A model generated the notes under the pieces. The model saw nothing but the letters and a program-made list of their open reading frames with translations. It did no database searches and had not been told where the DNA came from. A stretch of DNA of 64,000 bases, taken from IMG/VR virus record IMGVR_UViG_3300027763_000026, one strand, 5' to 3'. This document shows positions 1-64,000 of the stretch, one piece after another. The position numbers were made by a program, and so were the translations under genes. Positions within the stretch are counted from its first letter, which is position 1. Every line of letters begins with the position of its first letter. This stretch comes from a virus.

Positions 1-603
1 GATAAATTTTTCTCCAAAAAAATCTTCATATGTTATATAAATATATTGTAAATTATAATCTTTTATAACTTTTAAGTTGTATTTAAGATCTCTTTTAATT
101 TTTTTATTATATTTAATATATTCATCGTAGTCTATTTCTACGGGGTTCAATTTATATACTTTTTTGAATTTAGGATGTCTTGTGCTATTGGTAAAAATGC
201 CTATTGATCTTGCGGTTAATAAGGATATATATTTTAATAAAATATTTTTTCTTTCTAATATGATAATTTTAGTGTTATTTTCTTTTAAATAATTTAAATA
301 GATTTCATTATTAGGAAAAGCTTTAAAATGTTTTGGAAAAAATTTATAACCAAAAATTTTTTTATTTGATTTTTCTGAAAGTTTATTTAAAAAATCTTTA
401 AAATTTTCGTTTCTATTTTTTTGCCACATTGAATGGTCTTCGCCAAGGAAATCTTTCATATTTATTTTTATATATTTTACGTCAAGAATATTGCTTTTAA
501 AGATCTCTTTTAAACAAAAAATGTCTTTTTGTGCATTTAAAGCAGAAGTTAAAGCTCCAGAACCAGTTCTATGACTAGCAAAAATAACAAAATTTGATTT
601 CAT
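1..603 (-). CDS. Sulfotransferase, Stf0/P-loop-like; runs off the window start
   Basis: Not in the ORF track. Manual translation from the ATG at 603 stays open for 201 codons: MKSNFVIFASHRTGSGALTSALN...EIF...GYK...IIILERKNILLKYIS...ITYED. Shows a PAPS-binding RTGS loop and R-x-N-x5-S / YED motifs. Start overlaps the upstream stop (ATGA). Confidence 0.75.
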   Translation of the reverse strand, partial: MKSNFVIFASHRTGSGALTSALNAQKDIFCLKEIFKSNILDVKYIKINMKDFLGEDHSMWQKNRNENFKDFLNKLSEKSNKKIFGYKFFPKHFKAFPNNEIYLNYLKENNTKIIILERKNILLKYISLLTARSIGIFTNSTRHPKFKKVYKLNPVEIDYDEYIKYNKKIKRDLKYNLKVIKDYNLQYIYITYEDFFGEKFI

Positions 604-1604
604 TCTATTGATTTTTTAATTCTCATGTCTGAAATACATCCGCATTTTTCAAGACTGCAAATTATAGTATCTTTAAATAATTTAATTTTTAAGTTAGGAT
701 TTTGTAATAAATTACCAAAAGTTAGCCGTTTAATGCCACAATGCGCTCCTGTAACTCTTCCGTCCCATTTTATAGATAAATTAGATTTTCCAGCATCGCA
801 TTTATAATTTTTAAATTTATTTAAACCTTTGCTAATTATTTCTTGACCAAGAAATTTTTCTCTTGTATTGTCTTCATATACAACGTAAGCATTTCTAGTT
901 TGGTAATTTGGATTAATTTCTGTTAAATCTTTTATATTATTGCGATATGTATTATTTTTTATCCAATGTATTTGCTCTTCTGTATATGAATTATAGTAAT
1001 CCTGCTTCATTGTTCCATCTTCAGACCGTTTACCGAGTTTGAAGACTAAGCCTTTAAACTCCATCGTCGGTACGTTATTTTCTTGAAAAAAATTAACCGC
1101 CTCCATAGCTCTATCCCAACAGTCTACGTCCATTATGACTGCGACTTTTACAATAGATTTTTTTTCTATACCAAGCTTAACTACTCCTAGTACATGTTTG
1201 AAATTGGCATATCTAGGGTGCACGCTAAGATTTGTCATATTTATTTTACTTAAATTTTTTTCCCAAAAATCCATTTTTGCGCTACCATTAGTATCCAACC
1301 CTATGTTAAAATTATTTTGTTGAAAAAAATCAATTAAATCGTCTATTCCTGGGTAAACAGTTGGTTCTCCTCCAGTCAAACCAACAAATCTTTTTTCATA
1401 CTCCATTATTTCAGGATTATCTGCGATTAAATCTTTAAAAAATCTAATATAAGTTTGAATCGGTATTAACGGGGTGGAACCACTATTAAGCTTTGGTGGA
1501 CAGTAGTTGCAGCTGTAATTGCATTGATTTGATACTGTGAACTGGATATTAAATTCATTATTTTCTATTGATTTAATTTTCATAGTTTTTATTAATTTCA
1601 GCAA
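600..1604 (-). CDS. Radical SAM protein with C-terminal SPASM/twitch-like domain
   Basis: CNYSCNYC (CxxxCxxC), GGEP, DTNGS; C-terminal CDAGKSNLSIKWDG...HC...C...C-x-C. Confidence 0.88.
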   Translation of the reverse strand: MLKLIKTMKIKSIENNEFNIQFTVSNQCNYSCNYCPPKLNSGSTPLIPIQTYIRFFKDLIADNPEIMEYEKRFVGLTGGEPTVYPGIDDLIDFFQQNNFNIGLDTNGSAKMDFWEKNLSKINMTNLSVHPRYANFKHVLGVVKLGIEKKSIVKVAVIMDVDCWDRAMEAVNFFQENNVPTMEFKGLVFKLGKRSEDGTMKQDYYNSYTEEQIHWIKNNTYRNNIKDLTEINPNYQTRNAYVVYEDNTREKFLGQEIISKGLNKFKNYKCDAGKSNLSIKWDGRVTGAHCGIKRLTFGNLLQNPNLKIKLFKDTIICSLEKCGCISDMRIKKSIE

Positions 1605-2580
1605 TTAGCGACGTTCGTATTTTATAATTATAATAAAGAGTTAAATTTTCTAGTTCGTCTGACTGTTGTTCGCTTTTCTTTCTATTATTAAAATATTGAG
1701 TTATTAAAGGCTCGAGTCTTTTTCCTTTTTCCGTGAATTGAAGCACTCCATATTTGTTATACATAATGTCCTCGTTCGGATCATAATTCAAGTGTTTTAA
1801 TATGTTAAACCTTTTTGAATATAGTCTATCTTCTAGGGATCCATGCCAATAATGCACAATAAGCCCATCGACATAGGAATATTTTACATCCTTGAACTTT
1901 TTTTGATATTCTAACCAGTTAATTTTGGTCTTATCTGTGCTTTTTCTGTCTAAATTTTTTATATAGTCTTGCCGTTTTAAAACGCAAAAGTTTGCAATAA
2001 TTGAATCTGCGCCACCAATTATTTCTATATCATTTATTTTACCAATTTTTTCATAAAACGATTTAGTAATCGCCCAAATTTGGCCAGTTGATGTCTTGAT
2101 TTTGTTGTTATGATTTTTATGATTAATATCTGCGCACAATATGCTTTTATTAGAAAACGTTAACTCATCCTCTCGTTTGCTTATCACGTCTAATTTATGA
2201 GACGAATTTAAATGTATAATTTCTGACCATGGTTGTACTATGTCGTATATTTTTAATTTTTCAATTGTATCCTCTACCCACAACGGATTAAGAAAATGTA
2301 TATCTCTATCTGACCAAGCAATAAATTTTGCATCATCTGGTAAATCTTTTATAGCAAGATTAATTAAATTTTCTTTTACCCATAAAATATCATTAAGTTT
2401 AAATTTTAAATGTTTGAATACCTTATTTGAATAGTCTGGCAATTCTTGATTGTGTATTCCTTCACATAATACTATTCTCAAGTTGGCCCTTTGAGCATAA
2501 TTTGAAATAAATAAATCTAAATTCTTTTTGGGTAAAGTGGATTGATTAAAATCAAAATACGGTAATATTAAATATAACAT
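1573..2580 (-). CDS. Putative GT-A fold glycosyltransferase-like protein
   Basis: LWVKENLIN...FIAWSDRD (DxD-like), VQPWS, GGAD, HYWHG; a pattern typical of large-virus GT2-like proteins. Confidence 0.55.
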   Translation of the reverse strand: MLYLILPYFDFNQSTLPKKNLDLFISNYAQRANLRIVLCEGIHNQELPDYSNKVFKHLKFKLNDILWVKENLINLAIKDLPDDAKFIAWSDRDIHFLNPLWVEDTIEKLKIYDIVQPWSEIIHLNSSHKLDVISKREDELTFSNKSILCADINHKNHNNKIKTSTGQIWAITKSFYEKIGKINDIEIIGGADSIIANFCVLKRQDYIKNLDRKSTDKTKINWLEYQKKFKDVKYSYVDGLIVHYWHGSLEDRLYSKRFNILKHLNYDPNEDIMYNKYGVLQFTEKGKRLEPLITQYFNNRKKSEQQSDELENLTLYYNYKIRTSLIAEINKNYEN

Positions 2581-2676
2581 ATACTACTATATTATATAAA
2601 TAAAAAAAATTATCTCAATTTATATATTTGTTAATTGTGGTTTTTAATCCTCTATAAAGTATCATTTATAAAATTT

Positions 2677-4611
2677 CTAGCAATTTGATACTCCATCATT
2701 TGGTCCAGGTTCATTTTGAAGTCCATAGAGGGCCTTTCGGTACGTATTGCATACAGGCGCCTGCGCGGTCGTGCAGTCTACGCCGTCTAGATTACAGTCC
2801 ATTTTGCCTGTATTGGGATTCCATACTGCGTGTCCTATATCCCTTCTAAATGCGGCGCTACCTGTTATTTCTTTCTTATAACAATCAAAACCTGGACACC
2901 TAGGATCATCACCTGGGACTTTTCTATGTTCTCCCCACTCCCTACATTTTTGGCATCCTACGTTTTTCCCATTACAAATTCCATAATAACAACAATCGCC
3001 TGGACGAGGCGCACAACTGGGACTTTGAGTTTCTGGAGTAGGAGTAATGTATGTGCATGTAAGGCAGGTACATTCTTTGTTGGAATCCGAAGAGCAGGCC
3101 TTGGGTGAGCAACTACACTGTGCATATTTATTATTATTTTCAATATCTTCTTTGGCTGATTGACAATCTGGACCATATTCATAGCAACCGCTTTGGCATA
3201 CGCACGTACTTGATGGAGTAGGAGTACAACATATATCGCAAGGTATCGTACTACCATCTTTACAAACCAAGTCTACGCCCTCACAAGTTCCAGCTTGGCC
3301 GCAATGTCCAGGAGAAGTATAACCTGAATTCTCGCAATTGCAAGGAGTCAACGAAGGTGAGCCTGTGGGTATTGGAACTATGCACCAACAGGGCTCAAAG
3401 ATACCGCACTCACCTGTTACACCGCAATCTTCGCACATATCAAGTGTACTTCCAGCAACGCTTTTGTCGCAAGCGGATTTGCTGCTAAATCCTCCCTTAT
3501 CTCTGCATGTTTTACGCTGGTGCACACATATATCGCAGGTGAAAAGTGGACACCGATTAATTCCACAAGGTCCAGTTCGGCAACATGCAGCCACGTCGTT
3601 CCCATTAGGCGAACAGTTGCCTGAATTACAATCGCCAGGATCGCGACAGCCAACATCTTCGCATCCTTCGGGACATGTCGGCGTAGGAGTCTCACAAGGA
3701 GTAGGAGTAGGGTCAATTATTAAATCTGTACATTCACTATTTGTTTTGCAATCGTCCCCAGAGCATGGATTAGGTGAACATTCACAGTTAAGACTGCAGT
3801 ATTTACGTTTAGCATCATTACATGCGCTCATCGAAGGATACATTGCACAATCGCAAGGACAAAGCCTCGTGTCTGTGGGCGTTGGAGGTGTAGGAGTTAC
3901 GGTAGGAACTTTCTCACACGATCCACAAAATATAACACATCCGTTAGAACATGTTTCTGAATGTTGATTTACGCATTTATAATCTGGAGCAGCACAATTA
4001 CCACAATCTGTGCCTGAATCACAAACGCAAGGATCACCAGCATTATCGCAGCTTGGAGTTGGAGAGTTCGTTGGGCAATCATAACAGTCATCTTTAGGTG
4101 GACTGCAATCTCCTGATTGACACGTTACCTTTGTACAATCACCACTATTAAAAGCACTATATCCGCAATCAAAACAATAACAAGGTGTAGATGATGATGT
4201 TGGTGTGTCGCTTGGAGGCCAACATTTAGGACAAACTGGCGGATCACAAAAACCACCACAACCCGCTATGTCATACGCTCCAAATTCATTCGCTGGGCAT
4301 GTGCTAGTGTCGTCTCCACAAGGACCATCCCCAGTATCTTTGCATCCACAAGTTGGCGTAGGAGGACATTTTGGACATTTCATTAATGGATCTTCTGCAC
4401 ACAAACAAAGTTCTTCTGTGGGAAAAAGTGCTTCTGGACAATCTACTGGTGGATCATCTCCGCAAAATCCGTTTTCACTTTTACATCTACATTCGGGTGG
4501 CCTAGGCTCATTAGATGCTCCTTGTTGATGGTCAGACTGCCTGTGATCTTCTGTATACTCTAATATTTGAGATATTAACTCAACTATGTCTTTATTTTTA
4601 GAGTTGTCCAT
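2677..4611 (-). CDS. Cys-rich modular protein with Pro/Thr linkers, possibly virion-associated
   Basis: 644-aa ORF, about one Cys per six residues in sampled segments; modules separated by PTPT/TPTP linkers; AGTGTAA motif 12 nt upstream. Confidence 0.75.
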   Translation of the reverse strand: MDNSKNKDIVELISQILEYTEDHRQSDHQQGASNEPRPPECRCKSENGFCGDDPPVDCPEALFPTEELCLCAEDPLMKCPKCPPTPTCGCKDTGDGPCGDDTSTCPANEFGAYDIAGCGGFCDPPVCPKCWPPSDTPTSSSTPCYCFDCGYSAFNSGDCTKVTCQSGDCSPPKDDCYDCPTNSPTPSCDNAGDPCVCDSGTDCGNCAAPDYKCVNQHSETCSNGCVIFCGSCEKVPTVTPTPPTPTDTRLCPCDCAMYPSMSACNDAKRKYCSLNCECSPNPCSGDDCKTNSECTDLIIDPTPTPCETPTPTCPEGCEDVGCRDPGDCNSGNCSPNGNDVAACCRTGPCGINRCPLFTCDICVHQRKTCRDKGGFSSKSACDKSVAGSTLDMCEDCGVTGECGIFEPCWCIVPIPTGSPSLTPCNCENSGYTSPGHCGQAGTCEGVDLVCKDGSTIPCDICCTPTPSSTCVCQSGCYEYGPDCQSAKEDIENNNKYAQCSCSPKACSSDSNKECTCLTCTYITPTPETQSPSCAPRPGDCCYYGICNGKNVGCQKCREWGEHRKVPGDDPRCPGFDCYKKEITGSAAFRRDIGHAVWNPNTGKMDCNLDGVDCTTAQAPVCNTYRKALYGLQNEPGPNDGVSNC

Positions 4612-4704
4612 GATTTAACTAGGTTACACTTAATTTTAAATCAAAATTATACAATAATTTAGAAATAAATAAATTACAAATATATTATATAGAGTATTCG
4701 TAAT

Positions 4705-5235
4705 ATGATTCCAGAACTACAAAAAAAATATATAGAAAATTTTGAAAAAAATCTTATATATTCCTCTTTAAAAGATCTTCAAGTCCTTCAGTCTAAAAAT
4801 ATAGATAATACAGCAAATTTAGGAGTTTTTGCAAAAAGAAATTTTTCAAAAAATGAATTAATAGAATGTAGTCCAATTTTTCAATTAGGTTGGCGATCAA
4901 ACTATCATCGTGACCCTGTGATAAGTCAATATGCGTTCACTCATAATCGTCAATGTCAATGCAATGAATGTAAAACTCATGGATTCAATTATTATATCTC
5001 TTTGGGGTATGGCTCTATTTACAATAGCAAAAAAGATCGTGATGCAGATTGGTTCGTATCTCCAAAGCATAGAGCTTGGTTCTTGGTCGCTGTAAAAGAT
5101 ATAAAAAGAGGAAATGAAATATTTACTTACTACGGAGACGGTTATGATATGAACCGCTATCAAAATAAATCAAGTACGCCTAAATCAATAGAAGATATAG
5201 ATTGGTCAAAGATACCTTTAACACCAACAAAATAA
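4705..5235 (+). CDS. SET-domain protein (putative lysine methyltransferase)
   Basis: LGVFAKRNFSKNELIECSP, GYGSIYN, VAVKDIKRGNEIFTYYG match the SET motifs. Confidence 0.8.
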   Translation: MIPELQKKYIENFEKNLIYSSLKDLQVLQSKNIDNTANLGVFAKRNFSKNELIECSPIFQLGWRSNYHRDPVISQYAFTHNRQCQCNECKTHGFNYYISLGYGSIYNSKKDRDADWFVSPKHRAWFLVAVKDIKRGNEIFTYYGDGYDMNRYQNKSSTPKSIEDIDWSKIPLTPTK

Positions 5236-5236
5236 T

Positions 5237-5866
5237 TTAAAAATCTCTTATTCCATCCATCATCACGTTTGTCGTATTCGACATATTTGCTATTTGATAT
5301 GCGAATCTATTGTGCGGACAATATATTTTATCTGTTTCGACTAAATATCTATTCCATGCTTGATCAAGAATCCATGAATCTGAATGATCATTAACTCCTT
5401 CATATGTATCTTTTTGTTTTATATAGCTCCAAAATAAAAAATTTGTATATTTTTTATAATATGGTTTATTTACAATTTGCATTGTAGATTGCCATATTCT
5501 TGAAGGCTTTAAAAAAAAATCATTTATCTTTGAGTTTATATCAAAATTGCTTCCCATAGCAATAAGATCCCATTCTATTTCTTTTAATTTCAACAAAAGT
5601 AATTTCAATTCTATTAAAGAATAAGGAAAAAACACATCGTCTTCTATGATAATAACTTTATCAAAACCTTTTTGAGTTGCATATTCCATCGCTAAAAAAT
5701 GACTGAAAGCGCAACCTTTATGTCCATTTTTTTTATTTAAAAATGCCTCAATTATATGTATAGAAAAATTATTATCGAAATAATTATTAAAAAGATCTAA
5801 ACACCTTGTTAGCCGATCCTTTCTTTCTTTTAAATTAATTAATATTATATTTATATGTTCCATCAA
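5237..5866 (-). CDS. Glycosyltransferase family 25-like
   Basis: [23 protein letters not shown]. Confidence 0.8.
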
Positions 5867-7065
5867 TATTGTTTTAAAAATTCTTTCAAAGAGTCCACTT
5901 TACTTTTTAAGATATCATCTTTCGTTACATTATAAAAGAATGGATTATCATTTGGAATATACTTTTTTAAGACATCTAATTTATTTGATTTGACTTCGTA
6001 CCATCCTTTGCCAGTATAAATGTTTAAAACGTCTTCAAAATATTTTTCATACATCGTAGCCACTTTTTCTAAAGAAAAATTTTCACCAAATTTTCTACAA
6101 TTTATTGGCTTAATTTTATTTATATTTTGCGCAGCGTATATAAAATCTTCAAAACTTTTGCACCTATATCCAGTCAACCCATGAATATTATTCTCTGCAA
6201 AAGACCCCCAATCTGTTGTTATTGTAGGAGTCCCGCTTAAAAGACTCTCTACTTGAACTCCACCAAATGGTTCTATATATTGCGAGGCAACAAAAGTGCC
6301 TTTAGCTTTTGACATTAATTTTCTTCTAGTTTCTATGTCTGCATAGCCAATATGTTCTACGTATTCAGAGTTTATGTTCATCTCTTTTAAATTGCCTTGA
6401 CCTGCGATTATAAGTTTCTGCTTTAAGTGCTCACAAACTTGATGAGCTATATGAACTCCTTTACCGCTGTAAACCCGTCCTAGATATAAAAAATAATCTT
6501 CTTTTTCTTCTGAGTATTCAAAATCGTCTAAATCAAAATAGTTTGGTATAACTACATCATACCAGCCTTGTTTGCAGGTTCCTATCGCTTCTAAGCCGTA
6601 ATATGCATGATAAATAGCATAAGATTCAAAAATTTTAAATTTAGCCCAATGACCTCCAGCATAACCAATTCCTGGTTCGACAACTATCATATCTTCATGA
6701 GCATCGCAAATCGTTCTAACTCCACTCCCCCAAAATGGTAAAAGAAAATCTAATTTTTGTTTTCTTTTGTGAATTTCAAGAATCGCATTTTTATAAAAAG
6801 TTTGATAAGCGTGATCATTTGTATCAAATTTAAAAAAATTATTTTTCCAATCGTGCGAACCATAAGATATTTCAAAATCTTTATTTGTCAAAACTGTAAC
6901 ATGCTCGTCACAAATCACCTCTGAATCTTCGTGGCCATAATGAATTATATAGTGGCCTCTGGCTTTCATCATCTTGCAAAACTTAACTACTTTTTGAGTA
7001 TAAGCGCAAGCGTTGAATAGTTTACTTGAAACTGTATGAGGCAAACCTAATACATGAAATCTCAT
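5863..7065 (-). CDS. GT-B (family 4-like) glycosyltransferase
   Basis: [34 protein letters not shown] (EX7E). Confidence 0.85.
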
Positions 7066-7068
7066 ATA

Positions 7069-7230
7069 TTATTTCTCTCTAATGAAGTAGTTTTTTTTTC
7101 TTTTAGGATTAAGTTTATTAATGTAATTTTTTGCTAAAGCATATCCCTCTTTTGAGAATGGAAATACTCCATAAAGAAAATTTTCAATTGAATATATACC
7201 ATAATATTTTTTCTTTTTACTTTTTGGCAT
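7069..7230 (-). CDS. Small basic hypothetical protein (53 aa)
   Basis: Manual translation MPKSKKKKYYGIYSIENFLYGVFPFSKEG...; fills the gap co-directionally. Confidence 0.5.
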   Translation of the reverse strand: MPKSKKKKYYGIYSIENFLYGVFPFSKEGYALAKNYINKLNPKRKKNYFIREK

Positions 7231-7375
7231 TGTTATATTCCTCTAATAGCGTTTTTAATAATTTTAAATGATAAATATCCCAATTATCGCCAGTTTGTAA
7301 AGCCTCCCTTACCAAAGAATCATCATATTCCTTTTTTTCTAATATTTGGTTTAATAAGTTTAATATTTTGTCCAT
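7217..7375 (-). CDS. Small hypothetical protein (52 aa)
   Basis: Manual translation MDKILNLLNQILEKKEYDD...; TATAAT 5 nt upstream of ATG. Confidence 0.5.
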   Translation of the reverse strand: MDKILNLLNQILEKKEYDDSLVREALQTGDNWDIYHLKLLKTLLEEYNNAKK

Positions 7376-7445
7376 AGTGAATTATACTAAAAAATATTGA
7401 TAAAATCCAAAATCTAATGTAATATAAAGATAGTTCATTCTAATT

Positions 7446-7832
7446 GGGCCCGTACTGGTTTCGATTTTAAAGAAATAAATTGAAATGCAAGTGGAGGTTG
7501 AATCGAGGACTCCTTAAAAAGTTTCAATTTATATTAACTGCCAAAACAGCAAAATATAAAGGTCATATTTCAGCAAGAGTTTCTCTTGTTGAGATGACCG
7601 CTTCTGTAGCTTAAGTTACAGCGTGATACCCTTGACACATCTATTGGGATATTGCGTAATTAGATGTCTTATTATTAGTAGTTTTTTTATTCTATTAATA
7701 TTAAGTATCAAAAATAAAATCGCTGAGTATGTTTGCTCTTTATCTATACAAAGCTAAAAACAAAAAGAACTAAACTTGTAGTATTTTAATTTAGATTTTT
7801 AAAAGACAGAGGTTCAATTCCTCTCGGGTCCA
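7446..7832 (+). ncRNA. ssrA: tmRNA (CCA not encoded)
   Basis: 5' GGGCCCGTACTGGTTTCGA; acceptor stem GGGCCCG/CGGGTCC-A with the G3-U70 Ala identity pair; T arm AGAGG-TTCAATT-CCTCT; internal tag ORF. Confidence 0.92.
7540..7614 (+). other. tmRNA tag reading frame: (A)AKTAKYKGHISARVSLVEMTASVA*
   Basis: TTAACT upstream of resume codon GCC at 7540; TAA at 7612-7614; hydrophobic Ala-ending C terminus. Confidence 0.7.
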
Positions 7833-7899
7833 AGTAAACGAATCCCTCTGTCTGCATTTTTATTAGAAAAAACGTATCGTAACTATATATAATCCTTAT

Positions 7900-8451
7900 A
7901 TGAATATCAAAAAAACAAAAATAATTTGCGCCACTTGTAGCAAAGAACGCGAAGTAAGGCAAAGCGATTATAATAGAAAAATTAAAGCTGGTCAAAGTAA
8001 GTTTTATTGTAGTTTAAAATGTTCTGGAAAAGCTGATTATAAGAATAATCCTCAAAAATTAGAAAAAAACAAAGGAAATATTAATTTATTGAAGGGTCAT
8101 GAAGCGAATAGATTAGATGAATATAGTCCATTTAAGTATTCTTTAAATAAAGCCAGGTCAAGAAGCAAAGAGAGGGGGGAAGAAACGGATTTAACTCTTG
8201 AATATTTGAAACAACTCTTAGAAAAACAAAATGGATTATGCTCTTATACAAGTATAGTTCTTGAATTACCCAGAAGCTCTCAAGATGCGGATATAAAGAA
8301 AAGCCCAACTAAATTAAGCCTTGATAGGATCGATCCAAATATAGGATATATCAAGGGAAATGTTGAATTTGTATGTTATTGTGTTAATGTTATGAAAAAT
8401 GACTTTTCAAAACAAAAGATGGTAGAATTTATTAAAAAAATTAGAAATTAA
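7900..8451 (+). CDS. Free-standing HNH-family endonuclease with N-terminal Zn-finger
   Basis: CATC...FYCSLKC; CSYTS...SLDRIDPNIGYIKGNVEFVCYCVNVMK. Confidence 0.8.
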   Translation: MNIKKTKIICATCSKEREVRQSDYNRKIKAGQSKFYCSLKCSGKADYKNNPQKLEKNKGNINLLKGHEANRLDEYSPFKYSLNKARSRSKERGEETDLTLEYLKQLLEKQNGLCSYTSIVLELPRSSQDADIKKSPTKLSLDRIDPNIGYIKGNVEFVCYCVNVMKNDFSKQKMVEFIKKIRN

Positions 8452-8476
8452 AAACTTGACTTAGTATAATACAAAT

Positions 8477-8914
8477 ATGAATATATCACCATATTTAGAC
8501 ATTCTTGTAAAAAATGAGAAAATTTTTGAAGCCTTAAAAGCAAAATATCCAGATATTTTAGCTGATCTGACTAGCGCTAAATTCAACCCGAACTGTTCAT
8601 GCCGAGGTAGAGTTTCTGCCCATTTGAATAAAAAATATGTAGAGGGCGACAAGGATTTTATTGATTTCATCTTGAATATGGAAGAAATAAAAGAGCAAAA
8701 AGCTACAATGGATAAGATTATTAAAGAATCAGAAGAGGCCAATAGACAAAAACTTGAAAATGCAAAAGACATAAGCATTAGTAATATTTATCAAGTCCCT
8801 AAAGGTCCAAAAGCTTGGGAAGATTTTAATAAGTTTGTAAATGAAAAAGGCATACCTTTTAGATCATTTTCTGTTCTAGACAAAGGTGAGTTTCTAGAAG
8901 TTTATTTCTTATAA
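8477..8914 (+). CDS. Hypothetical protein with CxC motif
   Basis: ORF track; NPNCSCRG; TATAAT 6 nt before ATG. Confidence 0.6.
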   Translation: MNISPYLDILVKNEKIFEALKAKYPDILADLTSAKFNPNCSCRGRVSAHLNKKYVEGDKDFIDFILNMEEIKEQKATMDKIIKESEEANRQKLENAKDISISNIYQVPKGPKAWEDFNKFVNEKGIPFRSFSVLDKGEFLEVYFL

Positions 8915-9204
8915 TGTTGACTTTTGTAATATATTTATTTCTCTGTTTAGGATTAACTTACGCTTGGTCTGATACTGAAGTCTCAAGACCATTTAGAAAT
9001 TTTATAGCAAAAATACCTTACATTCGACGACCCTTGCTTTGTCATGAGTGCAGTAGTTTCTGGGTTTCTCTGGCTCTGTCTTTTTTTATCAATCCACTAC
9101 AAGAATTGACTTATCCAATCGTCTCTAACATACTTTGTAGTTTCACTGGGTTTTTTATTAATTTAATTTTTGTTCGAAACCATTTTATTAAATACAAAGA
9201 GTAA
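8914..9204 (+). CDS. Small membrane protein with CxxC (DUF1360-like)
   Basis: Hydrophobic segments and LLCHECSSFW (CxxCxxxW); TAATG coupling to the previous gene. Confidence 0.6.
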   Translation: MLTFVIYLFLCLGLTYAWSDTEVSRPFRNFIAKIPYIRRPLLCHECSSFWVSLALSFFINPLQELTYPIVSNILCSFTGFFINLIFVRNHFIKYKE

Positions 9205-9206
9205 AG

Positions 9207-9479
9207 ATGCCGCGCGCACAAAAAAAAATTGATTTAATGTATTTTAGTGCTTCTTGGTGTGGGCCATGCAAAATGATGAAGCCTCTAATTGATAGTTTTA
9301 TTACCCGTAATTCAGATAAAGTGAATCTAATGAAGATCGACGTAGATTCTGATCGCCATATGGCTCAAGCTTATCAAATAAACTCCGTGCCAGCTTTTGT
9401 AGTATTAAAAGACGGAGCTTTAGTGGACAGATTCAATGGGATGGTGAGTCAGGCTAGATTAAATCAAATTTTAAATTAA
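9207..9479 (+). CDS. trxA: Thioredoxin
   Basis: FSASWCGPCK, KIDVD, INSVPAF. Confidence 0.92.
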   Translation: MPRAQKKIDLMYFSASWCGPCKMMKPLIDSFITRNSDKVNLMKIDVDSDRHMAQAYQINSVPAFVVLKDGALVDRFNGMVSQARLNQILN

Positions 9480-9691
9480 TTTTTATTTTTTGGGACAAAG
9501 TATATTATGACTTCGTCCCCGTATGTTTGAAATTTCTTTAATTTATAATTTTTTCTATCAAGAAGATTTGTTAATTCGTTTGTATATTCGCCTTTAGTAT
9601 AGACTATAATAGTGTTTGAATCTTTTGAATCAACCCCGTATTCGTCTGAAAATTCAGAGCATATTGCCAAGGCTTCGCTTTGGTTACTCAC
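9476..9691 (-). CDS. Hypothetical protein
   Basis: ORF track; GTG start with AGTGTAA motif 8 nt upstream. Confidence 0.55.
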   Translation of the reverse strand: MSNQSEALAICSEFSDEYGVDSKDSNTIIVYTKGEYTNELTNLLDRKNYKLKKFQTYGDEVIIYFVPKNKN

Positions 9692-9709
9692 ATAATAGTT
9701 TACACTATT

Positions 9710-10702
9710 TTAAATAGATTCTTTGTTTCCAGAAAAGATAACTTCTATATAATCATTAATGGAATGGTTTAGATATGTTTTAATAAAAGACTGCATTGCG
9801 CTTAACGTATCAAATTTGTATAAATCATTATTTTGATATAATTTGTAAGTGTCCATTTGCTCGAAAATATCGCATTTATTAATTATAAGTTTTGTTACTC
9901 CAGAAATTCTAATTGCATCAATTAGTTTATTTAAATTAAGCCAATTTACCATTCTCTTTCTACCAGTTGTTGAGCCAAACTCTTTACCTAGTTCAATTAT
10001 CATATTCAATTCCTGGTCTTGCCATAGAGATTCTGGAAATAATGGATCTACCCCACTTTTTGTATCATAAATTTTTGCTACGCCAATTATATTCCTTACT
10101 TTTTTTGGACTAAAACCTAAAGAGCAAGCTGAATATGGAAGAGTTTCACTACTAGTAACATAAGGATAATCTCCATAATTTATATCTAGCCAAAAACTTT
10201 GAGCTCCTTCGCAAAGAATTTCTCCATAGAGTCTTCCGTCCCAAAGATATTTTTTATCTAAATAGTTTTGAGCAAGTTTCCCAATTCTTAATGCCTTATC
10301 TGAATATGCTGGAGCAATACCTTGGCCAGTGGTTCCAAATTTTGTTTTTAAGAATTTAAGATCATATTCAATATGTTTTTCTGTTATAATATGAGCCTTG
10401 GGACTAACTTTAATTAAAGATGTATCAAATCCTTCTTTTTCAAGATAATCTATTTCGTCATAAAATTTGTCTACATTAATCACACAATTAGGCCCTATAA
10501 CGCTAAGTTTGTTTTGGAAAATCCCGCACGGTATGACATGAGTTTTATATTTTTTATCATTAATATAAACTGTGTGACCTGCATTGGGGCCACCATTCCA
10601 GCGACAAACTATATCGTAATTTTTAGATATAGCGTTGCTTATCTTTCCTTTTCCTTCATCTCCCCAAGCTAAACCAAATATAATATCAACTGCTTTGATC
10701 AT
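9710..10702 (-). CDS. purA: Adenylosuccinate synthetase, short form
   Basis: WGDEGKGK, GGPNAGHT, GTTGQG, EGAQ, YPYVTSS, EFGSTTGRKR, NKCD. Confidence 0.92.
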   Translation of the reverse strand: MIKAVDIIFGLAWGDEGKGKISNAISKNYDIVCRWNGGPNAGHTVYINDKKYKTHVIPCGIFQNKLSVIGPNCVINVDKFYDEIDYLEKEGFDTSLIKVSPKAHIITEKHIEYDLKFLKTKFGTTGQGIAPAYSDKALRIGKLAQNYLDKKYLWDGRLYGEILCEGAQSFWLDINYGDYPYVTSSETLPYSACSLGFSPKKVRNIIGVAKIYDTKSGVDPLFPESLWQDQELNMIIELGKEFGSTTGRKRMVNWLNLNKLIDAIRISGVTKLIINKCDIFEQMDTYKLYQNNDLYKFDTLSAMQSFIKTYLNHSINDYIEVIFSGNKESI

Positions 10703-10910
10703 TTTTAGGCGTATTTTTTTCTATAAATTCATTTAACAGTTTTTTACAAAAATTTGATCCGTCTATTCCGCAGCATCTTTTAAATTTCTTTCCTTCGAAT
10801 GGACAGAGATAATTTCTACCTAGCTTTGGGGCGAGTCTATGTATTGGAGAGCTATCTGTTCCTCTTACATATAGCGGTACATCAGATTTAAACAAAGACG
10901 ACTGTTCCAT
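10686..10910 (-). CDS. SEC-C motif (Zn-binding) small protein
   Basis: KLGRNYLCPFEGKKFKRCC; start moved to ATG 10910 because a consensus promoter lies directly upstream. Confidence 0.7.
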   Translation of the reverse strand: MEQSSLFKSDVPLYVRGTDSSPIHRLAPKLGRNYLCPFEGKKFKRCCGIDGSNFCKKLLNEFIEKNTPKNDQSS

Positions 10911-10916
10911 GGTTTT

Positions 10917-10945
10917 ATTATACAAATAAATTATCTTATTGTCAA
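10917..10945 (-). promoter_or_regulatory. Sigma-70 promoter, leaderless
   Basis: TTGACA-17-TATAAT-6-ATG(10910). Confidence 0.8.
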
Positions 10946-11272
10946 CGGCGTTTGCTGTGCTTTATTTATAAGAAAAATCTTATGATTTAATCTAAAAGTT
11001 TCATTTTCTTTGGCGGAAATAATTGCTTGTTGTCTAGACCTTGCTATCGACTCATTTTTATTAAACAAGGAGTATGACTTCTTTTGTTCGTTCAAGTATT
11101 TAATTTGCTCGGCATTTGATTGAACCTGAGCCTTAACTATATAAAGTTCTACTGATCTTGTGGATTGGTCCATTTTTTGATAAGCTACTTGTGCCTGAGA
11201 TTTATTCATAGTCCAAAAAGCTATGAGAATCAAGCATATGTATTTTACGTATTTAATATCACATTTTTCCAT
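10931..11272 (-). CDS. Hypothetical secreted/membrane protein
   Basis: N-terminal hydrophobic stretch ending SQA-Q; coiled-coil-like body. Confidence 0.55.
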   Translation of the reverse strand: MEKCDIKYVKYICLILIAFWTMNKSQAQVAYQKMDQSTRSVELYIVKAQVQSNAEQIKYLNEQKKSYSLFNKNESIARSRQQAIISAKENETFRLNHKIFLINKAQQTPLTIR

Positions 11273-12365
11273 GAGAAAATCCCTCGTACATATTATTTAT
11301 TGTTGATCTAACTGCGATGATTTTATTCGTCCAAAGTCCACCACGCATATCTTCCATTTTTCTAAAACCTAGATAACTCATGGCGCTTCTTAGTCCATTT
11401 GCGAAATCGTAAACAACATCTTCTATGGTATTGTCTGATAATGGAATTAAAGTGTTGTCTCCTTCTACGAAGAGATTCTTTTTCGTCCCGTCGTATAATT
11501 GATAATCTTCTACGACATCTTTAGAAGCCATGCCTCTATATTTTGCATATTTTTTGCCATTCTTTTCCACTATGTCTTCGTCATCGACCGTGTCTTGCAA
11601 TCCAGCAAAGATTTTACCGCATATTATTGCGTCACACCCACTCGCTATAGCTTTAACTAAATCTTTTGGATAACGAATTCCACCATCTGCTAATATACTT
11701 GGCCTATGGTCTGGATTTGGTTTGTCTTGCTTAAATAAATCGACTTGAGAAAGTTCCCAATTTTTTACTGATTGCCAAGCGTAAAAATTACCAGTTACGC
11801 TTGGGCAACCAATGCCAGTTTTTACTTGCGTTAAGCACATCGAGCCTGGCCCGATAAGGTGTCTAAATCCGTCTGCTTTTAAATTTGCTAGTCTATAAAC
11901 GCTTTCTTTAGTTAGAGTATTTCCAATTATAATATCTTGAGTAAAATTACTAGTCTTGTACCATCTGAGAAAGTCTTCTGCGTTTTTTGATAATCCATTC
12001 GCTGTGTCAAGAAAGTAAATGTCTGTATATTTCTTAGTGAGATTAATTCTTTCTTCTGCGTCTTTTAATCCAATTGCATTTATGGATAAACCACTTTCGT
12101 CTTTAATCATCTTTGATTTAACTTTTTGCTCTTCGATTGGCATAAATCTATGCAAAACGCCAGCCGCACCAATTTTATTCATTTTAATGCATGACTTGAC
12201 TGAAGAAACGGTATCCATAGGAGATAAAATAATTGGTATTTTAATCTGATTATTTCTAGAAATTTTTGTGGACGTATCAACTTCTTTTCTAGAAGAGATA
12301 TCTGAAAAATTAGGCAAAAGAGAAATATCGTCGTAGCCTAGAGCTTCTTTGAAGTTTTGTTGCAT
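11259..12365 (-). CDS. IMPDH/GMP reductase family enzyme without CBS domains; flap looks GMPR-like
   Basis: SPMDTVS, IGPGSMCLT (catalytic Cys), ADGGIR, YRGMAS...VEG; no RY dyad seen in the flap. Confidence 0.85.
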   Translation of the reverse strand: MQQNFKEALGYDDISLLPNFSDISSRKEVDTSTKISRNNQIKIPIILSPMDTVSSVKSCIKMNKIGAAGVLHRFMPIEEQKVKSKMIKDESGLSINAIGLKDAEERINLTKKYTDIYFLDTANGLSKNAEDFLRWYKTSNFTQDIIIGNTLTKESVYRLANLKADGFRHLIGPGSMCLTQVKTGIGCPSVTGNFYAWQSVKNWELSQVDLFKQDKPNPDHRPSILADGGIRYPKDLVKAIASGCDAIICGKIFAGLQDTVDDEDIVEKNGKKYAKYRGMASKDVVEDYQLYDGTKKNLFVEGDNTLIPLSDNTIEDVVYDFANGLRSAMSYLGFRKMEDMRGGLWTNKIIAVRSTINNMYEGFSHGKM

Positions 12366-12371
12366 ATATGA

Positions 12372-12400
12372 ATACTAATATTTTTATATTTTTCTGTCAA
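12372..12400 (-). promoter_or_regulatory. Sigma-70 promoter, leaderless
   Basis: TTGACA-17-TAGTAT-6-ATG(12365). Confidence 0.75.
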
Positions 12401-12815
12401 GTTTTAAAAGATCCATATTATAGAACTTAAATATCTCCTTAGCGCCTTCATCAAAACTATAGTCTTCTGTATAAATGATTTTTTTAATTCCATATGAGGC
12501 TATATTTAGGGCGCAGCTTGAGCATGGAAGTAAAGTGCAGGCTGCAATATAAGGCTCATCGTCTCTATTTATTCTTGCTAAAGCATTTATTTCTGCATGG
12601 ATAATGAACTTTCTTCTATAATCTCTATCTTTCCAAAAAAGATCGTTTTTGTCTACTTTGGGCAATAACCCATTATATCCTGTGGAAAGTATCTTACCTT
12701 CTTTATTCAAAATACAACATCCCACTTTTCTGTGCATGTCCTCTGATCTTTTTGCACATTCCACAGCAATATTTATTGCCATTTCTTCAAAAGAAATTCT
12801 ATTTTGCATACTCAT
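12384..12815 (-). CDS. dCMP deaminase
   Basis: VGCCI, GYNG, HAEINAL, PCSSC; likely start is the second ATG at 12809. Confidence 0.9.
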   Translation of the reverse strand: MSMQNRISFEEMAINIAVECAKRSEDMHRKVGCCILNKEGKILSTGYNGLLPKVDKNDLFWKDRDYRRKFIIHAEINALARINRDDEPYIAACTLLPCSSCALNIASYGIKKIIYTEDYSFDEGAKEIFKFYNMDLLKLDRKI

Positions 12816-12837
12816 ATATTATCATAGAAGTTACGCC

Positions 12838-12866
12838 TTGACAAGGTAATTTATTATGTCTATAAT
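12838..12866 (+). promoter_or_regulatory. Sigma-70 promoter, leaderless; -35 lies in the near-palindrome CCTTGACAAGG shared with a divergent promoter
   Basis: TTGACA-17-TATAAT-6-ATG(12873). Confidence 0.85.
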
Positions 12867-12872
12867 CATTAA

Positions 12873-13457
12873 ATGATAATAGGCATTACTGGAGTAGCAA
12901 GGTCTGGGAAAGACACTTTTTATTCTATCCTAAAGAAATATTTAGAAGAAAGAAATATAAAGTCTGAAAGATTAGCTTTCGCTGATGATTTAAAAAATGA
13001 ACTTAATGATTTTACTAAAGACAAATTTAAAATAGACCTATTTAAATGCAATGACCAAGAAAAAGAAACTATTAGACCTTTAATGGTTGCTTATGGTAAA
13101 TGCAGAAGATCTCAAAGTCAAGGAACCTACTGGACTTCTCAATTAGACAAAAAAATAGAAAGGCTTAAAAAAGATAAAACAATACCAATTATAACTGATG
13201 TCAGATATATCGAATATAAAGACGATGAATATGCATGGCTTAAGTCTTATAACGGAGTTTTAATACATTTATCTAGAAAACTGGATGACGGATCTTTCGT
13301 GCCACCAGCTAATATAGAGGAAAAATCAAATGATAATAAATTAAAAGCCGTTGCAGATATCTCTGTGTGCTGGGATACTTGCCAAGATACAAATGTTTTA
13401 TATGAATTAACTCAAAGACATTTAAAATCAATTTATGAAAGAATTTCACAACTTTAA
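12873..13457 (+). CDS. Deoxynucleoside monophosphate kinase
   Basis: IGITGVARSGKDT P-loop, FADDLK, ITDVRY. Confidence 0.85.
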   Translation: MIIGITGVARSGKDTFYSILKKYLEERNIKSERLAFADDLKNELNDFTKDKFKIDLFKCNDQEKETIRPLMVAYGKCRRSQSQGTYWTSQLDKKIERLKKDKTIPIITDVRYIEYKDDEYAWLKSYNGVLIHLSRKLDDGSFVPPANIEEKSNDNKLKAVADISVCWDTCQDTNVLYELTQRHLKSIYERISQL

Positions 13458-14064
13458 TATGAATATAAAAACAACAAATGATAACGCCTTGATTCAAGAT
13501 GTATTGAATCGAAACAATAGCCATGCTCTTAAAGAACTCGAATTAAGACATAGCGGCATATGCCATAAAATGATTAAAAAATATTATTATAATATGGTGC
13601 AGTCTGGGATTGACCCAGAAGATGTAATCGCAGAGAAAACTTATATCATATATAAATCAGTAATGAACTTTAACCCTGATAAAAATGTTAAATTTTCTAC
13701 TTGGTTAGGTAATCAAATGAGATATCATTGTCTAAATACAATCAATAAAAACAATCGTCACATAACTATGGAAGACACCGCAATCAAACATATTATAGAA
13801 AAAAATCAAATCAAAGCTAATAATGAAACTATAGCTTTTAAAGAAAAAGCTGATATGATATTCTCTATCCTAAATAGATGCAAAGATAAAAGAATTAAAA
13901 AAATATATAAATTAAGATATTTCAACAGTAAGAGATTGATGTCTTGGGCAGATATTGGCGAGAAAATGAAATTAAGCACTCAAACTGTCATTAATATTCA
14001 TAATAAGGGCAAAGATTTCTTAAAGAATAAATTGACAAGTAACACTAACTCGGATATAATATAA
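13435..14064 (+). CDS. Phage sigma-70-family sigma factor
   Basis: Region 2 FNPDKNVKFSTWLGNQMRY; region 4 HTH MSWADIGEKMKLSTQTV; start may be 13459. Confidence 0.8.
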   Translation: MKEFHNFNMNIKTTNDNALIQDVLNRNNSHALKELELRHSGICHKMIKKYYYNMVQSGIDPEDVIAEKTYIIYKSVMNFNPDKNVKFSTWLGNQMRYHCLNTINKNNRHITMEDTAIKHIIEKNQIKANNETIAFKEKADMIFSILNRCKDKRIKKIYKLRYFNSKRLMSWADIGEKMKLSTQTVINIHNKGKDFLKNKLTSNTNSDII

Positions 14065-14079
14065 ACAATAGGAGACAAT

Positions 14080-14406
14080 ATGGAAAACAATAAACAACAA
14101 AATGATTGGCAAAAAAGAGACATCGGTGCATTGTGGAAAAGAGAAGGGAAAACTCAGAAATATCTTTCTGGTTATTTTAAAGATGAACTTGGGGAACAAG
14201 TAGAGATCGTTATTTTTGCTAATAAATTTAAAAAAGAGAATCCTAAAGCTCCAGATTACAGAGTATATCTCTCGTCAAAAATTGATGGATCTAAAAAAAC
14301 ACAAGTTGAAGCGCCTACCGCTTCTGAAGTCCCTGTCAAGGCCCAAAAGAAAGTTGTCGAAAAGGTTGTAGAGAAAGTAATTGAAGAGGAAGAAGATCTG
14401 CTGTGA
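14080..14406 (+). CDS. DUF736-like (putative ssDNA-binding) protein with acidic tail
   Basis: IGALWKR...YLSG...APDYRV, C-terminal EEEEDLL; has a GGAG Shine-Dalgarno. Confidence 0.55.
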   Translation: MENNKQQNDWQKRDIGALWKREGKTQKYLSGYFKDELGEQVEIVIFANKFKKENPKAPDYRVYLSSKIDGSKKTQVEAPTASEVPVKAQKKVVEKVVEKVIEEEEDLL

Positions 14407-15485
14407 GTTTATGCTTGAATTTGCCAATTAACTCCGTATCTTTTGGGCAAACTTCTGCGTTAATTTTAAAAGAACTCTTCAAAAGGGAAACAGATGTAAT
14501 TCTATTTCCAATTGGAAGTCAGATAGATTTTTCTACTCAAAATGTCGAAAAGAAATTTCTTGATTGGGTTAATATATCATTAAAAGATAATGACTCCAGA
14601 TATTCTAGGAATGATAGGATTTTTAAATTATGGCATATCAACGGCTCCCTAGAGTCTTTCGCTAAAGAGCAATTATTATTTTCTTTTTATGAACTTGATC
14701 AACCTACGCAAGCCGAAATAAATATTGTAAAAAATAACCACAAAGTCTTGTTCTCTTCTGAGTACACTTGTGAAGTTTTTAAAAATGCTGGTTGCAACAA
14801 TATAGAATATGTACCATTAGCTTTTGATAAATATAACTTTTTTAATACTAATAAAACATATATGGAGGATCGTATAACTTTTAATTTAGCAGGTAAATTA
14901 GAAAAAAGAAAAAATCATAAAAAGGTTATACAGAGTTGGCTTAAGAAATACGGTAATAATAGAGACTATTTTCTACAATGTGCAATCTATAATCCATTCT
15001 TAAAACCTCAAGATCAACAACAATTATTAAATTCTATTTTAGAAGGTAAAGAGTACTTTAATATATCATTTTTAAATTTTATGGAAAATAATGCTTTATA
15101 TAATGACTATTTAAATAGTGCAGATGTAATAATTGGCATGAGCGGTGGAGAGGGCTGGGGATTACCAGAATTTCATTCTGTAGCTCTAGGAAAACAGGCT
15201 GTAATCTTAAATGCTCATTCTTATAAATCTTGGGCTAATAAAGATAACTCTGTGTTAGTAGAACCATCTGGTAAAATTGAAGCATATGACAACATGTTTT
15301 TTCACAAAGGGCAAAGGTTTAATCAAGGTAATATTTATACATTCAATGATGATGATTTTATAGATGGATGCGAAAAAGCTATTAAAAAAATAAAATCAAA
15401 TAAAATAAATAAAAATGGTTTAAAATTGCAAGAAGAGTTTTCTGCTACAAGACTAGTTGATAATATATTAAAACATTATGCCTGA
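14403..15485 (+). CDS. GT-B (family 4-like) glycosyltransferase
   Basis: GKLEKRKN, GEGWGLPEFHSVALGK. Confidence 0.8.
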   Translation: MSLCLNLPINSVSFGQTSALILKELFKRETDVILFPIGSQIDFSTQNVEKKFLDWVNISLKDNDSRYSRNDRIFKLWHINGSLESFAKEQLLFSFYELDQPTQAEINIVKNNHKVLFSSEYTCEVFKNAGCNNIEYVPLAFDKYNFFNTNKTYMEDRITFNLAGKLEKRKNHKKVIQSWLKKYGNNRDYFLQCAIYNPFLKPQDQQQLLNSILEGKEYFNISFLNFMENNALYNDYLNSADVIIGMSGGEGWGLPEFHSVALGKQAVILNAHSYKSWANKDNSVLVEPSGKIEAYDNMFFHKGQRFNQGNIYTFNDDDFIDGCEKAIKKIKSNKINKNGLKLQEEFSATRLVDNILKHYA

Positions 15486-15828
15486 ATATTTATATCAACA
15501 TCCCAAAAGTAATAAAATCATATCTTTAATTCAAAGTATTCATGAAAAACATGAATATCAAGACGATTCTGGAGTTAAATGGAACAGGATTTTTACTTCG
15601 CCTCAGTTGAATACAGAAGGGACTTTGAAAGCTGATTGTACAGCAAAAGAGTTTAGTGATTTCACTGGCAGAAAAAAAGGCACCGTAGGTGATCTTTGGG
15701 ATAGAAGTGCTGAGTTATCAGCAAAAAGAGAAAAGCTCCTTGGTAAAGACCCATTAAAACAGAAATATTTTGATAATTGGAGCAAGAAAAGAAAAGGCAA
15801 AAAGCACCCTTCATCTAGACAAGACTAA
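15478..15828 (+). CDS. FmdB-like zinc-ribbon family protein lacking Cys ligands
   Basis: MPEYLYQHPKS...Q-SIHE resembles the MPxYxYxC start of the FmdB family. Confidence 0.45.
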   Translation: MPEYLYQHPKSNKIISLIQSIHEKHEYQDDSGVKWNRIFTSPQLNTEGTLKADCTAKEFSDFTGRKKGTVGDLWDRSAELSAKREKLLGKDPLKQKYFDNWSKKRKGKKHPSSRQD

Positions 15829-16157
15829 TTTTTTCTATTAAAATGATTTTGTATTATATCAAAATTACGATCTAATTTAGCTTCTATTCTATCAAAATAA
15901 GTTTCAAATGATTCTTTCGTTACATAAGTAGTTGAAATTTTTAAAGCTAGATCTGCTATCTCTTGTTGATGTTTTCTGCCTTCTAATTCCATTTCTTTTC
16001 TTAATGTTATAAAATCGCTAAATGTTTTATCATTTATATCTTTCATTAAAGTCTCTTGTTTGTCAAAAAGAGAAAATACTCTAGTGAATAGCCATCCCCC
16101 TAAGAAAGAAAGTGCCCCTAAGACTAAGTTAAATATAATAGTAATATCTAAATTCAC
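15825..16157 (-). CDS. Single-TM coiled-coil protein (holin/late membrane protein-like)
   Basis: N-terminal TM, YVTKE...RIEAKLD; TGTGTAA 8 nt upstream. Confidence 0.55.
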   Translation of the reverse strand: MNLDITIIFNLVLGALSFLGGWLFTRVFSLFDKQETLMKDINDKTFSDFITLRKEMELEGRKHQQEIADLALKISTTYVTKESFETYFDRIEAKLDRNFDIIQNHFNRKN

Positions 16158-16186
16158 ATAGATAATTACACATTAATATATAGATA

Positions 16187-17251
16187 TTAGAGTTTTAAAT
16201 CACCAAAATCTTCGTCTTCTATGTCCGTCTTCCTTGCGCCCACTTTATAGCTTGATATCTCAGTTTCTTGTGGCGCAACTTGCACTTTGCTACTGTCCAA
16301 ATAGCTGTCATGCCATCCAGCTATAGGATTATCTTTTTGATTAAATATCTTCTTATAGCCTAAGCTTCTTAATCGGCTATCACAAAGCCACTTAGAGTAG
16401 CCATCTAGAACGTCAGCATTTAATCCAAGTAAACTGCCTTTACTAAAGAGATACTGAGACCATTCACTTTCGTTCTTCGCGGCCTGTTCATAGAAAGCGT
16501 ATATCTTATCTTCATTTTTCTTTACAATAGATGTAAAGCCTTCTTTATCTTCGTCACGAAGTATCTTCAATAGATTTTGAGAGGTAGCAAAATGCAAAGC
16601 TTCATCTCTTTGAATGAATTTTATAATTTTAGAATTACCTTCCATCTTTCCCCGATATCCAAAATAAAAAGAACAAGCAAAAGAAACATAAAACACGAGT
16701 CCTTCCATTACATTAATAGAAAGAATAGCATCAAAAATCTTTTGTTTAGGGTCTTTCTTTTCGTCGCTACCAAGAATTTTATCAAAATTATCTCTAATTA
16801 ATTGAGCGCGACCTGTTATTTCTTTATCCTCCATGATACTATCAAAAAATTTAGTAGGATCTGGATGAACATTATTTAAAAGATAAGAATAAGAATAACT
16901 ATGAATGCCTTCAAATTGAGCCCAAGTATTCATGCATATTTCTAGCTCTGGATTACTAACGTAATCTTTTAATGAGTGTATGCTTCTAGATAACATACTA
17001 TCTCCAAGAGTTTGGAATCTTAAATTACTATCAAATACAAATCTTTCGGTGTCAGTCAAATTTTTATAATCGCTTCTATCTTTTCCTAAAGCTATTTCAT
17101 GTGGCCACCAGAAGTTTTCATTTTGTTTTTTGAATAGCTCAAAAAATATTGGATATTTAAACCTATCATATCTTTGCAAATTTAAATCCTCGCCAAGAAA
17201 CAATGGTTGTTTAGTAAAGTCTACGTTTTTAAAATTTAATACTGTTTTCAT
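16187..17251 (-). CDS. nrdB: Ribonucleotide reductase class Ia beta subunit
   Basis: FWWPHE, EGIHSYSY, EGLVFY, RDEALH. Confidence 0.95.
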   Translation of the reverse strand: MKTVLNFKNVDFTKQPLFLGEDLNLQRYDRFKYPIFFELFKKQNENFWWPHEIALGKDRSDYKNLTDTERFVFDSNLRFQTLGDSMLSRSIHSLKDYVSNPELEICMNTWAQFEGIHSYSYSYLLNNVHPDPTKFFDSIMEDKEITGRAQLIRDNFDKILGSDEKKDPKQKIFDAILSINVMEGLVFYVSFACSFYFGYRGKMEGNSKIIKFIQRDEALHFATSQNLLKILRDEDKEGFTSIVKKNEDKIYAFYEQAAKNESEWSQYLFSKGSLLGLNADVLDGYSKWLCDSRLRSLGYKKIFNQKDNPIAGWHDSYLDSSKVQVAPQETEISSYKVGARKTDIEDEDFGDLKL

Positions 17252-19494
17252 AATTTACAAGCTCCACTAGCACAGTCATCTTCTTTTTGTGTCATAGACT
17301 GCTCTTTATCTCCATCGTCTGTATTATTATAATACAAACTAATTAGTCCAAGGCTATAAGCATACATTATTTCTTTCATAACTTTGCTGTCTGGTAATAT
17401 ATGATTTTCATAGTGACTGTAATTATAATACACATTAGTAGAAATAGCCATATCAATATATTTTTGAATTACTGCGTTTATTTTTAATAAACCTAAATTA
17501 TCTTTAAAATCAAAAGCTAATTCATAATTATGATCATATTTTCCAATTCCTGGAACCATAACTGGAAGTTTACCCATTTTGCTTGTTTTATAAGTAATAA
17601 GACTACGAATAGGCTCGACACCGTTTGTAGAAGATTGAATTACAGAGCTACTCTCACAAGGCATACAGGAGGATAATGTCGAATGTCTTAATCCAAATTC
17701 TTTGATATCTTTTCTTAGTTTCTCCCAATCAAGTGATAGTTTTCTTTTTACTAATTCGTCTACTTTATCTTTGTATGTATCTATTGGCAAGATACCTTTA
17801 GAGTATTTTGTATTTTCAAATTTTTCGCATCTGCCTTTTTCTTTAGACAATTGGCAACTACTCTTTAAAAGATAGTATTGAAAATGCTCCATCCACTCAT
17901 CTATTACCGAAAGAGACTTATCTGAATTATATTTTAATTCATTTTTAGCAAGAAAAGCTGCAAGATTGGTGATTCCAACTCCAAGGCTTCTACGCTTTTT
18001 AGCAAAATTTTCTGCTGCGAAATTGAAGTAGTCTTGAATGTCTATAATTTCTTCAAGGAATCTTACAATTAAATCACAAACTTTTTCTAAATCTTGCCAG
18101 TTTTTTACTTCTAACATATTAACTGCCGAAAGAATACACATACCAATTTCTGCATCTTTATCATGGTAGTCATTAAGTGGAATTGTGGGGTGAATAACTT
18201 CTGTGCAAAGATTGCTCATGGTTACTTTATCAGACCAAGCTCCATGATTGTTAGCATGATCTACATTTAGAATATAAATTCTTCCAGTTTCAACTCTTTC
18301 TTTTATTATAAGAGAGAATAATTTACGAGCAGAAATTTTCTTTTTAATTTTTAGTTTCTTAGACTCGCATTCTTTATAAATCTTATCAAAGTCTTTTGTC
18401 CCCCAAGCTTCATAAAGCTCTGGCACTTCGGCAGTATTAAATAGCATGATATCTTCATCTTTTAAAACCCTATCATAAAATAATTTGCTCATACCAACCG
18501 TATAATCAAGTTTACGAACTCGATTGTCGTCTGTTCCAGCATTATTTTTCAATACTACAACATCTTCAATTTCGTAATGCCACCATTGTATATTGCAGGT
18601 TGCACTTCCTCCTCTTAAACCATTTTGTTGCCAAGCTTTCACGCTACTCTCATAAATTTTTAAGAATGGAATTAACCCCGTATGGACGACTTCCCCATTT
18701 TTAATTGGGGCGCCAATTGCTCTAATCCTGCTAACATCAATTCCAATTCCACATCTATTTGCCGTAGCCATACTAACTGCCGTAGCACTAGCAGTAATGC
18801 TTTCTTTCGTATCGTCTACCCCAATCAAGCAACAACTCGCGTAATTTTTACTAGAAGTTCTTACTCCTGCCATAATTGGAGTTGGCAAATTTATTTTATG
18901 CTTACTAATAGCATCGTAAAATTTCCTTACATAAGTCAATCTAGTTTCGCTTGGATAATTTATAAATGCATAAGCAGAGATTAATATATAAGCAAACTGT
19001 GGTGTTTCGTAAATTTGTTGGGTAGTTCTATTTTTTATTAAATATTTATCACATAATTGTTTTATACCAGCATAGGTAAAGATAAAGTCTCTTTCGTGAT
19101 CTATAATTTCGCCCAGTTTATTTATTTCATCTTCTGTGTATTTTTCTAGGATAGCAGGGTCATATATCTTATTTTTTAAACCATTATTTATAAATTCAGA
19201 AAGTCTTGGCGCATGTTTGCCCTTCCAAACGTCTTTTCTTAATTGATAATTAAGAAGCCTAGCTGCAACATATTGATAGTTTGGTTTTTCTATAGAAATT
19301 AAATTTGCCGCACTTTCAATCAATAAGCTATGAATTTCTTTTGTATGAACTCCATCGGTTATATTAATTTTAGCATTTATCTCTATGTCTGTTAAACTAA
19401 CTCCAGAATATCCATCTATAGCCCAATTAATAACTTTGTTAATTTTTTCTATATCAAATTTTTCAGTAGTATTATTTCTTTTCTTAACATTCAT
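17248..19494 (-). CDS. nrdA: Ribonucleotide reductase class Ia alpha subunit with ATP-cone
   Basis: VKKRN ATP-cone, PTPIM, SCCL, SNLCTE, MPCESSS, TNGVEP, C-terminal CASGAC. Confidence 0.95.
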   Translation of the reverse strand: MNVKKRNNTTEKFDIEKINKVINWAIDGYSGVSLTDIEINAKINITDGVHTKEIHSLLIESAANLISIEKPNYQYVAARLLNYQLRKDVWKGKHAPRLSEFINNGLKNKIYDPAILEKYTEDEINKLGEIIDHERDFIFTYAGIKQLCDKYLIKNRTTQQIYETPQFAYILISAYAFINYPSETRLTYVRKFYDAISKHKINLPTPIMAGVRTSSKNYASCCLIGVDDTKESITASATAVSMATANRCGIGIDVSRIRAIGAPIKNGEVVHTGLIPFLKIYESSVKAWQQNGLRGGSATCNIQWWHYEIEDVVVLKNNAGTDDNRVRKLDYTVGMSKLFYDRVLKDEDIMLFNTAEVPELYEAWGTKDFDKIYKECESKKLKIKKKISARKLFSLIIKERVETGRIYILNVDHANNHGAWSDKVTMSNLCTEVIHPTIPLNDYHDKDAEIGMCILSAVNMLEVKNWQDLEKVCDLIVRFLEEIIDIQDYFNFAAENFAKKRRSLGVGITNLAAFLAKNELKYNSDKSLSVIDEWMEHFQYYLLKSSCQLSKEKGRCEKFENTKYSKGILPIDTYKDKVDELVKRKLSLDWEKLRKDIKEFGLRHSTLSSCMPCESSSVIQSSTNGVEPIRSLITYKTSKMGKLPVMVPGIGKYDHNYELAFDFKDNLGLLKINAVIQKYIDMAISTNVYYNYSHYENHILPDSKVMKEIMYAYSLGLISLYYNNTDDGDKEQSMTQKEDDCASGACKL

Positions 19495-19620
19495 TTTATA
19501 TAAAATAGGGGGAACTCTATATTACAGTGTTTTTTAAAATTTAAAAAGAAAAAAATTTAGTTTTATTAACATTTATTATTTAACTCAATAAAGAGTGTAC
19601 TAATCTGTATTTTTATAACA

Positions 19621-19905
19621 ACTTCCCAATGAGCTCTTCAAAGCGGAGCTTTCCCTGTGCTTTGCGCAGGGTTGGTGAAAGCCTATTAGTTCTACTTCCC
19701 AATTGAGTCTGTAAACCTTTCGGTCCCTAACACTTATCGGATGTCGGTAGGATCATCCATCGCGTGTTAGCCCTTACACCTACACTCCCACTATTGCTAG
19801 TGGTTTCTGGGTCGCAAGCTCCTAAGCGTTGCCCACGTTTCGAACTAATGAGACTTATCGTTTAACGGAGTACGACAAACCTTATCCGCTAATTGGGCGG
19901 TATGT
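19621..19905. ncRNA. Unidentified GC-rich, highly structured RNA-like element (candidate ncRNA or nrdAB leader)
   Basis: 30/60 GC in line 19801 versus 10/60 in line 19561; at least 8 stems; no credible ORF; consensus promoter at 19912-19940 on the minus strand. Confidence 0.7.
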
Positions 19906-19911
19906 ATTTAT

Positions 19912-19940
19912 ATAGTATTATACATATTTACATTTGTCAA
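19912..19940 (-). promoter_or_regulatory. Sigma-70 promoter driving the structured RNA
   Basis: TTGACA-17-TACTAT; predicted +1 near 19905 is not a start codon. Confidence 0.7.
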
Positions 19941-19969
19941 ATAAATTTAATTTAATTATAATGTAAATA

Positions 19970-20713
19970 ATGAAAAAAGTTTCCTATTGTACAGTATGCT
20001 ATGGTAGATTATGGCAATTAGCGTTTACATTAAAATCTAATTTAGATAACCTTAAAGAAGACGAAGAGCTTGTTCTGGTAGACTATAATAGTCCAGATGA
20101 TACTATGATTTTTGTTTTAGGCACAAAAACTTTTAAAAAATATATAGAGGAAGAAAAATTAAAATTTATAAAAGTCTTAGATGTAAAAGAGTATAATTGT
20201 CCAAAATCTAAAAATATAGCTCATAGGTTAGGCTCTGGAGAAATTTTAGTAAATTTAGATGTGGATAATTTTTTATTAGGAATGCGGGAAGAAATCGATA
20301 AAGCTTTTAATAAAAATAAAAATAGTTTACTTCATATGTATTTTGAACCACAAGGAGGGTCTTTTGGCAGGATAGCTTTGACAAAAAGTAATTTTTATAA
20401 ATTGGGCGGTTACGATGAAGATCTATTGGAACATTCACATCAGGATACAGACTTAATCAATAGAGCAAAGGCATTGGGCATGACCTATGGCCTTCGTCCT
20501 TTAGAATCTGAAGTTATAGCTAATAACCTTTATGCGAAAAATAGATACTTAAGAGAGGACTGGTTTAGCATGCAACAAAAAAATAGAAAAATTAGTCAAG
20601 AAAATATTATGAATGGAAAATTTGTAGCTAATAAGAGTAAAGGTTGGGGAGAGTGTAAAATCATAGAGAACTACGATAAGGATATTATAAATTTAAAAGC
20701 TATACGCCCATAA
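19970..20713 (+). CDS. GT-A glycosyltransferase (GT2/GT7-like)
   Basis: LVDYNSPD, NLDVD, GGYDEDL...QDTDL. Confidence 0.75.
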   Translation: MKKVSYCTVCYGRLWQLAFTLKSNLDNLKEDEELVLVDYNSPDDTMIFVLGTKTFKKYIEEEKLKFIKVLDVKEYNCPKSKNIAHRLGSGEILVNLDVDNFLLGMREEIDKAFNKNKNSLLHMYFEPQGGSFGRIALTKSNFYKLGGYDEDLLEHSHQDTDLINRAKALGMTYGLRPLESEVIANNLYAKNRYLREDWFSMQQKNRKISQENIMNGKFVANKSKGWGECKIIENYDKDIINLKAIRP

Positions 20714-20734
20714 AACTAGTGTAATCAATATATC

Positions 20735-21598
20735 ATGGAAATTGATTTTAGCAACGATATTCAAGCAGCTAAAAAAGGCAAAGCACCACTTAATAAACCA
20801 TTTCGTCTTCCTTCTGGGAGCAAAAAGAAATTTGGTGTTTATGTCAAAAACGATAAAGGTAATATTGTTAAGGTTACTTTCGGCGATCCAAATATGTCTA
20901 TCAAAAGAGATAATCCCGAAAGACGCAAAGCTTACAGAGCAAGACACGGTTGCGATAATCCTGGTCCAAAGTACAAAGCCAATTATTGGAGTTGCAAAAT
21001 GTGGAGCGCAAAACCAGTTAGTAAAATCGCTGGGAGTTGCGGAAAGCCTAACTGCGGTTCAGTTCAAAATGAAGAAGAAGTCACTTTGGAAATAGATGTT
21101 CAAGCTAAGAATAAAGGTCTTTGGTACAACATCCAACAAAAGAAAAAAAGAATGGGTAAAAATTATCGTCCAGCAAAACCAGGGTCGAAAGATCGACCAA
21201 CCCAAGAAGCTCTTAAAAAAGCACAAGGCTCTGATTATGAAAATGAGAATTATGAATGGGATGGAGAAACAGAATTTGATCAAAATGAATTTTTAAAATT
21301 AGATCCGACACTTGCTCAAGTAGCAGAACTCCCAGATGATCCAGAAGAAATGAAATATCATACGGAAGATACAGCTGATATGGCTCTTGCTCAATTTGAA
21401 GTCATAAGAGATTCTGCGATTGAAATTATTGAAATGTTAAAAAATAATCCAGAAGCAGCATTAGAAATAACAGAAGGATGGGTGACGAATAAAATAGCTT
21501 TAATTGAAGATTATATTGTAACAGTAAAAGATTATATTAAATATCCTTTAGAGGAAATGCAAGCTAAACAAATTGAAGGTGAAAAAAACATTAAGTAA
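20735..21598 (+). CDS. Multi-domain basic/acidic phage protein, possible head-internal polyprotein
   Basis: KVTFGDPNMSIKRDNPERRKAYRARHGC...YWSCKMW domain and GLWYNIQQKKKR domain; repeated xQA junctions; AGTGTAA upstream. Confidence 0.6.
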   Translation: MEIDFSNDIQAAKKGKAPLNKPFRLPSGSKKKFGVYVKNDKGNIVKVTFGDPNMSIKRDNPERRKAYRARHGCDNPGPKYKANYWSCKMWSAKPVSKIAGSCGKPNCGSVQNEEEVTLEIDVQAKNKGLWYNIQQKKKRMGKNYRPAKPGSKDRPTQEALKKAQGSDYENENYEWDGETEFDQNEFLKLDPTLAQVAELPDDPEEMKYHTEDTADMALAQFEVIRDSAIEIIEMLKNNPEAALEITEGWVTNKIALIEDYIVTVKDYIKYPLEEMQAKQIEGEKNIK

Positions 21599-22109
21599 AC
21601 TCTGGAACTGGAAAACAAAAACATTACTTGTTGGGGTTGGATTAATCGTATCTTGGGTCGCTTGTTTTAAAATTGGTTTTGAACTTAAAAAATACAATAA
21701 CATAACTAACCTTCCAAACTCTTGTTTTGTTGATGCTATGATTTATGCTTCTCAATGTAATCTCTTATTAGAAACAAACAATGATATATGGAACAATGTT
21801 TATGGTTTTACATTTTACTACAAAGACGACATAGATAATATAATTGGTCATGCAGTTTGTGTTTTTGAGTATAAGAATAACTTATGGATCTATGATCCAA
21901 ACTGGGGAACATCACCAATATGTCAAATTGGAAATAAAAAAGAATATAGGGAAAAAATAAAGTTGTACATCAATAAAACTTATCCTATAATAGTAGTAGA
22001 GGATTTTATGTTAAATGATTGGACATACGTCCAAAAAATAAAGAAAAATAAAATGAACAAAATCTATAAAGAGGTGTCTATACATTTAGATGAAAACAAG
22101 AAGGAGTAA
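21573..22109 (+). CDS. Membrane-anchored papain/transglutaminase-like Cys-His-Asp protein
   Basis: TM segment, then NSCFVD...GHAVCVF...WIYDPN. Confidence 0.6.
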   Translation: MKVKKTLSKLWNWKTKTLLVGVGLIVSWVACFKIGFELKKYNNITNLPNSCFVDAMIYASQCNLLLETNNDIWNNVYGFTFYYKDDIDNIIGHAVCVFEYKNNLWIYDPNWGTSPICQIGNKKEYREKIKLYINKTYPIIVVEDFMLNDWTYVQKIKKNKMNKIYKEVSIHLDENKKE

Positions 22110-22118
22110 ACTAATAAT

Positions 22119-22850
22119 ATGAAAATAAACCTACTAAAAGGGTTACTAATAAGCACAGCCGCAAAATTAATTGCGGCTTTTTTAATGCTCAGTAGCGGTC
22201 AGTCAAAAGCTGCATTGACCGTAATCAATGGTGACTTTAGCGATCTGACAGGCCTAACTTATGTGGGTGACGTCTGGTATTCTGGCGTTCCCACTGGCTG
22301 GAACACTGACTTTCCAAACACAATTTACACAGTCAAGTATACTGGTATCACTAATGGCACTTATGATTACGTTGCTAATATTTCTCAGCTCACCTCTACA
22401 TCTCCTAATTTTTATGCTCTTTATCAAAGCGTAGGAACTACAGATTATACAGGTGATGTTACTGTAAAATTTGATTTAACAAATATTAATGGTGGTGGAT
22501 ATGATGTTGGTGTTGCAATCTTTCAAGGTCCCAATTTTAACACTCTACTTGCGAATCGTAGCATTCAGGATGTGTTCCCAGATGCTAACGGTGTTCCTCA
22601 AAACGGTGTTGGAACCTTTGAGCTCACAGCATTGAATGTCGCATCTGGAAGCTTACTTCAGATCGCTTTTTGGACAACTGGAGGCACTCCAGGCTTGGAC
22701 AATGTCTCGATAATCCCTGAACCCACAACATTAGATTTAATCTCACTACCAGTAACAGCAGGTGCTTACATGGTGGATATGATCTCAAAGAATATCTACA
22801 CATGTGGAATAAACCCTAGAAAATTTAATGCTCTAACCATTGTGTACTAA
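22119..22850 (+). CDS. PEP-CTERM-like exported protein with degenerate anchor
   Basis: Signal peptide ending SKA-A; GLDNVSIIPEPTTL. Confidence 0.75.
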   Translation: MKINLLKGLLISTAAKLIAAFLMLSSGQSKAALTVINGDFSDLTGLTYVGDVWYSGVPTGWNTDFPNTIYTVKYTGITNGTYDYVANISQLTSTSPNFYALYQSVGTTDYTGDVTVKFDLTNINGGGYDVGVAIFQGPNFNTLLANRSIQDVFPDANGVPQNGVGTFELTALNVASGSLLQIAFWTTGGTPGLDNVSIIPEPTTLDLISLPVTAGAYMVDMISKNIYTCGINPRKFNALTIVY

Positions 22851-22923
22851 TTTATGAACAAACCAACAAACATAATAAAGAAGGCATTGAGCTTGATTGC
22901 CGCTGCTTTCATGACAACCGCAG
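22710..22923 (+). repeat. Degenerate direct repeat, copy A (PEP tail + intergenic + signal peptide); copy B is 23571-23783
   Basis: Shared blocks acaacattagattt, caaagaatat, taaaccctaNaaaattt, aaccaacaaacataat, attgccgctgctttcat. Confidence 0.85.
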
Positions 22924-23705
22924 GTAATCTGTATAGTGTATCATATTTGTATCAAGATGACTTTAGCGTCAATGCTGGGGCATTGAACGGGCGCGCTACT
23001 GCTGCAGGGTTCGGCAATTGGACCAACGCTGATGGCGCGTTCCAAGTCGGAAGCGATATGATTACTATCAACTCAAACACTCCTGTTGATTACCACTCAG
23101 CGTCGTTCTCGCTTCCCACACTGGGAGTCACCGACATTCTCTCGCTCAGTATTACAGTTCGCCCCTCTGGACCACTCTTCACAGGAATTGGTTTTAATCC
23201 GAACCCTGCCGCATACCTAACCCAGTCTGGATATGCTTGGGTTTATTACGAAGGATTGGGCGCAGCTAATCCGAACATTCAGATTTTTCAAGGTCCAAGT
23301 ACCGCAGGAGCGGTTTACGCAGCACCACTGACCCACCCGACTCTTAATTTTGACCCATCTCTCGCGACAACATTTGAATTTACTTACTCTGCTTCCGCCA
23401 AAACGCTCTCGCTACTGGCATCGAATGGGAGCAACTCGTCCACTCTCCTGAACCAACTCAATGTGAGCACAATGCCGCTGGAAGCTTTCAGTAATTTTTC
23501 CTTGCAGTTCCAAGGTCAGACTCTAGATACAGACTTCTATCCCGCTCATGTTGATCAATTGAGTGTTTCTATTATTCCTGAACCTACAACATTAGATTTG
23601 ATCTCTTTACCAGTAAAAGCGTGTTTTTACATAGCATGTAAAAGTGAGTCTCTACAAAGTAGACATTATCGCAAAGAATATTTAAGCAAATGGATTAAAC
23701 CCTAA
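22854..23705 (+). CDS. PEP-CTERM-like exported protein with GC-rich central domain and degenerate anchor
   Basis: Signal MNKPTNIIKKALSLIAAAF; YQDDFS...; VDQLSVSIIPEPTTL. Confidence 0.75.
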   Translation: MNKPTNIIKKALSLIAAAFMTTAGNLYSVSYLYQDDFSVNAGALNGRATAAGFGNWTNADGAFQVGSDMITINSNTPVDYHSASFSLPTLGVTDILSLSITVRPSGPLFTGIGFNPNPAAYLTQSGYAWVYYEGLGAANPNIQIFQGPSTAGAVYAAPLTHPTLNFDPSLATTFEFTYSASAKTLSLLASNGSNSSTLLNQLNVSTMPLEAFSNFSLQFQGQTLDTDFYPAHVDQLSVSIIPEPTTLDLISLPVKACFYIACKSESLQSRHYRKEYLSKWIKP

Positions 23706-23783
23706 AAAATTTTATGAAAAAACCAACAAACATAATCAAGAAAGCTCTGAGCTTCATTGCCGCTGCTTTCATCGCAACCGCAG
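23571..23783 (+). repeat. Degenerate direct repeat, copy B
   Basis: Aligns by eye with 22710-22923 (213 vs 214 bp). Confidence 0.85.
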
Positions 23784-25732
23784 CCTCAGATGCCCAAGCA
23801 GTAGTGTTCTTATGGAACAACACTGGTACCAATTGGACATCACCTGCCAGTTGGACCAATGGAGTGCAACCTGCATCCACTAGTTCCAGCGCCACCACAG
23901 ATGAAATTACATTTGGTAATTTTGGAGCAAGTAACAATACTGTTGTATTAACCTCTACAAGATCAGCAAAAAACATAACATTCCTAACAAACGCAAACCC
24001 ATATTTAATCAATAGTTTTAATGGCGTTCAAACACTATCATCTAGTGGAGGAATTACAAATAATTCTACTGCTACTCAAACATTTAATATATTAATAGAA
24101 AATGCTAACGCTAATAACACTTGGTTTCAAACAGCAGGAGGTTCATTAATATTTAATAATATAGCTTCGCTAACCACCGCTTCATCTGCTACATCTAGAA
24201 CTCTAACTTTAGCAGGAGATGGTGCATTCACATTTAATAATGAATTAAAACAAGGTGGCACATCTACTGCTGGTAAAGTTATATATACTGGAGGTGGAAG
24301 TGTTACATTTAATGGAACCAATACTTTAGGAGGTGGTTTTGATATTACAGGAGGCGGTACTGTTAATGTTAATGGCGGTACTGGATTAGGTACAGGTTTA
24401 ATAACACTTGGAGGAGCAAGCGGTACAACTAATGCGCCAAAACTTATAGTTAATACAGCCAATGGGTTATCTGTCGCCAATAGTTTAAAAGGATCAACAA
24501 GTCTTTCTACCATGGGAACATTAGATCTAGCAGGATCTAATTCTGCTGCGGTTACCACTTATGTTATGAATCAATATCAAGGTAACAATATGAATTTTAC
24601 CAATCATGGTGGATACAAGACATTGCTACAGTTTACTAATTCTGCTAGTACATTGACTGCATCTACAGGTTCTAGTGGTGGTAGAAGATTGTTTAACAAT
24701 AGTACTAATTTAATTGTACAGTTTGATGGTTCATTAGATATTGGCGGAACAGTTGCAGATAATAGTCTTGTTGGCGGTGTGGGCGATTTCCTTTTTAAAG
24801 GATCTTTACTCAATACAGGAAGTGCACTCAGAGGTTTAACAAAGTCAGGAACTGGAACAGTAACTTTACAAGCAGTTAATTCATACAATGGAGACACTAC
24901 GATACAAGATGGTATATTTGTTGTTGATACTGCTGGTTCTATTGCTTCTAGCGCTGCTATAGTAACAGGAGGTACTTTGCAAGTTAAAGGTATCGCTGGA
25001 GGAGTCAATGTTAATAGTGGAAGATTACTTGTAGATACTGGTGGTAGAGTTGGAACTACAACAGTAGGAGGTGGTACTCTATTAGTTTCTGGTACAGCAG
25101 GAACTACCACAGTAAACTCTGGAACTGCTACAGTAAATGTAGGTGGAACAGTTGGAAGCACAACAATCAATGGAAGTTTGCTATCAGTAAATGGAAACGC
25201 AGGAGATGTTTTAGTAAATACAGGAGGTACATTAGGTGGCTCTGGTAGTGTGCAAGGTTTGACTTTAAATGGTGGTACTGTGGCCCCTGGCAATAGTCCT
25301 GGTCTGCTAACTGCTTATGAGTTAAACGGAAGCAATGGAAGATTCCAATTCCAATTAGGCGCACCAACTACCAGAGGTACTACCTATGATGCTATTAATG
25401 TAAGCACTTTACTAACTTTAGGAGCTAGTACATCATGGACATTTGAAACATTAGATAATTACTCATTTCAAATGAATGATAGTTACGATTTATTTAATTT
25501 TGCGTCAATCGAAGCATCTGCATTTGATGTAAATACATTACTAGCAGCATTACCTAATTTAGATACTGCTAATTCAAATTTGAAATGGGACGCTAATAGT
25601 TTTACCACAGATGGAGTAGTAAATGTTATTCCAGAACCTTCTACATTATCACTTCTATTAGGTGGTGCTAGTGTTTTAATAGGTCTTAGAATTGTGAGGA
25701 GAAACAAATGCAAACTCCCAACACGCTTTTAA
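23714..25732 (+). CDS. PEP-CTERM protein with autotransporter-associated beta-strand repeats
   Basis: Signal peptide; WNNTGTNWTSPASW; GLTKSGTGTVTL..NSYNGDTTI; VAPGNSPG; VIPEPST-TM-RIVRR. Confidence 0.9.
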   Translation: MKKPTNIIKKALSFIAAAFIATAASDAQAVVFLWNNTGTNWTSPASWTNGVQPASTSSSATTDEITFGNFGASNNTVVLTSTRSAKNITFLTNANPYLINSFNGVQTLSSSGGITNNSTATQTFNILIENANANNTWFQTAGGSLIFNNIASLTTASSATSRTLTLAGDGAFTFNNELKQGGTSTAGKVIYTGGGSVTFNGTNTLGGGFDITGGGTVNVNGGTGLGTGLITLGGASGTTNAPKLIVNTANGLSVANSLKGSTSLSTMGTLDLAGSNSAAVTTYVMNQYQGNNMNFTNHGGYKTLLQFTNSASTLTASTGSSGGRRLFNNSTNLIVQFDGSLDIGGTVADNSLVGGVGDFLFKGSLLNTGSALRGLTKSGTGTVTLQAVNSYNGDTTIQDGIFVVDTAGSIASSAAIVTGGTLQVKGIAGGVNVNSGRLLVDTGGRVGTTTVGGGTLLVSGTAGTTTVNSGTATVNVGGTVGSTTINGSLLSVNGNAGDVLVNTGGTLGGSGSVQGLTLNGGTVAPGNSPGLLTAYELNGSNGRFQFQLGAPTTRGTTYDAINVSTLLTLGASTSWTFETLDNYSFQMNDSYDLFNFASIEASAFDVNTLLAALPNLDTANSNLKWDANSFTTDGVVNVIPEPSTLSLLLGGASVLIGLRIVRRNKCKLPTRF

Positions 25733-26367
25733 AACATCCAAGACTATTAAAAATTTTTGGTTTTACATTAGTTGAAATGGCAGTTGTAATAGTTATAATG
25801 GCATTTGTAATGAGCTTATCGTTCTCTGCTTTTGGCGCAGTCAAACGTAAATCATCTCAAGCTGCTTGTGCTTCAAACATGAAACAAGTTGGTACAAGTA
25901 TTTTGTTATTTGCAGCAGAAAATGATGGCTGGTTGCCTCCAGGTCCAGATGGTCAAACAATTAATACATTCATTAGCGATAGTAGATTTGGTGGCACAAC
26001 TCAAAATGTGGTGGATAAATCTAACATAGAATATTATCTCACTAATTATATTCCTGTTACATATACAGGTAAAAAAAAGAAAGCAAATACTGTGTTTAGT
26101 TGTCCTGCACACAACGAACAACATCCTACCATTTGGAAAAGAGGATCTTGTTTTGGAGGAGCAGGTGGCGATTATGGCATAGAAAATTCTAAAAAAATAT
26201 TAGCATTGGATACAAATGATTATTTCTTAGTTGATTTTACCAAAGCTTTTACTAATCATTCTAGTGGCGCTTTAGATAAAACAATTAAAAATCCACATGG
26301 AAGCACAAGAAATCTGTTAAGAACAGATGGTAGTGTAATATTAGAATCTGACACAAAAGCCAGATAG
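25708..26367 (+). CDS. Prepilin-type N-terminal cleavage/methylation protein with H-X9-DG motif (PVC type)
   Basis: GFTLVEM, CASNMKQVG...LP, HGSTRNLLRTDG. Confidence 0.88.
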   Translation: MQTPNTLLKHPRLLKIFGFTLVEMAVVIVIMAFVMSLSFSAFGAVKRKSSQAACASNMKQVGTSILLFAAENDGWLPPGPDGQTINTFISDSRFGGTTQNVVDKSNIEYYLTNYIPVTYTGKKKKANTVFSCPAHNEQHPTIWKRGSCFGGAGGDYGIENSKKILALDTNDYFLVDFTKAFTNHSSGALDKTIKNPHGSTRNLLRTDGSVILESDTKAR

Positions 26368-26376
26368 AATAAAGCA

Positions 26377-26643
26377 ATGGATAATCACATGAGAAACTTA
26401 TTATTAAGTAATTATGAAAAAAGTCTTCCCTCAAAAAGAGATACAGAAGCCTTCATAAGTAATTTCCATCAATATAGGGCTAAGAAGAAAGCCCAAGAAA
26501 AAACTCATTATGCTTTAATTTTTGCTTGTGTTCTTATATTAAGTATGATAGGATCAATAATAGCTAAACAAACTAAAAACAATTTAGATATACAAACAGC
26601 AAGTGGAACAGAAAAATGCAATACACAAGTCATGGAAAAGTAG
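26377..26643 (+). CDS. Single-TM hypothetical protein
   Basis: ORF track; TM YALIFACVLILSMIGSII. Confidence 0.55.
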   Translation: MDNHMRNLLLSNYEKSLPSKRDTEAFISNFHQYRAKKKAQEKTHYALIFACVLILSMIGSIIAKQTKNNLDIQTASGTEKCNTQVMEK

Positions 26644-26834
26644 TAGTCTTTGAAGGAAACGTTGGTGAAGTTTCTACTTGGATCAAAAAACATGTTGGAG
26701 ATCACGACACAGTTAGTTTAAAGGATTACTTTAAAGATGAAGTTTTTGGAGTTCATAAAGTTGGAGAAGAGAAGTATAGATACTATTATCAATGCTTAGG
26801 AAAAGGTAGATATTCTATTTTTACAATGCAATGA
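26616..26834 (+). CDS. Hypothetical protein
   Basis: ORF track; overlaps neighbours operon-style. Confidence 0.45.
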   Translation: MQYTSHGKVVVFEGNVGEVSTWIKKHVGDHDTVSLKDYFKDEVFGVHKVGEEKYRYYYQCLGKGRYSIFTMQ

Positions 26835-27157
26835 ATAAGATACCTTTTATCGTGGGCATTTGTATTGCAATTAGTATTTTTTATACAGTTTATAGTCCTC
26901 ATCCGTTTTTAGTAAAACAACAAATAGATAATTATGGCATGGATTTTGAATATGTAACAGATGAAGGTTCTTGCTTTACCCAGAGCGCAGAACCTATTGG
27001 CCATGATAGCCATAAATATATTTTAAGTCTAGGCAAACCTGCAAAGCCTACAAATTCAGAAGAACCTTTGTATGTGATGATAGGTTATACCATGAAACAA
27101 GTACGTTTAAAAAATAAATCCAATGTTTTCCAAACCCCAATATATAAAACCTTATGA
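26831..27157 (+). CDS. Membrane-anchored hypothetical protein
   Basis: N-terminal TM/signal; ATGA coupling. Confidence 0.55.
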   Translation: MNKIPFIVGICIAISIFYTVYSPHPFLVKQQIDNYGMDFEYVTDEGSCFTQSAEPIGHDSHKYILSLGKPAKPTNSEEPLYVMIGYTMKQVRLKNKSNVFQTPIYKTL

Positions 27158-27486
27158 AAAAAACAATAATACTATTAGCGGCGTTTCTATTAACAACCTA
27201 TTCTTATACAGAAGACCAAATAAGAATTAAAATAACTAAAAATGAAAAAGGTGAAATGATGCTTAATGTATCAGGTCATAAAAGCCCAGTAGCTCTAGAA
27301 GTTAATGGAATATCCAGACAAGTAGAAGTTAATGAAAGTGATGTTAACATGGAAAAAGAATTTCAATTCTCTACTTTTAGTTCTCCAGACACAGCTTCTG
27401 GAGCTTCGTCTACTCCAACCGATTCTCAATATAAAGTGCCTCCAGTATTATCAAACGGAGTTCCGTATCAAGCAACTCCAATTTAA
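27154..27486 (+). CDS. Secreted hypothetical protein
   Basis: Signal peptide MKKTIILLAAFLLTTYSYT. Confidence 0.6.
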   Translation: MKKTIILLAAFLLTTYSYTEDQIRIKITKNEKGEMMLNVSGHKSPVALEVNGISRQVEVNESDVNMEKEFQFSTFSSPDTASGASSTPTDSQYKVPPVLSNGVPYQATPI

Positions 27487-27504
27487 TCTTGTGTAAGCCT
27501 ATGT

Positions 27505-27771
27505 ATGCTACTTAAAATCAAAAATTGGTGGGCTAATTTAAAATCCTATGATAAGTTCTTTTTTATCTCATTTGTACCAGCGATGCTTTTCACACTTTGG
27601 GGGCTAAGTGATCTTTACATTAATTACTTTGATTTATTAAGTAAGGAAGATCACCTTCAATTCTTTCTTAGAGTATTCTTTCCAGTATCATTAGCTACTT
27701 TCATTACGGTTCTAGAACATAATAAGAGAAAAAAGTTAATTAAAGATATCAAAACCTATTTAAATAACTAG
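27505..27771 (+). CDS. Two-TM hypothetical membrane protein
   Basis: Two hydrophobic helices and a basic tail; TGTGTAA 8 nt upstream. Confidence 0.55.
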   Translation: MLLKIKNWWANLKSYDKFFFISFVPAMLFTLWGLSDLYINYFDLLSKEDHLQFFLRVFFPVSLATFITVLEHNKRKKLIKDIKTYLNN

Positions 27772-27776
27772 TGTAA
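27770..27776 (+). promoter_or_regulatory. WGTGTAA motif (representative copy), putative late promoter
   Basis: AGTGTAA 8 nt before ATG 27785; the same motif recurs 8-12 nt before at least 7 other starts. Confidence 0.6.
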
Positions 27777-27784
27777 TATAATTT

Positions 27785-30700
27785 ATGGCTTTTATAGTTA
27801 AAAGAGATGCTCTACCATCACCATTACTTAATGGGCTACTCGCTTATTGGAAACTGAATACAACTAGCTGGTTGGATTCAAGTGAAAATCAGAATACCCT
27901 TTCTGTTACAAATGGTCTAAGTTCAAATATTACAATAGAAACTGGCAAAATAACAAATGCAACAAGATTTAATTATAATAAAACATTTCTTGAGAAATCA
28001 GATTTTCAATTTCCAAACTATTGGACTCAGTCATTTTGGGTAAAAATTATTAGTGACAATGTTACTGATGATAATTCAGAGGGGGAGGGAACATACCCAT
28101 GCTTCTTTGATTCTGGATATATTTCTGGAGCAAGAATAGCTTTTGTTGGTGGAGAACATAATTGTAGGAATAATTGGATTTATTCAAACCCACCTGGAGA
28201 TAATTATGGTCAAGTTTTTTCATTGGAATTAAATGAGTGGTACCATGTTTGCGTTACACAAGATTCATCTGGATTAAAATGGTATGTTAATGGATCATTA
28301 TATATTACGGATGAAGGGGCTTTAACAGAAAGAAGTGGAACTGGATTAGCTATAGGAGCCCAAACCGCAGGAAATGATCCAGAGTCACGTTTTTATGCAG
28401 CTCAAGGAGATTACAGTATTTGCGAATACGGAGTCTGGAATCGAGCATTAACTCAATCAGAAATAAAACAACTTTATAACTCTGGGTCTGGAATAACCTA
28501 CCCATTTTATTCTTCTCTTTTACTTCATATGGATGGAGCAAATGGGTCAACAAATTTTACAGATAGTTCTATAAATGATCTTCCAATTACGGTCAATGCA
28601 AATCCTCAGATAAGCACAGCTCAAAGTAAATTTGGAGGAAGCTCTGCTTATTTTGATGGAGATGGAAGTTATTTAGACGTTTCTAATTTGCCTAGCGATT
28701 ATCTAAGTCAAGATTTTACTATTGAAGCTTGGGTTTGGGTAGATGACTCTAAAATTAATTCTTGTTTATTTAATACATTTCCACATAACTCTTTCGGAGT
28801 TAGTTTAAATAGAGAATATACAGGAGGTAGAACGTCTTTTGGTGTTGGTGATGGTGTTAATTGGGATGTAGTAATTGAAAGTGATACTCCATTATCTTTC
28901 AATACATGGCAGCATATTGCTTTTGTAAGAAGTAATAATACTATAACTTTATATGAGAATGGAATAGCTCGTGCTTCTACTAATTATATGCCAACTGGAT
29001 TTAGTACTTCTTGCAGAATTGGATCAATTACATGGGATGGTGGTTTAAATGGCGAAGAATATAAAGGATATATGGACGAATTTAGAATTATTAAATACGC
29101 CGCTTACACATCAAACTTTACTCCACCAACTCAACCATTTGAATTTTCTGGTGCACGAAGTTTAATAATTAAAAAAAATACAACCTTCAAAATTCCAAGA
29201 ACGTTTGAATTCATCCTCACCTCAAGAGCCTTTAACTCTTCTGGTAACCAAGTCGGCGAAGAAAATACAGGGGATATACCCCAAGGATGGATGAATAACC
29301 AAAACTGTACCTCTGTTACCTTTGCAAACAACAACAGCGTGACGAGTATTGGAAGTTATGCGTTTGATGGTACCAGCCTAGCCACAGCCACCATACCGAA
29401 TAGCGTTACAAGTATTGGGGATTATGCGTTCAAGAATTGTCTAACCAGCGTCACCTTTGCGGCTCCTTCTAGCCTAACTAGCATTGGGAATTATGCGTTT
29501 AAGTGTTCCAACCTAACCAGCATAACCATTCCAAATAGCGTAACCAGCATTGGCGCTCATTCATTTGAGCAATGTACTAGCCTCGCCACAGTCACTTTGC
29601 CAACAAATATAAACTTTACGAGTATTGGTGCCAATTCATTCAAATCTTGCACCAGCCTAACCAGCATCACAATCCCCAACAGCGTAACGAGCATTGGGAA
29701 TTATGCGTTTGATGGTACCAGCCTAACCAGCATCACTATTCCTAACAGCGTAACGAGCATTGGTAGTTATGCGTTCCATCAATGCAGCAGTCTAACCAGC
29801 ATCACCATTCCAAGCAGCGTCTTAAGTATTGGGGGCTATGCGTTTCAAAATTGCTCTGCCCTAGCCACAGCTACTATTGGTAACAGCGTAACTAGCATTG
29901 GAAATTATATGTTCCAAAATTGCTCTAGCCTAGCCACAGTCACCTTTACACCAAATTCTAGCGTTACAAGCATTGGTGATTATGCGTTTGCTGGCACTAT
30001 TTTTAATTCCATTACAATCCCCAATAATGTGAATAGTATCGGGAACAGAGCGTTCGAAGGTTGCGGTCTAGCCAGCATCACTATTCCCAATAACGTAATA
30101 AGCATTGGGGCTTATGCGTTCTCTGGTTGCACCAGCCTAGCCACAGTCACCATTGGAACAAGTGTAACGACTCTTGGGGATGCTGTATTCAAAAACTGCT
30201 CTAGCCTAACCAGCATTACTATCCCAAATACCGTAAATAGCATTCCATATTATGCGTTCAGAGGCACCAACCTAGGCACAGTAACCTTTACACCAACTTC
30301 TACCGTAACAAGCATTGGGAGTTATGCGTTTGCTTACCTGCCGCTAAGTAGCGTTACTATACCCAACAGCGTCTTAAGTATTGGGGTTCGTGCGTTCTTT
30401 AGTTGCTCCAGCCTAAACACACTCACTATTGGCACTAGCGTAACAACCATTGGAAGTTCTGCGTTTGCTTATACAGCCCTAACCAATCTTACTATCCCAA
30501 ACAGCGTTTTAACCATTGAGCCTGAAGCGTTTAATCAATGCAACCTAAACACACTCACTATTGGCACTAGCGTAACAACCATTGGAAGTTCTGCGTTTGC
30601 TTATTCAGCATTAACTAGTGTTACTATCCCAAGCAGTGTTACAACTATTGGAGAGAATGCATTTAAAGAGAATTCAATTAGCTCATTGACCATAATAGGC

Positions 30701-31585
30701 AACAATCTTAGAACCATTGGTGGTTTTGCTCGCAATCAAATTGCCTCACTAACCATACCCAATGGTGTGACAACCATTGGCAGTAGTGCATTCTATTACA
30801 ATTCAATTGATTCACTAACCATACCCAGTAGTGTGATAACCATTGGCAGTGGTGCATTTTCTTACAATGAAATGACCACATTGACCATAGGAAGCAGTGT
30901 CATAACCATTGGGCAGAACGCATTTTATTACAATCTACTTACCTCGCTAACCATACCCAACGGTGTTCAGACCATTGGCGATTTTGCATTCGCTTATAAT
31001 CAAATTGGCGGCCCATTAACCATACCCAACAGCGTCCAAAATATTGGAAGTCATGCGTTTGCTGACAATTCAATTTCATCTGTGACCATAAGCAACACTG
31101 CGACTAGCATTGGAACTTATGCGTTTAGTAACAATTTATTAACTTCAGTAATTATACCAAACAGTGTTTTAACCATTGGGAATGGCGCATTTTATAACAA
31201 TCGACTTGCCTCAGTGACCATAGGTAACAGTCTCCAAGTCATTAGTGTTGGTGCATTTAGTACCAATTTATTAACTTCAGTGACTATACCCAGCAACGTA
31301 AATAGCATTGGCAATTACGCATTTAATAACAATTCATTAACTTCAGTGACTATACCAAGTACTGTTTTAACCATTGGGCAGGGCGCATTTAGAAATAATT
31401 CTTCACTTACCACAGTGAACTGCTACACAACACGAACAGCTTTTGTTGCTAATAATGCGTTTTTCAATGTTGGTGCATTGACCATTCATGCAAGAATATC
31501 AGATAACACTTGGACTGCCGCACCTAGCCCTGGCGTAACGTTTCAAGGAAAGACTGGCGTTATAATCATCAAAGATTTGACTTAA
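27785..31585 (+). CDS. Two LamG/concanavalin-A-like domains plus BspA-type leucine-rich repeats (putative virion adhesin)
   Basis: LLAYWKLN, WYHVCVT, WQHIAFVR, GYMDEFRI; many LTSITIPNSVTSIGxxAF repeats. Confidence 0.9.
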   Translation: MAFIVKRDALPSPLLNGLLAYWKLNTTSWLDSSENQNTLSVTNGLSSNITIETGKITNATRFNYNKTFLEKSDFQFPNYWTQSFWVKIISDNVTDDNSEGEGTYPCFFDSGYISGARIAFVGGEHNCRNNWIYSNPPGDNYGQVFSLELNEWYHVCVTQDSSGLKWYVNGSLYITDEGALTERSGTGLAIGAQTAGNDPESRFYAAQGDYSICEYGVWNRALTQSEIKQLYNSGSGITYPFYSSLLLHMDGANGSTNFTDSSINDLPITVNANPQISTAQSKFGGSSAYFDGDGSYLDVSNLPSDYLSQDFTIEAWVWVDDSKINSCLFNTFPHNSFGVSLNREYTGGRTSFGVGDGVNWDVVIESDTPLSFNTWQHIAFVRSNNTITLYENGIARASTNYMPTGFSTSCRIGSITWDGGLNGEEYKGYMDEFRIIKYAAYTSNFTPPTQPFEFSGARSLIIKKNTTFKIPRTFEFILTSRAFNSSGNQVGEENTGDIPQGWMNNQNCTSVTFANNNSVTSIGSYAFDGTSLATATIPNSVTSIGDYAFKNCLTSVTFAAPSSLTSIGNYAFKCSNLTSITIPNSVTSIGAHSFEQCTSLATVTLPTNINFTSIGANSFKSCTSLTSITIPNSVTSIGNYAFDGTSLTSITIPNSVTSIGSYAFHQCSSLTSITIPSSVLSIGGYAFQNCSALATATIGNSVTSIGNYMFQNCSSLATVTFTPNSSVTSIGDYAFAGTIFNSITIPNNVNSIGNRAFEGCGLASITIPNNVISIGAYAFSGCTSLATVTIGTSVTTLGDAVFKNCSSLTSITIPNTVNSIPYYAFRGTNLGTVTFTPTSTVTSIGSYAFAYLPLSSVTIPNSVLSIGVRAFFSCSSLNTLTIGTSVTTIGSSAFAYTALTNLTIPNSVLTIEPEAFNQCNLNTLTIGTSVTTIGSSAFAYSALTSVTIPSSVTTIGENAFKENSISSLTIIGNNLRTIGGFARNQIASLTIPNGVTTIGSSAFYYNSIDSLTIPSSVITIGSGAFSYNEMTTLTIGSSVITIGQNAFYYNLLTSLTIPNGVQTIGDFAFAYNQIGGPLTIPNSVQNIGSHAFADNSISSVTISNTATSIGTYAFSNNLLTSVIIPNSVLTIGNGAFYNNRLASVTIGNSLQVISVGAFSTNLLTSVTIPSNVNSIGNYAFNNNSLTSVTIPSTVLTIGQGAFRNNSSLTTVNCYTTRTAFVANNAFFNVGALTIHARISDNTWTAAPSPGVTFQGKTGVIIIKDLT
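30412..30604 (+). repeat. Exact 61-bp direct repeat (30412-30472 and 30544-30604) within the LRR array
   Basis: cctaaacacactcactattggcactagcgtaacaaccattggaagttctgcgtttgcttat twice, 132 bp apart. Confidence 0.9.
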
Positions 31586-31597
31586 TTTTCATTTTAA

Positions 31598-31626
31598 TTG
31601 ACAAAATATATTATAGAAAATATAAT
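31598..31626 (+). promoter_or_regulatory. Sigma-70 promoter, leaderless
   Basis: TTGACA-17-TATAAT-6-ATG(31633). Confidence 0.85.
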
Positions 31627-31632
31627 ATATAT

Positions 31633-32433
31633 ATGAGTAAAACAATTCACTTTGTATCTGGGCTGCCTAGAGCAGGATCAACATTATTAATGAATCTTTT
31701 AGCACAAAATCCTAAAGTTCATTCAACCGCCACTAGTGGACTTCATGAAATAGGTTATATTGCTAGACAATTTCATAGCACAGAAGAGTTTAAGACTATC
31801 CCCAATCCAAGAGATGGCGAGACTTTATTCTATGACTACGTGAAGGGTGGATGTGAAAATGCTTTTAATAGATTAACAGATAGACCTATCGTAGCTGATA
31901 AATGCCGTTCTTGGGTTGGGCATCTTGATATGCTCTTTGCTATTTGGCCTAACGCAAAAGTGCTAGTGCCAGTTCGTGATATGCGTGCGATCCTATCTTC
32001 TTTTGAAAAAAAATGGCAAAAGCATCCATTCCCATTTACTGGTGTTGAAAAACAAAATCCTCAAAATTGGACTACTGTAGAGAAGAGAACTCAAGGCTGG
32101 CTTAACATTCCTCCGCTTGGAATTGCTGTTGAAAGATTATCTGACGCGGTTAAAAGATACAAAGATAAATTACATTTTGTTAATTTTGAAAACCTTACAG
32201 AAAATCCAAAAGAAGCCATGGATGGAGTATGGGATTATTTAGAATTAAAAGCTCCAAAGCATGATTTTAATAACGTAGAACAGTACACAACAGAGCATGA
32301 AGCTGGTTGGCCATATGGAGATCATACAATTCGCAATAAAGTAGAACCTCTAGAAAAAGATTGGAACAAAGTTCTAGGAAAAGAATTTTCAGAACAAATT
32401 AGTCAAAGTTTCAAGTGGATTAATCAATTATAA
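31633..32433 (+). CDS. Sulfotransferase family protein
   Basis: SGLPRAGSTLL, DKCR, VRDMRAILSS, FENL. Confidence 0.85.
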   Translation: MSKTIHFVSGLPRAGSTLLMNLLAQNPKVHSTATSGLHEIGYIARQFHSTEEFKTIPNPRDGETLFYDYVKGGCENAFNRLTDRPIVADKCRSWVGHLDMLFAIWPNAKVLVPVRDMRAILSSFEKKWQKHPFPFTGVEKQNPQNWTTVEKRTQGWLNIPPLGIAVERLSDAVKRYKDKLHFVNFENLTENPKEAMDGVWDYLELKAPKHDFNNVEQYTTEHEAGWPYGDHTIRNKVEPLEKDWNKVLGKEFSEQISQSFKWINQL

Positions 32434-32448
32434 AGTGTAATTACATTT

Positions 32449-32673
32449 ATGGATCCAATTAACCTACAAAAAGTAGATCAAGCACCAACGCCAAATTCCT
32501 TGGAAATGGCTCGTAGTAGAATCACCAACGAACAACTTCAAAACTTTATTACTCTTTTAAGTTCTGTTGATTTGAATTTACCAGAAGGCAAGCAAGTATC
32601 AGATATCAGAGCATTCAATATAAGAGTTGCGCCAAATAATAATGGCGGAATGATTAACGTAGTTTTTAAATAG
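32449..32673 (+). CDS. Hypothetical protein
   Basis: ORF track; AGTGTAA 8 nt upstream. Confidence 0.55.
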   Translation: MDPINLQKVDQAPTPNSLEMARSRITNEQLQNFITLLSSVDLNLPEGKQVSDIRAFNIRVAPNNNGGMINVVFK

Positions 32674-32806
32674 AACCTTGGGCAAAGAGTAGAGTACTTA
32701 TTGTAAGCTCAACTCTATAATTTTTACTTAACTCTCTCTACTAAATAATATATATAAACCAACACAGCTAAACAAATTAAAGTAGTAGAAATGGTCATAA
32801 TCCCAA

Positions 32807-33763
32807 CTACTCTTTAAAGACTATATCTTTACAATCATACATCCAATGGGGTTGATTGCCTTCAACAAAATCAACTTCAATTTCTTCTATAGCATCTACG
32901 CCATAAATTATTTGCTTGTCTATTACTGGGCTGTAAATTTTTGCAACTGGAGATAAGCAAGCCGCCCACCAACTAAAAGATGAATTAGCGCGAAATATAC
33001 TTCTTGCAAAATATAATTTTAAGAAGTCGTCAAGCCAATCAAATCCTATTTTGTCTAAGAAATCAGATCCTTTTGGATAACTCCATCCAGCCCTTATAGC
33101 TTTTGGTCGATCTTTATGCCAAGTGCCAACATAATCATCAGAAACCCATTCAATTTTTTCTGGATCAAAATCAAACTTTTCGAAAGCCCTGGAATATGAA
33201 TCTTTTGAAACAACAGAATAACCTTGATGGTTCTTCTTATTATAAGCAGGGTTAGAGATATCATCCCTTCTCAAATGAGCAATGTCATAAGTTCCCTGCC
33301 GATCTTCATTTCTTTTATACACATCTAAAGATTTTATTTCGTCACTAAACTCAAATACATTTTTTATTTCTTTTAATGACATTGGGTAAAATATTTTTGG
33401 ATTGTAAGCGCAAACGTTATCAACAAACATATGGTCTGAAAGAACTTTATATGGCTCATCTTTAGGCTCTCTGTCATCGCTTTTTATTCTTTCCATTTTT
33501 GAAGAGAATTTTTTTAATGCATAAGTTCTAAAATGAATATTATCTAAAACTTTTTGAGTTTGATTTAATTCTAATCTTAAAAGATCGTCTTCTATTATTT
33601 TATGATATTGGTTTTTAAATAATTTAGTTCCTTCCCAATCGCTAGGCAAGTAAAACTCATGCCCATTTATTTTTTGGTAATAATAGCCATATATATATTG
33701 GTGGATTCTATTGCCAAATCTTCCATTCCAATGGCATAAAAGAAGGATCTTTTTATCGAGCAT
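32807..33763 (-). CDS. GT11 (alpha-1,2-fucosyltransferase)-like protein
   Basis: GRFGNRIHQY, HLRRDD, NSSFSWWAA. Confidence 0.75.
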   Translation of the reverse strand: MLDKKILLLCHWNGRFGNRIHQYIYGYYYQKINGHEFYLPSDWEGTKLFKNQYHKIIEDDLLRLELNQTQKVLDNIHFRTYALKKFSSKMERIKSDDREPKDEPYKVLSDHMFVDNVCAYNPKIFYPMSLKEIKNVFEFSDEIKSLDVYKRNEDRQGTYDIAHLRRDDISNPAYNKKNHQGYSVVSKDSYSRAFEKFDFDPEKIEWVSDDYVGTWHKDRPKAIRAGWSYPKGSDFLDKIGFDWLDDFLKLYFARSIFRANSSFSWWAACLSPVAKIYSPVIDKQIIYGVDAIEEIEVDFVEGNQPHWMYDCKDIVFKE

Positions 33764-33768
33764 TATAA

Positions 33769-33797
33769 ATTATATTATATAAAAATGTAAATATCAA
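33769..33797 (-). promoter_or_regulatory. Sigma-70 promoter, leaderless
   Basis: TTGATA-17-TATAAT-5-ATG(33763). Confidence 0.7.
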
Positions 33798-33808
33798 TAA
33801 AAATTAAA

Positions 33809-35287
33809 TTACCAAGGATAAAAAGACGCAGACTCTCCAACAGTGCACCCGCCATTAGCTATTTTAAATCTATTAAAATCTAATGAATATTGAACTTGCC
33901 AAGGGCCAACATTTGGATAGATTAAAGGACCATTTGCTCCATTTTGCCCACCTTGACCTTCAAAGTTGGTATAAAAAGCAGTATCAGGGTCAAGTCCAAT
34001 ATCATACGTTGGGTAAATGCCATTGCAACTACCAGCTTCTCGAAGTCCGTCTCCAGCGGAGATCTTTAATCCTCCTGCAGGAGTAGACTGCCAAATGGTA
34101 TTTATATGCCAATTATTAAGTGGTGGCATGGTATTAAAAAACGAAGGGTCACACGGATAAAGTGGGTCGTTACCGAATCCAGCAGCTTTGCATCCTAGCC
34201 TAGGAAACGTATGAGGAGCTGGATAAGCTGCTGACCAAGCGTAATTGTTGACGGATCCCGCGATGTTAGAATTGCAAAAACCGAATGATGCTGTGGCAGA
34301 AAACAATAATTCATTTGGGCAACTTAAAGTACATTGAGTACCTCCCATTTTTACATTCATTTTATATGTTGATACTCCAGTTAGAGCCCCACTCCAAGGC
34401 ACATCAATTAATAAATTATTCACTCTAGCAACATTAGTTTCAGTATAGTCTTTATATATAGCAACAAAAGCGCCCACAAAAGCTTTGCCAAATGGATGTA
34501 CGGGATGAGAATATTTATTAATATGACATTGGGTTCCTATAATTCCAGCTGTTCCACCTGCACCAGGCCATTCAGGTAATAAAATTCCAGCTTGCTCTTC
34601 ATTAGGAGCATATGAGCTATTAAATCTTGGATCAAACATTAGAATGTCTAAGGATTGAATTCCTCCCAATATAGGAGGATTAGAAGCAGCTTCAGCAGAA
34701 GTACCCCTCGCTTGAGTGAGTGCATCTTTAAAATACTGAGGAAGCAAAGATAAAGTTTGCCCACCTAAGCAGCCACAGTTTGTATTTGTCGGATTCCACC
34801 ATTGAGACCAGTTGCTATATGTTTTAGCAATTCTATTTCCCATGTCTAGACTTAATCCTACAGCAAAATTCTCATTTTTCTTTGATTCTGGGGCAGCTTC
34901 TCTATTGAGACAAGATCTCGCCCAAGGACTGTCTATAATAATGACAGCGTGCTTGTCTTTATAAGGAGGGCAAATATTAGAACCTCGCGTCAAATTATAT
35001 AAAACGTTACTAAAAATTGTATCATTAGATGGAAATTGTAAAAAACTGTTACTAGATCCATCGAGAGTATTAGCCGTGCTAAATTTAGTTCGCTTGTTTG
35101 CAAATGTGTTGCCTATCACCCACCTATATTCGTTAGCGCTATAGCACTTATTAAAATCCATATCATATGGATAAGCAAACACCCAAAATAATAATGGTAT
35201 TCCATCTCCCCAATAAGTGACATAATTCCAATCAAAATTTATTAAATCTCCATTATTATTAAGGTCTTTAGGAAAAAAATTAGCCAT
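33809..35287 (-). CDS. Hypothetical Trp/Cys/Gly/Asn-rich protein, possibly structural
   Basis: 492-aa ORF with no recognised motif. Confidence 0.65.
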   Translation of the reverse strand: MANFFPKDLNNNGDLINFDWNYVTYWGDGIPLLFWVFAYPYDMDFNKCYSANEYRWVIGNTFANKRTKFSTANTLDGSSNSFLQFPSNDTIFSNVLYNLTRGSNICPPYKDKHAVIIIDSPWARSCLNREAAPESKKNENFAVGLSLDMGNRIAKTYSNWSQWWNPTNTNCGCLGGQTLSLLPQYFKDALTQARGTSAEAASNPPILGGIQSLDILMFDPRFNSSYAPNEEQAGILLPEWPGAGGTAGIIGTQCHINKYSHPVHPFGKAFVGAFVAIYKDYTETNVARVNNLLIDVPWSGALTGVSTYKMNVKMGGTQCTLSCPNELLFSATASFGFCNSNIAGSVNNYAWSAAYPAPHTFPRLGCKAAGFGNDPLYPCDPSFFNTMPPLNNWHINTIWQSTPAGGLKISAGDGLREAGSCNGIYPTYDIGLDPDTAFYTNFEGQGGQNGANGPLIYPNVGPWQVQYSLDFNRFKIANGGCTVGESASFYPW

Positions 35288-35330
35288 TATATATTATATA
35301 TTATTAGTTCCATTAGTTATAATATAACTA

Positions 35331-36068
35331 GTGTTACACTATAAAATATCTTCATTTTGCTCGTTCTTTAAATCCGAAAAATATATAAAAGGATATATAG
35401 ACGACGTACTAAGTCAATCAATATTTAAAGATATTGAATTTATATTTTTAAATTGTAATTCTCCAGAAAATGAAGAGCAATATATATTACCTTTAACTAA
35501 AAAATTCAAGAATATTAAATACTATAAATTAGAGAAAGACCCAGGGTTATTCCAATGTTGGAATTATGCCATAAAAAATCTATGTTCAGCAAATTTAATA
35601 AGTAATTGGAATTCAGATGATAGGAAATCGAGCAATAGTTTTGAGATTCTATACAAAGAATTTGAAAGGAATCCAGATTTAGATGTGGTTTATGGTCAAA
35701 CTTATATTTCTAATATATTAAATGAAAAATATATAGACAACGACTTCAATCAAATTTATCCTTGCCTACCTCATTCTTTTGATAATTTAATTAAAAATAA
35801 TTCACCGCATTGTATGCCTCTTTGGAAAAAATCTTTGCACGATAAATTTGGTTATTTTGATGAAAAATATCCAGTCGCAGCAGATGGAGATATGTGGTTA
35901 AAAGCTTGCGTAGGGGGAGCAAAAATTAAAATGGTAAATCATCCAATCGGTTTATACTATATGAACCCAGAGGGAAATTCTACCAAACAAAATAAATTAA
36001 AAGAGGCAATAAATGAAGTTCACGAAATGAGACGAAAATATTTGATATATAAAGGATATATTAATTAA
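35331..36068 (+). CDS. GT2 glycosyltransferase
   Basis: NCNSPE, WNYAIK, NWNSDDR, GYFDE...DGDMW. Confidence 0.8.
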   Translation: MLHYKISSFCSFFKSEKYIKGYIDDVLSQSIFKDIEFIFLNCNSPENEEQYILPLTKKFKNIKYYKLEKDPGLFQCWNYAIKNLCSANLISNWNSDDRKSSNSFEILYKEFERNPDLDVVYGQTYISNILNEKYIDNDFNQIYPCLPHSFDNLIKNNSPHCMPLWKKSLHDKFGYFDEKYPVAADGDMWLKACVGGAKIKMVNHPIGLYYMNPEGNSTKQNKLKEAINEVHEMRRKYLIYKGYIN

Positions 36069-36739
36069 TGAATATTATATCTTTTTCTCTTTGGGGGGAT
36101 GATCCGAAATACAATATAGGAGCAGTAAAAAATTGTCAACTCGCAGAAATATATTATCCAGATTGGATTTGTAGATTTTATATAGCAGAAAACACCCCTA
36201 AAGAAACTATAAATACATTAAAGTCCAAACAAAACGCAGAAGTTATAGAAACGAAAGATTTTGGTAATTGGAAATCTACGATAAAGCGCTTCTTTCCTTT
36301 TTCTGAAGAAAATGTTAATTTATTTATAAGTAGAGACTGTGATTCGAGAATCTCGTCAAGAGAAGCCGCAGCAGTAAATGCATGGATGAATTCTGATAAA
36401 AAATTTCATATTATGAAAGACCATCCATATCATGGTAGTTTTCCAATTTTAGCTGGGATGTTTGGGGCTAAAAAAGGAATTATAAATAATATAAATGAAT
36501 TAATAGATGAATACCAAAAAGCAAATTTAAATGAGCAATATCATTTTGATCAAATATTTCTTTTAAAATATATATGGCCAAAAATCAAGGATGACTCAAT
36601 TATTCATGATGAGTTTTTTAATAAAAAACCATTTCCTACGATGAGATTAAATAATCAATTTGTTGGTGCAATTTTTGATGAGAACGACAACCAAGACCCA
36701 GTAGGTAAACAAGCACTAATTGAGCATCTAAACAAATGA
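36068..36739 (+). CDS. Glycosyltransferase-like protein
   Basis: IISFSLWGDDPKY, SRDCDSR (DxD), DQIFL. Confidence 0.6.
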   Translation: MNIISFSLWGDDPKYNIGAVKNCQLAEIYYPDWICRFYIAENTPKETINTLKSKQNAEVIETKDFGNWKSTIKRFFPFSEENVNLFISRDCDSRISSREAAAVNAWMNSDKKFHIMKDHPYHGSFPILAGMFGAKKGIINNINELIDEYQKANLNEQYHFDQIFLLKYIWPKIKDDSIIHDEFFNKKPFPTMRLNNQFVGAIFDENDNQDPVGKQALIEHLNK

Positions 36740-38286
36740 ACACTTACTTAACTCTTTTTTACACGTCTCAAGATAAAGATTATCAAAAGAACCTAAATAA
36801 ACATCTTAATAATTATAAAAACTTAGGCTTTAAAGATATTTTTCTGTATACAGAAGAGTGCATCCCCAAAGATTTTGAATGGTTATATAAAGACTTTTTT
36901 CAAAAACATAGAAGAGGGTATGGATATTGGGCATGGAAATCATTAGCTATATATGATGGTATGAAAAAAATTAATGACGGAGATATGATTTTATATCATG
37001 ACGTAGGAAGAAGTTGCTATCCATTTGAGATAAGATATGATATAAACGACTTAGCTAAATATGTTAAAGATAATCATGACGGGATAGGCGTTGCTGTTGG
37101 GGGATTTTTACATAAAAGATTTTGCAAAAGAGACGCGTTTCATTATATGAAATGTGATGAAGAAAAATGCTGGAATTCGAATCAATTAGGCGCAACATGG
37201 AGTTTGTGGGAAAAAGCTGAATTACCTAAAAGATTAATAATGGATTGGATAAAATGGTCTTTTCACGAAAAAGAAATAATTACAGATCTTCCAAATAAAT
37301 GTGGATTACCGAATTTTCCAGAATTCGAAGATCATCGACATGATCAAGCTTTATTAACAAATCTTATCTATTTATATGGGAAAGACAATCCTAAAATTAA
37401 GCCTCTAAGCGCAAATGCTTGGGAAAAAGACATCAATCATTTTATTAAAAAATATAGCTCTGAATTAAAACTTATAATTCCAGAACCAATTATAAATAAT
37501 AATAAACATTGCACTCGAAAAATCATAGAAAAACCCAAGTTTACTACTAAAATTAGAAATGATACGACTGTAGTAACTAGCCATTTTAGTGAAGATTTAA
37601 AATGGTTAGCAGATAAAAGCCATATGTTTAATATCGTTTTATGTGACAAAAAAGGCTCCAATCAAATTCCTGATGAAATCATATCTAAATTTGATTGTGA
37701 TTCTTGTCCAACCATGGAAAATAAAGGAAGCGAAGGTTTGGCTTATTTAAATTATATAATTAAGAATTACGAGAATCTATCAGAAAGAACAGCATTTATA
37801 CATGGGCATGACACTGCTTGGCATTATAAAAATCCTTTATCAACTGCAGAGGCTATACTAGTTGCAAGAACAGATAAATATGGATATATATCTTTAAATA
37901 TAAAGCATCATCCTGGAGAAGACTATTCATTAGATAGAAATTATCAAATAGAAAGAACAGCGGGTTGGATTAAAAAATATTGGCAAGAATACTTCTATCC
38001 ATATTTAGGAGAAATTCCACAAAAATTTTCGCATGATTGCTGCGCGCAATTCGTAGTAAGAAAAGACAGGATTTTAAAACATCCAAAAGAGGCATATCAA
38101 AAATGGGCTAATTTATATTATGTAGTAGAAAAAGAAATGATCGAACCTAATAGGGGAAATTATAAAGATAAACACTCTCCACTTAATTATTTATTTGAAT
38201 TTATTTGGCATATAATTTTTGGTGAACCTGCGGTTGTTCCAGAAAATCAGAGAGATTTAAGTTATTTTAAAGAAAGGTTTTTATGA
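36736..38286 (+). CDS. Fusion: GT-like N-terminal domain plus DUF3431-like domain
   Basis: RGYGYWAWK...YHDVG...HRHDQA; VVTSHFSEDLKW, EGLAYLNYI...FIHGH. Confidence 0.6.
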   Translation: MNTYLTLFYTSQDKDYQKNLNKHLNNYKNLGFKDIFLYTEECIPKDFEWLYKDFFQKHRRGYGYWAWKSLAIYDGMKKINDGDMILYHDVGRSCYPFEIRYDINDLAKYVKDNHDGIGVAVGGFLHKRFCKRDAFHYMKCDEEKCWNSNQLGATWSLWEKAELPKRLIMDWIKWSFHEKEIITDLPNKCGLPNFPEFEDHRHDQALLTNLIYLYGKDNPKIKPLSANAWEKDINHFIKKYSSELKLIIPEPIINNNKHCTRKIIEKPKFTTKIRNDTTVVTSHFSEDLKWLADKSHMFNIVLCDKKGSNQIPDEIISKFDCDSCPTMENKGSEGLAYLNYIIKNYENLSERTAFIHGHDTAWHYKNPLSTAEAILVARTDKYGYISLNIKHHPGEDYSLDRNYQIERTAGWIKKYWQEYFYPYLGEIPQKFSHDCCAQFVVRKDRILKHPKEAYQKWANLYYVVEKEMIEPNRGNYKDKHSPLNYLFEFIWHIIFGEPAVVPENQRDLSYFKERFL

Positions 38287-39851
38287 AATTAATATCTTAT
38301 AGAAAAAATATTTATAGTCAAAATGGAGAAGATGGCATCATAGAGGAAATATTAAATAGGTTAAATATAAAAGAAGGCTCATTTGTCGAGTTCGGTGCGT
38401 TGGACGGAGTTACCTTTAGCAATACATATAATTTATTAAAAAATAAAAACTGGCAAGGCTTTTATATAGAAAGCGACAAGAAGAATTATTTTCATTTAGA
38501 AAAGCTTAAAGAAATATACAAAGAAAAATTAATAATACTCAATGAAAAAGTCGAAGTCGAAGGAGAATCTAGCCTAGATAAGCTTATAAAAAAGCATACA
38601 AATTTTTCAAAACAATTTGATCTATTAAGTATAGATATAGATTCATTTGACTATCAAATTTTTGAAAGTCTTCAAGAATATGAACCCACTATTATAATAA
38701 TAGAAATTGAAAGTACAATTCATCCACCAAAAGAACAAATTCATGATGGAATAAAAAATTTTAGAACTAGCTTTAGCAGTATGGTTAAATTAGGTCAAAC
38801 TAAAGGATATACTGCGGTTTGCCACACTGGTAATATAATTTTTGTTAGAAATGATAAATGCAATCAAATAAAATTAGAAGAAGAATATATACAAAATCCT
38901 AGCAAACTATTTTTATCTAAAGGGTGGTATTTCCAAAATCCAGGGCTAGTTCAGACTATTTCTTGGAAAGAAGAATTCAAAAAAAGCGTCTTTTATTTTA
39001 ACATAGAAAATAATTTAGATTTTTATAAAAAAGAAAATTTTCAAAATCAATTATCAATATGTAAATTTTTTGATAATTATAAAAATAACGAGAAATTTAA
39101 TCTTCATTTTTATTGGCAAGATTATGGAACTCCATTTAATGAAAAACATGCATTATCTATCAAAAGCGCTATAGCTACTCAAAATTTAAATAATTGTAAA
39201 ATTATACTTTGGTCAAATAGGGATTTATCAGAAAACGAATACCTTAAACCTTTGTTGCCATTTATACAACATAAAATTTGGGACATGGAAAAACATTTAA
39301 AAGACTTTGGATTAGAAAAATTAATAGAACTATTAAAATCAGATAGAGGATATGTTACTGGGGATATATTTAGAATTTTATGCTTAGGACTATACGGAGG
39401 GATTTATTGTGATTTAGATATTATTTTATTAAAAGATCTTTCTCCACTTTTAAAATATGAATTTACATATTTCTGGCCATTAATAAACTCGCAAAACGGT
39501 TCAATCATGAGAATTGATTATCAAAGTGATTTTTTTAAAAATTTAATTAAAACAATCAAAAATACAGAAAAAATTAATCCTAATTCGTTTAATCTAGGAG
39601 AGGTGCTTTATAGAAAAACTAGAGAAAATTTTAAAAAATACTCTATTTTTCCTACAAGTTGGTTTGATGGAGACTGGTTGAATATAGATTTTAAAGATAA
39701 TTTTAAATCTAATAAAAAGCAATTATTTTATGATGACGCTTTCGCTTGGCATTGGCACAACCATTGGAATGAGCCAATAGAGAAAGATAGTAAATTTTAC
39801 ATATATAAAAATAAAATAAATAAAATATTATTAAATTTCAATATATATTAA
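38283..39851 (+). CDS. Fusion: FkbM-like methyltransferase plus DXD (GT32-like) glycosyltransferase
   Basis: YSQNGEDG, VEFGALDG, SIDID; DIFR...GGIYCDLD, WHWHN. Confidence 0.75.
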   Translation: MKLISYRKNIYSQNGEDGIIEEILNRLNIKEGSFVEFGALDGVTFSNTYNLLKNKNWQGFYIESDKKNYFHLEKLKEIYKEKLIILNEKVEVEGESSLDKLIKKHTNFSKQFDLLSIDIDSFDYQIFESLQEYEPTIIIIEIESTIHPPKEQIHDGIKNFRTSFSSMVKLGQTKGYTAVCHTGNIIFVRNDKCNQIKLEEEYIQNPSKLFLSKGWYFQNPGLVQTISWKEEFKKSVFYFNIENNLDFYKKENFQNQLSICKFFDNYKNNEKFNLHFYWQDYGTPFNEKHALSIKSAIATQNLNNCKIILWSNRDLSENEYLKPLLPFIQHKIWDMEKHLKDFGLEKLIELLKSDRGYVTGDIFRILCLGLYGGIYCDLDIILLKDLSPLLKYEFTYFWPLINSQNGSIMRIDYQSDFFKNLIKTIKNTEKINPNSFNLGEVLYRKTRENFKKYSIFPTSWFDGDWLNIDFKDNFKSNKKQLFYDDAFAWHWHNHWNEPIEKDSKFYIYKNKINKILLNFNIY

Positions 39852-39862
39852 TATAATTCATT

Positions 39863-40852
39863 ATGAACATTAAAAAATTAGCTGTTGTTTGTGGTGCGGG
39901 TGGCTTTATTGGCTCTCATTTAGTTAAAAAATTAAAAAGCGAAGGGTTTTGGGTTAGAGGAGTAGATCTAAAATACCCTCAATATTCATCAACAGAAGCG
40001 GATGATTTTCTTGTTGGAGATTTAACTTGTCCAATTTTTGCTCATAGAGCAATACCAGATGATGTAGACGAATTATACCAATTAGCCGCAGATATGGGTG
40101 GCGCAGGATATATTTTTACAGGAGAAAATGATGCAAATGTAATGCATAATTCAGCGCTAATCAATCTTAATATAGCTCATATCGCAGTTTCAAAAAGAAC
40201 AAAAAATTTATTCTATAGTTCTTCTGCTTGTGTTTATCCAGAATATAATCAATTAGACCCAAATAATCCAAAATGCTCAGAAGAATCAGCTTATCCAGCT
40301 GCACCAGATAGCGAATATGGATGGGAAAAGCTCTTTAGCGAAAGGCTCTTTTTGGCTTATAAAAGAAACCATAAATTAAATGTCCATGTCGCAAGATATC
40401 ATAATATTTTTGGTCCAGAAGGCACATATAAAGGTGGAAAAGAAAAATCTCCAGCTGCACTTTGCAGAAAAGTAATAGAGGCTCCAGATGGTGGAGAAAT
40501 TGAAATTTGGGGTGATGGCCAACAAACTAGATCATTTTTATATATAGATGAATGCGTAGAAGGCACAATTAAATTAATGAGATCAGATTTCGAAGGGCCA
40601 TTTAATATAGGATCAGAAGAAATGATATCAATTAATGATTTTGCAAAAATGATCATTGAATTGAGTGGCAAAAAATTAAGCATCAAGAATATATCAGGGC
40701 CACTAGGCGTAAGGGGCAGAAAATCAGATAACAAACTAATAAGAGAAAAACTCTTTTGGGCCCCTTCTCAACATCTAAAAGATGGAATACAAAAAACATA
40801 TAATTGGATTAAGAGCCAAATAGAGGATAAACAAATTGAGCCAAAATCTTAA
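39863..40852 (+). CDS. GDP-mannose 3,5-epimerase-like NAD-dependent epimerase
   Basis: GAGGFIGSHL, AADMGGAG, YSSSACVYP, YGWEKLFSE, EKSPAALCRK. Confidence 0.85.
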   Translation: MNIKKLAVVCGAGGFIGSHLVKKLKSEGFWVRGVDLKYPQYSSTEADDFLVGDLTCPIFAHRAIPDDVDELYQLAADMGGAGYIFTGENDANVMHNSALINLNIAHIAVSKRTKNLFYSSSACVYPEYNQLDPNNPKCSEESAYPAAPDSEYGWEKLFSERLFLAYKRNHKLNVHVARYHNIFGPEGTYKGGKEKSPAALCRKVIEAPDGGEIEIWGDGQQTRSFLYIDECVEGTIKLMRSDFEGPFNIGSEEMISINDFAKMIIELSGKKLSIKNISGPLGVRGRKSDNKLIREKLFWAPSQHLKDGIQKTYNWIKSQIEDKQIEPKS

Positions 40853-41978
40853 AGATACATATCATGGCAAAAAAATTGATACAGCTAATATTTTAAATAT
40901 AGAAGATGCCGCTAGATTAATCAACGGAAGGAAAACCTGTATCGTAACTGGAGTCACGGGTCAAGACGGCAGTTTCATGGTTGAATATTTACTTAAAAAT
41001 ACAGATCTTTTAATTTTTGGCGGAGTAAGAAGGCTCAGTGTTTATAATCATGAAAATATTAAACAGATTAAAAGCGATAGATTTCATTTAATTAATTTTG
41101 ATTTAACTGACGCTCATTCAATTAGCAGGACAATAGAAAAATTAAAGCCAGATTATTTCATTAATTTTGCGGCGCAAAGCTTTGTAGCTAGTAGCTGGGA
41201 TTTTGCTCGCCAGACTTGGGAAACAAATTCTACTGCGATATTAGATATATTAGAAGCAATTAGACTCTATAACCCATCTTGCAGATTATATCAAGCAGGC
41301 TCTAGTGAAGAGTTTGGCAATATACTTTATAGTCCTCAAGATGAAAATCATCCACTTAGGCCAAGAAGCCCATATGGAGCCTCAAAATGCGCTTCTAGAC
41401 AACTTATAAAAGTCTATAGAGAGTCGTATAATCTTTACGCAGTTCAAGGATGGTTATTTAATCATGAAGGTACCAGGAGAGGGGAAGAGTTTGTCACAAG
41501 AAAAATTACAAAAAACGTAGCGAGAATTTACCATGCAATTAAGGTCAATCAAGAATTTGAAGCCCTAGAACTAGGAAATATCGAAGCACAAAGAGATTGG
41601 AGTGATGCAGAGGATTTTATAGAGGGTATTTGGATGATGCTGAATCAAGACAAGTATAATAAAAACTATAATGGATCTCCTATAGATTACGTACTTTCTT
41701 CTAACGAAACTCATACGATTAAAGAATTCGTAGAAAAAGCTTTTAATATAGTCGGAATAAAAGGAAACTGGATCGGCGAAGGAGAGCATACGATGTATAT
41801 TTCAGAAGATAAAAAAGTATTAATGCAAATAAATTCTAAATTCTACAGACCTGCAGAAGTAAGCCTTTTGCGTGGTAAATCTGATAAAGCAAGAAGCGAC
41901 CTGGGGTGGAAACCAAATACTTTATTTGATGATTTAATTAAAAAAATGGTTGAATTTGATGTTAATCATACACGGTAG
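40836..41978 (+). CDS. gmd: GDP-mannose 4,6-dehydratase
   Basis: TGVTGQDGS, AAQSFV, QAGSSEEFG, PRSPYGASK, FNHE...RGEEFVTRKI. Confidence 0.9.
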   Translation: MSQNLKDTYHGKKIDTANILNIEDAARLINGRKTCIVTGVTGQDGSFMVEYLLKNTDLLIFGGVRRLSVYNHENIKQIKSDRFHLINFDLTDAHSISRTIEKLKPDYFINFAAQSFVASSWDFARQTWETNSTAILDILEAIRLYNPSCRLYQAGSSEEFGNILYSPQDENHPLRPRSPYGASKCASRQLIKVYRESYNLYAVQGWLFNHEGTRRGEEFVTRKITKNVARIYHAIKVNQEFEALELGNIEAQRDWSDAEDFIEGIWMMLNQDKYNKNYNGSPIDYVLSSNETHTIKEFVEKAFNIVGIKGNWIGEGEHTMYISEDKKVLMQINSKFYRPAEVSLLRGKSDKARSDLGWKPNTLFDDLIKKMVEFDVNHTR

Positions 41979-42019
41979 GAATTTTGATCTTAAAAGTATT
42001 ATAATCAATTATTTAAAAT

Positions 42020-42835
42020 ATGAAAATAAATAAGGTTTTATTCGTTAGCAATGATAATGAAAACTATATAAGTTTTTGGCCATCTATATCTAAACATTTT
42101 AAAAAATATTTAGGGTTAGATTGTAAATTATTCTTTATTGGTGATTACAATAAAGACAATTCAAAATACTTGACAGAAGATCATGGAGAAATACAATTTT
42201 TTAAACCTCTTAAAGAATATCCTTTAATTATCCAATGTTTATGGGGAAAATTTTGGTTCACTCAAACAGAATTAGATACAAACTGGTTAATAGGTGATAT
42301 AGATTTATATCCATTAAATAAAAAATATTATTTTGACGCTCTAAATAAAATACCACAAGACGGCTACGGGCATTTAAATGCGAACGGTTATAAATTTGGA
42401 AATTGGTACGATGTGCCTAAATTGGGATTGCCTGGTTATTATCATTGCGCAAAAGGATCGAAGTTTAAAGAATTTTTAAATCTCTCGTCTTCTTTTGAAG
42501 AAGACGTAAAATATATTTTTGAATCTAAAAAATATGGAGCAGCATTAAATGGTCTTTATCCAAATAAACAAGCCATACCCGATAGAGTAAAAAGAGCAAT
42601 TCCAGAGCACTATGAATATATTTGTTGCGAAGAAAACTTAAGCACAGAAAGATTAATGGATAAAAAAGATATAATACATTCATTTACATATCCTACAAAT
42701 CTAATTAGATTAGAGTCTTTAATGTTTTATAATAAAATGGATCATGACTTTTATATAGATATACATTGCCCTAGACCATATACAAAATATGGAGCAGATC
42801 TAGAAAAAATCTTAGAAAAATATGAAAACAATTAG
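42020..42835 (+). CDS. Glycosyltransferase-like hypothetical protein
   Basis: LIGDIDLYP (DxD); glycan-island context. Confidence 0.5.
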   Translation: MKINKVLFVSNDNENYISFWPSISKHFKKYLGLDCKLFFIGDYNKDNSKYLTEDHGEIQFFKPLKEYPLIIQCLWGKFWFTQTELDTNWLIGDIDLYPLNKKYYFDALNKIPQDGYGHLNANGYKFGNWYDVPKLGLPGYYHCAKGSKFKEFLNLSSSFEEDVKYIFESKKYGAALNGLYPNKQAIPDRVKRAIPEHYEYICCEENLSTERLMDKKDIIHSFTYPTNLIRLESLMFYNKMDHDFYIDIHCPRPYTKYGADLEKILEKYENN

Positions 42836-43625
42836 TCATTGGTGCGGAAGATTTGGTAATAATATACAACAATTAAGCAATGCGATATTATTTTGCGAAC
42901 AAAATAAAATGCATTTTAAAATGCCACACCATGATTTAATTAAAAATATTGATATAAAGTTTGGAGAAAAATTAACGTCTCCGAATCCATTCTTTTTTTA
43001 TAATGAAAGCATTACAAACCAAGGAGGACCTCATTTTCCAATCGACGTAAACTTCCTAAGAAAAGAAAGAAAAAAGATCTGTTTAAAATATATAAAACCA
43101 TTTTTAAATATAAAAGATGACTACCAATTGAATTCTAGTACATTAGTTATACATATAAGAAGTGGCGATATCTTTTCTAGAGAAAATTATTATTGTCCAG
43201 TTGTCTCTAGATATCTACAAGCACCAAAATTTTTTTATGAAAAAATAATTAAACAGTACACTAAAACAATTATAGTTACAGAAATAGATAAAAAAAATCC
43301 AGTTCTGGCAGAATTAGAAAAGTATAAAAACGTTCAAATCATGACTCCTTCATTGGAGCATTCAATAAAAATTATGCTGGGAGCAAAAAATCTAGCGACG
43401 TCAGGAGTATCGAGCTTTCCAATAGCATGTGGCCTACTTTCTTTAAATTTAGAAAAATTTTATAGCACAAATCTTTTTCTTGAAGAAATTATTAATTATA
43501 AAGATTTAGAAAAAACTGGCGCAGAAATATTTTTAGAAATGATAAATCTTGAAAAGTATATAAATTTCAATCAATGGTTAAATACGCCTTCTCAAAGAGA
43601 AATGATGCTAAAATATGAACAATAA
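42822..43625 (+). CDS. GT11-like protein
   Basis: GRFGNNIQQL, HIRSGD, SSF. Confidence 0.6.
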   Translation: MKTISHWCGRFGNNIQQLSNAILFCEQNKMHFKMPHHDLIKNIDIKFGEKLTSPNPFFFYNESITNQGGPHFPIDVNFLRKERKKICLKYIKPFLNIKDDYQLNSSTLVIHIRSGDIFSRENYYCPVVSRYLQAPKFFYEKIIKQYTKTIIVTEIDKKNPVLAELEKYKNVQIMTPSLEHSIKIMLGAKNLATSGVSSFPIACGLLSLNLEKFYSTNLFLEEIINYKDLEKTGAEIFLEMINLEKYINFNQWLNTPSQREMMLKYEQ

Positions 43626-44397
43626 AATTATTTATTTATTAAGAAATTCTCCTAAAGACTTAATGCTTTTTAAAAAAAGTATAGAATTATTAAAATTAAA
43701 TTTTTTAGAAAATAATAATTACCCAATATATGTATTTAATGAAGACGTAGATGAATTTTTTTTTGAAAGATTAAATTTAGAATTTGCCTTAAAAATAACA
43801 AGTGTAAAAATAAAATTTAAACTTCCAGATTTTTTAAATAATAAATCAGTGCCAGAATTCATATTTGTGCAAGGCGTTCCATTTCCATTTACGTTAGGAT
43901 ATAGACACATGTGCAGATTTTATGCAGGAGAAATGTATAAGCATCAGATTTTACAAGACACAGACTATTATCTAAGATTAGATAATGATTCTTTTTTTAT
44001 CTCAAAAGTTAAATACGATATATTTAATCATATGAAAAATAATAATTTAATATACGGATATAATAAAATTACTACCGATAACCCAATAGTTGTAGAAAAC
44101 TTATGGGAAAGTGCTTTCGAATATAGTTCTAAAATAAAAACTATCAAAAAACCCATTATAGATATAAAACACCCATTAATATATTATACGAATTTTGAAA
44201 TAGCAAAAACTAAATGGTTTTTAGAAAAAGAATATAATGATTTTTACAATTTTATTGATAATCTTGGCGGAATATATCATAAAAGATGGGGAGATGCAGC
44301 GATAAAGTATTTGGGGATAGAAATGCTTTTAGAAGACAAATACAAATATAATTTCAATGATCTAAACTATCGTCACGGAAATATATTTAATTTTTAA
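43615..44397 (+). CDS. GT15 (KRE2/MNT1-like) alpha-1,2-mannosyltransferase-like protein
   Basis: GYRHMCRFY, YYLRLDND, YYTNFEI, GGIYHKRWGDA. Confidence 0.8.
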   Translation: MNNKIIYLLRNSPKDLMLFKKSIELLKLNFLENNNYPIYVFNEDVDEFFFERLNLEFALKITSVKIKFKLPDFLNNKSVPEFIFVQGVPFPFTLGYRHMCRFYAGEMYKHQILQDTDYYLRLDNDSFFISKVKYDIFNHMKNNNLIYGYNKITTDNPIVVENLWESAFEYSSKIKTIKKPIIDIKHPLIYYTNFEIAKTKWFLEKEYNDFYNFIDNLGGIYHKRWGDAAIKYLGIEMLLEDKYKYNFNDLNYRHGNIFNF

Positions 44398-45267
44398 ATG
44401 AATATAGTGCTTTTTAATTTTGGAGAGAATAAACCTTATTTTAAAGATTGCATTTCTCAAGCTAAAAAATATAATCAAAAAATAAATGTATTTTTCATAG
44501 GCAATGACAAAAAATACGTAGAAGAAGCAGAATTTTATGATCTAAAAGATCTAGAAAAATCAGAAAACATTAAAAAATTTAATGATTTAGATTTTTACTC
44601 TAAACATGAAAATCCATTGTGGACAACATCAATGATGAGATTTTTTTATATGGAAGATTTCATAAGAAAATTTAATTTAAAAAATATATTTCATTTTGAT
44701 AATGATGTATTAATATATGGCGATTTTAATAATGTATTAAGCAAAATAAATCTTGAAGAAGAAAATATATTTACGCCTACCAATAATTTTAATTTAACAT
44801 GCGGTTTATTTTATACTAAATCTTATAATTCAATTTTTAAATTAAATTCATTAATTTTAAATAAAATTTCTATCGAAACATCAATGCTAAACCAAAAGTA
44901 TTCGTCATCCCGAAGTCTACCAGAGGAACCCTTCATGGCCAATGAGATGACTATATTGAAAATTATACAAGATGAAAATATGGGGGTTATATCCCTTTTC
45001 CCTACGATGCCCAAAAGCGAAAATTATGAAAGATACAATATATGTTTTGATCCTTCTTCTTGGGGTCAATATATTGGTGGTACGCCAAATACTGGACCAG
45101 GATGGGCAGGGAGTCATCATAGAATAGGAAAAGAAATTTTAAACAATAAATATAAAGCTTATATGGACGCAGATAATAAACCGAAAATTCTTGATTTGAA
45201 ATCTAATAATAGTTACGAATTATTTAATCTTCATATTCATAGCAAAAACTTAAATAAATTTATATAA
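44398..45267 (+). CDS. Glycosyltransferase-like hypothetical protein
   Basis: FHFDNDVLIY, FDPSSWGQY, NLHIHSK. Confidence 0.5.
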   Translation: MNIVLFNFGENKPYFKDCISQAKKYNQKINVFFIGNDKKYVEEAEFYDLKDLEKSENIKKFNDLDFYSKHENPLWTTSMMRFFYMEDFIRKFNLKNIFHFDNDVLIYGDFNNVLSKINLEEENIFTPTNNFNLTCGLFYTKSYNSIFKLNSLILNKISIETSMLNQKYSSSRSLPEEPFMANEMTILKIIQDENMGVISLFPTMPKSENYERYNICFDPSSWGQYIGGTPNTGPGWAGSHHRIGKEILNNKYKAYMDADNKPKILDLKSNNSYELFNLHIHSKNLNKFI

Positions 45268-45345
45268 AAATATATTTGATATATATCATACAATATACAT
45301 GCATAGCCAAAATATACAAATCATATATCATGAAAAAAAAAAAAC

Positions 45346-46019
45346 ATGAATATACTTTATGTCATATTGAGTTGCCAAAAATTTATTCCTACAAAATGTC
45401 AATGGATCAAAAAAACATGGGTCAAAAATTTAAATCAAAATGATGATTATGTAATTTTGGCTCAAAAGAAGATCTTTTGAATAAAACTGTAGGATACGAC
45501 ACTGGAGACGAATACAAGCATGCTGCCGATAAATATTCTGAATTTTTTAAAAATTACCAACCCGCTGCGGACATAGATTGGTTATTTTTTGTAGACGACG
45601 ATACATACGTGTACACAAGCAGATTAAAGTCTGCACTTAATAGTTACAGCGGAGACGAAGTCATTGGCAGAGAAATATGGGTAGGACCAGAAGTAGCATC
45701 CAGAGGAATTCACAAAGATAATGGTAGGGTTATCTTTCCTGTAAATTGCCCTTCGGGAGGATCAGGCTTTGCAATAAGTAAAAAAGTTTTTTATATCATA
45801 AAAAAATATGTAAACGACGATATTCACTGTAAAGTTCATAACAGTGATGTAACATTTGGTTTTTGGTCCAGAGAAAATAATATACCTATAATAAATAGAC
45901 CCGACCTTTTTAAGTCACAAAATCCAGATCATCCAGAAAATATAAACGTAAAAACCCCTGTAACTTGGCATTATTGCGAAGAAAAACATTTTATCGAAAG
46001 TTTTTTAAATGATTTATGA
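45346..46019 (+). pseudogene. Fringe/GT31-like glycosyltransferase split by a single-base frameshift (or sequencing indel)
   Basis: 5' frame MNILYVILSCQK...KKTW stops at 45480; 3' frame (45477 ORF) has FFVDDDTYV, SGGSG, SDV. Confidence 0.7.
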
Positions 46020-47106
46020 TTTTTTAATAGTAGGCGCTGGTCTTTTCGGCTCTACCTTTGCCCAAAAAGCAAAAGAATCTGGTAAAAAATGTTTGATGAT
46101 AGACTCAAGAAATCATATCGGTGGAAATGTTTATACAGAAAATAAAGAAGGAATAAATATACATAAATATGGTCCACATATATTTCATACCAATAATGAC
46201 GAAATATGGAATTATATAAATAAATTCGCAAGGTTCAACCATTTCGTTTGTAGACCTAAAGTTAATTTTAAAAATAAAATATTTTCTTTTCCTATAAATC
46301 TTTTTACCTTGTATCAACTTTGGGGAGTTAATACGCCAGAGTTAGCTAAAAGCAAGCTAGAAGAAGTTAAAGTTAAAATTCAAGAACCGAACAATCTAGA
46401 AGAATGGATTCTATCACAAGTCGGCGAAGAAATATATCATACTTTTATATATGGATATACAAAAAAACAATGGGGAAGAGAACCAAAAGAACTTCCTTCT
46501 TTTATTATAAAAAGATTACCAATAAGATTAAATTTTGATGATAATTATTTCTTCGATAAATATCAAGGAGTTCCTATAGATGGATATACAAAATTAATAG
46601 AAAATATGACAGAAGGAATAGATATCATATTAAATGAAAACTACTTTGATAGAAGAGATTATTGGAATAAAAAAGCTAAATCTATAGTTTATACTGGCAA
46701 AATAGATGAGTTTTTTGATTATAAATATGGTGAACTAGAATACAGAAGTCTAAGATTTGAAACAGAAAAACATTTAATAAAAGATTATCAAGGAAACGCT
46801 ATAATCAATTATACAGATTATAATATTCCATATACAAGAATAGTAGAACATAAACACTTTGAATTTGGAAATCAAGATTATACTTACATAACTAAAGAGT
46901 ATCCCGACTCTTGGAATAAAAATAAAGTTCCATATTATCCAATTAATAATGAACAAAATAACTATAAGTATAATAAATATAAAGACTTGAACGAAAAAAC
47001 AAATACTATATTTGGAGGAAGATTAGCCGAATACAAATACTACGATATGCATCAAATAATAGGATCTGCTTTACAAAAAATAAAAAAGATTGACAATAGT
47101 ATATAA
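46009..47106 (+). CDS. glf: UDP-galactopyranose mutase
   Basis: VGAGLFG, HIGGN, HKYGPHIFHT, YTRIVEHKHF, GRLAEYKYYDM. Confidence 0.95.
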   Translation: MIYDFLIVGAGLFGSTFAQKAKESGKKCLMIDSRNHIGGNVYTENKEGINIHKYGPHIFHTNNDEIWNYINKFARFNHFVCRPKVNFKNKIFSFPINLFTLYQLWGVNTPELAKSKLEEVKVKIQEPNNLEEWILSQVGEEIYHTFIYGYTKKQWGREPKELPSFIIKRLPIRLNFDDNYFFDKYQGVPIDGYTKLIENMTEGIDIILNENYFDRRDYWNKKAKSIVYTGKIDEFFDYKYGELEYRSLRFETEKHLIKDYQGNAIINYTDYNIPYTRIVEHKHFEFGNQDYTYITKEYPDSWNKNKVPYYPINNEQNNYKYNKYKDLNEKTNTIFGGRLAEYKYYDMHQIIGSALQKIKKIDNSI

Positions 47107-47125
47107 TGCGTGTTAAATCTAATAC

Positions 47126-47464
47126 GTGAGTAATCATAAACTTTGCCAATTTATAGTTAAAAAATATGTAAAAGGTACTATCAATTGGCCAAGGGAAATC
47201 AAAATTGCTCAAAGATTAATTAAAAAATTCAAATCTTTTGATTTTTGGGATAACTTACAAGAGCTAGGCTCACCTCCTCCTTCATTAGCTTGGTTCTTAA
47301 AATCAGAGGGCAAGGCTTTCTTACTAAAGGAATATGAATCTTTTAATATGAATTTAAATAAAAAAGAAATACCCCTTAGTCAAAATAGAACGGGAGAAGA
47401 TAAAAAAGTTTGCCAAAAACCTAAAACCCTGTTAGAATTTATAAGATATGGGAAGAAAACCTAA
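47126..47464 (+). CDS. Hypothetical protein
   Basis: ORF track, GTG start, coupled to recA. Confidence 0.55.
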   Translation: MSNHKLCQFIVKKYVKGTINWPREIKIAQRLIKKFKSFDFWDNLQELGSPPPSLAWFLKSEGKAFLLKEYESFNMNLNKKEIPLSQNRTGEDKKVCQKPKTLLEFIRYGKKT

Positions 47465-48593
47465 AGAACAAGATCCAGTACAAGATACTGGGCCGAGCGC
47501 AAAAGACAGATTGTCTTCATTTTTAAAAGAAAATAAAGAAGACCATTATAATTATGAAGAAGAGGTTTATTACAAAGTCTCTACGGGAAGTCTGAATTTG
47601 GATATTGCGACGAGTGGAGGTTTATGTCCAGGATTACATAGATTTATTGGAATGAATGAAGGCGGTAAAACCTCAGAAGCACTAGAGGTAATGAAGAACT
47701 TCCTTAAAACCGTAAAAGATTCTAAAGCCCTACTATTTAAAGCTGAAGGAAGATTAAGTAAAGAAATTAAAGAAAGGTCGGGAATAAAGTTCGTAACTTC
47801 TGCTGAAGAATGGGAAGACGGAACATGCTTCGTTTTTGAATGTAATATTTTTGAAACAGTTTCTGAACTTATGAAAGACCTCATTCAAAATAATGATGAA
47901 GGCAAAAGATATATGTTCGTGTTGGACTCGGTTGACGGCTTAATGACTAAAGGGGATAGCCTTAAGAGTATGACAGAAGCAACAAAAGTCGCAGGAGGCG
48001 CGGTAATATCTTCCATGCTTATGAAAAAAATATCTTTAGCCCTTTCTAAGCGCGGACACATGGCCATATTTATTAGTCAGGTTCGTTCGGATATTAAACT
48101 CGATCCATATGCAGCTAATAAAGATATCCGCCAAACGACCGCAACTGGCGGAAACGCTCTTTTACATTTTGCTAACTGGATACTTGAATTTGAACCAAAA
48201 TTTGGAAAAGACCTTATATTAGAAAAACCAAACGAAAGATACGATCAAGTCAAGAATAAAATCATTGGTCATAATGTTAAAATCATCATTAAAAAATCCA
48301 CTAATGAAACTACAAATTCAAAAGTCCAATACCCGATTAAGTATGGCAGAAAAGATGGTTCTTCAGTATGGAGAGAATATGAGGTTATCGACCAAATTCT
48401 TTCTTGGGAGTTCGCATCTGCCAAAGGTGCATGGGTTACTTTTACAGATGAGATTATAGAAGAGCTTAAAAAAGAAAATTTAGAATTAAAAAAACAACAC
48501 CAAGGAGTAGACAATCTTAGGTCTTATCTAGAAGACAACAAGGCGGTTGTAGATTTCTTTTATAGTAAATTTATTAATACTTTAGCTTTATGA
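47448..48593 (+). CDS. recA: RecA/UvsX-like recombinase
   Basis: STGSLNLD, variant Walker A GMNEGGKT, VLDSV, FISQVR, GGNAL. Confidence 0.85.
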   Translation: MGRKPKEQDPVQDTGPSAKDRLSSFLKENKEDHYNYEEEVYYKVSTGSLNLDIATSGGLCPGLHRFIGMNEGGKTSEALEVMKNFLKTVKDSKALLFKAEGRLSKEIKERSGIKFVTSAEEWEDGTCFVFECNIFETVSELMKDLIQNNDEGKRYMFVLDSVDGLMTKGDSLKSMTEATKVAGGAVISSMLMKKISLALSKRGHMAIFISQVRSDIKLDPYAANKDIRQTTATGGNALLHFANWILEFEPKFGKDLILEKPNERYDQVKNKIIGHNVKIIIKKSTNETTNSKVQYPIKYGRKDGSSVWREYEVIDQILSWEFASAKGAWVTFTDEIIEELKKENLELKKQHQGVDNLRSYLEDNKAVVDFFYSKFINTLAL

Positions 48594-49009
48594 GGCTTTT
48601 AAATGTTAGCGGAAAGCTCGTTAACAAAAATGTCAGAAGATACCTAGTTAATTGGGAAGCGAAAAGTAGAAGCAAACTTCAATATAAGTTTAAAGAGTTT
48701 TTTTATCCTTATTGGAAAAATCATATAGTCTATGAGGAGTTCCCAGTTTATGGAAGCATGCTTAAAGTCGACTTATTAAATGCAACAAAAAAGATAGCCG
48801 TAGAGATACAAGGAGATCAACACGAATCCTTTAATAAATTTTTTCATGATAATTCAAGATTAAAATACCTTCAGAGCATTAAAAGAGATGTTAAAAAGGA
48901 GAAATGGATCGAATTAAATCAATTTAAATTCCTAGAACTCTACGAGAGCGACCTTAAAAATCTATCACCACAATATATAGAAGAAAAGTGCGGAGTACTC
49001 ATTATTTAA
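48590..49009 (+). CDS. PD-(D/E)XK / Vsr-like endonuclease
   Basis: EEFP...VDLL...IAVEIQGDQH...RD..K. Confidence 0.7.
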   Translation: MRLLNVSGKLVNKNVRRYLVNWEAKSRSKLQYKFKEFFYPYWKNHIVYEEFPVYGSMLKVDLLNATKKIAVEIQGDQHESFNKFFHDNSRLKYLQSIKRDVKKEKWIELNQFKFLELYESDLKNLSPQYIEEKCGVLII

Positions 49010-49024
49010 GTGTAAAACTTTATA

Positions 49025-49300
49025 GTGACTAACAAGAAAAAATTTAATTTTCCAGAGTCTTTGTTAAAACAGATTGACGAGTGCAGTTATGGCGGATATA
49101 TTCTGTTTAATTTCTCCGCCAAAGGAGAACCTCAAGTATACACAAAATTCGATAATCAAATAAATGCTATGGCCCTTTTATATTATTTAAATACATGGGG
49201 GCAAAGTGTTGATCAATTAAATTTCGAAGCCACCACGGATTTAATAAGCAGAAATAATGAAAAAGAAGACGAACAAGACGAGAATGATGAGGATAGTTAA
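49025..49300 (+). CDS. Hypothetical protein with acidic tail
   Basis: ORF track; AGTGTAA 9 nt upstream. Confidence 0.55.
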   Translation: MTNKKKFNFPESLLKQIDECSYGGYILFNFSAKGEPQVYTKFDNQINAMALLYYLNTWGQSVDQLNFEATTDLISRNNEKEDEQDENDEDS

Positions 49301-49303
49301 AAC

Positions 49304-49332
49304 TTGACTTTTAATTTTTAGTTTGGTATCAT
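49304..49332 (+). promoter_or_regulatory. Sigma-70 promoter of dnaB
   Basis: TTGACT-17-TATCAT-9-ATG. Confidence 0.7.
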
Positions 49333-49341
49333 GTATATTGA

Positions 49342-50826
49342 ATGATTTACTCTCTACAAGTTGAACGGCATGTCCTTAGCGGTTTATTAAAATATCAAGA
49401 TCTTTTTGCTGATATTGATGTCTTTTTATCTGAAAATGACTTTTTTAATGACGTTCATTCTACTATTTATTCGGTGTTTAAGAATATCAAATATAAAGGT
49501 GAAATTGTAGATAAAGTCTTGCTAGCAGAAAAGATAAAGAATTTGGGCATATCTTTTAAAGATGAAATTAATATTTTTGACTACATAGACAACTTAACCT
49601 TTTCTCAGATTACAGAACAAGCGACCATGACAGCATGCAAAGAATTAATTAAATTTAGAATAAGGAGAGAGCTTTGTCAAACAGCAGACAATCTCAAAGA
49701 ATACGTTACTAAAAATACAGAAGACTCATTAGACGAAATTATTAGTAAAATAGACGGGATATATAATAAAAAAATTTCATCTTATTCAGAAAACGATACC
49801 CCAATTAATATTTTCGAAGGAGTAGAAGATCTTATCGAAGAAAGAGGAAACTCTCCTAAAGACGAAACTGGGTTGATCACACCTTACTCAGAATTTAATA
49901 GGATGTACGGTGGCTTAAAAAATGGTAATATTTATGCTATCGCCAGTAGACCTGGTCAAGGAAAATCGACTTGGCTTAATGATATTTGTTTTAAAACCGC
50001 TATGAATCCCAAGAATAAAACCAAGACTTTAATTCTAGACACCGAAATGCAAACAGTAGATATTCAATTAAGGATGGTTGCATCTTTAAGTGGCGTGCCA
50101 GTTTGGTATCTTGAAACTGGCAACTGGCGTAAAAATGAAGAAATGACAAGGAAAGTGAGAGAAGCTTGGGGCAAGGTAAAGAAATATGAATATTTTCATT
50201 ATCATGTCGGCAATAAAAACATTGATCAAATTTGTTCTATAATTCGTAGATGGTACCTTTCTAAAGTCGGCAGAGGAAATCAAGCTATGATTGCTTATGA
50301 TTATATAAAATTAACTGGAGAAAAAGTTGGCCAAAATTGGGCAGAGCATCAGGCTATTGGAGACAAAATCGATAAGCTCAAAAGAATATCAGAAGAAATT
50401 CAATGCCCAGTTATTACCGCAATGCAATTGAATAGAACTGGAGAAAGCTTTAATAGGAAAGGCACAGAGGTAGTTGACGATAGCTCAGTCATTTCTTTAT
50501 CCGATAGGCTTCAATGGTTTGCCTCCTTTGTCGCGATCTTTAGAAGAAAAACTTTAGATGAGCTTACTCTAGACGGCCAAACGTTTGGCACACATAAATT
50601 GATACCAACAAAAACTAGGTTTCAAGGTAAGGACGCAGCAGGTCACCAAGACTTGGTGAGGAGATTAGACTCCAAAGGAAAAGAGACATGGGCACAGAAT
50701 TACTTGAATTATCAGGTAGAAAATTTTAATATCGAAGAGCGTGGCTCTTTGACCGATGTCTCTACCTCCCAAAGAGAGCGTTACGAACTTAATGATTCTA
50801 ATCAAAACGACGGAGAAATATTATGA
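49342..50826 (+). CDS. dnaB: Replicative DNA helicase
   Basis: ASRPGQGKST, TEM, DYIKL, QLNR, KTRF; N-terminal DnaB domain. Confidence 0.9.
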   Translation: MIYSLQVERHVLSGLLKYQDLFADIDVFLSENDFFNDVHSTIYSVFKNIKYKGEIVDKVLLAEKIKNLGISFKDEINIFDYIDNLTFSQITEQATMTACKELIKFRIRRELCQTADNLKEYVTKNTEDSLDEIISKIDGIYNKKISSYSENDTPINIFEGVEDLIEERGNSPKDETGLITPYSEFNRMYGGLKNGNIYAIASRPGQGKSTWLNDICFKTAMNPKNKTKTLILDTEMQTVDIQLRMVASLSGVPVWYLETGNWRKNEEMTRKVREAWGKVKKYEYFHYHVGNKNIDQICSIIRRWYLSKVGRGNQAMIAYDYIKLTGEKVGQNWAEHQAIGDKIDKLKRISEEIQCPVITAMQLNRTGESFNRKGTEVVDDSSVISLSDRLQWFASFVAIFRRKTLDELTLDGQTFGTHKLIPTKTRFQGKDAAGHQDLVRRLDSKGKETWAQNYLNYQVENFNIEERGSLTDVSTSQRERYELNDSNQNDGEIL

Positions 50827-51479
50827 GCGTAATTTTAGTGTCAGTAACAAAACCAGAGATTAAACAAATTAAAAATGCAGAAGATTTAGTTGCATTTTGC
50901 GCTAGAGTTAGCAATCCGTCTAATCAAATGAATACTGAGAGCGCCCCAAAACTATTAAAATTTTTAATTAAACACAAGCATTGGAGTCCATTTGAACTTG
51001 TCGATATGTGTGTTGAAATTAAAACTAGTCGTGGAATCGCTGCTCAAATTTTAAGGCATAGATCATTTAGCTTTCAGGAATTTTCGCAAAGATATAGCGA
51101 AGCTACCGATTATGAAGATGTAGAATTAAGGCTTCAAGGAAGTAAGAATAGGCAAGTCGGAGAAGATCTTTTACCAAAAAATCATCCAGAATTTAATAAT
51201 TTAAATGCGCTTTTAGCAGAATCTCTTTCTTTGTCTGAGCATTGTTATCGAACAATGGTAGACAATGGCATAGCTAAAGAAGTAGCAAGAATGGTTTTAC
51301 CCTTGACAACGCAAACTACAATGTATATGAAAGGGTCTTTAAGAAGCTGGATTCATTACATTGACTTGAGAACTCAAGACAATACCCAAAAAGAACACAG
51401 ATTGATTGCTGATCAATGCAAAAAAATATTCATAGACAACTTTCCAGTAATATCAGAGGCATTAGAATGGAAGAATTAA
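50823..51479 (+). CDS. thyX: Flavin-dependent thymidylate synthase
   Basis: HWSPFE, RHRSFSFQEFSQRY, EVARMVLP, QKEH. Confidence 0.95.
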   Translation: MSVILVSVTKPEIKQIKNAEDLVAFCARVSNPSNQMNTESAPKLLKFLIKHKHWSPFELVDMCVEIKTSRGIAAQILRHRSFSFQEFSQRYSEATDYEDVELRLQGSKNRQVGEDLLPKNHPEFNNLNALLAESLSLSEHCYRTMVDNGIAKEVARMVLPLTTQTTMYMKGSLRSWIHYIDLRTQDNTQKEHRLIADQCKKIFIDNFPVISEALEWKN

Positions 51480-52372
51480 ACGTCTTTCAAGTCCTTACGG
51501 ATTTAGGATATAAATTGAAAGACCATGGTAAAGAATATCGCGCAAGACCTTTATATAGAGATAGCGACAACGACACAGTATTAAAAATAGAAAAAAATAG
51601 CGGTAACTGGTTCGATTTTAAACAGAACATAAGTGGCGATTTAAATTCATTAGTTAAAATAACTTTAAAATTAGATGACGTTGATGAAGCTAAACAATGG
51701 CTTAAGAATAAAAATTTCATATCTCAAGTCGCTTCCGATTTAGAAAAGCCTTTAATTAAATCTTCGAAAAGTTTTGATATAAATATTTTAGATAGACTAG
51801 AGAATCGACACGACTATTGGATCAATAGAAATATAGATCAAGAAACTATATCTCAATTTAAAGGTGGCGTAGCGCACGCTGGCAAAATGAAGAATAGGTA
51901 TGTTTTTCCTATTTTCAATTTAAAAAATAATATCATAGGGTTCTCTGGCAGAGACGTTACAAACATGTCTAAGATAAAATGGAAACATCTTGGGGAAAAA
52001 AGCGATTTTTTATATCCATTATTTTTAAATCATTCTATATTAGAGCAACAAAGGGAAATTATACTGGTAGAGAGTGTAGGAGATATGCTAAATCTATGGC
52101 AAAATGATATTAAAAATGTTTTAGTTACTTTCGGCACGAGCCTTAGCTTGCCCATACTAAATCATATGCTTAAATTAGATATTAAAAAAATATATATCAG
52201 CTTGAATAATGATTCAAATAAAAATATGGCAGGGAATATTGGTGCAGAGAAAATCCATTCTAGGCTCAAAAGATATTTTGATCAACGACAATTTAAAATT
52301 GCACTACCTATTAAAAAAGATTTTGGAGAGATGACAAGGGAGGAGATACTTCAATGGAAAAAAACTCTTTAA
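51467..52372 (+). CDS. DnaG-like TOPRIM primase
   Basis: RYVFPI...GFSGR, KWKH, LVESVGD, NND...G; start set to ATG 51467. Confidence 0.8.
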   Translation: MEELNVFQVLTDLGYKLKDHGKEYRARPLYRDSDNDTVLKIEKNSGNWFDFKQNISGDLNSLVKITLKLDDVDEAKQWLKNKNFISQVASDLEKPLIKSSKSFDINILDRLENRHDYWINRNIDQETISQFKGGVAHAGKMKNRYVFPIFNLKNNIIGFSGRDVTNMSKIKWKHLGEKSDFLYPLFLNHSILEQQREIILVESVGDMLNLWQNDIKNVLVTFGTSLSLPILNHMLKLDIKKIYISLNNDSNKNMAGNIGAEKIHSRLKRYFDQRQFKIALPIKKDFGEMTREEILQWKKTL

Positions 52373-53304
52373 AAGCATTGTCAGCATCTAGAATTAAAAC
52401 TCTTGAAACCTGTTCTTGGGTTTACTGGAACAATTATCACGCTAAAGTTCCTCAAACTCAGAATGAAGGAGCTTTGAGAGGTACAATTTGTCACACAGTT
52501 TTTGAATTACTATTAAGGGAAAGGCACAAAAGACATTATGATATTATAATTAAAAATAATTCGATAAACGGTAGTAAAAGTATATCCAGATTAGTTAAAA
52601 AATTGTCATTGAAGGTCGGCCTTGCATACTCTAATTACGAGTTATTGGATCAAATGATATTAGTCGGACTCAAAGAGGATTTCTTTGGAGAAAATGGTAA
52701 AATAGTAAAACCAGAATATTCTTTTGATATTCAAAACGATCACCCTAAATATCATATTCGTGGGTTTATGGACAAGCCCATTAAAATCAAAAAAGAAATG
52801 CATATAATCGACTACAAGAGCTCTAAATATAAATTCAGAGGAGATGAGCTTGAGGCCAATATACAAGCGATGATGTATAGTCTAGCTAGTAAAAAACTTT
52901 GGCCTAAATTAAAACCTATAATCAAATTTCTTTTTCTTAGATTCCCTAAAAAGCCTACTCAGGAACTTTCATTTAATGACGAGCAAATCAAAGGGTTTGA
53001 ATATTACTTAGAGCATATTAACGAATATATAAATAATTTTGATGAAAATAGCGCAAAGGCTAATTTCGCAGTAGATAGCCAAAAGAATAAATGGATGTGC
53101 GGTATAGGGTCTTGGGTGTGTCCATATAAAGCTTCTTATGATTATTATGTCAAAATAAATGAGGGCGGAGAAATTGTAGAAACCAGCCTAAAGAATGATT
53201 TTAAAAATATTGACGGTTTTAAAATAGAAGCAAGAAAATATGAAGGATGCCCAAAATTTAATAATGCAGAAGAGGCTTCAGAAAAAGATAATTTTTTAGA
53301 TTGA
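52354..53304 (+). CDS. PD-(D/E)XK exonuclease (RecB/Cas4-like)
   Basis: LSASRIKT...C, GTICH, RGFMDK...IIDYKS, late Cys residues. Confidence 0.8.
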   Translation: MEKNSLKALSASRIKTLETCSWVYWNNYHAKVPQTQNEGALRGTICHTVFELLLRERHKRHYDIIIKNNSINGSKSISRLVKKLSLKVGLAYSNYELLDQMILVGLKEDFFGENGKIVKPEYSFDIQNDHPKYHIRGFMDKPIKIKKEMHIIDYKSSKYKFRGDELEANIQAMMYSLASKKLWPKLKPIIKFLFLRFPKKPTQELSFNDEQIKGFEYYLEHINEYINNFDENSAKANFAVDSQKNKWMCGIGSWVCPYKASYDYYVKINEGGEIVETSLKNDFKNIDGFKIEARKYEGCPKFNNAEEASEKDNFLD

Positions 53305-53329
53305 TTTTTTATAAAATTGTTGTTAAACT
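53301..53329 (+). promoter_or_regulatory. Sigma-70 promoter of the polymerase operon
   Basis: TTGATT-17-TAAACT-7-ATG. Confidence 0.65.
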
Positions 53330-53336
53330 AGTATAA

Positions 53337-54083
53337 ATGATACCTCTGTTTAAATCTCACTATTCTTTGGGTAGATCTATCTTGACGCTTGAAGACAAAG
53401 ATAAAAAAGATGATTATCCAGATTCTATTATCCAAATCTGCAAAGAAAACAAAATGAAAGAGCTTTATCTAGTAGAAGATAATATGTCTTCATTTCTTGA
53501 GGCTTACTCAAATTGTCGCAAAAATAATATTAAATTAAATTATGGATTAAGAATATCCGTTACTGACTCAATGAGCGATAAATCTGAAGAGTCAAGGACC
53601 AAGTCTTCGAAGATAATTTTATTTTTTAAAAATAAAAAAGGGTATCAGAGCTTAACAAAACTTTATAGTATCGCAGCAAAAGAAGGATTTTATTACGAAC
53701 CAAGATTAGATTACGAAACAATTTCCAAAAATTGGACGGATGATTTGATTCTATGCATACCCTTTTACGATTCTTTTATATTCAATAATACTCTTAAAAA
53801 TGGCCTCTGTATTCCGCAGTTTGATTTCACAAAACCCATCTTCTTTATAGAAGACAATGACCTACCATTCGATTCGCTAGTCAAGCGAAAAGCTTTATCT
53901 TTTGCAGAGAAGAATAATCTTAAGGTCTATGAAGCGCAAAGTATTTTTTACAAAGAAAGAAAAGACTTTAAAGCTTACCTAACTTTTAGGTGCATTAACA
54001 ATAGAAGCGTCTTAAATAAGCCTAATTTAGACCATATGTCAAGTGACGAATTTTGCTTTGAAAAGCTTTATAAAAGGAACTAA
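53337..54083 (+). CDS. Stand-alone PHP domain of DNA polymerase III alpha
   Basis: KSHYSLGRSIL, EDN, FYYEPRLD correspond to the DnaE N terminus. Confidence 0.8.
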   Translation: MIPLFKSHYSLGRSILTLEDKDKKDDYPDSIIQICKENKMKELYLVEDNMSSFLEAYSNCRKNNIKLNYGLRISVTDSMSDKSEESRTKSSKIILFFKNKKGYQSLTKLYSIAAKEGFYYEPRLDYETISKNWTDDLILCIPFYDSFIFNNTLKNGLCIPQFDFTKPIFFIEDNDLPFDSLVKRKALSFAEKNNLKVYEAQSIFYKERKDFKAYLTFRCINNRSVLNKPNLDHMSSDEFCFEKLYKRN

Positions 54084-54721
54084 TGGACGAACATCTTTTA
54101 AGATACGACAAAGATAAGACTATAGTTTTTATAGATTGCGAGACCCTTAATCTTTGTCTTAATTTTTGTCATAATATTCCTTGGCAGATAGCGATGATAA
54201 AAGTCAAAGGGGACAAAAAAATAGATCAGAAAAATTTTTATTTAAAATGGGACACAGATTTAAAGATAAGTCAAGAGGCGGCGATAGTCACAAGATATGA
54301 TCATAGAAAAGTTCAAAAAGAAGGCTTTGATCCCAAAGAGGTTTTTCCTACCATAAAAGATTGGCTAGATAACGCAGATTATATCATCGGACATAATATT
54401 TTAGGGTTTGACATTTATCTCATAAAAGAATATTATAAAACTATGGAATCAAATTGGAAAGGTTTAATGGATAAAATCATAGATACTAATGCCATGGCAA
54501 GAGGTATTAAGTATAATTCTATTTACACTCCTAAAGATGACCTACTTGAATATCAATATAAAATTCTTAACACCAGAAAGAGAAACGTTAAAAGCTCTTT
54601 GACTTTTCTCGGCAAAGAGAACGGCATAGAACATGATTATGAAAATCTTCACGATGCGATAAATGATCTTGATTTAAATTTAAAAGTGTGGAACAAATTA
54701 AAATGGCAGATAGAGGTATAA
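54083..54721 (+). CDS. DEDDh 3'-5' exonuclease (DnaQ-like)
   Basis: FIDCET, GHNILGFD, LHDAIND. Confidence 0.85.
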   Translation: MDEHLLRYDKDKTIVFIDCETLNLCLNFCHNIPWQIAMIKVKGDKKIDQKNFYLKWDTDLKISQEAAIVTRYDHRKVQKEGFDPKEVFPTIKDWLDNADYIIGHNILGFDIYLIKEYYKTMESNWKGLMDKIIDTNAMARGIKYNSIYTPKDDLLEYQYKILNTRKRNVKSSLTFLGKENGIEHDYENLHDAINDLDLNLKVWNKLKWQIEV

Positions 54722-54722
54722 A

Positions 54723-54953
54723 ATGGGTTCATTAGATAACGTTTATGACACTATACAAAAATTAGAAGATTACGGAGTGGAATATCTTCTTATAACTATA
54801 GAAAAAGGAAAGAAGAAAGGTAAAGCCGATGTATTCTATAGCTTAAAAGATAAAGCCTCTATGAAAATCTTATCAAGAGGGCTAGAAATCTTTAATGAAG
54901 AAATAGATAAAATTGAAAAAGAGCAAGAGGAAAACGAAAATGAAGACGAATAA
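54723..54953 (+). CDS. Hypothetical protein
   Basis: ORF track; coupled between the exonuclease and dnaE. Confidence 0.55.
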   Translation: MGSLDNVYDTIQKLEDYGVEYLLITIEKGKKKGKADVFYSLKDKASMKILSRGLEIFNEEIDKIEKEQEENENEDE

Positions 54954-57528
54954 TTATTCTAATATTAAAGATTTTTCTGCTCAATTCGAGAATACAGATC
55001 TAGATATTCATGGAGTTAGATTACCTGAGTTTAAAATTGATCTTGCTTCTAAAAGACATTTAGCTATTAGCGAGGACTCATCAAATTATGATTTTTTAAG
55101 AGCTTTAGCGCTTAATGGTTTTAAAACTTTAAATATCAATAAAACCAATAAAGATTATAAGAAATATGTTGATAGAGCAAAGTATGAGTTAGATACCTTA
55201 AAAGAGTTAGGGTTCATTGATTACGTATTATTAGTCTGGGACGTTATCCATTTTTGTAAAACTAGCGATATCCCAGTAGGCTTAGGCAGAGGTTCAGCAG
55301 CTGGGTCCTTGATATTGTACTTGGTGGGGGTTACCAGAATTGATCCAGTTAAATATGACCTCTATTTTGAAAGATTTATATCTAAGATTCGTGCTAAAAA
55401 GCAGGTTATTGATGGGGTAACATATCTGGATGGCAGTTTGATGTGCGACGTAGATTTAGATATTTGTTATTATAACCGTCAAAAAGTATTACAATATCTA
55501 GAAACTAAATTCAAAGGTAAAACTAGCAAAATATTAACCTTTAATAGTTTAAGCGGTAAATTACTTATTAAAGAGTGTGGTAAAATTATCGCTGAAAAAC
55601 CCGAGCAAGAAATGACTATGATCTCTTCTTTAATTCCTAAAACCTATGGTCAAGTCAAAGATATTTCAGAAGCTTATCAAGAAGTTGAGCAGTTTAAAGA
55701 TTGGTGCGACCAAAATAAAGAAGCGTATCAAATAGCCCTGAGATTGCGAGATTTAATCAAAAATAAAGGAGTACACCCTTCTGGAGTGCTACTTTCTTAT
55801 TACGATTTAGAAACTATATGCCCAACAGAATTTTCTTCGGATAAAGAAGTCGTGTCTAGTTTTGATATGAACTGGGCAAGTGTTTTTAATATAAAGTTAG
55901 ATATTCTTGGCTTAAGAAGCGTTTCTGTCGTAGATAATGTTTGCAAGAGTATTAATATAAAAATAGAAGACATAAATTTAAATCATGAGTCTATTTATAG
56001 GAATTTACAAGATTTAAAATCCCCACATGGTTTATTTCAAATCGAAGCAGAAACTAATTTTAGAGTATGCCAAAAAGTTAAACCGAAAAGTTTAGAAGAG
56101 CTTAGCGGTGTTCTTGCCTTGGCTAGACCTGGAGCCCTTCAATTCGTAGATAAATACGCAGCCCATACAAATTATCAGCAATCAGAAAGTATTCATCCGT
56201 TCTTTGATGAGATTTTAAAAGAAACTGGCGGAGTTGCTTTATACCAAGAGCAATTAATGAAAATGGCCCATAAGATTGGTTTTACTTTGGACGAAGCAGA
56301 AATCTTAAGAAGAATCGTGGGTAAAAAGAAAACCGAAGAGATTAAAGCTTGGAAAGATAAGATCGAGAAAAAATGCGAACAAAATAAACTCCCTATGGAG
56401 ATTAGCGAAATTCTTTGGAAAATTTTAGAAGATTCTGCAAATTATAGCTTCAATAAATCACATTCTATTTCTTACGCAGGATTAGCCGCAATTACTGTTT
56501 ATCTTAAATTTAATTATCCTCAACAATTCTTTTTGTCATTATTAAAAATGACTAGGAATGAGCCAGACCCAATTGGAGAAATATCTAAGATTCAAAAAGA
56601 AATGCATAACTTTGGAATCAGGCTTCTCCCTCCTCATATCATTAAATCAGAAATGGACTTCTCGACTGAGAACAACGATATTAGATTTGGTCTATTATCA
56701 ATCAAAGGGATTAGCGATAAGTCAATAGAAAAATTAAATAGTTTTAGAAATAAATATTCAAATAAATTTGAGATATTTGAAGCCGCAGAAGAAGCTGGAT
56801 TAAATATTGGGGCGCTATCTGCATTAATTCAAGCTGGGGCACTTAGCGGGTTTAATCAATCAAGAAGTAAAATAGTGTTAGAGGTCCAATTATGGAACAT
56901 GCTTACCTCTAAGGAGAAAAAGTACGCTATATCATTTGCGGATAAATTTGATTATGATTTAATTAAAATCATTAAACATCTGAATAAGTTCACTGATGAG
57001 AAAAATAAAGTAGTTATCAAAGACAATAGATTAAAAACTATTAAAGAAAAATATACTCCATATCTAAGTATATATGAACAAAATAATAAAAGTGAAAGTT
57101 TTGCTAACTGGTATTACGAAAAGAAGCTCTTAGGGTATACTTACAATAAAGATCTAAAAGATATCTTTGCAGAAAAAAGAGAAAATCTCAAATACGTATC
57201 TGATGTATTAGATGAACCAGTCAATGCTAAAGTAGCTTTAGTTGGACAGATAGAAGAAATATTTTCTGGTATAGCTAAAAATGCTAAAAAGACAAAGTAT
57301 GTTAGGCTAAAGATATCAGACGAAACAAGCACAGTTAGCGTATTAATATTCAACGATAATATCGAGACAAACAAATTACTCAATGATAGGAGTTTTGAAG
57401 AGGGAAATATTGTTATAGTTAAAGGCTCGAAAAGAGATGATTGTATATTTGGCGATTTAATAGCGATCCAAGATCATGAGATTTATATGAAATTAAATGA
57501 TTTGAAAAAGATTGAGAAAAACAATTGA
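54913..57528 (+). CDS. dnaE: Family C DNA polymerase (Pol III alpha) catalytic subunit lacking PHP
   Basis: GRGSAAGS, FERF, DVDLD, KLDILGL, YQEQ, FNKSHS, HhH, C-terminal OB; likely start 54940. Confidence 0.92.
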   Translation: MKKSKRKTKMKTNNYSNIKDFSAQFENTDLDIHGVRLPEFKIDLASKRHLAISEDSSNYDFLRALALNGFKTLNINKTNKDYKKYVDRAKYELDTLKELGFIDYVLLVWDVIHFCKTSDIPVGLGRGSAAGSLILYLVGVTRIDPVKYDLYFERFISKIRAKKQVIDGVTYLDGSLMCDVDLDICYYNRQKVLQYLETKFKGKTSKILTFNSLSGKLLIKECGKIIAEKPEQEMTMISSLIPKTYGQVKDISEAYQEVEQFKDWCDQNKEAYQIALRLRDLIKNKGVHPSGVLLSYYDLETICPTEFSSDKEVVSSFDMNWASVFNIKLDILGLRSVSVVDNVCKSINIKIEDINLNHESIYRNLQDLKSPHGLFQIEAETNFRVCQKVKPKSLEELSGVLALARPGALQFVDKYAAHTNYQQSESIHPFFDEILKETGGVALYQEQLMKMAHKIGFTLDEAEILRRIVGKKKTEEIKAWKDKIEKKCEQNKLPMEISEILWKILEDSANYSFNKSHSISYAGLAAITVYLKFNYPQQFFLSLLKMTRNEPDPIGEISKIQKEMHNFGIRLLPPHIIKSEMDFSTENNDIRFGLLSIKGISDKSIEKLNSFRNKYSNKFEIFEAAEEAGLNIGALSALIQAGALSGFNQSRSKIVLEVQLWNMLTSKEKKYAISFADKFDYDLIKIIKHLNKFTDEKNKVVIKDNRLKTIKEKYTPYLSIYEQNNKSESFANWYYEKKLLGYTYNKDLKDIFAEKRENLKYVSDVLDEPVNAKVALVGQIEEIFSGIAKNAKKTKYVRLKISDETSTVSVLIFNDNIETNKLLNDRSFEEGNIVIVKGSKRDDCIFGDLIAIQDHEIYMKLNDLKKIEKNN

Positions 57529-57553
57529 CATTACTTTATATTTAAGATAATAT
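57525..57553 (+). promoter_or_regulatory. Sigma-70 promoter, leaderless
   Basis: TTGACA-17-TAATAT-6-ATG(57560). Confidence 0.75.
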
Positions 57554-57559
57554 ATTAAT

Positions 57560-58102
57560 ATGATATCATTCTACAAACCTAATAGTAAAAATAGTGGAAC
57601 TGCTTGCAGTTTCACAGTAAACGCAAAAGACGCTTCGATTTGGGGCTCATTAATTAAACAGTCCTCTTGGAATGAGGCTAAGAAAATTGGTTCGTTCTCC
57701 GAAAATCAAAATAACCCGAATAAAAGCGTTAAAGTTAAATTTTCATTAACAGAGGCTGCTGGTATTTTAGACGCTATTGAAAGAAATACAGAATTTTCAG
57801 CATATCATACTTCAGAGAAACAGACCACGCGAATTAAATTATGTCCATATATCAGGGACGAAAAACAAGTTGGATTCTCTTATGCGGTGAATAAAGAGGA
57901 CAAACAAAATAGCGAAAATAAACAATCGTATTTGATTGGCTTTTATTTTAATGAGGCTAGATTATTGAAACAATTCTTATCCTACGCTTTAGATTCAGTT
58001 TTTGAATCCCAAAGAATTGAAATGATTAAAAAATTAAAAAATAACCCCAAAGAAACCAAAGAAAAAGAAACAACTACAGAAGAAGATAGCGAGCTCTGGT
58101 AG
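57560..58102 (+). CDS. Conserved hypothetical protein, possibly PC4/Whirly-like ssDNA-binding
   Basis: Beta-rich N terminus then KFSLTEAAGIL helix, acidic C terminus; fold is a guess. Confidence 0.5.
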   Translation: MISFYKPNSKNSGTACSFTVNAKDASIWGSLIKQSSWNEAKKIGSFSENQNNPNKSVKVKFSLTEAAGILDAIERNTEFSAYHTSEKQTTRIKLCPYIRDEKQVGFSYAVNKEDKQNSENKQSYLIGFYFNEARLLKQFLSYALDSVFESQRIEMIKKLKNNPKETKEKETTTEEDSELW

Positions 58103-58106
58103 TTGA

Positions 58107-60017
58107 ATGAAGAAAAAAAAGATACTATATCAATCTGATTTTGCTTTAGCGAAAACTGGATTCGCTAAAATTGCTAAAAATTTATTAACGTATTTGTATA
58201 ATACTGGCAAATATGAAGTTGTACAATATTGCTGTGGTTTACAGTACTCTAATCCAGAACTCAAGAGGACTCCCTGGAAATCAATCGGGGCTCTTCCAGA
58301 TAGTTCGCAAGAAATGCAAGAGTTAAATAAAGACCCTAATAACGCTAGATTAGCTAGTTATGGAGCTTATCTTTTGGACAGGGTCATTAACGAAGAAAAA
58401 CCAGATGTATATATCGCTGCGCAAGATATTTGGGGAATAGATTTTGCAATAGAGAAAAAATGGTTTGATAAAATCGGTTCGATTTTATGGACCACTTTAG
58501 ATTCCTTACCGATTCTACCTACCGCGCTTCAAAAAGCTCCGAAGATTAAAAACTATTGGATATGGAGTGATTTTGCTACAAAAGAATTAAATAGATTAGG
58601 GCATCCACATGTAAAGACTGTGCATGGGCCACTTGATACAAGTCATTTTTTTAAACTAGAAGACTGTAAAAGAAAAGCGCTTAGGAAAAAATTCAATATA
58701 GAAGAAGACGCATTTATAGTTGGATTTGTATTTAGAAATCAATTGAGGAAAAGTGTTCCGAATTTGTTAGAAGGTTACGCTTTATGGAAAAAAGAAAATC
58801 CGCAGGTGAAAAGTTATTTACTTTTGCACACTCATTGGGGTGAAGGATGGAATATTCATAAATTGGCAGATGAGTATGGAATAGACAAAAGAGAAATTTT
58901 AACAACATATATTTGTAAAAAATGCTCACAATACGAAGTAAAACCTTTCTACGGCCATGACTTGAATTGCAGATTTTGTGGTTCAGAGAAGTCTCAAGTG
59001 ACTTCAAATGTATCAATTGGTGTTGATGAAAGTCAACTAAATGAAATATATAATTTAATGGACGTGTACTGCCATCCATTTACTAGCGGGGGACAAGAGA
59101 TACCAATTCAAGAGGCTAAATTAGCAGAACTAATTACATTAGTAACGAATTATAGCTGTGGAGAAGATCTGTGCGTGGATGATGCAGGGACGCTCTCATT
59201 GGAGTGGTTTGAATATAGAGAGCATGGAACAGAATTTAAAAAAGCTTCAACTGATCCAATTTCAATTGCAAAAAACTTAAATAAAGCTTTTAAAATGACT
59301 CCTGAAGAAAGAGCTCTACTTGGTAAAAAAGCTAGAGAATGGACCATTGAAAATTATTCCATAGAAAAGATAGGTAAAATTTTTGAATCATTTATAGACA
59401 ATACCCCAGAAGCAGATTTTGGTTCAATAGAAAAAGAAGAACTTAGAGACCCATTTTGTCAGATACCAACAATTGAGGATAATTCCGAGTGGTTAGTTTT
59501 TATGTATCATAATATTTTGAAAATGAAAAATGTTGATGCAAAAGACAGTGGTCATCAATATTGGATGCAAGAATTAGAAAAAGGTACAAAAAGGCAAGAC
59601 ATAGAAAATTATTTTAGGCAGGTGGCCACGAAAGAGAACCAGCAAATGAAAAAAGTTGACTTTCAAGAGCTTTTAGATAAAGATGACGAAGGCAAAAGAA
59701 TGGTTTACGTAATTCCAGAATCAGCAGAAGATGTTTTCTTGTCCACCAGTCTTTTTAAAAATCTTAAAAAACAATATCCGAATTATAAGTTGTATGTAGC
59801 GACGAAAGAAGAGTACTTTTCTATATTAAAGGGTAATAAATATGTTGATAAAATCATACAATATTTTCCTCAGATGGATCAATTATTTTGGTTAGAAGGT
59901 ATTGGAGAACATAAAGGCTTTTTTGAAATAGCATTTTTACCTTACTTAGGAACGCAAAGAATAATGGACTATAGCCATAACGGTAAAACAAAAATAGAAT
60001 TCGCACTAAATAATTAG
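58107..60017 (+). CDS. GT-B (family 4-like) glycosyltransferase with Zn-finger insert and GT9-like C-terminal part
   Basis: RNQLRKS, CKKC...CRFC, GQEIPIQEA, PESAEDVFL. Confidence 0.75.
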   Translation: MKKKKILYQSDFALAKTGFAKIAKNLLTYLYNTGKYEVVQYCCGLQYSNPELKRTPWKSIGALPDSSQEMQELNKDPNNARLASYGAYLLDRVINEEKPDVYIAAQDIWGIDFAIEKKWFDKIGSILWTTLDSLPILPTALQKAPKIKNYWIWSDFATKELNRLGHPHVKTVHGPLDTSHFFKLEDCKRKALRKKFNIEEDAFIVGFVFRNQLRKSVPNLLEGYALWKKENPQVKSYLLLHTHWGEGWNIHKLADEYGIDKREILTTYICKKCSQYEVKPFYGHDLNCRFCGSEKSQVTSNVSIGVDESQLNEIYNLMDVYCHPFTSGGQEIPIQEAKLAELITLVTNYSCGEDLCVDDAGTLSLEWFEYREHGTEFKKASTDPISIAKNLNKAFKMTPEERALLGKKAREWTIENYSIEKIGKIFESFIDNTPEADFGSIEKEELRDPFCQIPTIEDNSEWLVFMYHNILKMKNVDAKDSGHQYWMQELEKGTKRQDIENYFRQVATKENQQMKKVDFQELLDKDDEGKRMVYVIPESAEDVFLSTSLFKNLKKQYPNYKLYVATKEEYFSILKGNKYVDKIIQYFPQMDQLFWLEGIGEHKGFFEIAFLPYLGTQRIMDYSHNGKTKIEFALNN

Positions 60018-60028
60018 TAAGATTAATT

Positions 60029-61183
60029 ATGCATTTAATAGAAAGATACGCTACTTCGTGCGGAATAAAAATAAATAAACCAGACATTTATCAAAAATAC
60101 CTGCCAATTCCTTACGAGAAATATATAGTATTTTATCCACAAAATATAAAAAATGCAGCCGAATACGCTCATTGGCAAATAGTTATTGATACCGTTTCTC
60201 AGTTTTTAACTCCTCAAAAGATTTACATACTCCAAATTGGAAATAAAGATTCCAAGAAATACACTAACTGCGCTTTTTTAGACGAAGCATCGGTTGATTT
60301 CCAAAACATGGCTTATATCATTAAAAATTCCGAACTGGTCTTAGGCGTAGATTCTATTAATAATCATATAGCCTCATCTTTTAATAAAAAAATAGTTGCG
60401 CTTTATTATAATATTAATTTGCAAAACGTTAAACCATATTGGGGAGATGAATCCAACCAGAAGATACTGTACCCTAAAGTTTCAACAAAACCATTTTATG
60501 GGTCAAATAACATTCATAAATCTATTAATCTTATAAATCCAGAGGAAATATGCAAATCTATTCTGGCGCTATTGAATATAAAGTATAATCAAATGATTAA
60601 TACTCTTTTCATTGGTGAAAATTTCAATAATAGAACATTAGACGTAGTCCCAGATGGACCTATGGAGATACAGACGTTAAATATTCAAAATTTAATAGTA
60701 AGGATGGATTTAAAATTTGATGAGGATATATTAAATAATCTTTTAACTCATAAAAAATGCATTATAATAACTAAAAAACAAATCAGTATAGACTTAATAA
60801 ATCGACACAAACAAAACATATTGCAAATTGTCTATATATTAGACAAAGATAACGATTTTGAATTTGTAAGGTTTATTAAAGCAGCCAATATCCAGTACGT
60901 GTTACTGTCCGAAGAATCAGATGAGACGATTAATAATTTTAAATTAAAATATATGGACTACGGTTTAATACATAAAAAAAATAAAAATGTAAAGAATTTC
61001 ACGCTTCCGAAAGATAAAAAAGCATTCTTTAGGTGCTCTAAACTTTATTTTTCATCCAAAGGAGTATTTAATGGTAAATATGCATGGCTGAATGATATAA
61101 AAAATTCACAAGATGTAACTGATGATAAAGTATTTTGGGAGGATATGCAGGATTTTCATATTTTCACTATTGACAATTTATAA
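60029..61183 (+). CDS. GT9 (heptosyltransferase)-like protein
   Basis: ILQIG, LVLGVDS..HIASSF...VAL. Confidence 0.65.
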   Translation: MHLIERYATSCGIKINKPDIYQKYLPIPYEKYIVFYPQNIKNAAEYAHWQIVIDTVSQFLTPQKIYILQIGNKDSKKYTNCAFLDEASVDFQNMAYIIKNSELVLGVDSINNHIASSFNKKIVALYYNINLQNVKPYWGDESNQKILYPKVSTKPFYGSNNIHKSINLINPEEICKSILALLNIKYNQMINTLFIGENFNNRTLDVVPDGPMEIQTLNIQNLIVRMDLKFDEDILNNLLTHKKCIIITKKQISIDLINRHKQNILQIVYILDKDNDFEFVRFIKAANIQYVLLSEESDETINNFKLKYMDYGLIHKKNKNVKNFTLPKDKKAFFRCSKLYFSSKGVFNGKYAWLNDIKNSQDVTDDKVFWEDMQDFHIFTIDNL

Positions 61184-61198
61184 TATAGCTGGTACACT
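61170..61198 (+). promoter_or_regulatory. Sigma-70 promoter, leaderless
   Basis: TTGACA-17-TACACT-6-ATG(61205). Confidence 0.75.
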
Positions 61199-61204
61199 TA
61201 TAGG

Positions 61205-62002
61205 ATGAGTCAAAAAATCAAAGACAACGAAGAAACTGTTTCAATTGGTAGTCAAACCCTTAAGGATGTTAATTTTAAATTAAATTCAATTATACCTAAA
61301 GTAGTACCTCCAAATATTATTACTAGGAACCAATACGGTCTTGTAGATGACTCTAATTTAAATTACGTCTTTAACGAGGACGGCTCAATCAACTGGCGTA
61401 AAATGGTAAAGATAGAGTACCTTGTGCCAAATCGTCAGAAAACACAAGAAACAGATGTATCAAAAATGGAAGATAAAGATCTTCTTATACTTTTAGGCGG
61501 AATTAAGGAACTGGCCCAAATTCGTGGGTATACAAAAGTAGAGTATAATGTTATTTCCGCTAGCGAAACATACTTTGCGACAAGCTGCCGTATAACGTGG
61601 ATTCCAAATTATGAAACAGATGGTAGAGAAATCGTATTCGAAGCTCTCGCTGATGCAACATATAATAATACAAAATCTTTTGCTAGATTTTTTCTAGCTG
61701 CAATCGCAGAAAATAGAGCCTTTGTGCGGTGCGTTCGCAATTTTCTTAAAATTAATATTGTGAGCCAAGAAGAGCTCGGAGATACTAAGCTTCTTAATGA
61801 GGCAATTAGCGTCAATGAGAGTCAAACTTCACCATATATTGTTTTAGAAAAAGTTATGAAGGATAAAGGCGTAACATTTGAAATCTTAAAAAATAAGTTG
61901 ATAAAAGAAAAGTTCGATAAGGCTGAGAGTTTAAACTCTGTTAATGATATTCCTAAAGTAAAAATATTTGAGCTTATAGAAAGAATTAAAAAATCTAAAT
62001 AA
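61205..62002 (+). CDS. Putative Rad52/Sak-like single-strand annealing protein
   Basis: LGGIKELAQIRG...AIAENRAFVRCVRNFLKI resembles the Rad52-family terminal helix. Confidence 0.4.
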   Translation: MSQKIKDNEETVSIGSQTLKDVNFKLNSIIPKVVPPNIITRNQYGLVDDSNLNYVFNEDGSINWRKMVKIEYLVPNRQKTQETDVSKMEDKDLLILLGGIKELAQIRGYTKVEYNVISASETYFATSCRITWIPNYETDGREIVFEALADATYNNTKSFARFFLAAIAENRAFVRCVRNFLKINIVSQEELGDTKLLNEAISVNESQTSPYIVLEKVMKDKGVTFEILKNKLIKEKFDKAESLNSVNDIPKVKIFELIERIKKSK

Positions 62003-63427
62003 TTAACCCGCTGGGCCAGATACATCAGACCCAACAACAGGATTGTTAGTAGTGTCATTTTTGTTATAAGGATTCAAAAATCCACTTATACCATGAATTC
62101 TCATTCTTGCTCGATATCCATAAGTAACATCACCAAAGAAAAGATATTTAGCTGCACCCTCTAAATAACCTAGTGGGCCAGGAGAACCTTGATTTAAAAC
62201 TGGGTCATTTCCCAAAATAATTCCTATTAGACCGTTTTGGCCAACCCCTCCTGGGTTAATTGATGCTGATGGAGGGGTGCCTTGATCTCCAACCTGGCCC
62301 TGAAAACCAATAGCGTTTGGATATGGACCTGGATTCTGAATCCCTTGTGATCCTATAGACCCTCGTTGAGAAGCTGAATCGGGTGCAGTAGCTCCTTTTG
62401 CCCCAACAGGTCCTGCTATGAGATTTATGTTTATACTTGAAGATGGGCCTTGATCTCCCGCACTACCATTTGCAAAAGATGCTTGCCCGCCCAATCCAAT
62501 AGTTCCAGCTGCTCCTGGAGAAGTTGATTCTAAACCATTAGAACCATTATCTCCTCGTACACTTTCACCTTCTAAGCCTACAGATGCAATTGCTGTAGAA
62601 GGATTTCCTTGTAGTCCGATTTGACCAAAAGAACCTCCTTCGCTAGAACCATCCCCATTGACCCCTTGAGAACCTTTCACAGCTGCACCTTCTAAACCTT
62701 TAAATCCGCCATCTCCTCGTACACTTTCACCTTCTAAGCCTACGGGCCCAGAGCCAATATATCTAATTCCATCTAGACCTATACTTCCATTTCCGCCTAT
62801 TACGCTTGTTCCTCCTAAACCTATTGAACCACCTCCACCGCCTACACCGCCTACACCACCTCCACCGCCTGCACCACCTCCACCACCCTCACCAAATTCC
62901 CCAGAACCACAACATTTTAATAATATTTCTTTTGTTGATAGAATTTTTATACAAGTTTGTTCTGTTTCATTTGGATTAAATTTTATGCATCTAAATTTTG
63001 CTTCTTTACCATTTGGTATGTCTGATGTATTTATTAATATATCTTTTGTATTAGAATTTAATAAATTTATATTGCTTCTACTAAAGTCTGTGTGTAGATT
63101 AATTTCATTAAATATTCCATTGTTAGCATTTAATAAATTTAAATCTAAATATTGATTAGAAGAGTTAAGTTCAATAGAGAATTCATTTCCTGGAGTTGTA
63201 GTTTTTTGAGCAAAATAATTGTTATTATAATCTGTAAATATTTTTGTATTATTGAAAGACCCATTTATTCCAGTATCTATTGGCAAATTAGAATTAAAAT
63301 TTATTTGATTTACGGCACATTGATCTAGTTTACTATTGATATATAAACTGTGAAGATTAGAGCCAGTTATATATCTATCCCAGCATATCCCCCCAAGATC
63401 TTGGATTTGTTTTAAAACATTTGGCAT
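62003..63427 (-). CDS. Fibre-like protein: Asn-rich head, poly-Gly hinge, interrupted Gly-X-Y repeats
   Basis: GxxGxxG units about every 15 aa; exact 33-bp repeat at 62549-62581 and 62711-62743; start reassigned to ATG 63427 just after the upstream stop. Confidence 0.75.
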   Translation of the reverse strand: MPNVLKQIQDLGGICWDRYITGSNLHSLYINSKLDQCAVNQINFNSNLPIDTGINGSFNNTKIFTDYNNNYFAQKTTTPGNEFSIELNSSNQYLDLNLLNANNGIFNEINLHTDFSRSNINLLNSNTKDILINTSDIPNGKEAKFRCIKFNPNETEQTCIKILSTKEILLKCCGSGEFGEGGGGGAGGGGGVGGVGGGGGSIGLGGTSVIGGNGSIGLDGIRYIGSGPVGLEGESVRGDGGFKGLEGAAVKGSQGVNGDGSSEGGSFGQIGLQGNPSTAIASVGLEGESVRGDNGSNGLESTSPGAAGTIGLGGQASFANGSAGDQGPSSSININLIAGPVGAKGATAPDSASQRGSIGSQGIQNPGPYPNAIGFQGQVGDQGTPPSASINPGGVGQNGLIGIILGNDPVLNQGSPGPLGYLEGAAKYLFFGDVTYGYRARMRIHGISGFLNPYNKNDTTNNPVVGSDVSGPAG

Positions 63428-63429
63428 GA

Positions 63430-64000
63430 TTATATTCCTGCAAATAAATAAACATATCTCATTTGCCCGCCTACGCATACATACATTCTTCTAGGCGAAA
63501 ATGTTACTCCTCCATAAACAAAAGTATTTCCAATTAAAAATCCAGTTGACCCAGTAGCGCCAGTAGCTCCTCTTGGCCCAGTAGCCCCCGTTGCACCAGT
63601 TGCCCCAGTAGCTCCAGTAGATCCAGTTGCCCCAGTAGCTCCAGTGTTTCCTTTGGGTCCAGTTGAACCAGTTATAGCTATTGCAATCCCTTGTGGTCCT
63701 GTTGCTCCAGTCGCTCCAGTCGCTCCAGTCGCTCCAGTCGCTCCAGTTGTTCCAGGAAGTCCAACTAATACTGGGCCTGTAGCTCCAGTAGAACCTTTTG
63801 GTCCTGTAGCTCCAGTAGGCCCAGTTGCTCCAGTAGCTCCAGTAGGCCCAGTTGCCCCAGTAGCCCCAGTTGCTCCAGTAGATCCTTTGGGTCCTGTCGC
63901 ACCACTAGCACCAGTTGCCCCAGTAGCCCCAGTAGCCCCAGTTGCTCCAGTAGCCCCAGTTGCTCCTTTTGTGCCAGCAGGCCCTGTTGCACCAGTTGCC
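63430..64000 (-). CDS. Collagen-like (Gly-Ala-Thr)n protein; 5' end lies beyond the window
   Basis: Not in the ORF track. Frame reads [13 protein letters not shown]...[12 protein letters not shown]...YLFAGI* with TAA at 63432-63430; 9-bp tandem repeats. Confidence 0.85.

What the first reader, a model, noticed from the sequence alone, without database searches (positions are those of the whole stretch)
19594..19940. Unidentified ~280-nt structured RNA with its own promoter directly upstream of nrdA
Seen: a GC island (30/60 vs 10/60 in a flanking line) with no ORF. Local stems: 19632-36/19646-50, 19653-60/19664-71, 19715-24, 19727-33/19764-70 enclosing 19739-43/19754-58, 19788-19803 and 19886-19900. 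Crossing long-range complements: 19645-51/19816-22, 19685-92/19842-49, 19704-10/19851-57 and 19698-705/19890-97. These imply pseudoknots or alternative folds. ACTTCCCAAT is repeated (19621, 19694) and GATAAG occurs three times on the minus strand. A TTGACA-17-TACTAT promoter fires on the minus strand toward nrdA with no ATG at +1. The minus strand has GAAA/GCAA tetraloops and group-I-like fragments (AAUUAGCGGAUAAGG; AAGGUUUACAGACUC..GGGA) but no S element after them. Several G-U pairs and an AGTGTAC motif favour the plus strand instead, so the strand is unresolved. Inference: a new ncRNA, ribozyme-derived RNA or switch-like RNR leader.
Basis: partly seen in the sequence, partly recalled or inferred. 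Interest (0 to 1): 0.75.

Follow-up and report, generated by a model that had tools for sequence, protein, structure and literature searches.

The report
Stand-alone knotted phage RNA with twin repeats
The GC-rich island upstream of nrdA is a real folded RNA gene of about 290 bases with its own promoter, found in a group of aquatic T4-like phages and matching no catalogued RNA family; it is not an nrdA leader, and two of its 10-13-base stretches always stay identical to each other.

Summary
Window 19620-19905, minus strand, is an ORF-free GC island (45-50% GC against about 20% in the flanks). It folds into 12 helices plus a pseudoknot.

- **Structure:** compensatory changes across 61 distinct homologues in related phage contigs support the fold. 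94.9-97.4% of pair cells are paired, against 30-47% in slid controls.
- **Strand:** the strand is the minus strand. All 61 copies carry a TTGACA-17-TAnnAT promoter there, and many pairs are G-U.
- **Known families:** Rfam 15 gives no match for any of the three sequence classes. The group I intron reading has no support.
- **Not an nrdA leader:** in other phages the same RNA lies downstream of nrdB on the other strand, 5-10 kb away, or separated from nrdA by another gene.
- **Position:** in 6 of 6 long contigs it sits at the genome's divergent strand switch, at or near a local GC-skew minimum.
- **Twin repeats:** two purine-rich stretches about 70 nt apart are identical in 61 of 61 sequences but occur in 8 variants. 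No complementary partner was found.

My best guess, at about 0.3, is that copy 1 pairs with the template DNA of copy 2, as in ColE1 RNA II or a T4 origin R-loop. This scan noted the same family before on another genome (e1-5530590).

The parts
19935..19940 (-). -35 hexamer TTGACA of the RNA's promoter
   Evidence: exact in 58 of 61 homologues, always 17 nt (once 16) from the -10
19912..19917 (-). -10 hexamer TACTAT
   Evidence: TAnnAT in the great majority of homologues
19620..19905 (-). The RNA gene, about 286 nt. The inferred start is the conserved ACAUA at 19905; the 3' limit of conservation is the end of repeat copy 2.
   Evidence: nhmmer 19906-19620, E 3e-90; alignments A1 and A3; ends inferred, not mapped
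19886..19900 (-). P1 hairpin
   Evidence: 3 of 4 pairs change on both sides
19857..19876 (-). P2 hairpin
   Evidence: 2 of 5 pairs compensatory
19842..19856 (-). 5' strands of long-range helices P3 (19851-56) and P4 (19842-48)
   Evidence: these pair with 19679-84 and 19686-92; P4 is 100% paired with 5 of 7 pairs compensatory, P3 is 96% paired
19808..19835 (-). P5 (outer 4 bp plus inner 3-4 bp, with invariant GCAACG)
   Evidence: 100% paired, 5 of 7 pairs compensatory across classes
19788..19803 (-). P6 hairpin (GCAA loop)
   Evidence: 5 of 6 pairs compensatory
19779..19783 (-). Pseudoknot 5' strand GUAGG
   Evidence: pairs with CCUAC 19747-51 in the P9 loop; 97.6% paired; GC to CG in 17 sequences and AU to GC in 6
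19727..19770 (-). P8 enclosing P9; the P9 loop carries the pseudoknot 3' strand (19747-51); conserved AUAAGUG junction
   Evidence: P8 has 5 of 6 and P9 has 4 of 5 pairs compensatory
19715..19724 (-). P10 hairpin (GAAA loop), longer in classes 2 and 3
   Evidence: 3 of 3 pairs compensatory
19694..19703 (-). Twin repeat copy 1 (AUUGGGAAGU), between P10 and the 3' strand of P4
   Evidence: identical to copy 2 in 61 of 61 distinct sequences; 8 variants
19679..19692 (-). 3' strands of P4 (19686-92) and P3 (19679-84)
19632..19671 (-). P11 (19653-71) and P12 (19632-50) hairpins
   Evidence: P11 is 76% paired and P12 94%; these are the weakest helices
19621..19630 (-). Twin repeat copy 2, at the 3' limit of conservation
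   Evidence: the 60 nt that follow average 19% GC; no terminator
19934..19962 (+). Divergent promoter TTGTCA-17-TATAAT. Its -35 overlaps the RNA's -35 back to back. It drives the rightward gene block.
   Evidence: the same arrangement is seen in L060

Best explanation
Shown (about 0.95): this is a stand-alone, promoter-driven, non-coding RNA gene of about 290 nt on the minus strand. It has 12 helices and one pseudoknot. It belongs to a family with three sequence classes, found in a clade of aquatic phages related to pelagimyophages (T4-like phages of SAR11 bacteria). It is the first transcription unit on one side of the genome's main divergent promoter region. It is not an nrdA leader.

Inferred mechanism (about 0.3): the two identical purine-rich stretches are kept identical because copy 1, in the RNA, must pair with the complement of copy 2. 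The only complement that always exists is the gene's own template DNA strand. When RNA polymerase reaches copy 2, the folded body presents copy 1 to the unwound template. This nucleates a persistent RNA:DNA hybrid that extends into the very AT-rich DNA just downstream. The hybrid would fix the RNA's 3' end and could prime leading-strand DNA synthesis.

That is how ColE1 RNA II uses an upstream rG stretch and a template dC stretch. It is also how T4 oriF and oriG use a promoter plus a DNA-unwinding element.
For: Real RNA and its strand:
- 18 of 80 nrdA loci have a BLASTN homologue.
- 61 distinct full-length sequences were collected.
- On a structure-blind MAFFT alignment, 65 pairs are 94.9% paired and 21 have double changes. 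Slid controls give 32-47% paired and 2-5 double changes.
- On the model-fitted alignment of all classes, 33 pairs are 97.4% paired and 25 are compensatory.
- The promoter is present in 61 of 61.

Stand-alone gene:
- Class 3 lies downstream of nrdB on the other strand with its own promoter.
- It lies 5-10 kb from nrdA in three contigs.
- L059 has a gene between the RNA and nrdA.
- L003 (NrdA 98% identical) has an ORF at the site instead.

Mechanism:
- The twins are identical in 61 of 61 sequences in 8 variants.
- No conserved complementary segment exists inside the RNA.
- No complement was found in the window or in 5 related contigs.
- Copy 2 is the 3' limit of conservation, and no terminator follows it.
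- The 60 nt after copy 2 average 19% GC, against 29% for ORF-free windows.
- The twin core is 79% purine, against 57% for the whole RNA.
- The gene sits at the divergent strand switch in 6 of 6 long contigs. The local cumulative GC-skew minimum is within 0.4 kb in 4 of them.
- Precedents (the ColE1 rG/dC interaction and T4 oriF/oriG R-loops) are as summarised in PMC4412123.
Against:
- GC skew and gene orientation are coupled, so the position does not by itself mark an origin.
- The six contigs share synteny and are not independent.
- AT-rich DNA after a gene is ordinary in this genome.
- A 220-nt pseudoknotted body with invariant junctions is more than the known T4 origin transcripts have.
- The marine relatives HTVC008M and Mosig lack the RNA and the divergent layout, so it is not essential to the wider group.
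- Invasion of the template strand by an upstream RNA segment has, to my knowledge, only the ColE1 precedent.
Confidence: 0.3

Rival explanations
1. Trans-acting RNA. The two single-stranded purine-rich stretches are twin seeds (or a decoy) that pair with one co-evolving partner RNA of the phage or host. The folded body is a scaffold.
For: Identity with drift is what two sites for one partner would show. No internal partner exists. Early expression from a consensus promoter. Predicted accessibility is moderate: mean unpaired probability 0.62 for copy 1 and 0.49 for copy 2, against 0.42 overall.
Against: No exact or near complement in the 64-kb window or in five related contigs of 47-83 kb. Most variants differ by transitions that a fixed partner would tolerate as wobble pairs, so the need for concerted change is unexplained. 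A host partner cannot be tested here.
Confidence: 0.22
2. Two binding sites for one sequence-specific protein. These could act at the RNA level, like nutL/nutR boxB sites that co-evolve with N. They could also act at the DNA level, like iterons that co-evolve with an initiator protein at an origin.
For: Direct repeats that are identical within a genome and differ between relatives are typical of nut sites and iterons (my own knowledge). The position at the divergent switch fits an origin.
Against: There are eight variants among phages whose NrdA is 80-98% identical. One variant arose in a phage 98% identical to the window's. Each would need a matching protein change. There are only two copies. 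Their spacing of 65-75 bp is not in helical phase. No constant neighbouring protein gene was found.
Confidence: 0.12
3. Template with copy-choice. A polymerase copies the roughly 70-nt unit, and the nascent strand jumps from one repeat to the other. Known parallels are the ACA motifs of DRT2 (a defence-associated reverse transcriptase with its own ncRNA template), coronavirus TRS-L/TRS-B, and telomerase realignment.
For: Identity of the two ends of a unit is the defining need of such jumps. The earlier scan report e1-5530590 reached this reading.
Against: No RVT_1 reverse transcriptase in five related contigs that are 64-87% complete. The unit length varies from 65 to 75 nt and is not a multiple of 3. 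No copy-number variants of the unit occur among 61 sequences.
Confidence: 0.08
4. Self-processing or ribozyme RNA. The two identical stretches are equivalent substrates of one active site, for 3'-end trimming, excision or circularisation of the roughly 70-nt segment.
For: An ornate pseudoknotted fold with invariant junction nucleotides. No terminator, so the 3' end needs another mechanism.
Against: No internal guide complementary to the repeats. No match to any ribozyme family in Rfam.
Confidence: 0.08
5. Cis-acting leader or riboswitch of nrdAB.
For: In the window and 24 or so relatives it lies 115 nt upstream of nrdA on the same strand.
Against: It is unlinked from nrdA, or opposite to it, in many relatives. 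nrdA keeps its own upstream motifs even where the RNA is 1.2 kb away. No expression platform is present. There is no cobalamin or other riboswitch match.
Confidence: 0.03

Closest known systems
ColE1 RNA II (plasmid primer RNA)
   Same: A promoter-driven, untranslated, elaborately folded RNA. An upstream RNA stretch has the same sequence as the RNA made near the 3' end, so it can pair with the template DNA there and nucleate a persistent hybrid (PMC4412123; the detail that the rG stretch lies far upstream is from my memory of Masukata and Tomizawa 1990).
   Different: No sequence or structural homology. The element is in a phage, not a plasmid. The repeat is 10-13 nt of mixed purines rather than a G run. 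No antisense regulator is seen. Hybrid formation, RNase H processing and priming are all untested.
T4 oriF/oriG origin transcripts
   Same: A T4-like phage, a promoter followed by easily melted AT-rich DNA, and an R-loop as leading-strand primer (PMC4412123).
   Different: T4 uses middle-mode promoters and short unstructured transcripts. Here a consensus sigma-70 promoter drives a 290-nt knotted RNA.
Large ornate RNAs of unknown function in phages and bacteria (GOLLD, ROOL, raiA, manA RF01745)
   Same: Stand-alone, large, pseudoknotted, carried by phages, GC-rich islands in AT-rich DNA. The marine relative HTVC008M carries a manA-like island (25.9 bits, below the 55.2 threshold).
   Different: No covariance-model match for the window or for classes 2 and 3, even at E<=10. 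None of those families is known to me to have twin identical stretches.
DRT2 ncRNA, telomerase RNA and coronavirus TRS elements
   Same: Short identical sequences at two places, so that the complement of one can re-pair with the other.
   Different: No reverse transcriptase in related contigs. No evidence of any copying.
Group I introns of T4-like nrd genes
   Same: The neighbourhood (nrd genes of a T4-like phage), size, and GNRA loops.
   Different: No RF00028 match. The pseudoknot topology differs. There are no exons, and nrdA is intact.

Membership tests
Any Rfam 15 family | Covariance-model score at or above the gathering threshold | tested here: not met
   Only the tmRNA at 7446-7833 passes in the window. 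At E<=10 the island gives only chance-level hits, and classes 2 and 3 likewise with no shared family.
Group I intron | P3-P9 core recognised by RF00028, with flanking exons of an interrupted gene | tested here: not met
   No hit at E<=10. nrdA is complete from residue 1, with ATP-cone profile positions 1-87. The RNA has its own promoter.
nrd leader or riboswitch (including cobalamin) | Constant position in the 5' UTR of the regulated gene | tested here: not met
   Class 3 is convergent with the nrdB-side genes. The RNA lies 5-10 kb away in three contigs. L059 has an intervening gene.
nrd leader or riboswitch (including cobalamin) | Expression platform (terminator, or sequestered start site) | tested here: not met
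   No terminator-like site on the RNA's strand. 115 nt carrying nrdA's own conserved motifs intervene.
manA RNA (RF01745) | Match to the family model | tested here: not met
   No hit for the window, L060 or L014 at E<=10. Only the marine relative HTVC008M gives a sub-threshold hit.
ColE1 RNA II-like primer RNA (works-like, not homology) | An upstream RNA stretch identical to the RNA at the 3' end, so complementary to the template DNA there | tested here: met
   Twins identical in 61 of 61 sequences; copy 2 is at the 3' limit of conservation.
ColE1 RNA II-like primer RNA (works-like, not homology) | Persistent RNA:DNA hybrid, with the 3' end used as a primer | not testable with these tools
   Needs DRIP, RNase H and replication assays.
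ColE1 RNA II-like primer RNA (works-like, not homology) | Location at a replication origin | tested here: inconclusive
   Divergent strand switch in 6 of 6 contigs and GC-skew minimum within 0.4 kb in 4 of 6. Skew is confounded with transcription direction.
Reverse-transcriptase template RNAs (retron, DRT2) | A reverse transcriptase gene beside the RNA or in the same genome | tested here: not met
   No RVT_1 in five related contigs; the control genomes did give hits. The neighbours are glycosyltransferase-like and nrd genes.

The most novel reading that the evidence does not exclude
The RNA is a phage replication-origin primer. Its knotted body delivers an internal purine stretch to the template strand of an identical downstream stretch. 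This starts an R-loop at the point from which the two halves of the genome diverge. It would be the first RNA II-like, structure-dependent origin RNA in a T4-like phage. It would also be the first case where RNA-to-DNA pairing is visible as 'identity covariation' between two parts of one transcript.
Probability: 0.22. Interest if true: 0.85.

Novelty: categorically new. Interest (0 to 1): 0.72.

Why it matters
Phages related to pelagimyophages and to Melnitz (a related phage of OM43 methylotrophs) infect some of the most abundant aquatic bacteria. Their non-coding content is almost unexplored. This is a large RNA with strong covariation support, a consensus promoter, a fixed place at the genome's divergence point, and no relative in Rfam.

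The twin stretches drift in sequence yet never differ from each other. That gives a rare, directly testable handle on mechanism: change one copy, then both. If the hybrid model is right, it links RNA structure to replication initiation in T4-like phages. If it is wrong, the twins still point to a partner or a copying step that is not yet known.

Tried and rejected
- **Phage isolates:** BLASTN of the island against 50,697 phage records found nothing.
- **Exact-pattern scans:** an exact 24-mer in IMG/VR found nothing. A core pattern gave 26 viral contigs, 29 metagenome contigs and 0 hits in 185,579 prokaryote genomes. The pattern is narrow, so absence from cells is weak evidence.
- **Model search beyond the clade:** model R1 found nothing in HTVC008M, Mosig or the two most distant contigs.
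- **Internal partner for the twins:** longest-complement scan, mutual information with APC (average-product) correction, and a column-wise scan over all 8 variants. The only hit was a weak, class-1-only match to the P4 strand.
- **External partner for the twins:** searches of the window, the window's tmRNA (energy no better than random) and five related contigs found none.
- **Reverse transcriptase:** none found.
- **Constant protein neighbour:** none found.
- **RNase P, 6S and SRP RNA:** considered from motif resemblance (GGGAAAGC), then dropped for lack of any Rfam hit and for the wrong order of elements.
- **Published catalogue:** the 2023 catalogue of IMG/VR candidate RNAs (PMC10690425, all 151 nt or shorter) may hold fragments of this RNA. 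Its supplementary files are not held, so this could not be checked.

Full report
**What is there**

Between nrdA (17248-19494, minus strand; Pfam ATP-cone, Ribonuc_red_lgN and lgC) and a glycosyltransferase-like gene (19970-20713, plus strand) lies a 475-nt stretch without an ORF. Its centre reaches 43-51% GC, in DNA that is 17-26% GC on both sides. Rfam 15 finds only the tmRNA at 7446-7833 in the whole window. With permissive filters at E<=10 it finds only chance-level hits in the island.

**Source**

No genome is held for the window. NrdA has 200 relatives in IMG/VR, and 80 loci were kept at 78-98% identity. The nearest isolates are Pelagibacter phages Mosig and HTVC008M at 52% identity. The window is therefore from an uncultured T4-like phage related to pelagimyophages (T4-like phages of SAR11 bacteria).

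**Homologues and classes**

- BLASTN finds the island in 18 of the 80 loci at 77-89% identity, always just upstream of nrdA except in L059.
- Profile searches add a second sequence class at the same site (L002, L014, L016, L049, L058) and an odd member, L067.
- They also add a third class that lies downstream of nrdB on the opposite strand.
- In all, 49 of 80 loci hold the RNA within 3 kb of nrdA.
- The contigs of three further loci hold it 5-10 kb away.
- The window has one copy, at 19906-19620 on the minus strand.
- A narrow core pattern finds 26 viral contigs and 29 metagenome contigs, and no prokaryote genome.
- A covariance model built from the class-1 core alone (R1, 149 positions) recovers classes 2 and 3 and L067 full length, at E from 9e-12 to 2e-4. 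It finds nothing in the complete genomes of HTVC008M and Mosig.

**Structure**

I derived the fold from the alignments: hairpins P1 and P2; long-range helices P3 and P4 that close a domain holding P5, P6, P8/P9 and P10; then P11 and P12. A pseudoknot joins GUAGG to CCUAC in the P9 loop. Window coordinates are in the parts list.

- On the MAFFT alignment of class 1, which was not fitted to any structure, 65 pairs are 94.9% paired and 21 pairs change on both sides. No shuffle of 500 reached these values. Partners slid by 1-3 columns give 32-47% paired and 2-5 such pairs.
- On the model-fitted alignment of all classes, 33 core pairs are 97.4% paired and 25 are compensatory. This includes the pseudoknot, with GC to CG in 17 sequences. 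That alignment leans towards the structure, so the MAFFT result is the more independent one.
- P11 and P12 are the weakest helices.

**Strand and ends**

All 61 distinct sequences have TTGACA (58 exact), 17 nt, then TAnnAT, ending 5-8 nt before a conserved ACAUA. In the window these are 19940-19935 and 19917-19912. Several pairs are mostly G-U (for example 16 of 18 and 14 of 18 sequences); they would be A-C on the other strand. The strand is therefore the minus strand. Conservation stops right after the second repeat. No terminator-like site follows it in the window or in L060. The ends are inferred, not mapped.

**Not an nrdA leader**

- Class 3 is convergent with the genes after nrdB and has its own promoter.
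- L059 has a 371-aa gene between the RNA and nrdA.
- L003, whose NrdA is 98% identical to the window's, has a 116-aa ORF at the site and no RNA.
- The 115 nt between the RNA and nrdA hold four conserved motifs. These stay with nrdA in L059, where the RNA is 1.2 kb away.

**Position in the genome**

In the window and in five long related contigs, the RNA is the first transcription unit on one side of the switch between leftward and rightward gene blocks. The local minimum of cumulative GC skew lies 0.1-0.4 kb from the RNA in four of them, and 5 and 8.5 kb away in the other two. The RNA's -35 hexamer overlaps, back to back, the -35 of a strong promoter for the opposite block. This holds both in the window and in L060. 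Flanking protein genes vary. The contigs share ancestry, and skew follows transcription direction, so this is a regularity and not proof of an origin.

**The twin repeats**

A stretch of 10-13 nt lies between P10 and the 3' strand of P4, and occurs again 65-75 nt later at the 3' end. The two are identical in 61 of 61 distinct sequences, yet occur in 8 variants:

| Variant | Sequence |
|---|---|
| 1 | AUUGGGAAGU |
| 2 | AUUGGGAAAU |
| 3 | AUUGGAAAGU |
| 4 | ACUGGGAAGU |
| 5 | AUUGGGAAAAU |
| 6 | AUUGGGAAGA |
| 7 | AAAGAAAAGU |
| 8 | AGGGAAAAAGU |

- Just upstream of the identical core, copy 1 always carries one extra base that copy 2 lacks. Blanket homogenisation by gene conversion is therefore unlikely, and selection for identity of the core is the better reading.
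- I found no conserved complementary segment inside the RNA.
- I found none in the window and none in five related contigs.
- The core is 79% purine. The next 60 nt average 19% GC, against 29% for ORF-free windows of these genomes.

**Mechanism**

Identity without a partner means that the complement of one copy must meet the other copy. The complement that is always at hand is the template DNA strand. That is the logic of ColE1 RNA II, where an rG stretch in the RNA pairs with a dC stretch of the template to start the persistent hybrid. T4 itself starts replication at oriF and oriG from a promoter plus an unwinding element through an R-loop (PMC4412123).

This reading would explain several features together: the position at the divergence point, the missing terminator, the AT-rich DNA downstream, and the purine bias. 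I hold it at about 0.3. Its rivals are a co-evolving trans partner, a co-evolving protein (nut-like or iteron-like sites), copy-choice templating and self-processing. Copy-choice templating was the reading of the earlier scan report e1-5530590, but no reverse transcriptase is present in five related contigs. All the rivals are listed with their tests.

**Novelty**

There is no Rfam family for any class and no hit among phage isolates. A 2023 catalogue of short IMG/VR candidate RNAs could hold fragments, and this could not be checked. The same family was already noted in this scan on another genome (e1-5530590). My results agree with that report and add the following:

- the three classes;
- the promoter in every member;
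- the position at the strand switch;
- the absence from marine relatives;
- the RNA:DNA reading.

Noticed in passing
window 7446-7833 (+): A one-piece tmRNA (107.6 bits). ARAGORN reads its tag as ending ...MTASVA, an unusual ending. Phage-borne tmRNAs are known in this group (PMC9004378).
   Followed up: no
window 19934-19970 (+): The promoter TTGTCA-17-TATAAT ends 8 nt before the ATG at 19970, so the glycosyltransferase-like gene may be leaderless or nearly so. Its -35 overlaps the RNA's -35 back to back. The same pairing is seen in L060 at 7812-7841.
   Followed up: partly
window 19519-19600 (-): Four conserved motifs lie upstream of nrdA: GTACAC, TGTTAATAA, TTTTTCTTTTT and ACTGTAATAT. They are kept in all aligned relatives, and also in L059 where the RNA is 1.2 kb away. 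They are probably a phage-specific promoter or operator of nrdAB. A loose likeness to NrdR boxes was not tested.
   Followed up: partly
L183 5037-5223 (+) (HTVC008M); Mosig 108148-108397 (-): The marine relatives have an ORF-free GC island with a TTGACA-17-TATAAT promoter. It matches Rfam manA (RF01745) below threshold (25.9 bits against 55.2, E 6e-5). The Mosig island looks homologous by eye. It is unrelated to the RNA studied here, by model R1.
   Followed up: partly
window and contigs G002, G005, G007, G008, G009: This clade has two long, oppositely oriented gene blocks with one divergent and one convergent point. HTVC008M and Mosig have nearly all genes on one strand.
   Followed up: partly
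window 19886-19900 (+): The complement of hairpin P1, followed by a T-rich run, scores as a terminator on the plus strand. It could stop antisense transcription entering the RNA gene.
   Followed up: no
window 63479-64000: A 150-nt window reaches 61% GC in a genome of 32% GC, inside an open-ended minus-strand frame at the window's edge.
   Followed up: no
L003 2573-2923; L059 1778-2893: The site upstream of nrdA is a hot spot for gene exchange. L003 has a 116-aa ORF in place of the RNA. L059 has a 371-aa ORF, not scanned against Pfam here, inserted between the RNA and nrdA.
   Followed up: no

Follow-up and report, generated by a model that had tools for sequence, protein, structure and literature searches.

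The Gene Array and Its Direct Repeats

Three tandem open reading frames, g1, g2, and g3, lie between conserved phage genes in the window, i.e., the whole stretch of 64,000 nucleotides of viral DNA that was analyzed (IMG/VR record IMGVR_UViG_3300027763_000026; Table 1). An earlier note on this DNA had described them as genes for exported PEP proteins, and each indeed encodes an I/V-I-P-E-P motif, located 46 (g1), 44 (g2), and 35 (g3) residues from the C-terminus. By inspection the leaders are signal-peptide-like: their starts are rich in Lys, and each also has a hydrophobic core and a small-x-small site (SKA/A for g1, AQA/V for g3). AlphaFold models place an N-terminal helix at residues 7-24 of g1 and 4-24 of g2. 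Between leader and tail, each protein contains a segment referred to here as its passenger.

Table 1. Positions of the array genes, direct repeats, and neighboring genes within the window.
Feature	Position	Strand	Description
Conserved 178-aa phage gene	21573-22109	+	Upstream array anchor; no Pfam or PHROG family
g1	22119-22850	+	ORF, 243 aa: leader L1 22119-22211, passenger P1 22212-22709, phage-specific tail A 22710-22850
Repeat copy 1	22703-22923	+	Runs from the PEP region through tail A and a 3-nt spacer into leader L2 of g2
g2	22854-23705	+	ORF, 283 aa: leader L2 22854-22940, passenger P2 22941-23570, phage-specific tail B 23571-23705
932-bp segment	22863-23794	+	L2, P2, tail B, spacer, L2; missing in the close relatives L022 and L032
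Repeat copy 2	23564-23783	+	Runs from the PEP region through tail B and an 8-nt spacer into leader L2 of g3
g3	23714-25732	+	ORF, 672 aa: leader L2 23714-23800, beta-helix-type passenger P3 23801-25624, canonical PEP-CTERM tail 25625-25732
Prepilin-type 219-aa gene	25708-26367	+	N-methylation motif; overlaps g3 end; PF07963 21.6 vs. 21.2, TIGR02532 18 vs. 16.3
Four small conserved genes	26377-27486	+	88, 72, 108, and 110 aa; downstream array anchor; no Pfam family

The two degenerate repeats of ~214 bp, each said to span a tail, a spacer, and the next leader, were recovered with 83.5% identity over 188 ungapped columns and indels of 27 and 26 nt; the blocks have 18 11-mers in common, compared with at most two in 1000 shuffles. 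Specifically, the matching segments are 22703-22771/23564-23632 (81%), 22752-22839/23638-23725 (72%), and 22851-22923/23711-23783 (89%), and the DNA of tail B is largely that of tail A read in another frame after the 27-nt indel. As had also been noted, the mature domains are unrelated: BLASTP detected no significant similarity between the g1 and g2 passengers, the sole match being the PEP-tail region (76% over 25 aa). An assembly artefact as the source of this arrangement is ruled out by contigs of two other samples, which match positions 22514-27260 at 100% and 22871-25811 at 99.5%.

The surroundings of the array are those of a large freshwater phage of roughly 190 kb. PHROG matches in the window include a UvsX-like recombinase, a primase, and an exonuclease, and the array is set among nucleotide-metabolism and glycosyltransferase genes, outside any structural module. 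A phage context is further borne out by a 165-kb contig, L018 (related phage and bacterial loci are given L numbers here), in which the same array lies ~5 kb from a large terminase gene (phrog_2, E 2e-23), and by three IMG/VR contigs carrying such arrays. The upstream 178-aa gene, with 80-88% protein identity in L018, L020, L022, L032, and L035, is always directly 5' of the first array gene, while the four small downstream genes are found 3' of the array in L001, L002, L018, L035, and L038 (88-90% DNA identity for the 88-aa gene). The prepilin-type gene varies within the block, being present in the window, L017, and L038 but not in L001, L018, or L035.

Tails and Predicted PEP-CTERM Membership

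The locus as a whole had been read as a PEP-CTERM array, a description that fits g3 but not g1 or g2. Judged by its tail, g3 is the only canonical PEP-CTERM protein of the three: it scores 19.0 against a cut-off of 16 for TIGR02595 (18.6 for PF07589, below the cut-off of 20.7) and carries a basic cluster (RIVRRNK) right after its hydrophobic stretch. In g1 and g2, no PEP-CTERM match was obtained at E 0.1 (NCBIfam) or E 0.01 (Pfam), and neither is classed as a member because no basic cluster directly follows the hydrophobic stretch; tail A instead continues for ~25 further residues, and tail B has K, R, and H in scattered positions only. The best 15-residue Kyte-Doolittle mean after the motif is highest in g3 (2.11), followed by host tails (1.55-1.71), tail B (1.49), and tail A (1.43), with D, P, and K present within the hydrophobic stretches of the latter two. 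Bacterial homologues score 27.1 and 28.6 bits with PF07589, above the cut-off.

Both g1 and g2 thus retain the PEP motif while the membrane anchor of the putative host protein has been replaced by phage-specific tails of 41-43 residues, which match no HMM. Tail A is, by its substitution pattern, a translated module of 46 aa under purifying selection, with a pN/pS of 0.24 (4.0 and 0.9 in the shifted frames) and 46, 80, and 203 differences at the three codon positions. No exosortase was detected among the ~45 of the 61 larger ORFs of the window that were scanned against Pfam.

Passengers and Base Composition

In their predicted folds, the first two passengers resemble carbohydrate-binding domains of different kinds. 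The AlphaFold model of the g1 passenger (pLDDT 75) is a beta sandwich resembling CBM4 and Stig cyclases, with Foldseek matches to Stig cyclases, CBM4, and a porphyran-binding CBM at E 4e-7 to 1e-5 (target-normalized TM 0.57-0.70); the tailspike of CBA120 is found among its weak fold matches. The g2 passenger, for which no Pfam match was found, is modeled (pLDDT 83) as a ConA-like/L-type lectin jelly roll, matching legume lectins and ERGIC-53-type folds at E 2.5e-8 to 1e-7 with a target-normalized TM of at most 0.65 and 11-15% sequence identity. For g3, the cut-offs of the models for the autotransporter-associated beta-strand repeat are exceeded (PATR PF12951, 31.6 bits vs. 27; TIGR02601, 33.9 vs. 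19.85).

The claim that the middle passenger is GC-rich proved exact at the level of line counts (37/60 at 22981 and 32/60 at 23101 vs. 17/60 at 21901). This shift is not explained by amino-acid composition: the rise is seen at third codon positions, where the g2 passenger reaches a GC3 of 0.46 against a background of 0.246 (sd 0.065), a level otherwise reached only in the LRR region of a neighboring 1266-aa gene. The accompanying picture of an AT-rich repeat scaffold holds for tail B (GC3 0.20) but not uniformly, as the shared leader stands at 0.45 and tail A at 0.33; P1 has a GC3 of 0.32.

The g3 passenger, with a GC3 of 0.17, departs from the other two in its relatives as well. The best 120 matches listed, 66-85% identical and many on contigs of 100-217 kb, include no bacterial-type homologue, and the window's own g3 protein is recorded on a 188,747-bp contig. 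On these grounds (GC3 0.17-0.18, and the make-up of the best 120 matches), g3 is regarded as an old phage-resident gene.

Modular Reshuffling among Related Phages

Comparison of about 15 related contigs revealed at least 10 architectures of two to four genes each, assembled from ~4 leaders, ~7 passenger types, and 3 tail types. Conserved ends around different passengers, as the earlier note had envisaged for related phages, are therefore real, but a single fixed scaffold is not, given at least four leaders and three tail types. For instance, the first slot is L1-P1-tail A in L032 and L1-P2-tail B in L035 with identical flanks, L006 has one extra cassette, and slot 2 of L017 is occupied by a fourth passenger type. 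Relatives with the same passengers in unchanged order, named beforehand as a sign against the idea, do exist (L001 and L002), while others differ.

The g2 cassette is missing from close relatives. L032 follows the window without interruption (92% identity) to position 22862 and picks up again at 23795, and the order in both L022 and L032 is the 178-aa gene, g1, and g3; the window therefore has a 932-bp insertion. Taken together, these alignments establish that leaders, passengers, and tails have been reshuffled among phages and slots via shared leader and tail DNA, and that the two 214-bp repeats of the window are the footprint of one such event.

Exchange with Host Surface-Protein Genes

Host derivation of the passengers, another element of the earlier note, applies to g1 and g2, whose bacterial relatives are closer than their phage paralogues, but, as judged from the best 120 matches listed, not to g3. 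P1 is 78% identical in protein sequence to a verified bacterial gene on L014 and 82-85% identical to other homologues with canonical tails, while P2 is 70-75% identical to bacterial PEP-CTERM proteins, for example one on a 1.85-Mb contig of 56% GC. The bacterial homologues reside on contigs of 55-56% GC beside GH43, GH106, sulfatase, and MFS genes. Equating a canonical tail with a bacterial origin is verified for L004, L007-L011, L014-L016, L040, and L041 only. Some canonical tails are phage-borne (g2 of L013, slot 2 of L017). From the taxonomy of the homologues, the hosts are most likely Verrucomicrobiota-type bacteria.

At the DNA level, the g1 passenger is 70-92% identical to that of host L014, with unrelated leader and tail, whereas g1 compared with the same slot of phage L018 has ends of 85-98% identity and a passenger of only 31-68%. 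Closer still, the L033 passenger and that of host L040 are 92-100% identical over ~400 nt, with a GC3 of 0.46 in both, and the change to the phage tail falls within ~10 nt of the PEP codons. In L005, the 5' part is 100% identical to phage L012 and the 3' part 97.5% to a host contig; this may be an assembly chimera. Such comparisons establish the passengers of g1 and g2 as evident derivatives of the host's own PEP-CTERM surface-protein genes. They also contradict the proposal that recombination with the host takes place at the leader/tail scaffold: the crossovers between host and phage map to conserved blocks at both passenger ends, outside leader and tail as aligned.

In a tree of g1-family passengers, members with tail A require at least four to five changes of tail type. 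Monophyly of tail-A passengers was rejected (delta lnL 304, AU p 2.7e-38), a value to be read with the caution that the tail-A group was chosen with the data already in view and that intragenic recombination violates the assumptions of the tree test. These results demonstrate several exchanges of the g1 family with host alleles by ordinary homologous recombination. Repeated capture is demonstrated for this family only, because the g2 passenger fits a single acquisition (not rejected, AU p 0.53).

Interpretation and Alternatives

Considered as a whole, the locus is best explained as a variable moron-type array whose passengers are exchanged with host surface-protein genes, a reading that we regard as likely. 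Such an accessory array would be characteristic of a widespread clade of freshwater phages of roughly 165-220 kb and would encode Sec-exported proteins: a CBM-like g1, a ConA-like lectin in g2, and, in g3, an autotransporter-repeat beta-helix with a PEP-CTERM tail. The products would be exported during infection, g3 being passed to the exosortase of the host, and the host-like lectin domains with altered tails may target the glycan or surface layer of the infected cell itself; receptor masking and similar roles put forward in the earlier note are hypothetical. Conceivably, the g1 and g2 products are copies of host surface proteins that lack the anchor or are dominant-negative, which would account for their repeated re-matching to current host alleles. 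It is doubtful, but conceivable, that the phage tails, especially the 46-residue tail A, which is unchanged in kind on at least four to five separately acquired host lectin domains, form a new functional module that turns an anchored host protein into an unanchored decoy, an exosortase blocker, or a dominant-negative copy, whereby the phage would sabotage or re-dress the PEP-CTERM layer of its host and would have to keep re-copying the current host allele.

The occurrence of the repeat unit one to three times per array around different passengers, together with conservation of the junction DNA despite its translation in two different frames, might indicate dedicated cassette capture, with the tail-leader repeat as a specific recombination site (cf. 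attC of integrons or the flanks of pilS and vls) at which host domains are actively loaded. This is highly improbable: no integrase or other site-specific recombinase was found among the neighboring genes from 19970 to 32433, no att-like site was seen, and breakpoints vary, some falling where leader and passenger meet, others within the passenger or immediately 5' of PEP. Furthermore, host exchange cannot use tail-leader sites because the host genes are not homologous to either of these phage segments; tail A evolves like a protein under purifying selection and not like a DNA site, and the UvsX-like recombinase and exonuclease already provide the phage with general recombination genes. An exchange running mainly from phage to host, in which the array is a reservoir and bacterial PEP-CTERM alleles are overwritten in abortive infections, appears quite unlikely. 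Cyanophage psbA and psbD have been exchanged in both directions (PMC1484495), and host copies here have a GC3 of 0.46-0.50, below the 0.64-0.65 of their neighbors, which could reflect some flow from phage to host; individual events may have run in either direction. Nevertheless, the families are broad in bacteria, with homologues at 58-65% in Methylacidiphilales, Chthoniobacterales, Akkermansiaceae, and Planctomycetota MAGs, phage-type sequences are nested inside canonical-tail clades, it is the phage passengers whose GC3 departs upward from the phage background and not the opposite, and the bacterial copies keep both their canonical tail and their bacterial neighbors.

Phage tail fibers typically exchange domains at conserved linkers, and lectin- and CBM-like folds are known in such fibers, the CBA120 tailspike match being in keeping with this. 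The products might accordingly be virion parts, i.e., glycan-binding decorations or receptor-binding modules, and the shuffling ordinary swapping of receptor-binding-protein domains. We consider this very unlikely, since the signal-peptide-like leaders of all products and the membrane-anchored tail of g3 point out of the cytoplasm, where virions assemble, and since the genes lie outside any structural module and have no match to a PHROG structural family. Least credible is tandem duplication with divergence inside the phage, or chimeric assembly of phage and host metagenome sequences. Duplication could produce repeats, and the L005 junction looks as a chimera would, but the window arrangement recurs in two other samples, different architectures exist on long contigs (10.8 to 165 kb), and P0125, whose trimmed passenger equals that of L033 on the tree, has 11 member sequences and an 8.9-kb contig. 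The passengers are, moreover, nearer to bacterial genes than to each other, and monophyly of the tail-A passengers was rejected.

Comparison with Known Systems and Implications

Substrates of the PEP-CTERM/exosortase system (TIGR02595, PF07589; Haft et al., 2006) have been described as otherwise unrelated proteins with the tag as a "sequence suffix" (PMC3237569). Like them, the array products combine an N-terminal signal peptide with a variable passenger and a PEP motif near the C-terminus; in g3, as in the bacterial homologues, the tail is complete, comprising motif, TM helix, and basic cluster. The array differs in being phage-borne, with no exosortase among the scanned ORFs, and in that the anchors of g1 and g2 are replaced. 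The exchange itself resembles that of cyanophage psbA and psbD, for which intragenic recombination between host and phage, several acquisitions, and mosaic tracts have been reported (Sullivan et al., 2006, PMC1484495; Zeidner et al., 2005, cited therein). In both cases a host-derived gene in a low-GC phage displays intermediate, patchy GC, has been acquired independently more than once, and has mosaic tracts in common with host alleles; specifically, the g1 family combines high-identity host homologues, intermediate GC3, and polyphyletic phage copies, while g2 has the first two of these features. Unlike psbA and psbD, which are whole host-like genes, the phage copies described here are chimeric with phage-only leaders and tails, encode secreted surface-type proteins, and form a tandem array of variable copy number.

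In phage tail-fiber mosaics, and in Rhs/CDI polymorphic toxins with their orphan modules, conserved terminal segments let unrelated domains swap. The array is similar in its conserved ends, swapped middle or end domains, and alternative modules, but its products appear to be neither fibers nor toxins, its donors include host chromosomal paralogues, and it contains no immunity genes or silent promoterless cassettes. Unlike integron-like cassette systems, it has no adjacent integrase and no fixed recombination site at cassette borders. Phage envelope proteins of the moron or superinfection-exclusion type, such as T5 Llp, are non-essential, exported, and act at the host envelope. Like these, the array products vary in presence between relatives and would have an envelope role; they differ in lacking homology to such proteins and in their near-identity to surface proteins of the host.

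Sorting by the PEP-CTERM/exosortase system is common but has seen few experimental tests, and a whole clade of abundant freshwater phages appears to carry and edit proteins of this type. Near-identical phage and host alleles link this uncultured phage group to Verrucomicrobiota-type hosts, and the locus records ongoing recombination between host and phage beyond the photosynthesis genes of cyanophages. Sabotage by a tail module, if true, would represent a kind of arms race that is not known from any phage. Finally, the same passenger with a canonical anchor, tail A, or tail B constitutes a natural experiment that may reveal the role of the PEP-CTERM tail and the benefit of its replacement to a phage.

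Architecture and composition of the array

The three genes of the array, g1, g2 and g3, lie head to tail, with gaps of 3 and 8 nt between their open reading frames. Each leader has a Lys-rich start followed by a hydrophobic stretch and is, by inspection, signal-peptide-like, and each product carries an I/V-I-P-E-P motif near its C-terminal end. The earlier note had described three PEP genes, a description that holds for the motif, while a canonical PEP-CTERM tail is present in g3 only. The tails of g1 and g2 (tails A and B, respectively) retain PEP-T-T-L-D-L-I and then depart from the canonical form: the hydrophobic stretch is weaker and is broken by D, P and K, the Arg cluster directly after it is missing, and the sequence continues for about 25 more residues. 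Because this departs from the three-part definition of the PEP-CTERM domain (PMC3237569), neither g1 nor g2 is assigned to that family. The g3 product combines a canonical PEP-CTERM tail (TIGR02595, 19.0 versus a cut-off of 16) with autotransporter-associated beta-strand repeats (PATR, 31.6 versus 27; TIGR02601, 33.9 versus 19.85). Searches of g1 and g2 against Pfam, NCBIfam and PHROG returned no family match. AlphaFold models, built from input alignments of 52-61 sequences, present g2 (pLDDT 83) as a ConA-like/L-type lectin jelly roll matching ERGIC-53 and legume lectins (E about 1e-7 to 1e-8), and g1 (pLDDT 75) as a CBM4/Stig-cyclase-like beta sandwich.

Features of the window (coordinates in nt; GC3 values in the order leader, passenger, tail)
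Feature	Position	Strand	Remarks
SET-domain protein	4705-5235	+	PF00856, 30.2 bits; phage context
tmRNA	7446-7832	+	ARAGORN; tag peptide ends ...EMTASVA
g1	22119-22850	+	ORF, 243 aa; GC3 0.32, 0.32, 0.33
g2	22854-23705	+	ORF, 283 aa; GC3 0.45, 0.46, 0.20
g3	23714-25732	+	ORF, 672 aa; GC3 0.45, 0.17, 0.17
Prepilin-type gene	25708-26367	+	219 aa; N-methylation motif; overlaps g3 end
1266-aa protein	27785-31585	+	two LamG-type domains, nine BspA-type LRR blocks
UvsX-like recombinase and exonuclease	47448-48593 and 52354-53304	+	PHROG 97 and 69

Tails A and B are mostly one DNA in two reading frames, following an indel, and tail A is of constant type across many different passengers, as the middle domains are termed here. 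Among seven copies of tail A, pN/pS is 0.24 (differences by codon position, 46/80/203), and the shifted frames give 4.0 and 0.9. The low ratio in its own frame indicates a translated module under purifying selection, which rules out frameshift debris. Tail B, represented by only 4 sequences, may yet be such debris: its pN/pS of 0.36 is equaled by the score of one shifted frame.

The direct repeats described in the earlier note are present as three gap-free blocks of 69-88 nt with 72-89% identity. The two 214-bp units, each composed of the PEP region, the remaining tail, the spacer and the leader of the next gene, are 83.5% identical across 188 ungapped columns, with indels of 27 and 26 nt, and have 18 11-mers in common versus at most 2 in 1000 shuffles. 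A promoter role for the repeat was dropped, as counts from promoter and terminator scans were not above those of shuffles and none fell in the junctions. Within the coding sequence of the g1 leader (residues AAKLIAAF), a perfect 8-bp GC-rich hairpin with a trailing T run at 22157-22178 (+) was flagged by the terminator scan on both strands. Contigs from two other samples match the window at 22514-27260 (100%) and 22871-25811 (99.5%), and the array is therefore not an assembly artefact.

The GC counts given in the earlier note proved exact. The window has a GC content of 32%, and GC3 of its genes is 0.16-0.32, with the exception of g2 (0.42). Amino-acid composition, named in the earlier note as a possible cause of the GC rise in g2, is ruled out by a passenger GC3 of 0.46 versus a background of 0.246 (sd 0.065; 166-codon windows); in g3 the raised GC is an amino-acid effect (GC2 0.52, GC3 0.18). 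Elsewhere in the window GC3 exceeds 0.36 only in the LRR region of the neighboring 1266-aa gene (0.40-0.47, especially 29135-30700), which from its raised GC3 may be another host-derived segment.

Phage context and related contigs

Besides its tmRNA, the window encodes many glycosyltransferases, a UvsX-like recombinase, an exonuclease, a primase, DnaB, a short DnaE, a class I ribonucleotide reductase, and enzymes of the GMP-reductase/IMPDH and PurA types. On L018, a 165-kb contig, the array has the same flanking genes, and a large terminase gene (phrog_2, E 2e-23) is located, together with a PhoH gene, about 5 kb away. A 188,747-bp contig is recorded as carrying the g3 protein of the window, and the best 120 homologs listed are 66-85% identical, many of them on contigs of 100-217 kb. 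Among GenBank phages, blastn with the locus gave a single irrelevant 127-nt match and tblastn with g1, g2 and g3 gave zero homologs. Within IMG/VR, three contigs carry the array; g2 peptide patterns found no relatives there, and a junction DNA pattern found three true relatives and seven chance matches, the latter in an unrelated gene of phages with 24-40% GC. The contigs L021, L024-L027 and L029 (24-25% GC) were rejected as relatives, the pattern falling in an unrelated gene (...YKEYVEEWIKP...) that resembles tail B (...RKEYLSKWIKP) by chance.

Comparison of the relatives demonstrates that the array is modular.

Forms of the array in the window and related contigs (L1-L4, leader types; P, passengers; TA and TB, phage-specific tails A and B; canonical, full PEP-CTERM tail; g178, conserved 178-aa gene upstream; g88, 88-aa gene downstream)
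Contig	Form
Window	g178-[L1 P1 TA]-[L2 P2 TB]-[L2 P3 canonical]-pilin-like
L022, L032	g178-[L1 P1 TA]-[L4 P3]
L035	g178-[L1 P2 TB]-[L4 P3 canonical]-g88
L012	[L1 P2 TB]-[L2 P3]
L001, L002, L003	[L1 P1' TA]-[L2 P2 TB]-[L4 P3 canonical]
L006	[L3 P1' TA]-[L2 P2 TB]-[L2 P1'' TA]-[L2 P3...]
L017 = L023	[L3 P1 TA]-[L2 P4 canonical]-[L2 P3 canonical]-pilin-like
L018	g176-[L1 P1''' TA]-[P3 canonical]
L013	[L1 P1 TA]-[L2 P2 canonical]
L037, L034	[L2 P1''' TA]-[L2-like P3']
L036, L030	[L2 P2 TB]-[L2 P3]; no g1 upstream

The window aligns collinearly with L032 at 92% as far as 22862 and from 23795 onward, and the break corresponds to a 932-bp insertion in the window, L2-P2-TB-spacer-L2, the edges of which are the two 214-bp repeats. 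In L001 repetition is confined to the tail part because its g3 has leader L4. In slot 1, P1 and P2 share an 11-nt stretch coding D-F-S, at which their 5' crossover falls. The prepilin-type gene, the product of which weakly matches 'Verru_Chthon cassette protein D', adds to the variation of the block: the window, L017 and L038 have it, whereas L001, L018 and L035 lack it.

Origin of the passengers

The proposal of the earlier note that passengers are host-derived is borne out for g1 and g2 at the level of sequence, by bacterial homologs with protein identities of 78-85% and 70-75%, respectively. For g2, alignment gave 70-73% identity to the nearest of the canonical-tail proteins checked; one of these, on a 1.85-Mb, 56% GC contig and flanked by sulfatase and GH106-type genes, is 75% identical by BLASTP, and homologs in named lake MAGs (Methylacidiphilales, Chthoniobacterales, Akkermansiaceae, Planctomycetota) are 58-65% identical. 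The g1 protein is 78% identical to that of a verified bacterial gene on contig L014, and its passenger 82-85% identical to other canonical-tail proteins. Verified bacterial g1 homologs exceed the Pfam PEP-CTERM cut-off and lie on contigs of 55-56% GC, where their neighbors are a 973-aa PATR protein and genes of GH43 or GH106. Sliding DNA identity of g1 to phage L018 is 87-98% in flank and leader, 31-68% in the passenger and 85-90% in the tail; to bacterial L014 it is 33-51% in the leader, 70-92% in the passenger and 20-47% in the tail. The most clear-cut example is the phage-type contig L033 (leader L2, tail A), which has a passenger 92-100% identical in DNA to that of bacterial L040 over ~400 nt, with equal GC3 (0.46), the 5' third of the L033 passenger being more phage-like. 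The change to the phage tail occurs no more than ~10 nt 5' of the PEP codons, where the block AFWTTGGTPGLDNVSI, conserved in all copies, ends. A further sequence, P0125 (8.9-kb contig, 11 member sequences), has a trimmed passenger that equals that of L033 on the tree.

Two parts are joined in positions 1-1655 of L005. The 5' part is phage sequence, with long stretches at 100% identity to L012; the 3' part is host-like, its canonical tail reaching 96% identity to MAG L007 and being followed by 442 nt at 97.5% to host contig L004. Either host DNA was captured very recently here or the assembly is chimeric, and for that reason L005 is no part of the evidence for capture. The L2 leader may have been taken from the host together with P2: phage L2 and the host leader can be aligned and L2 has a GC3 of 0.45, although in many relatives g3 too starts with L2, and transfer in either direction would fit. 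The bacterial g1 homologs themselves (L014 837-1532; L040 6001-6723) have a GC3 of 0.46-0.50 versus 0.64-0.65 in their neighbors, and some sequence could have flowed from phage to host too.

On bacterial L014 (837-5215), L040 and L041 the g1 homolog is followed directly by the 973-aa PATR protein, a pair mirroring g1-g3 of the phage; on L014 a 189-aa g1 paralog also follows. The host PATR protein was rejected as a direct source of g3, being only 35% identical over 127 aa. Since g3 has the GC3 of the phage background and lacks a close bacterial counterpart among the best 120 matches listed, it looks like an old phage resident.

The g1 passenger was exchanged several times independently. On a g1-family tree of passengers only, with leader and tail removed, tail-A sequences fall in at least 4 places among canonical ones, several groupings having SH-aLRT values of 98-100. 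Forcing them into one clade is 304 log-likelihood units worse (AU p 2.7e-38), an effect that is very large even though the group was defined post hoc and recombination violates tree assumptions. Phage-like g2 sequences are compatible with one clade (p 0.53), and P2 may thus represent a single acquisition that then moved among slots, leaders and tails.

Mechanism, role and comparison with known systems

Crossovers fall within homologous blocks, and no integrase or fixed site was found among the neighboring genes of the array. Exchange would proceed via general homologous recombination; the UvsX-like recombinase and exonuclease, the general recombination functions of the phage, could drive it. 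The array proteins are predicted from sequence to be exported, g3 would be sorted by the host exosortase, and g1 and g2, their fate altered, may target glycans of the host or its own PEP-CTERM layer. The recurrent renewal of the match to host alleles agrees, speculatively, with a role that rests on resemblance to the host protein, such as that of a decoy or dominant-negative copy.

No description of a phage PEP-CTERM array was found in the literature searched. Among documented processes, the nearest is the intragenic recombination between host and phage in cyanophage psbA/psbD (PMC1484495), with which the array has in common an intermediate, patchy GC and several acquisitions. The locus is a host-derived phage accessory locus that evolves by recombination, and what is new here is the unusual class of cargo, the replacement of a sorting anchor by a phage-specific tail, and the unusually well resolved variation of the array.
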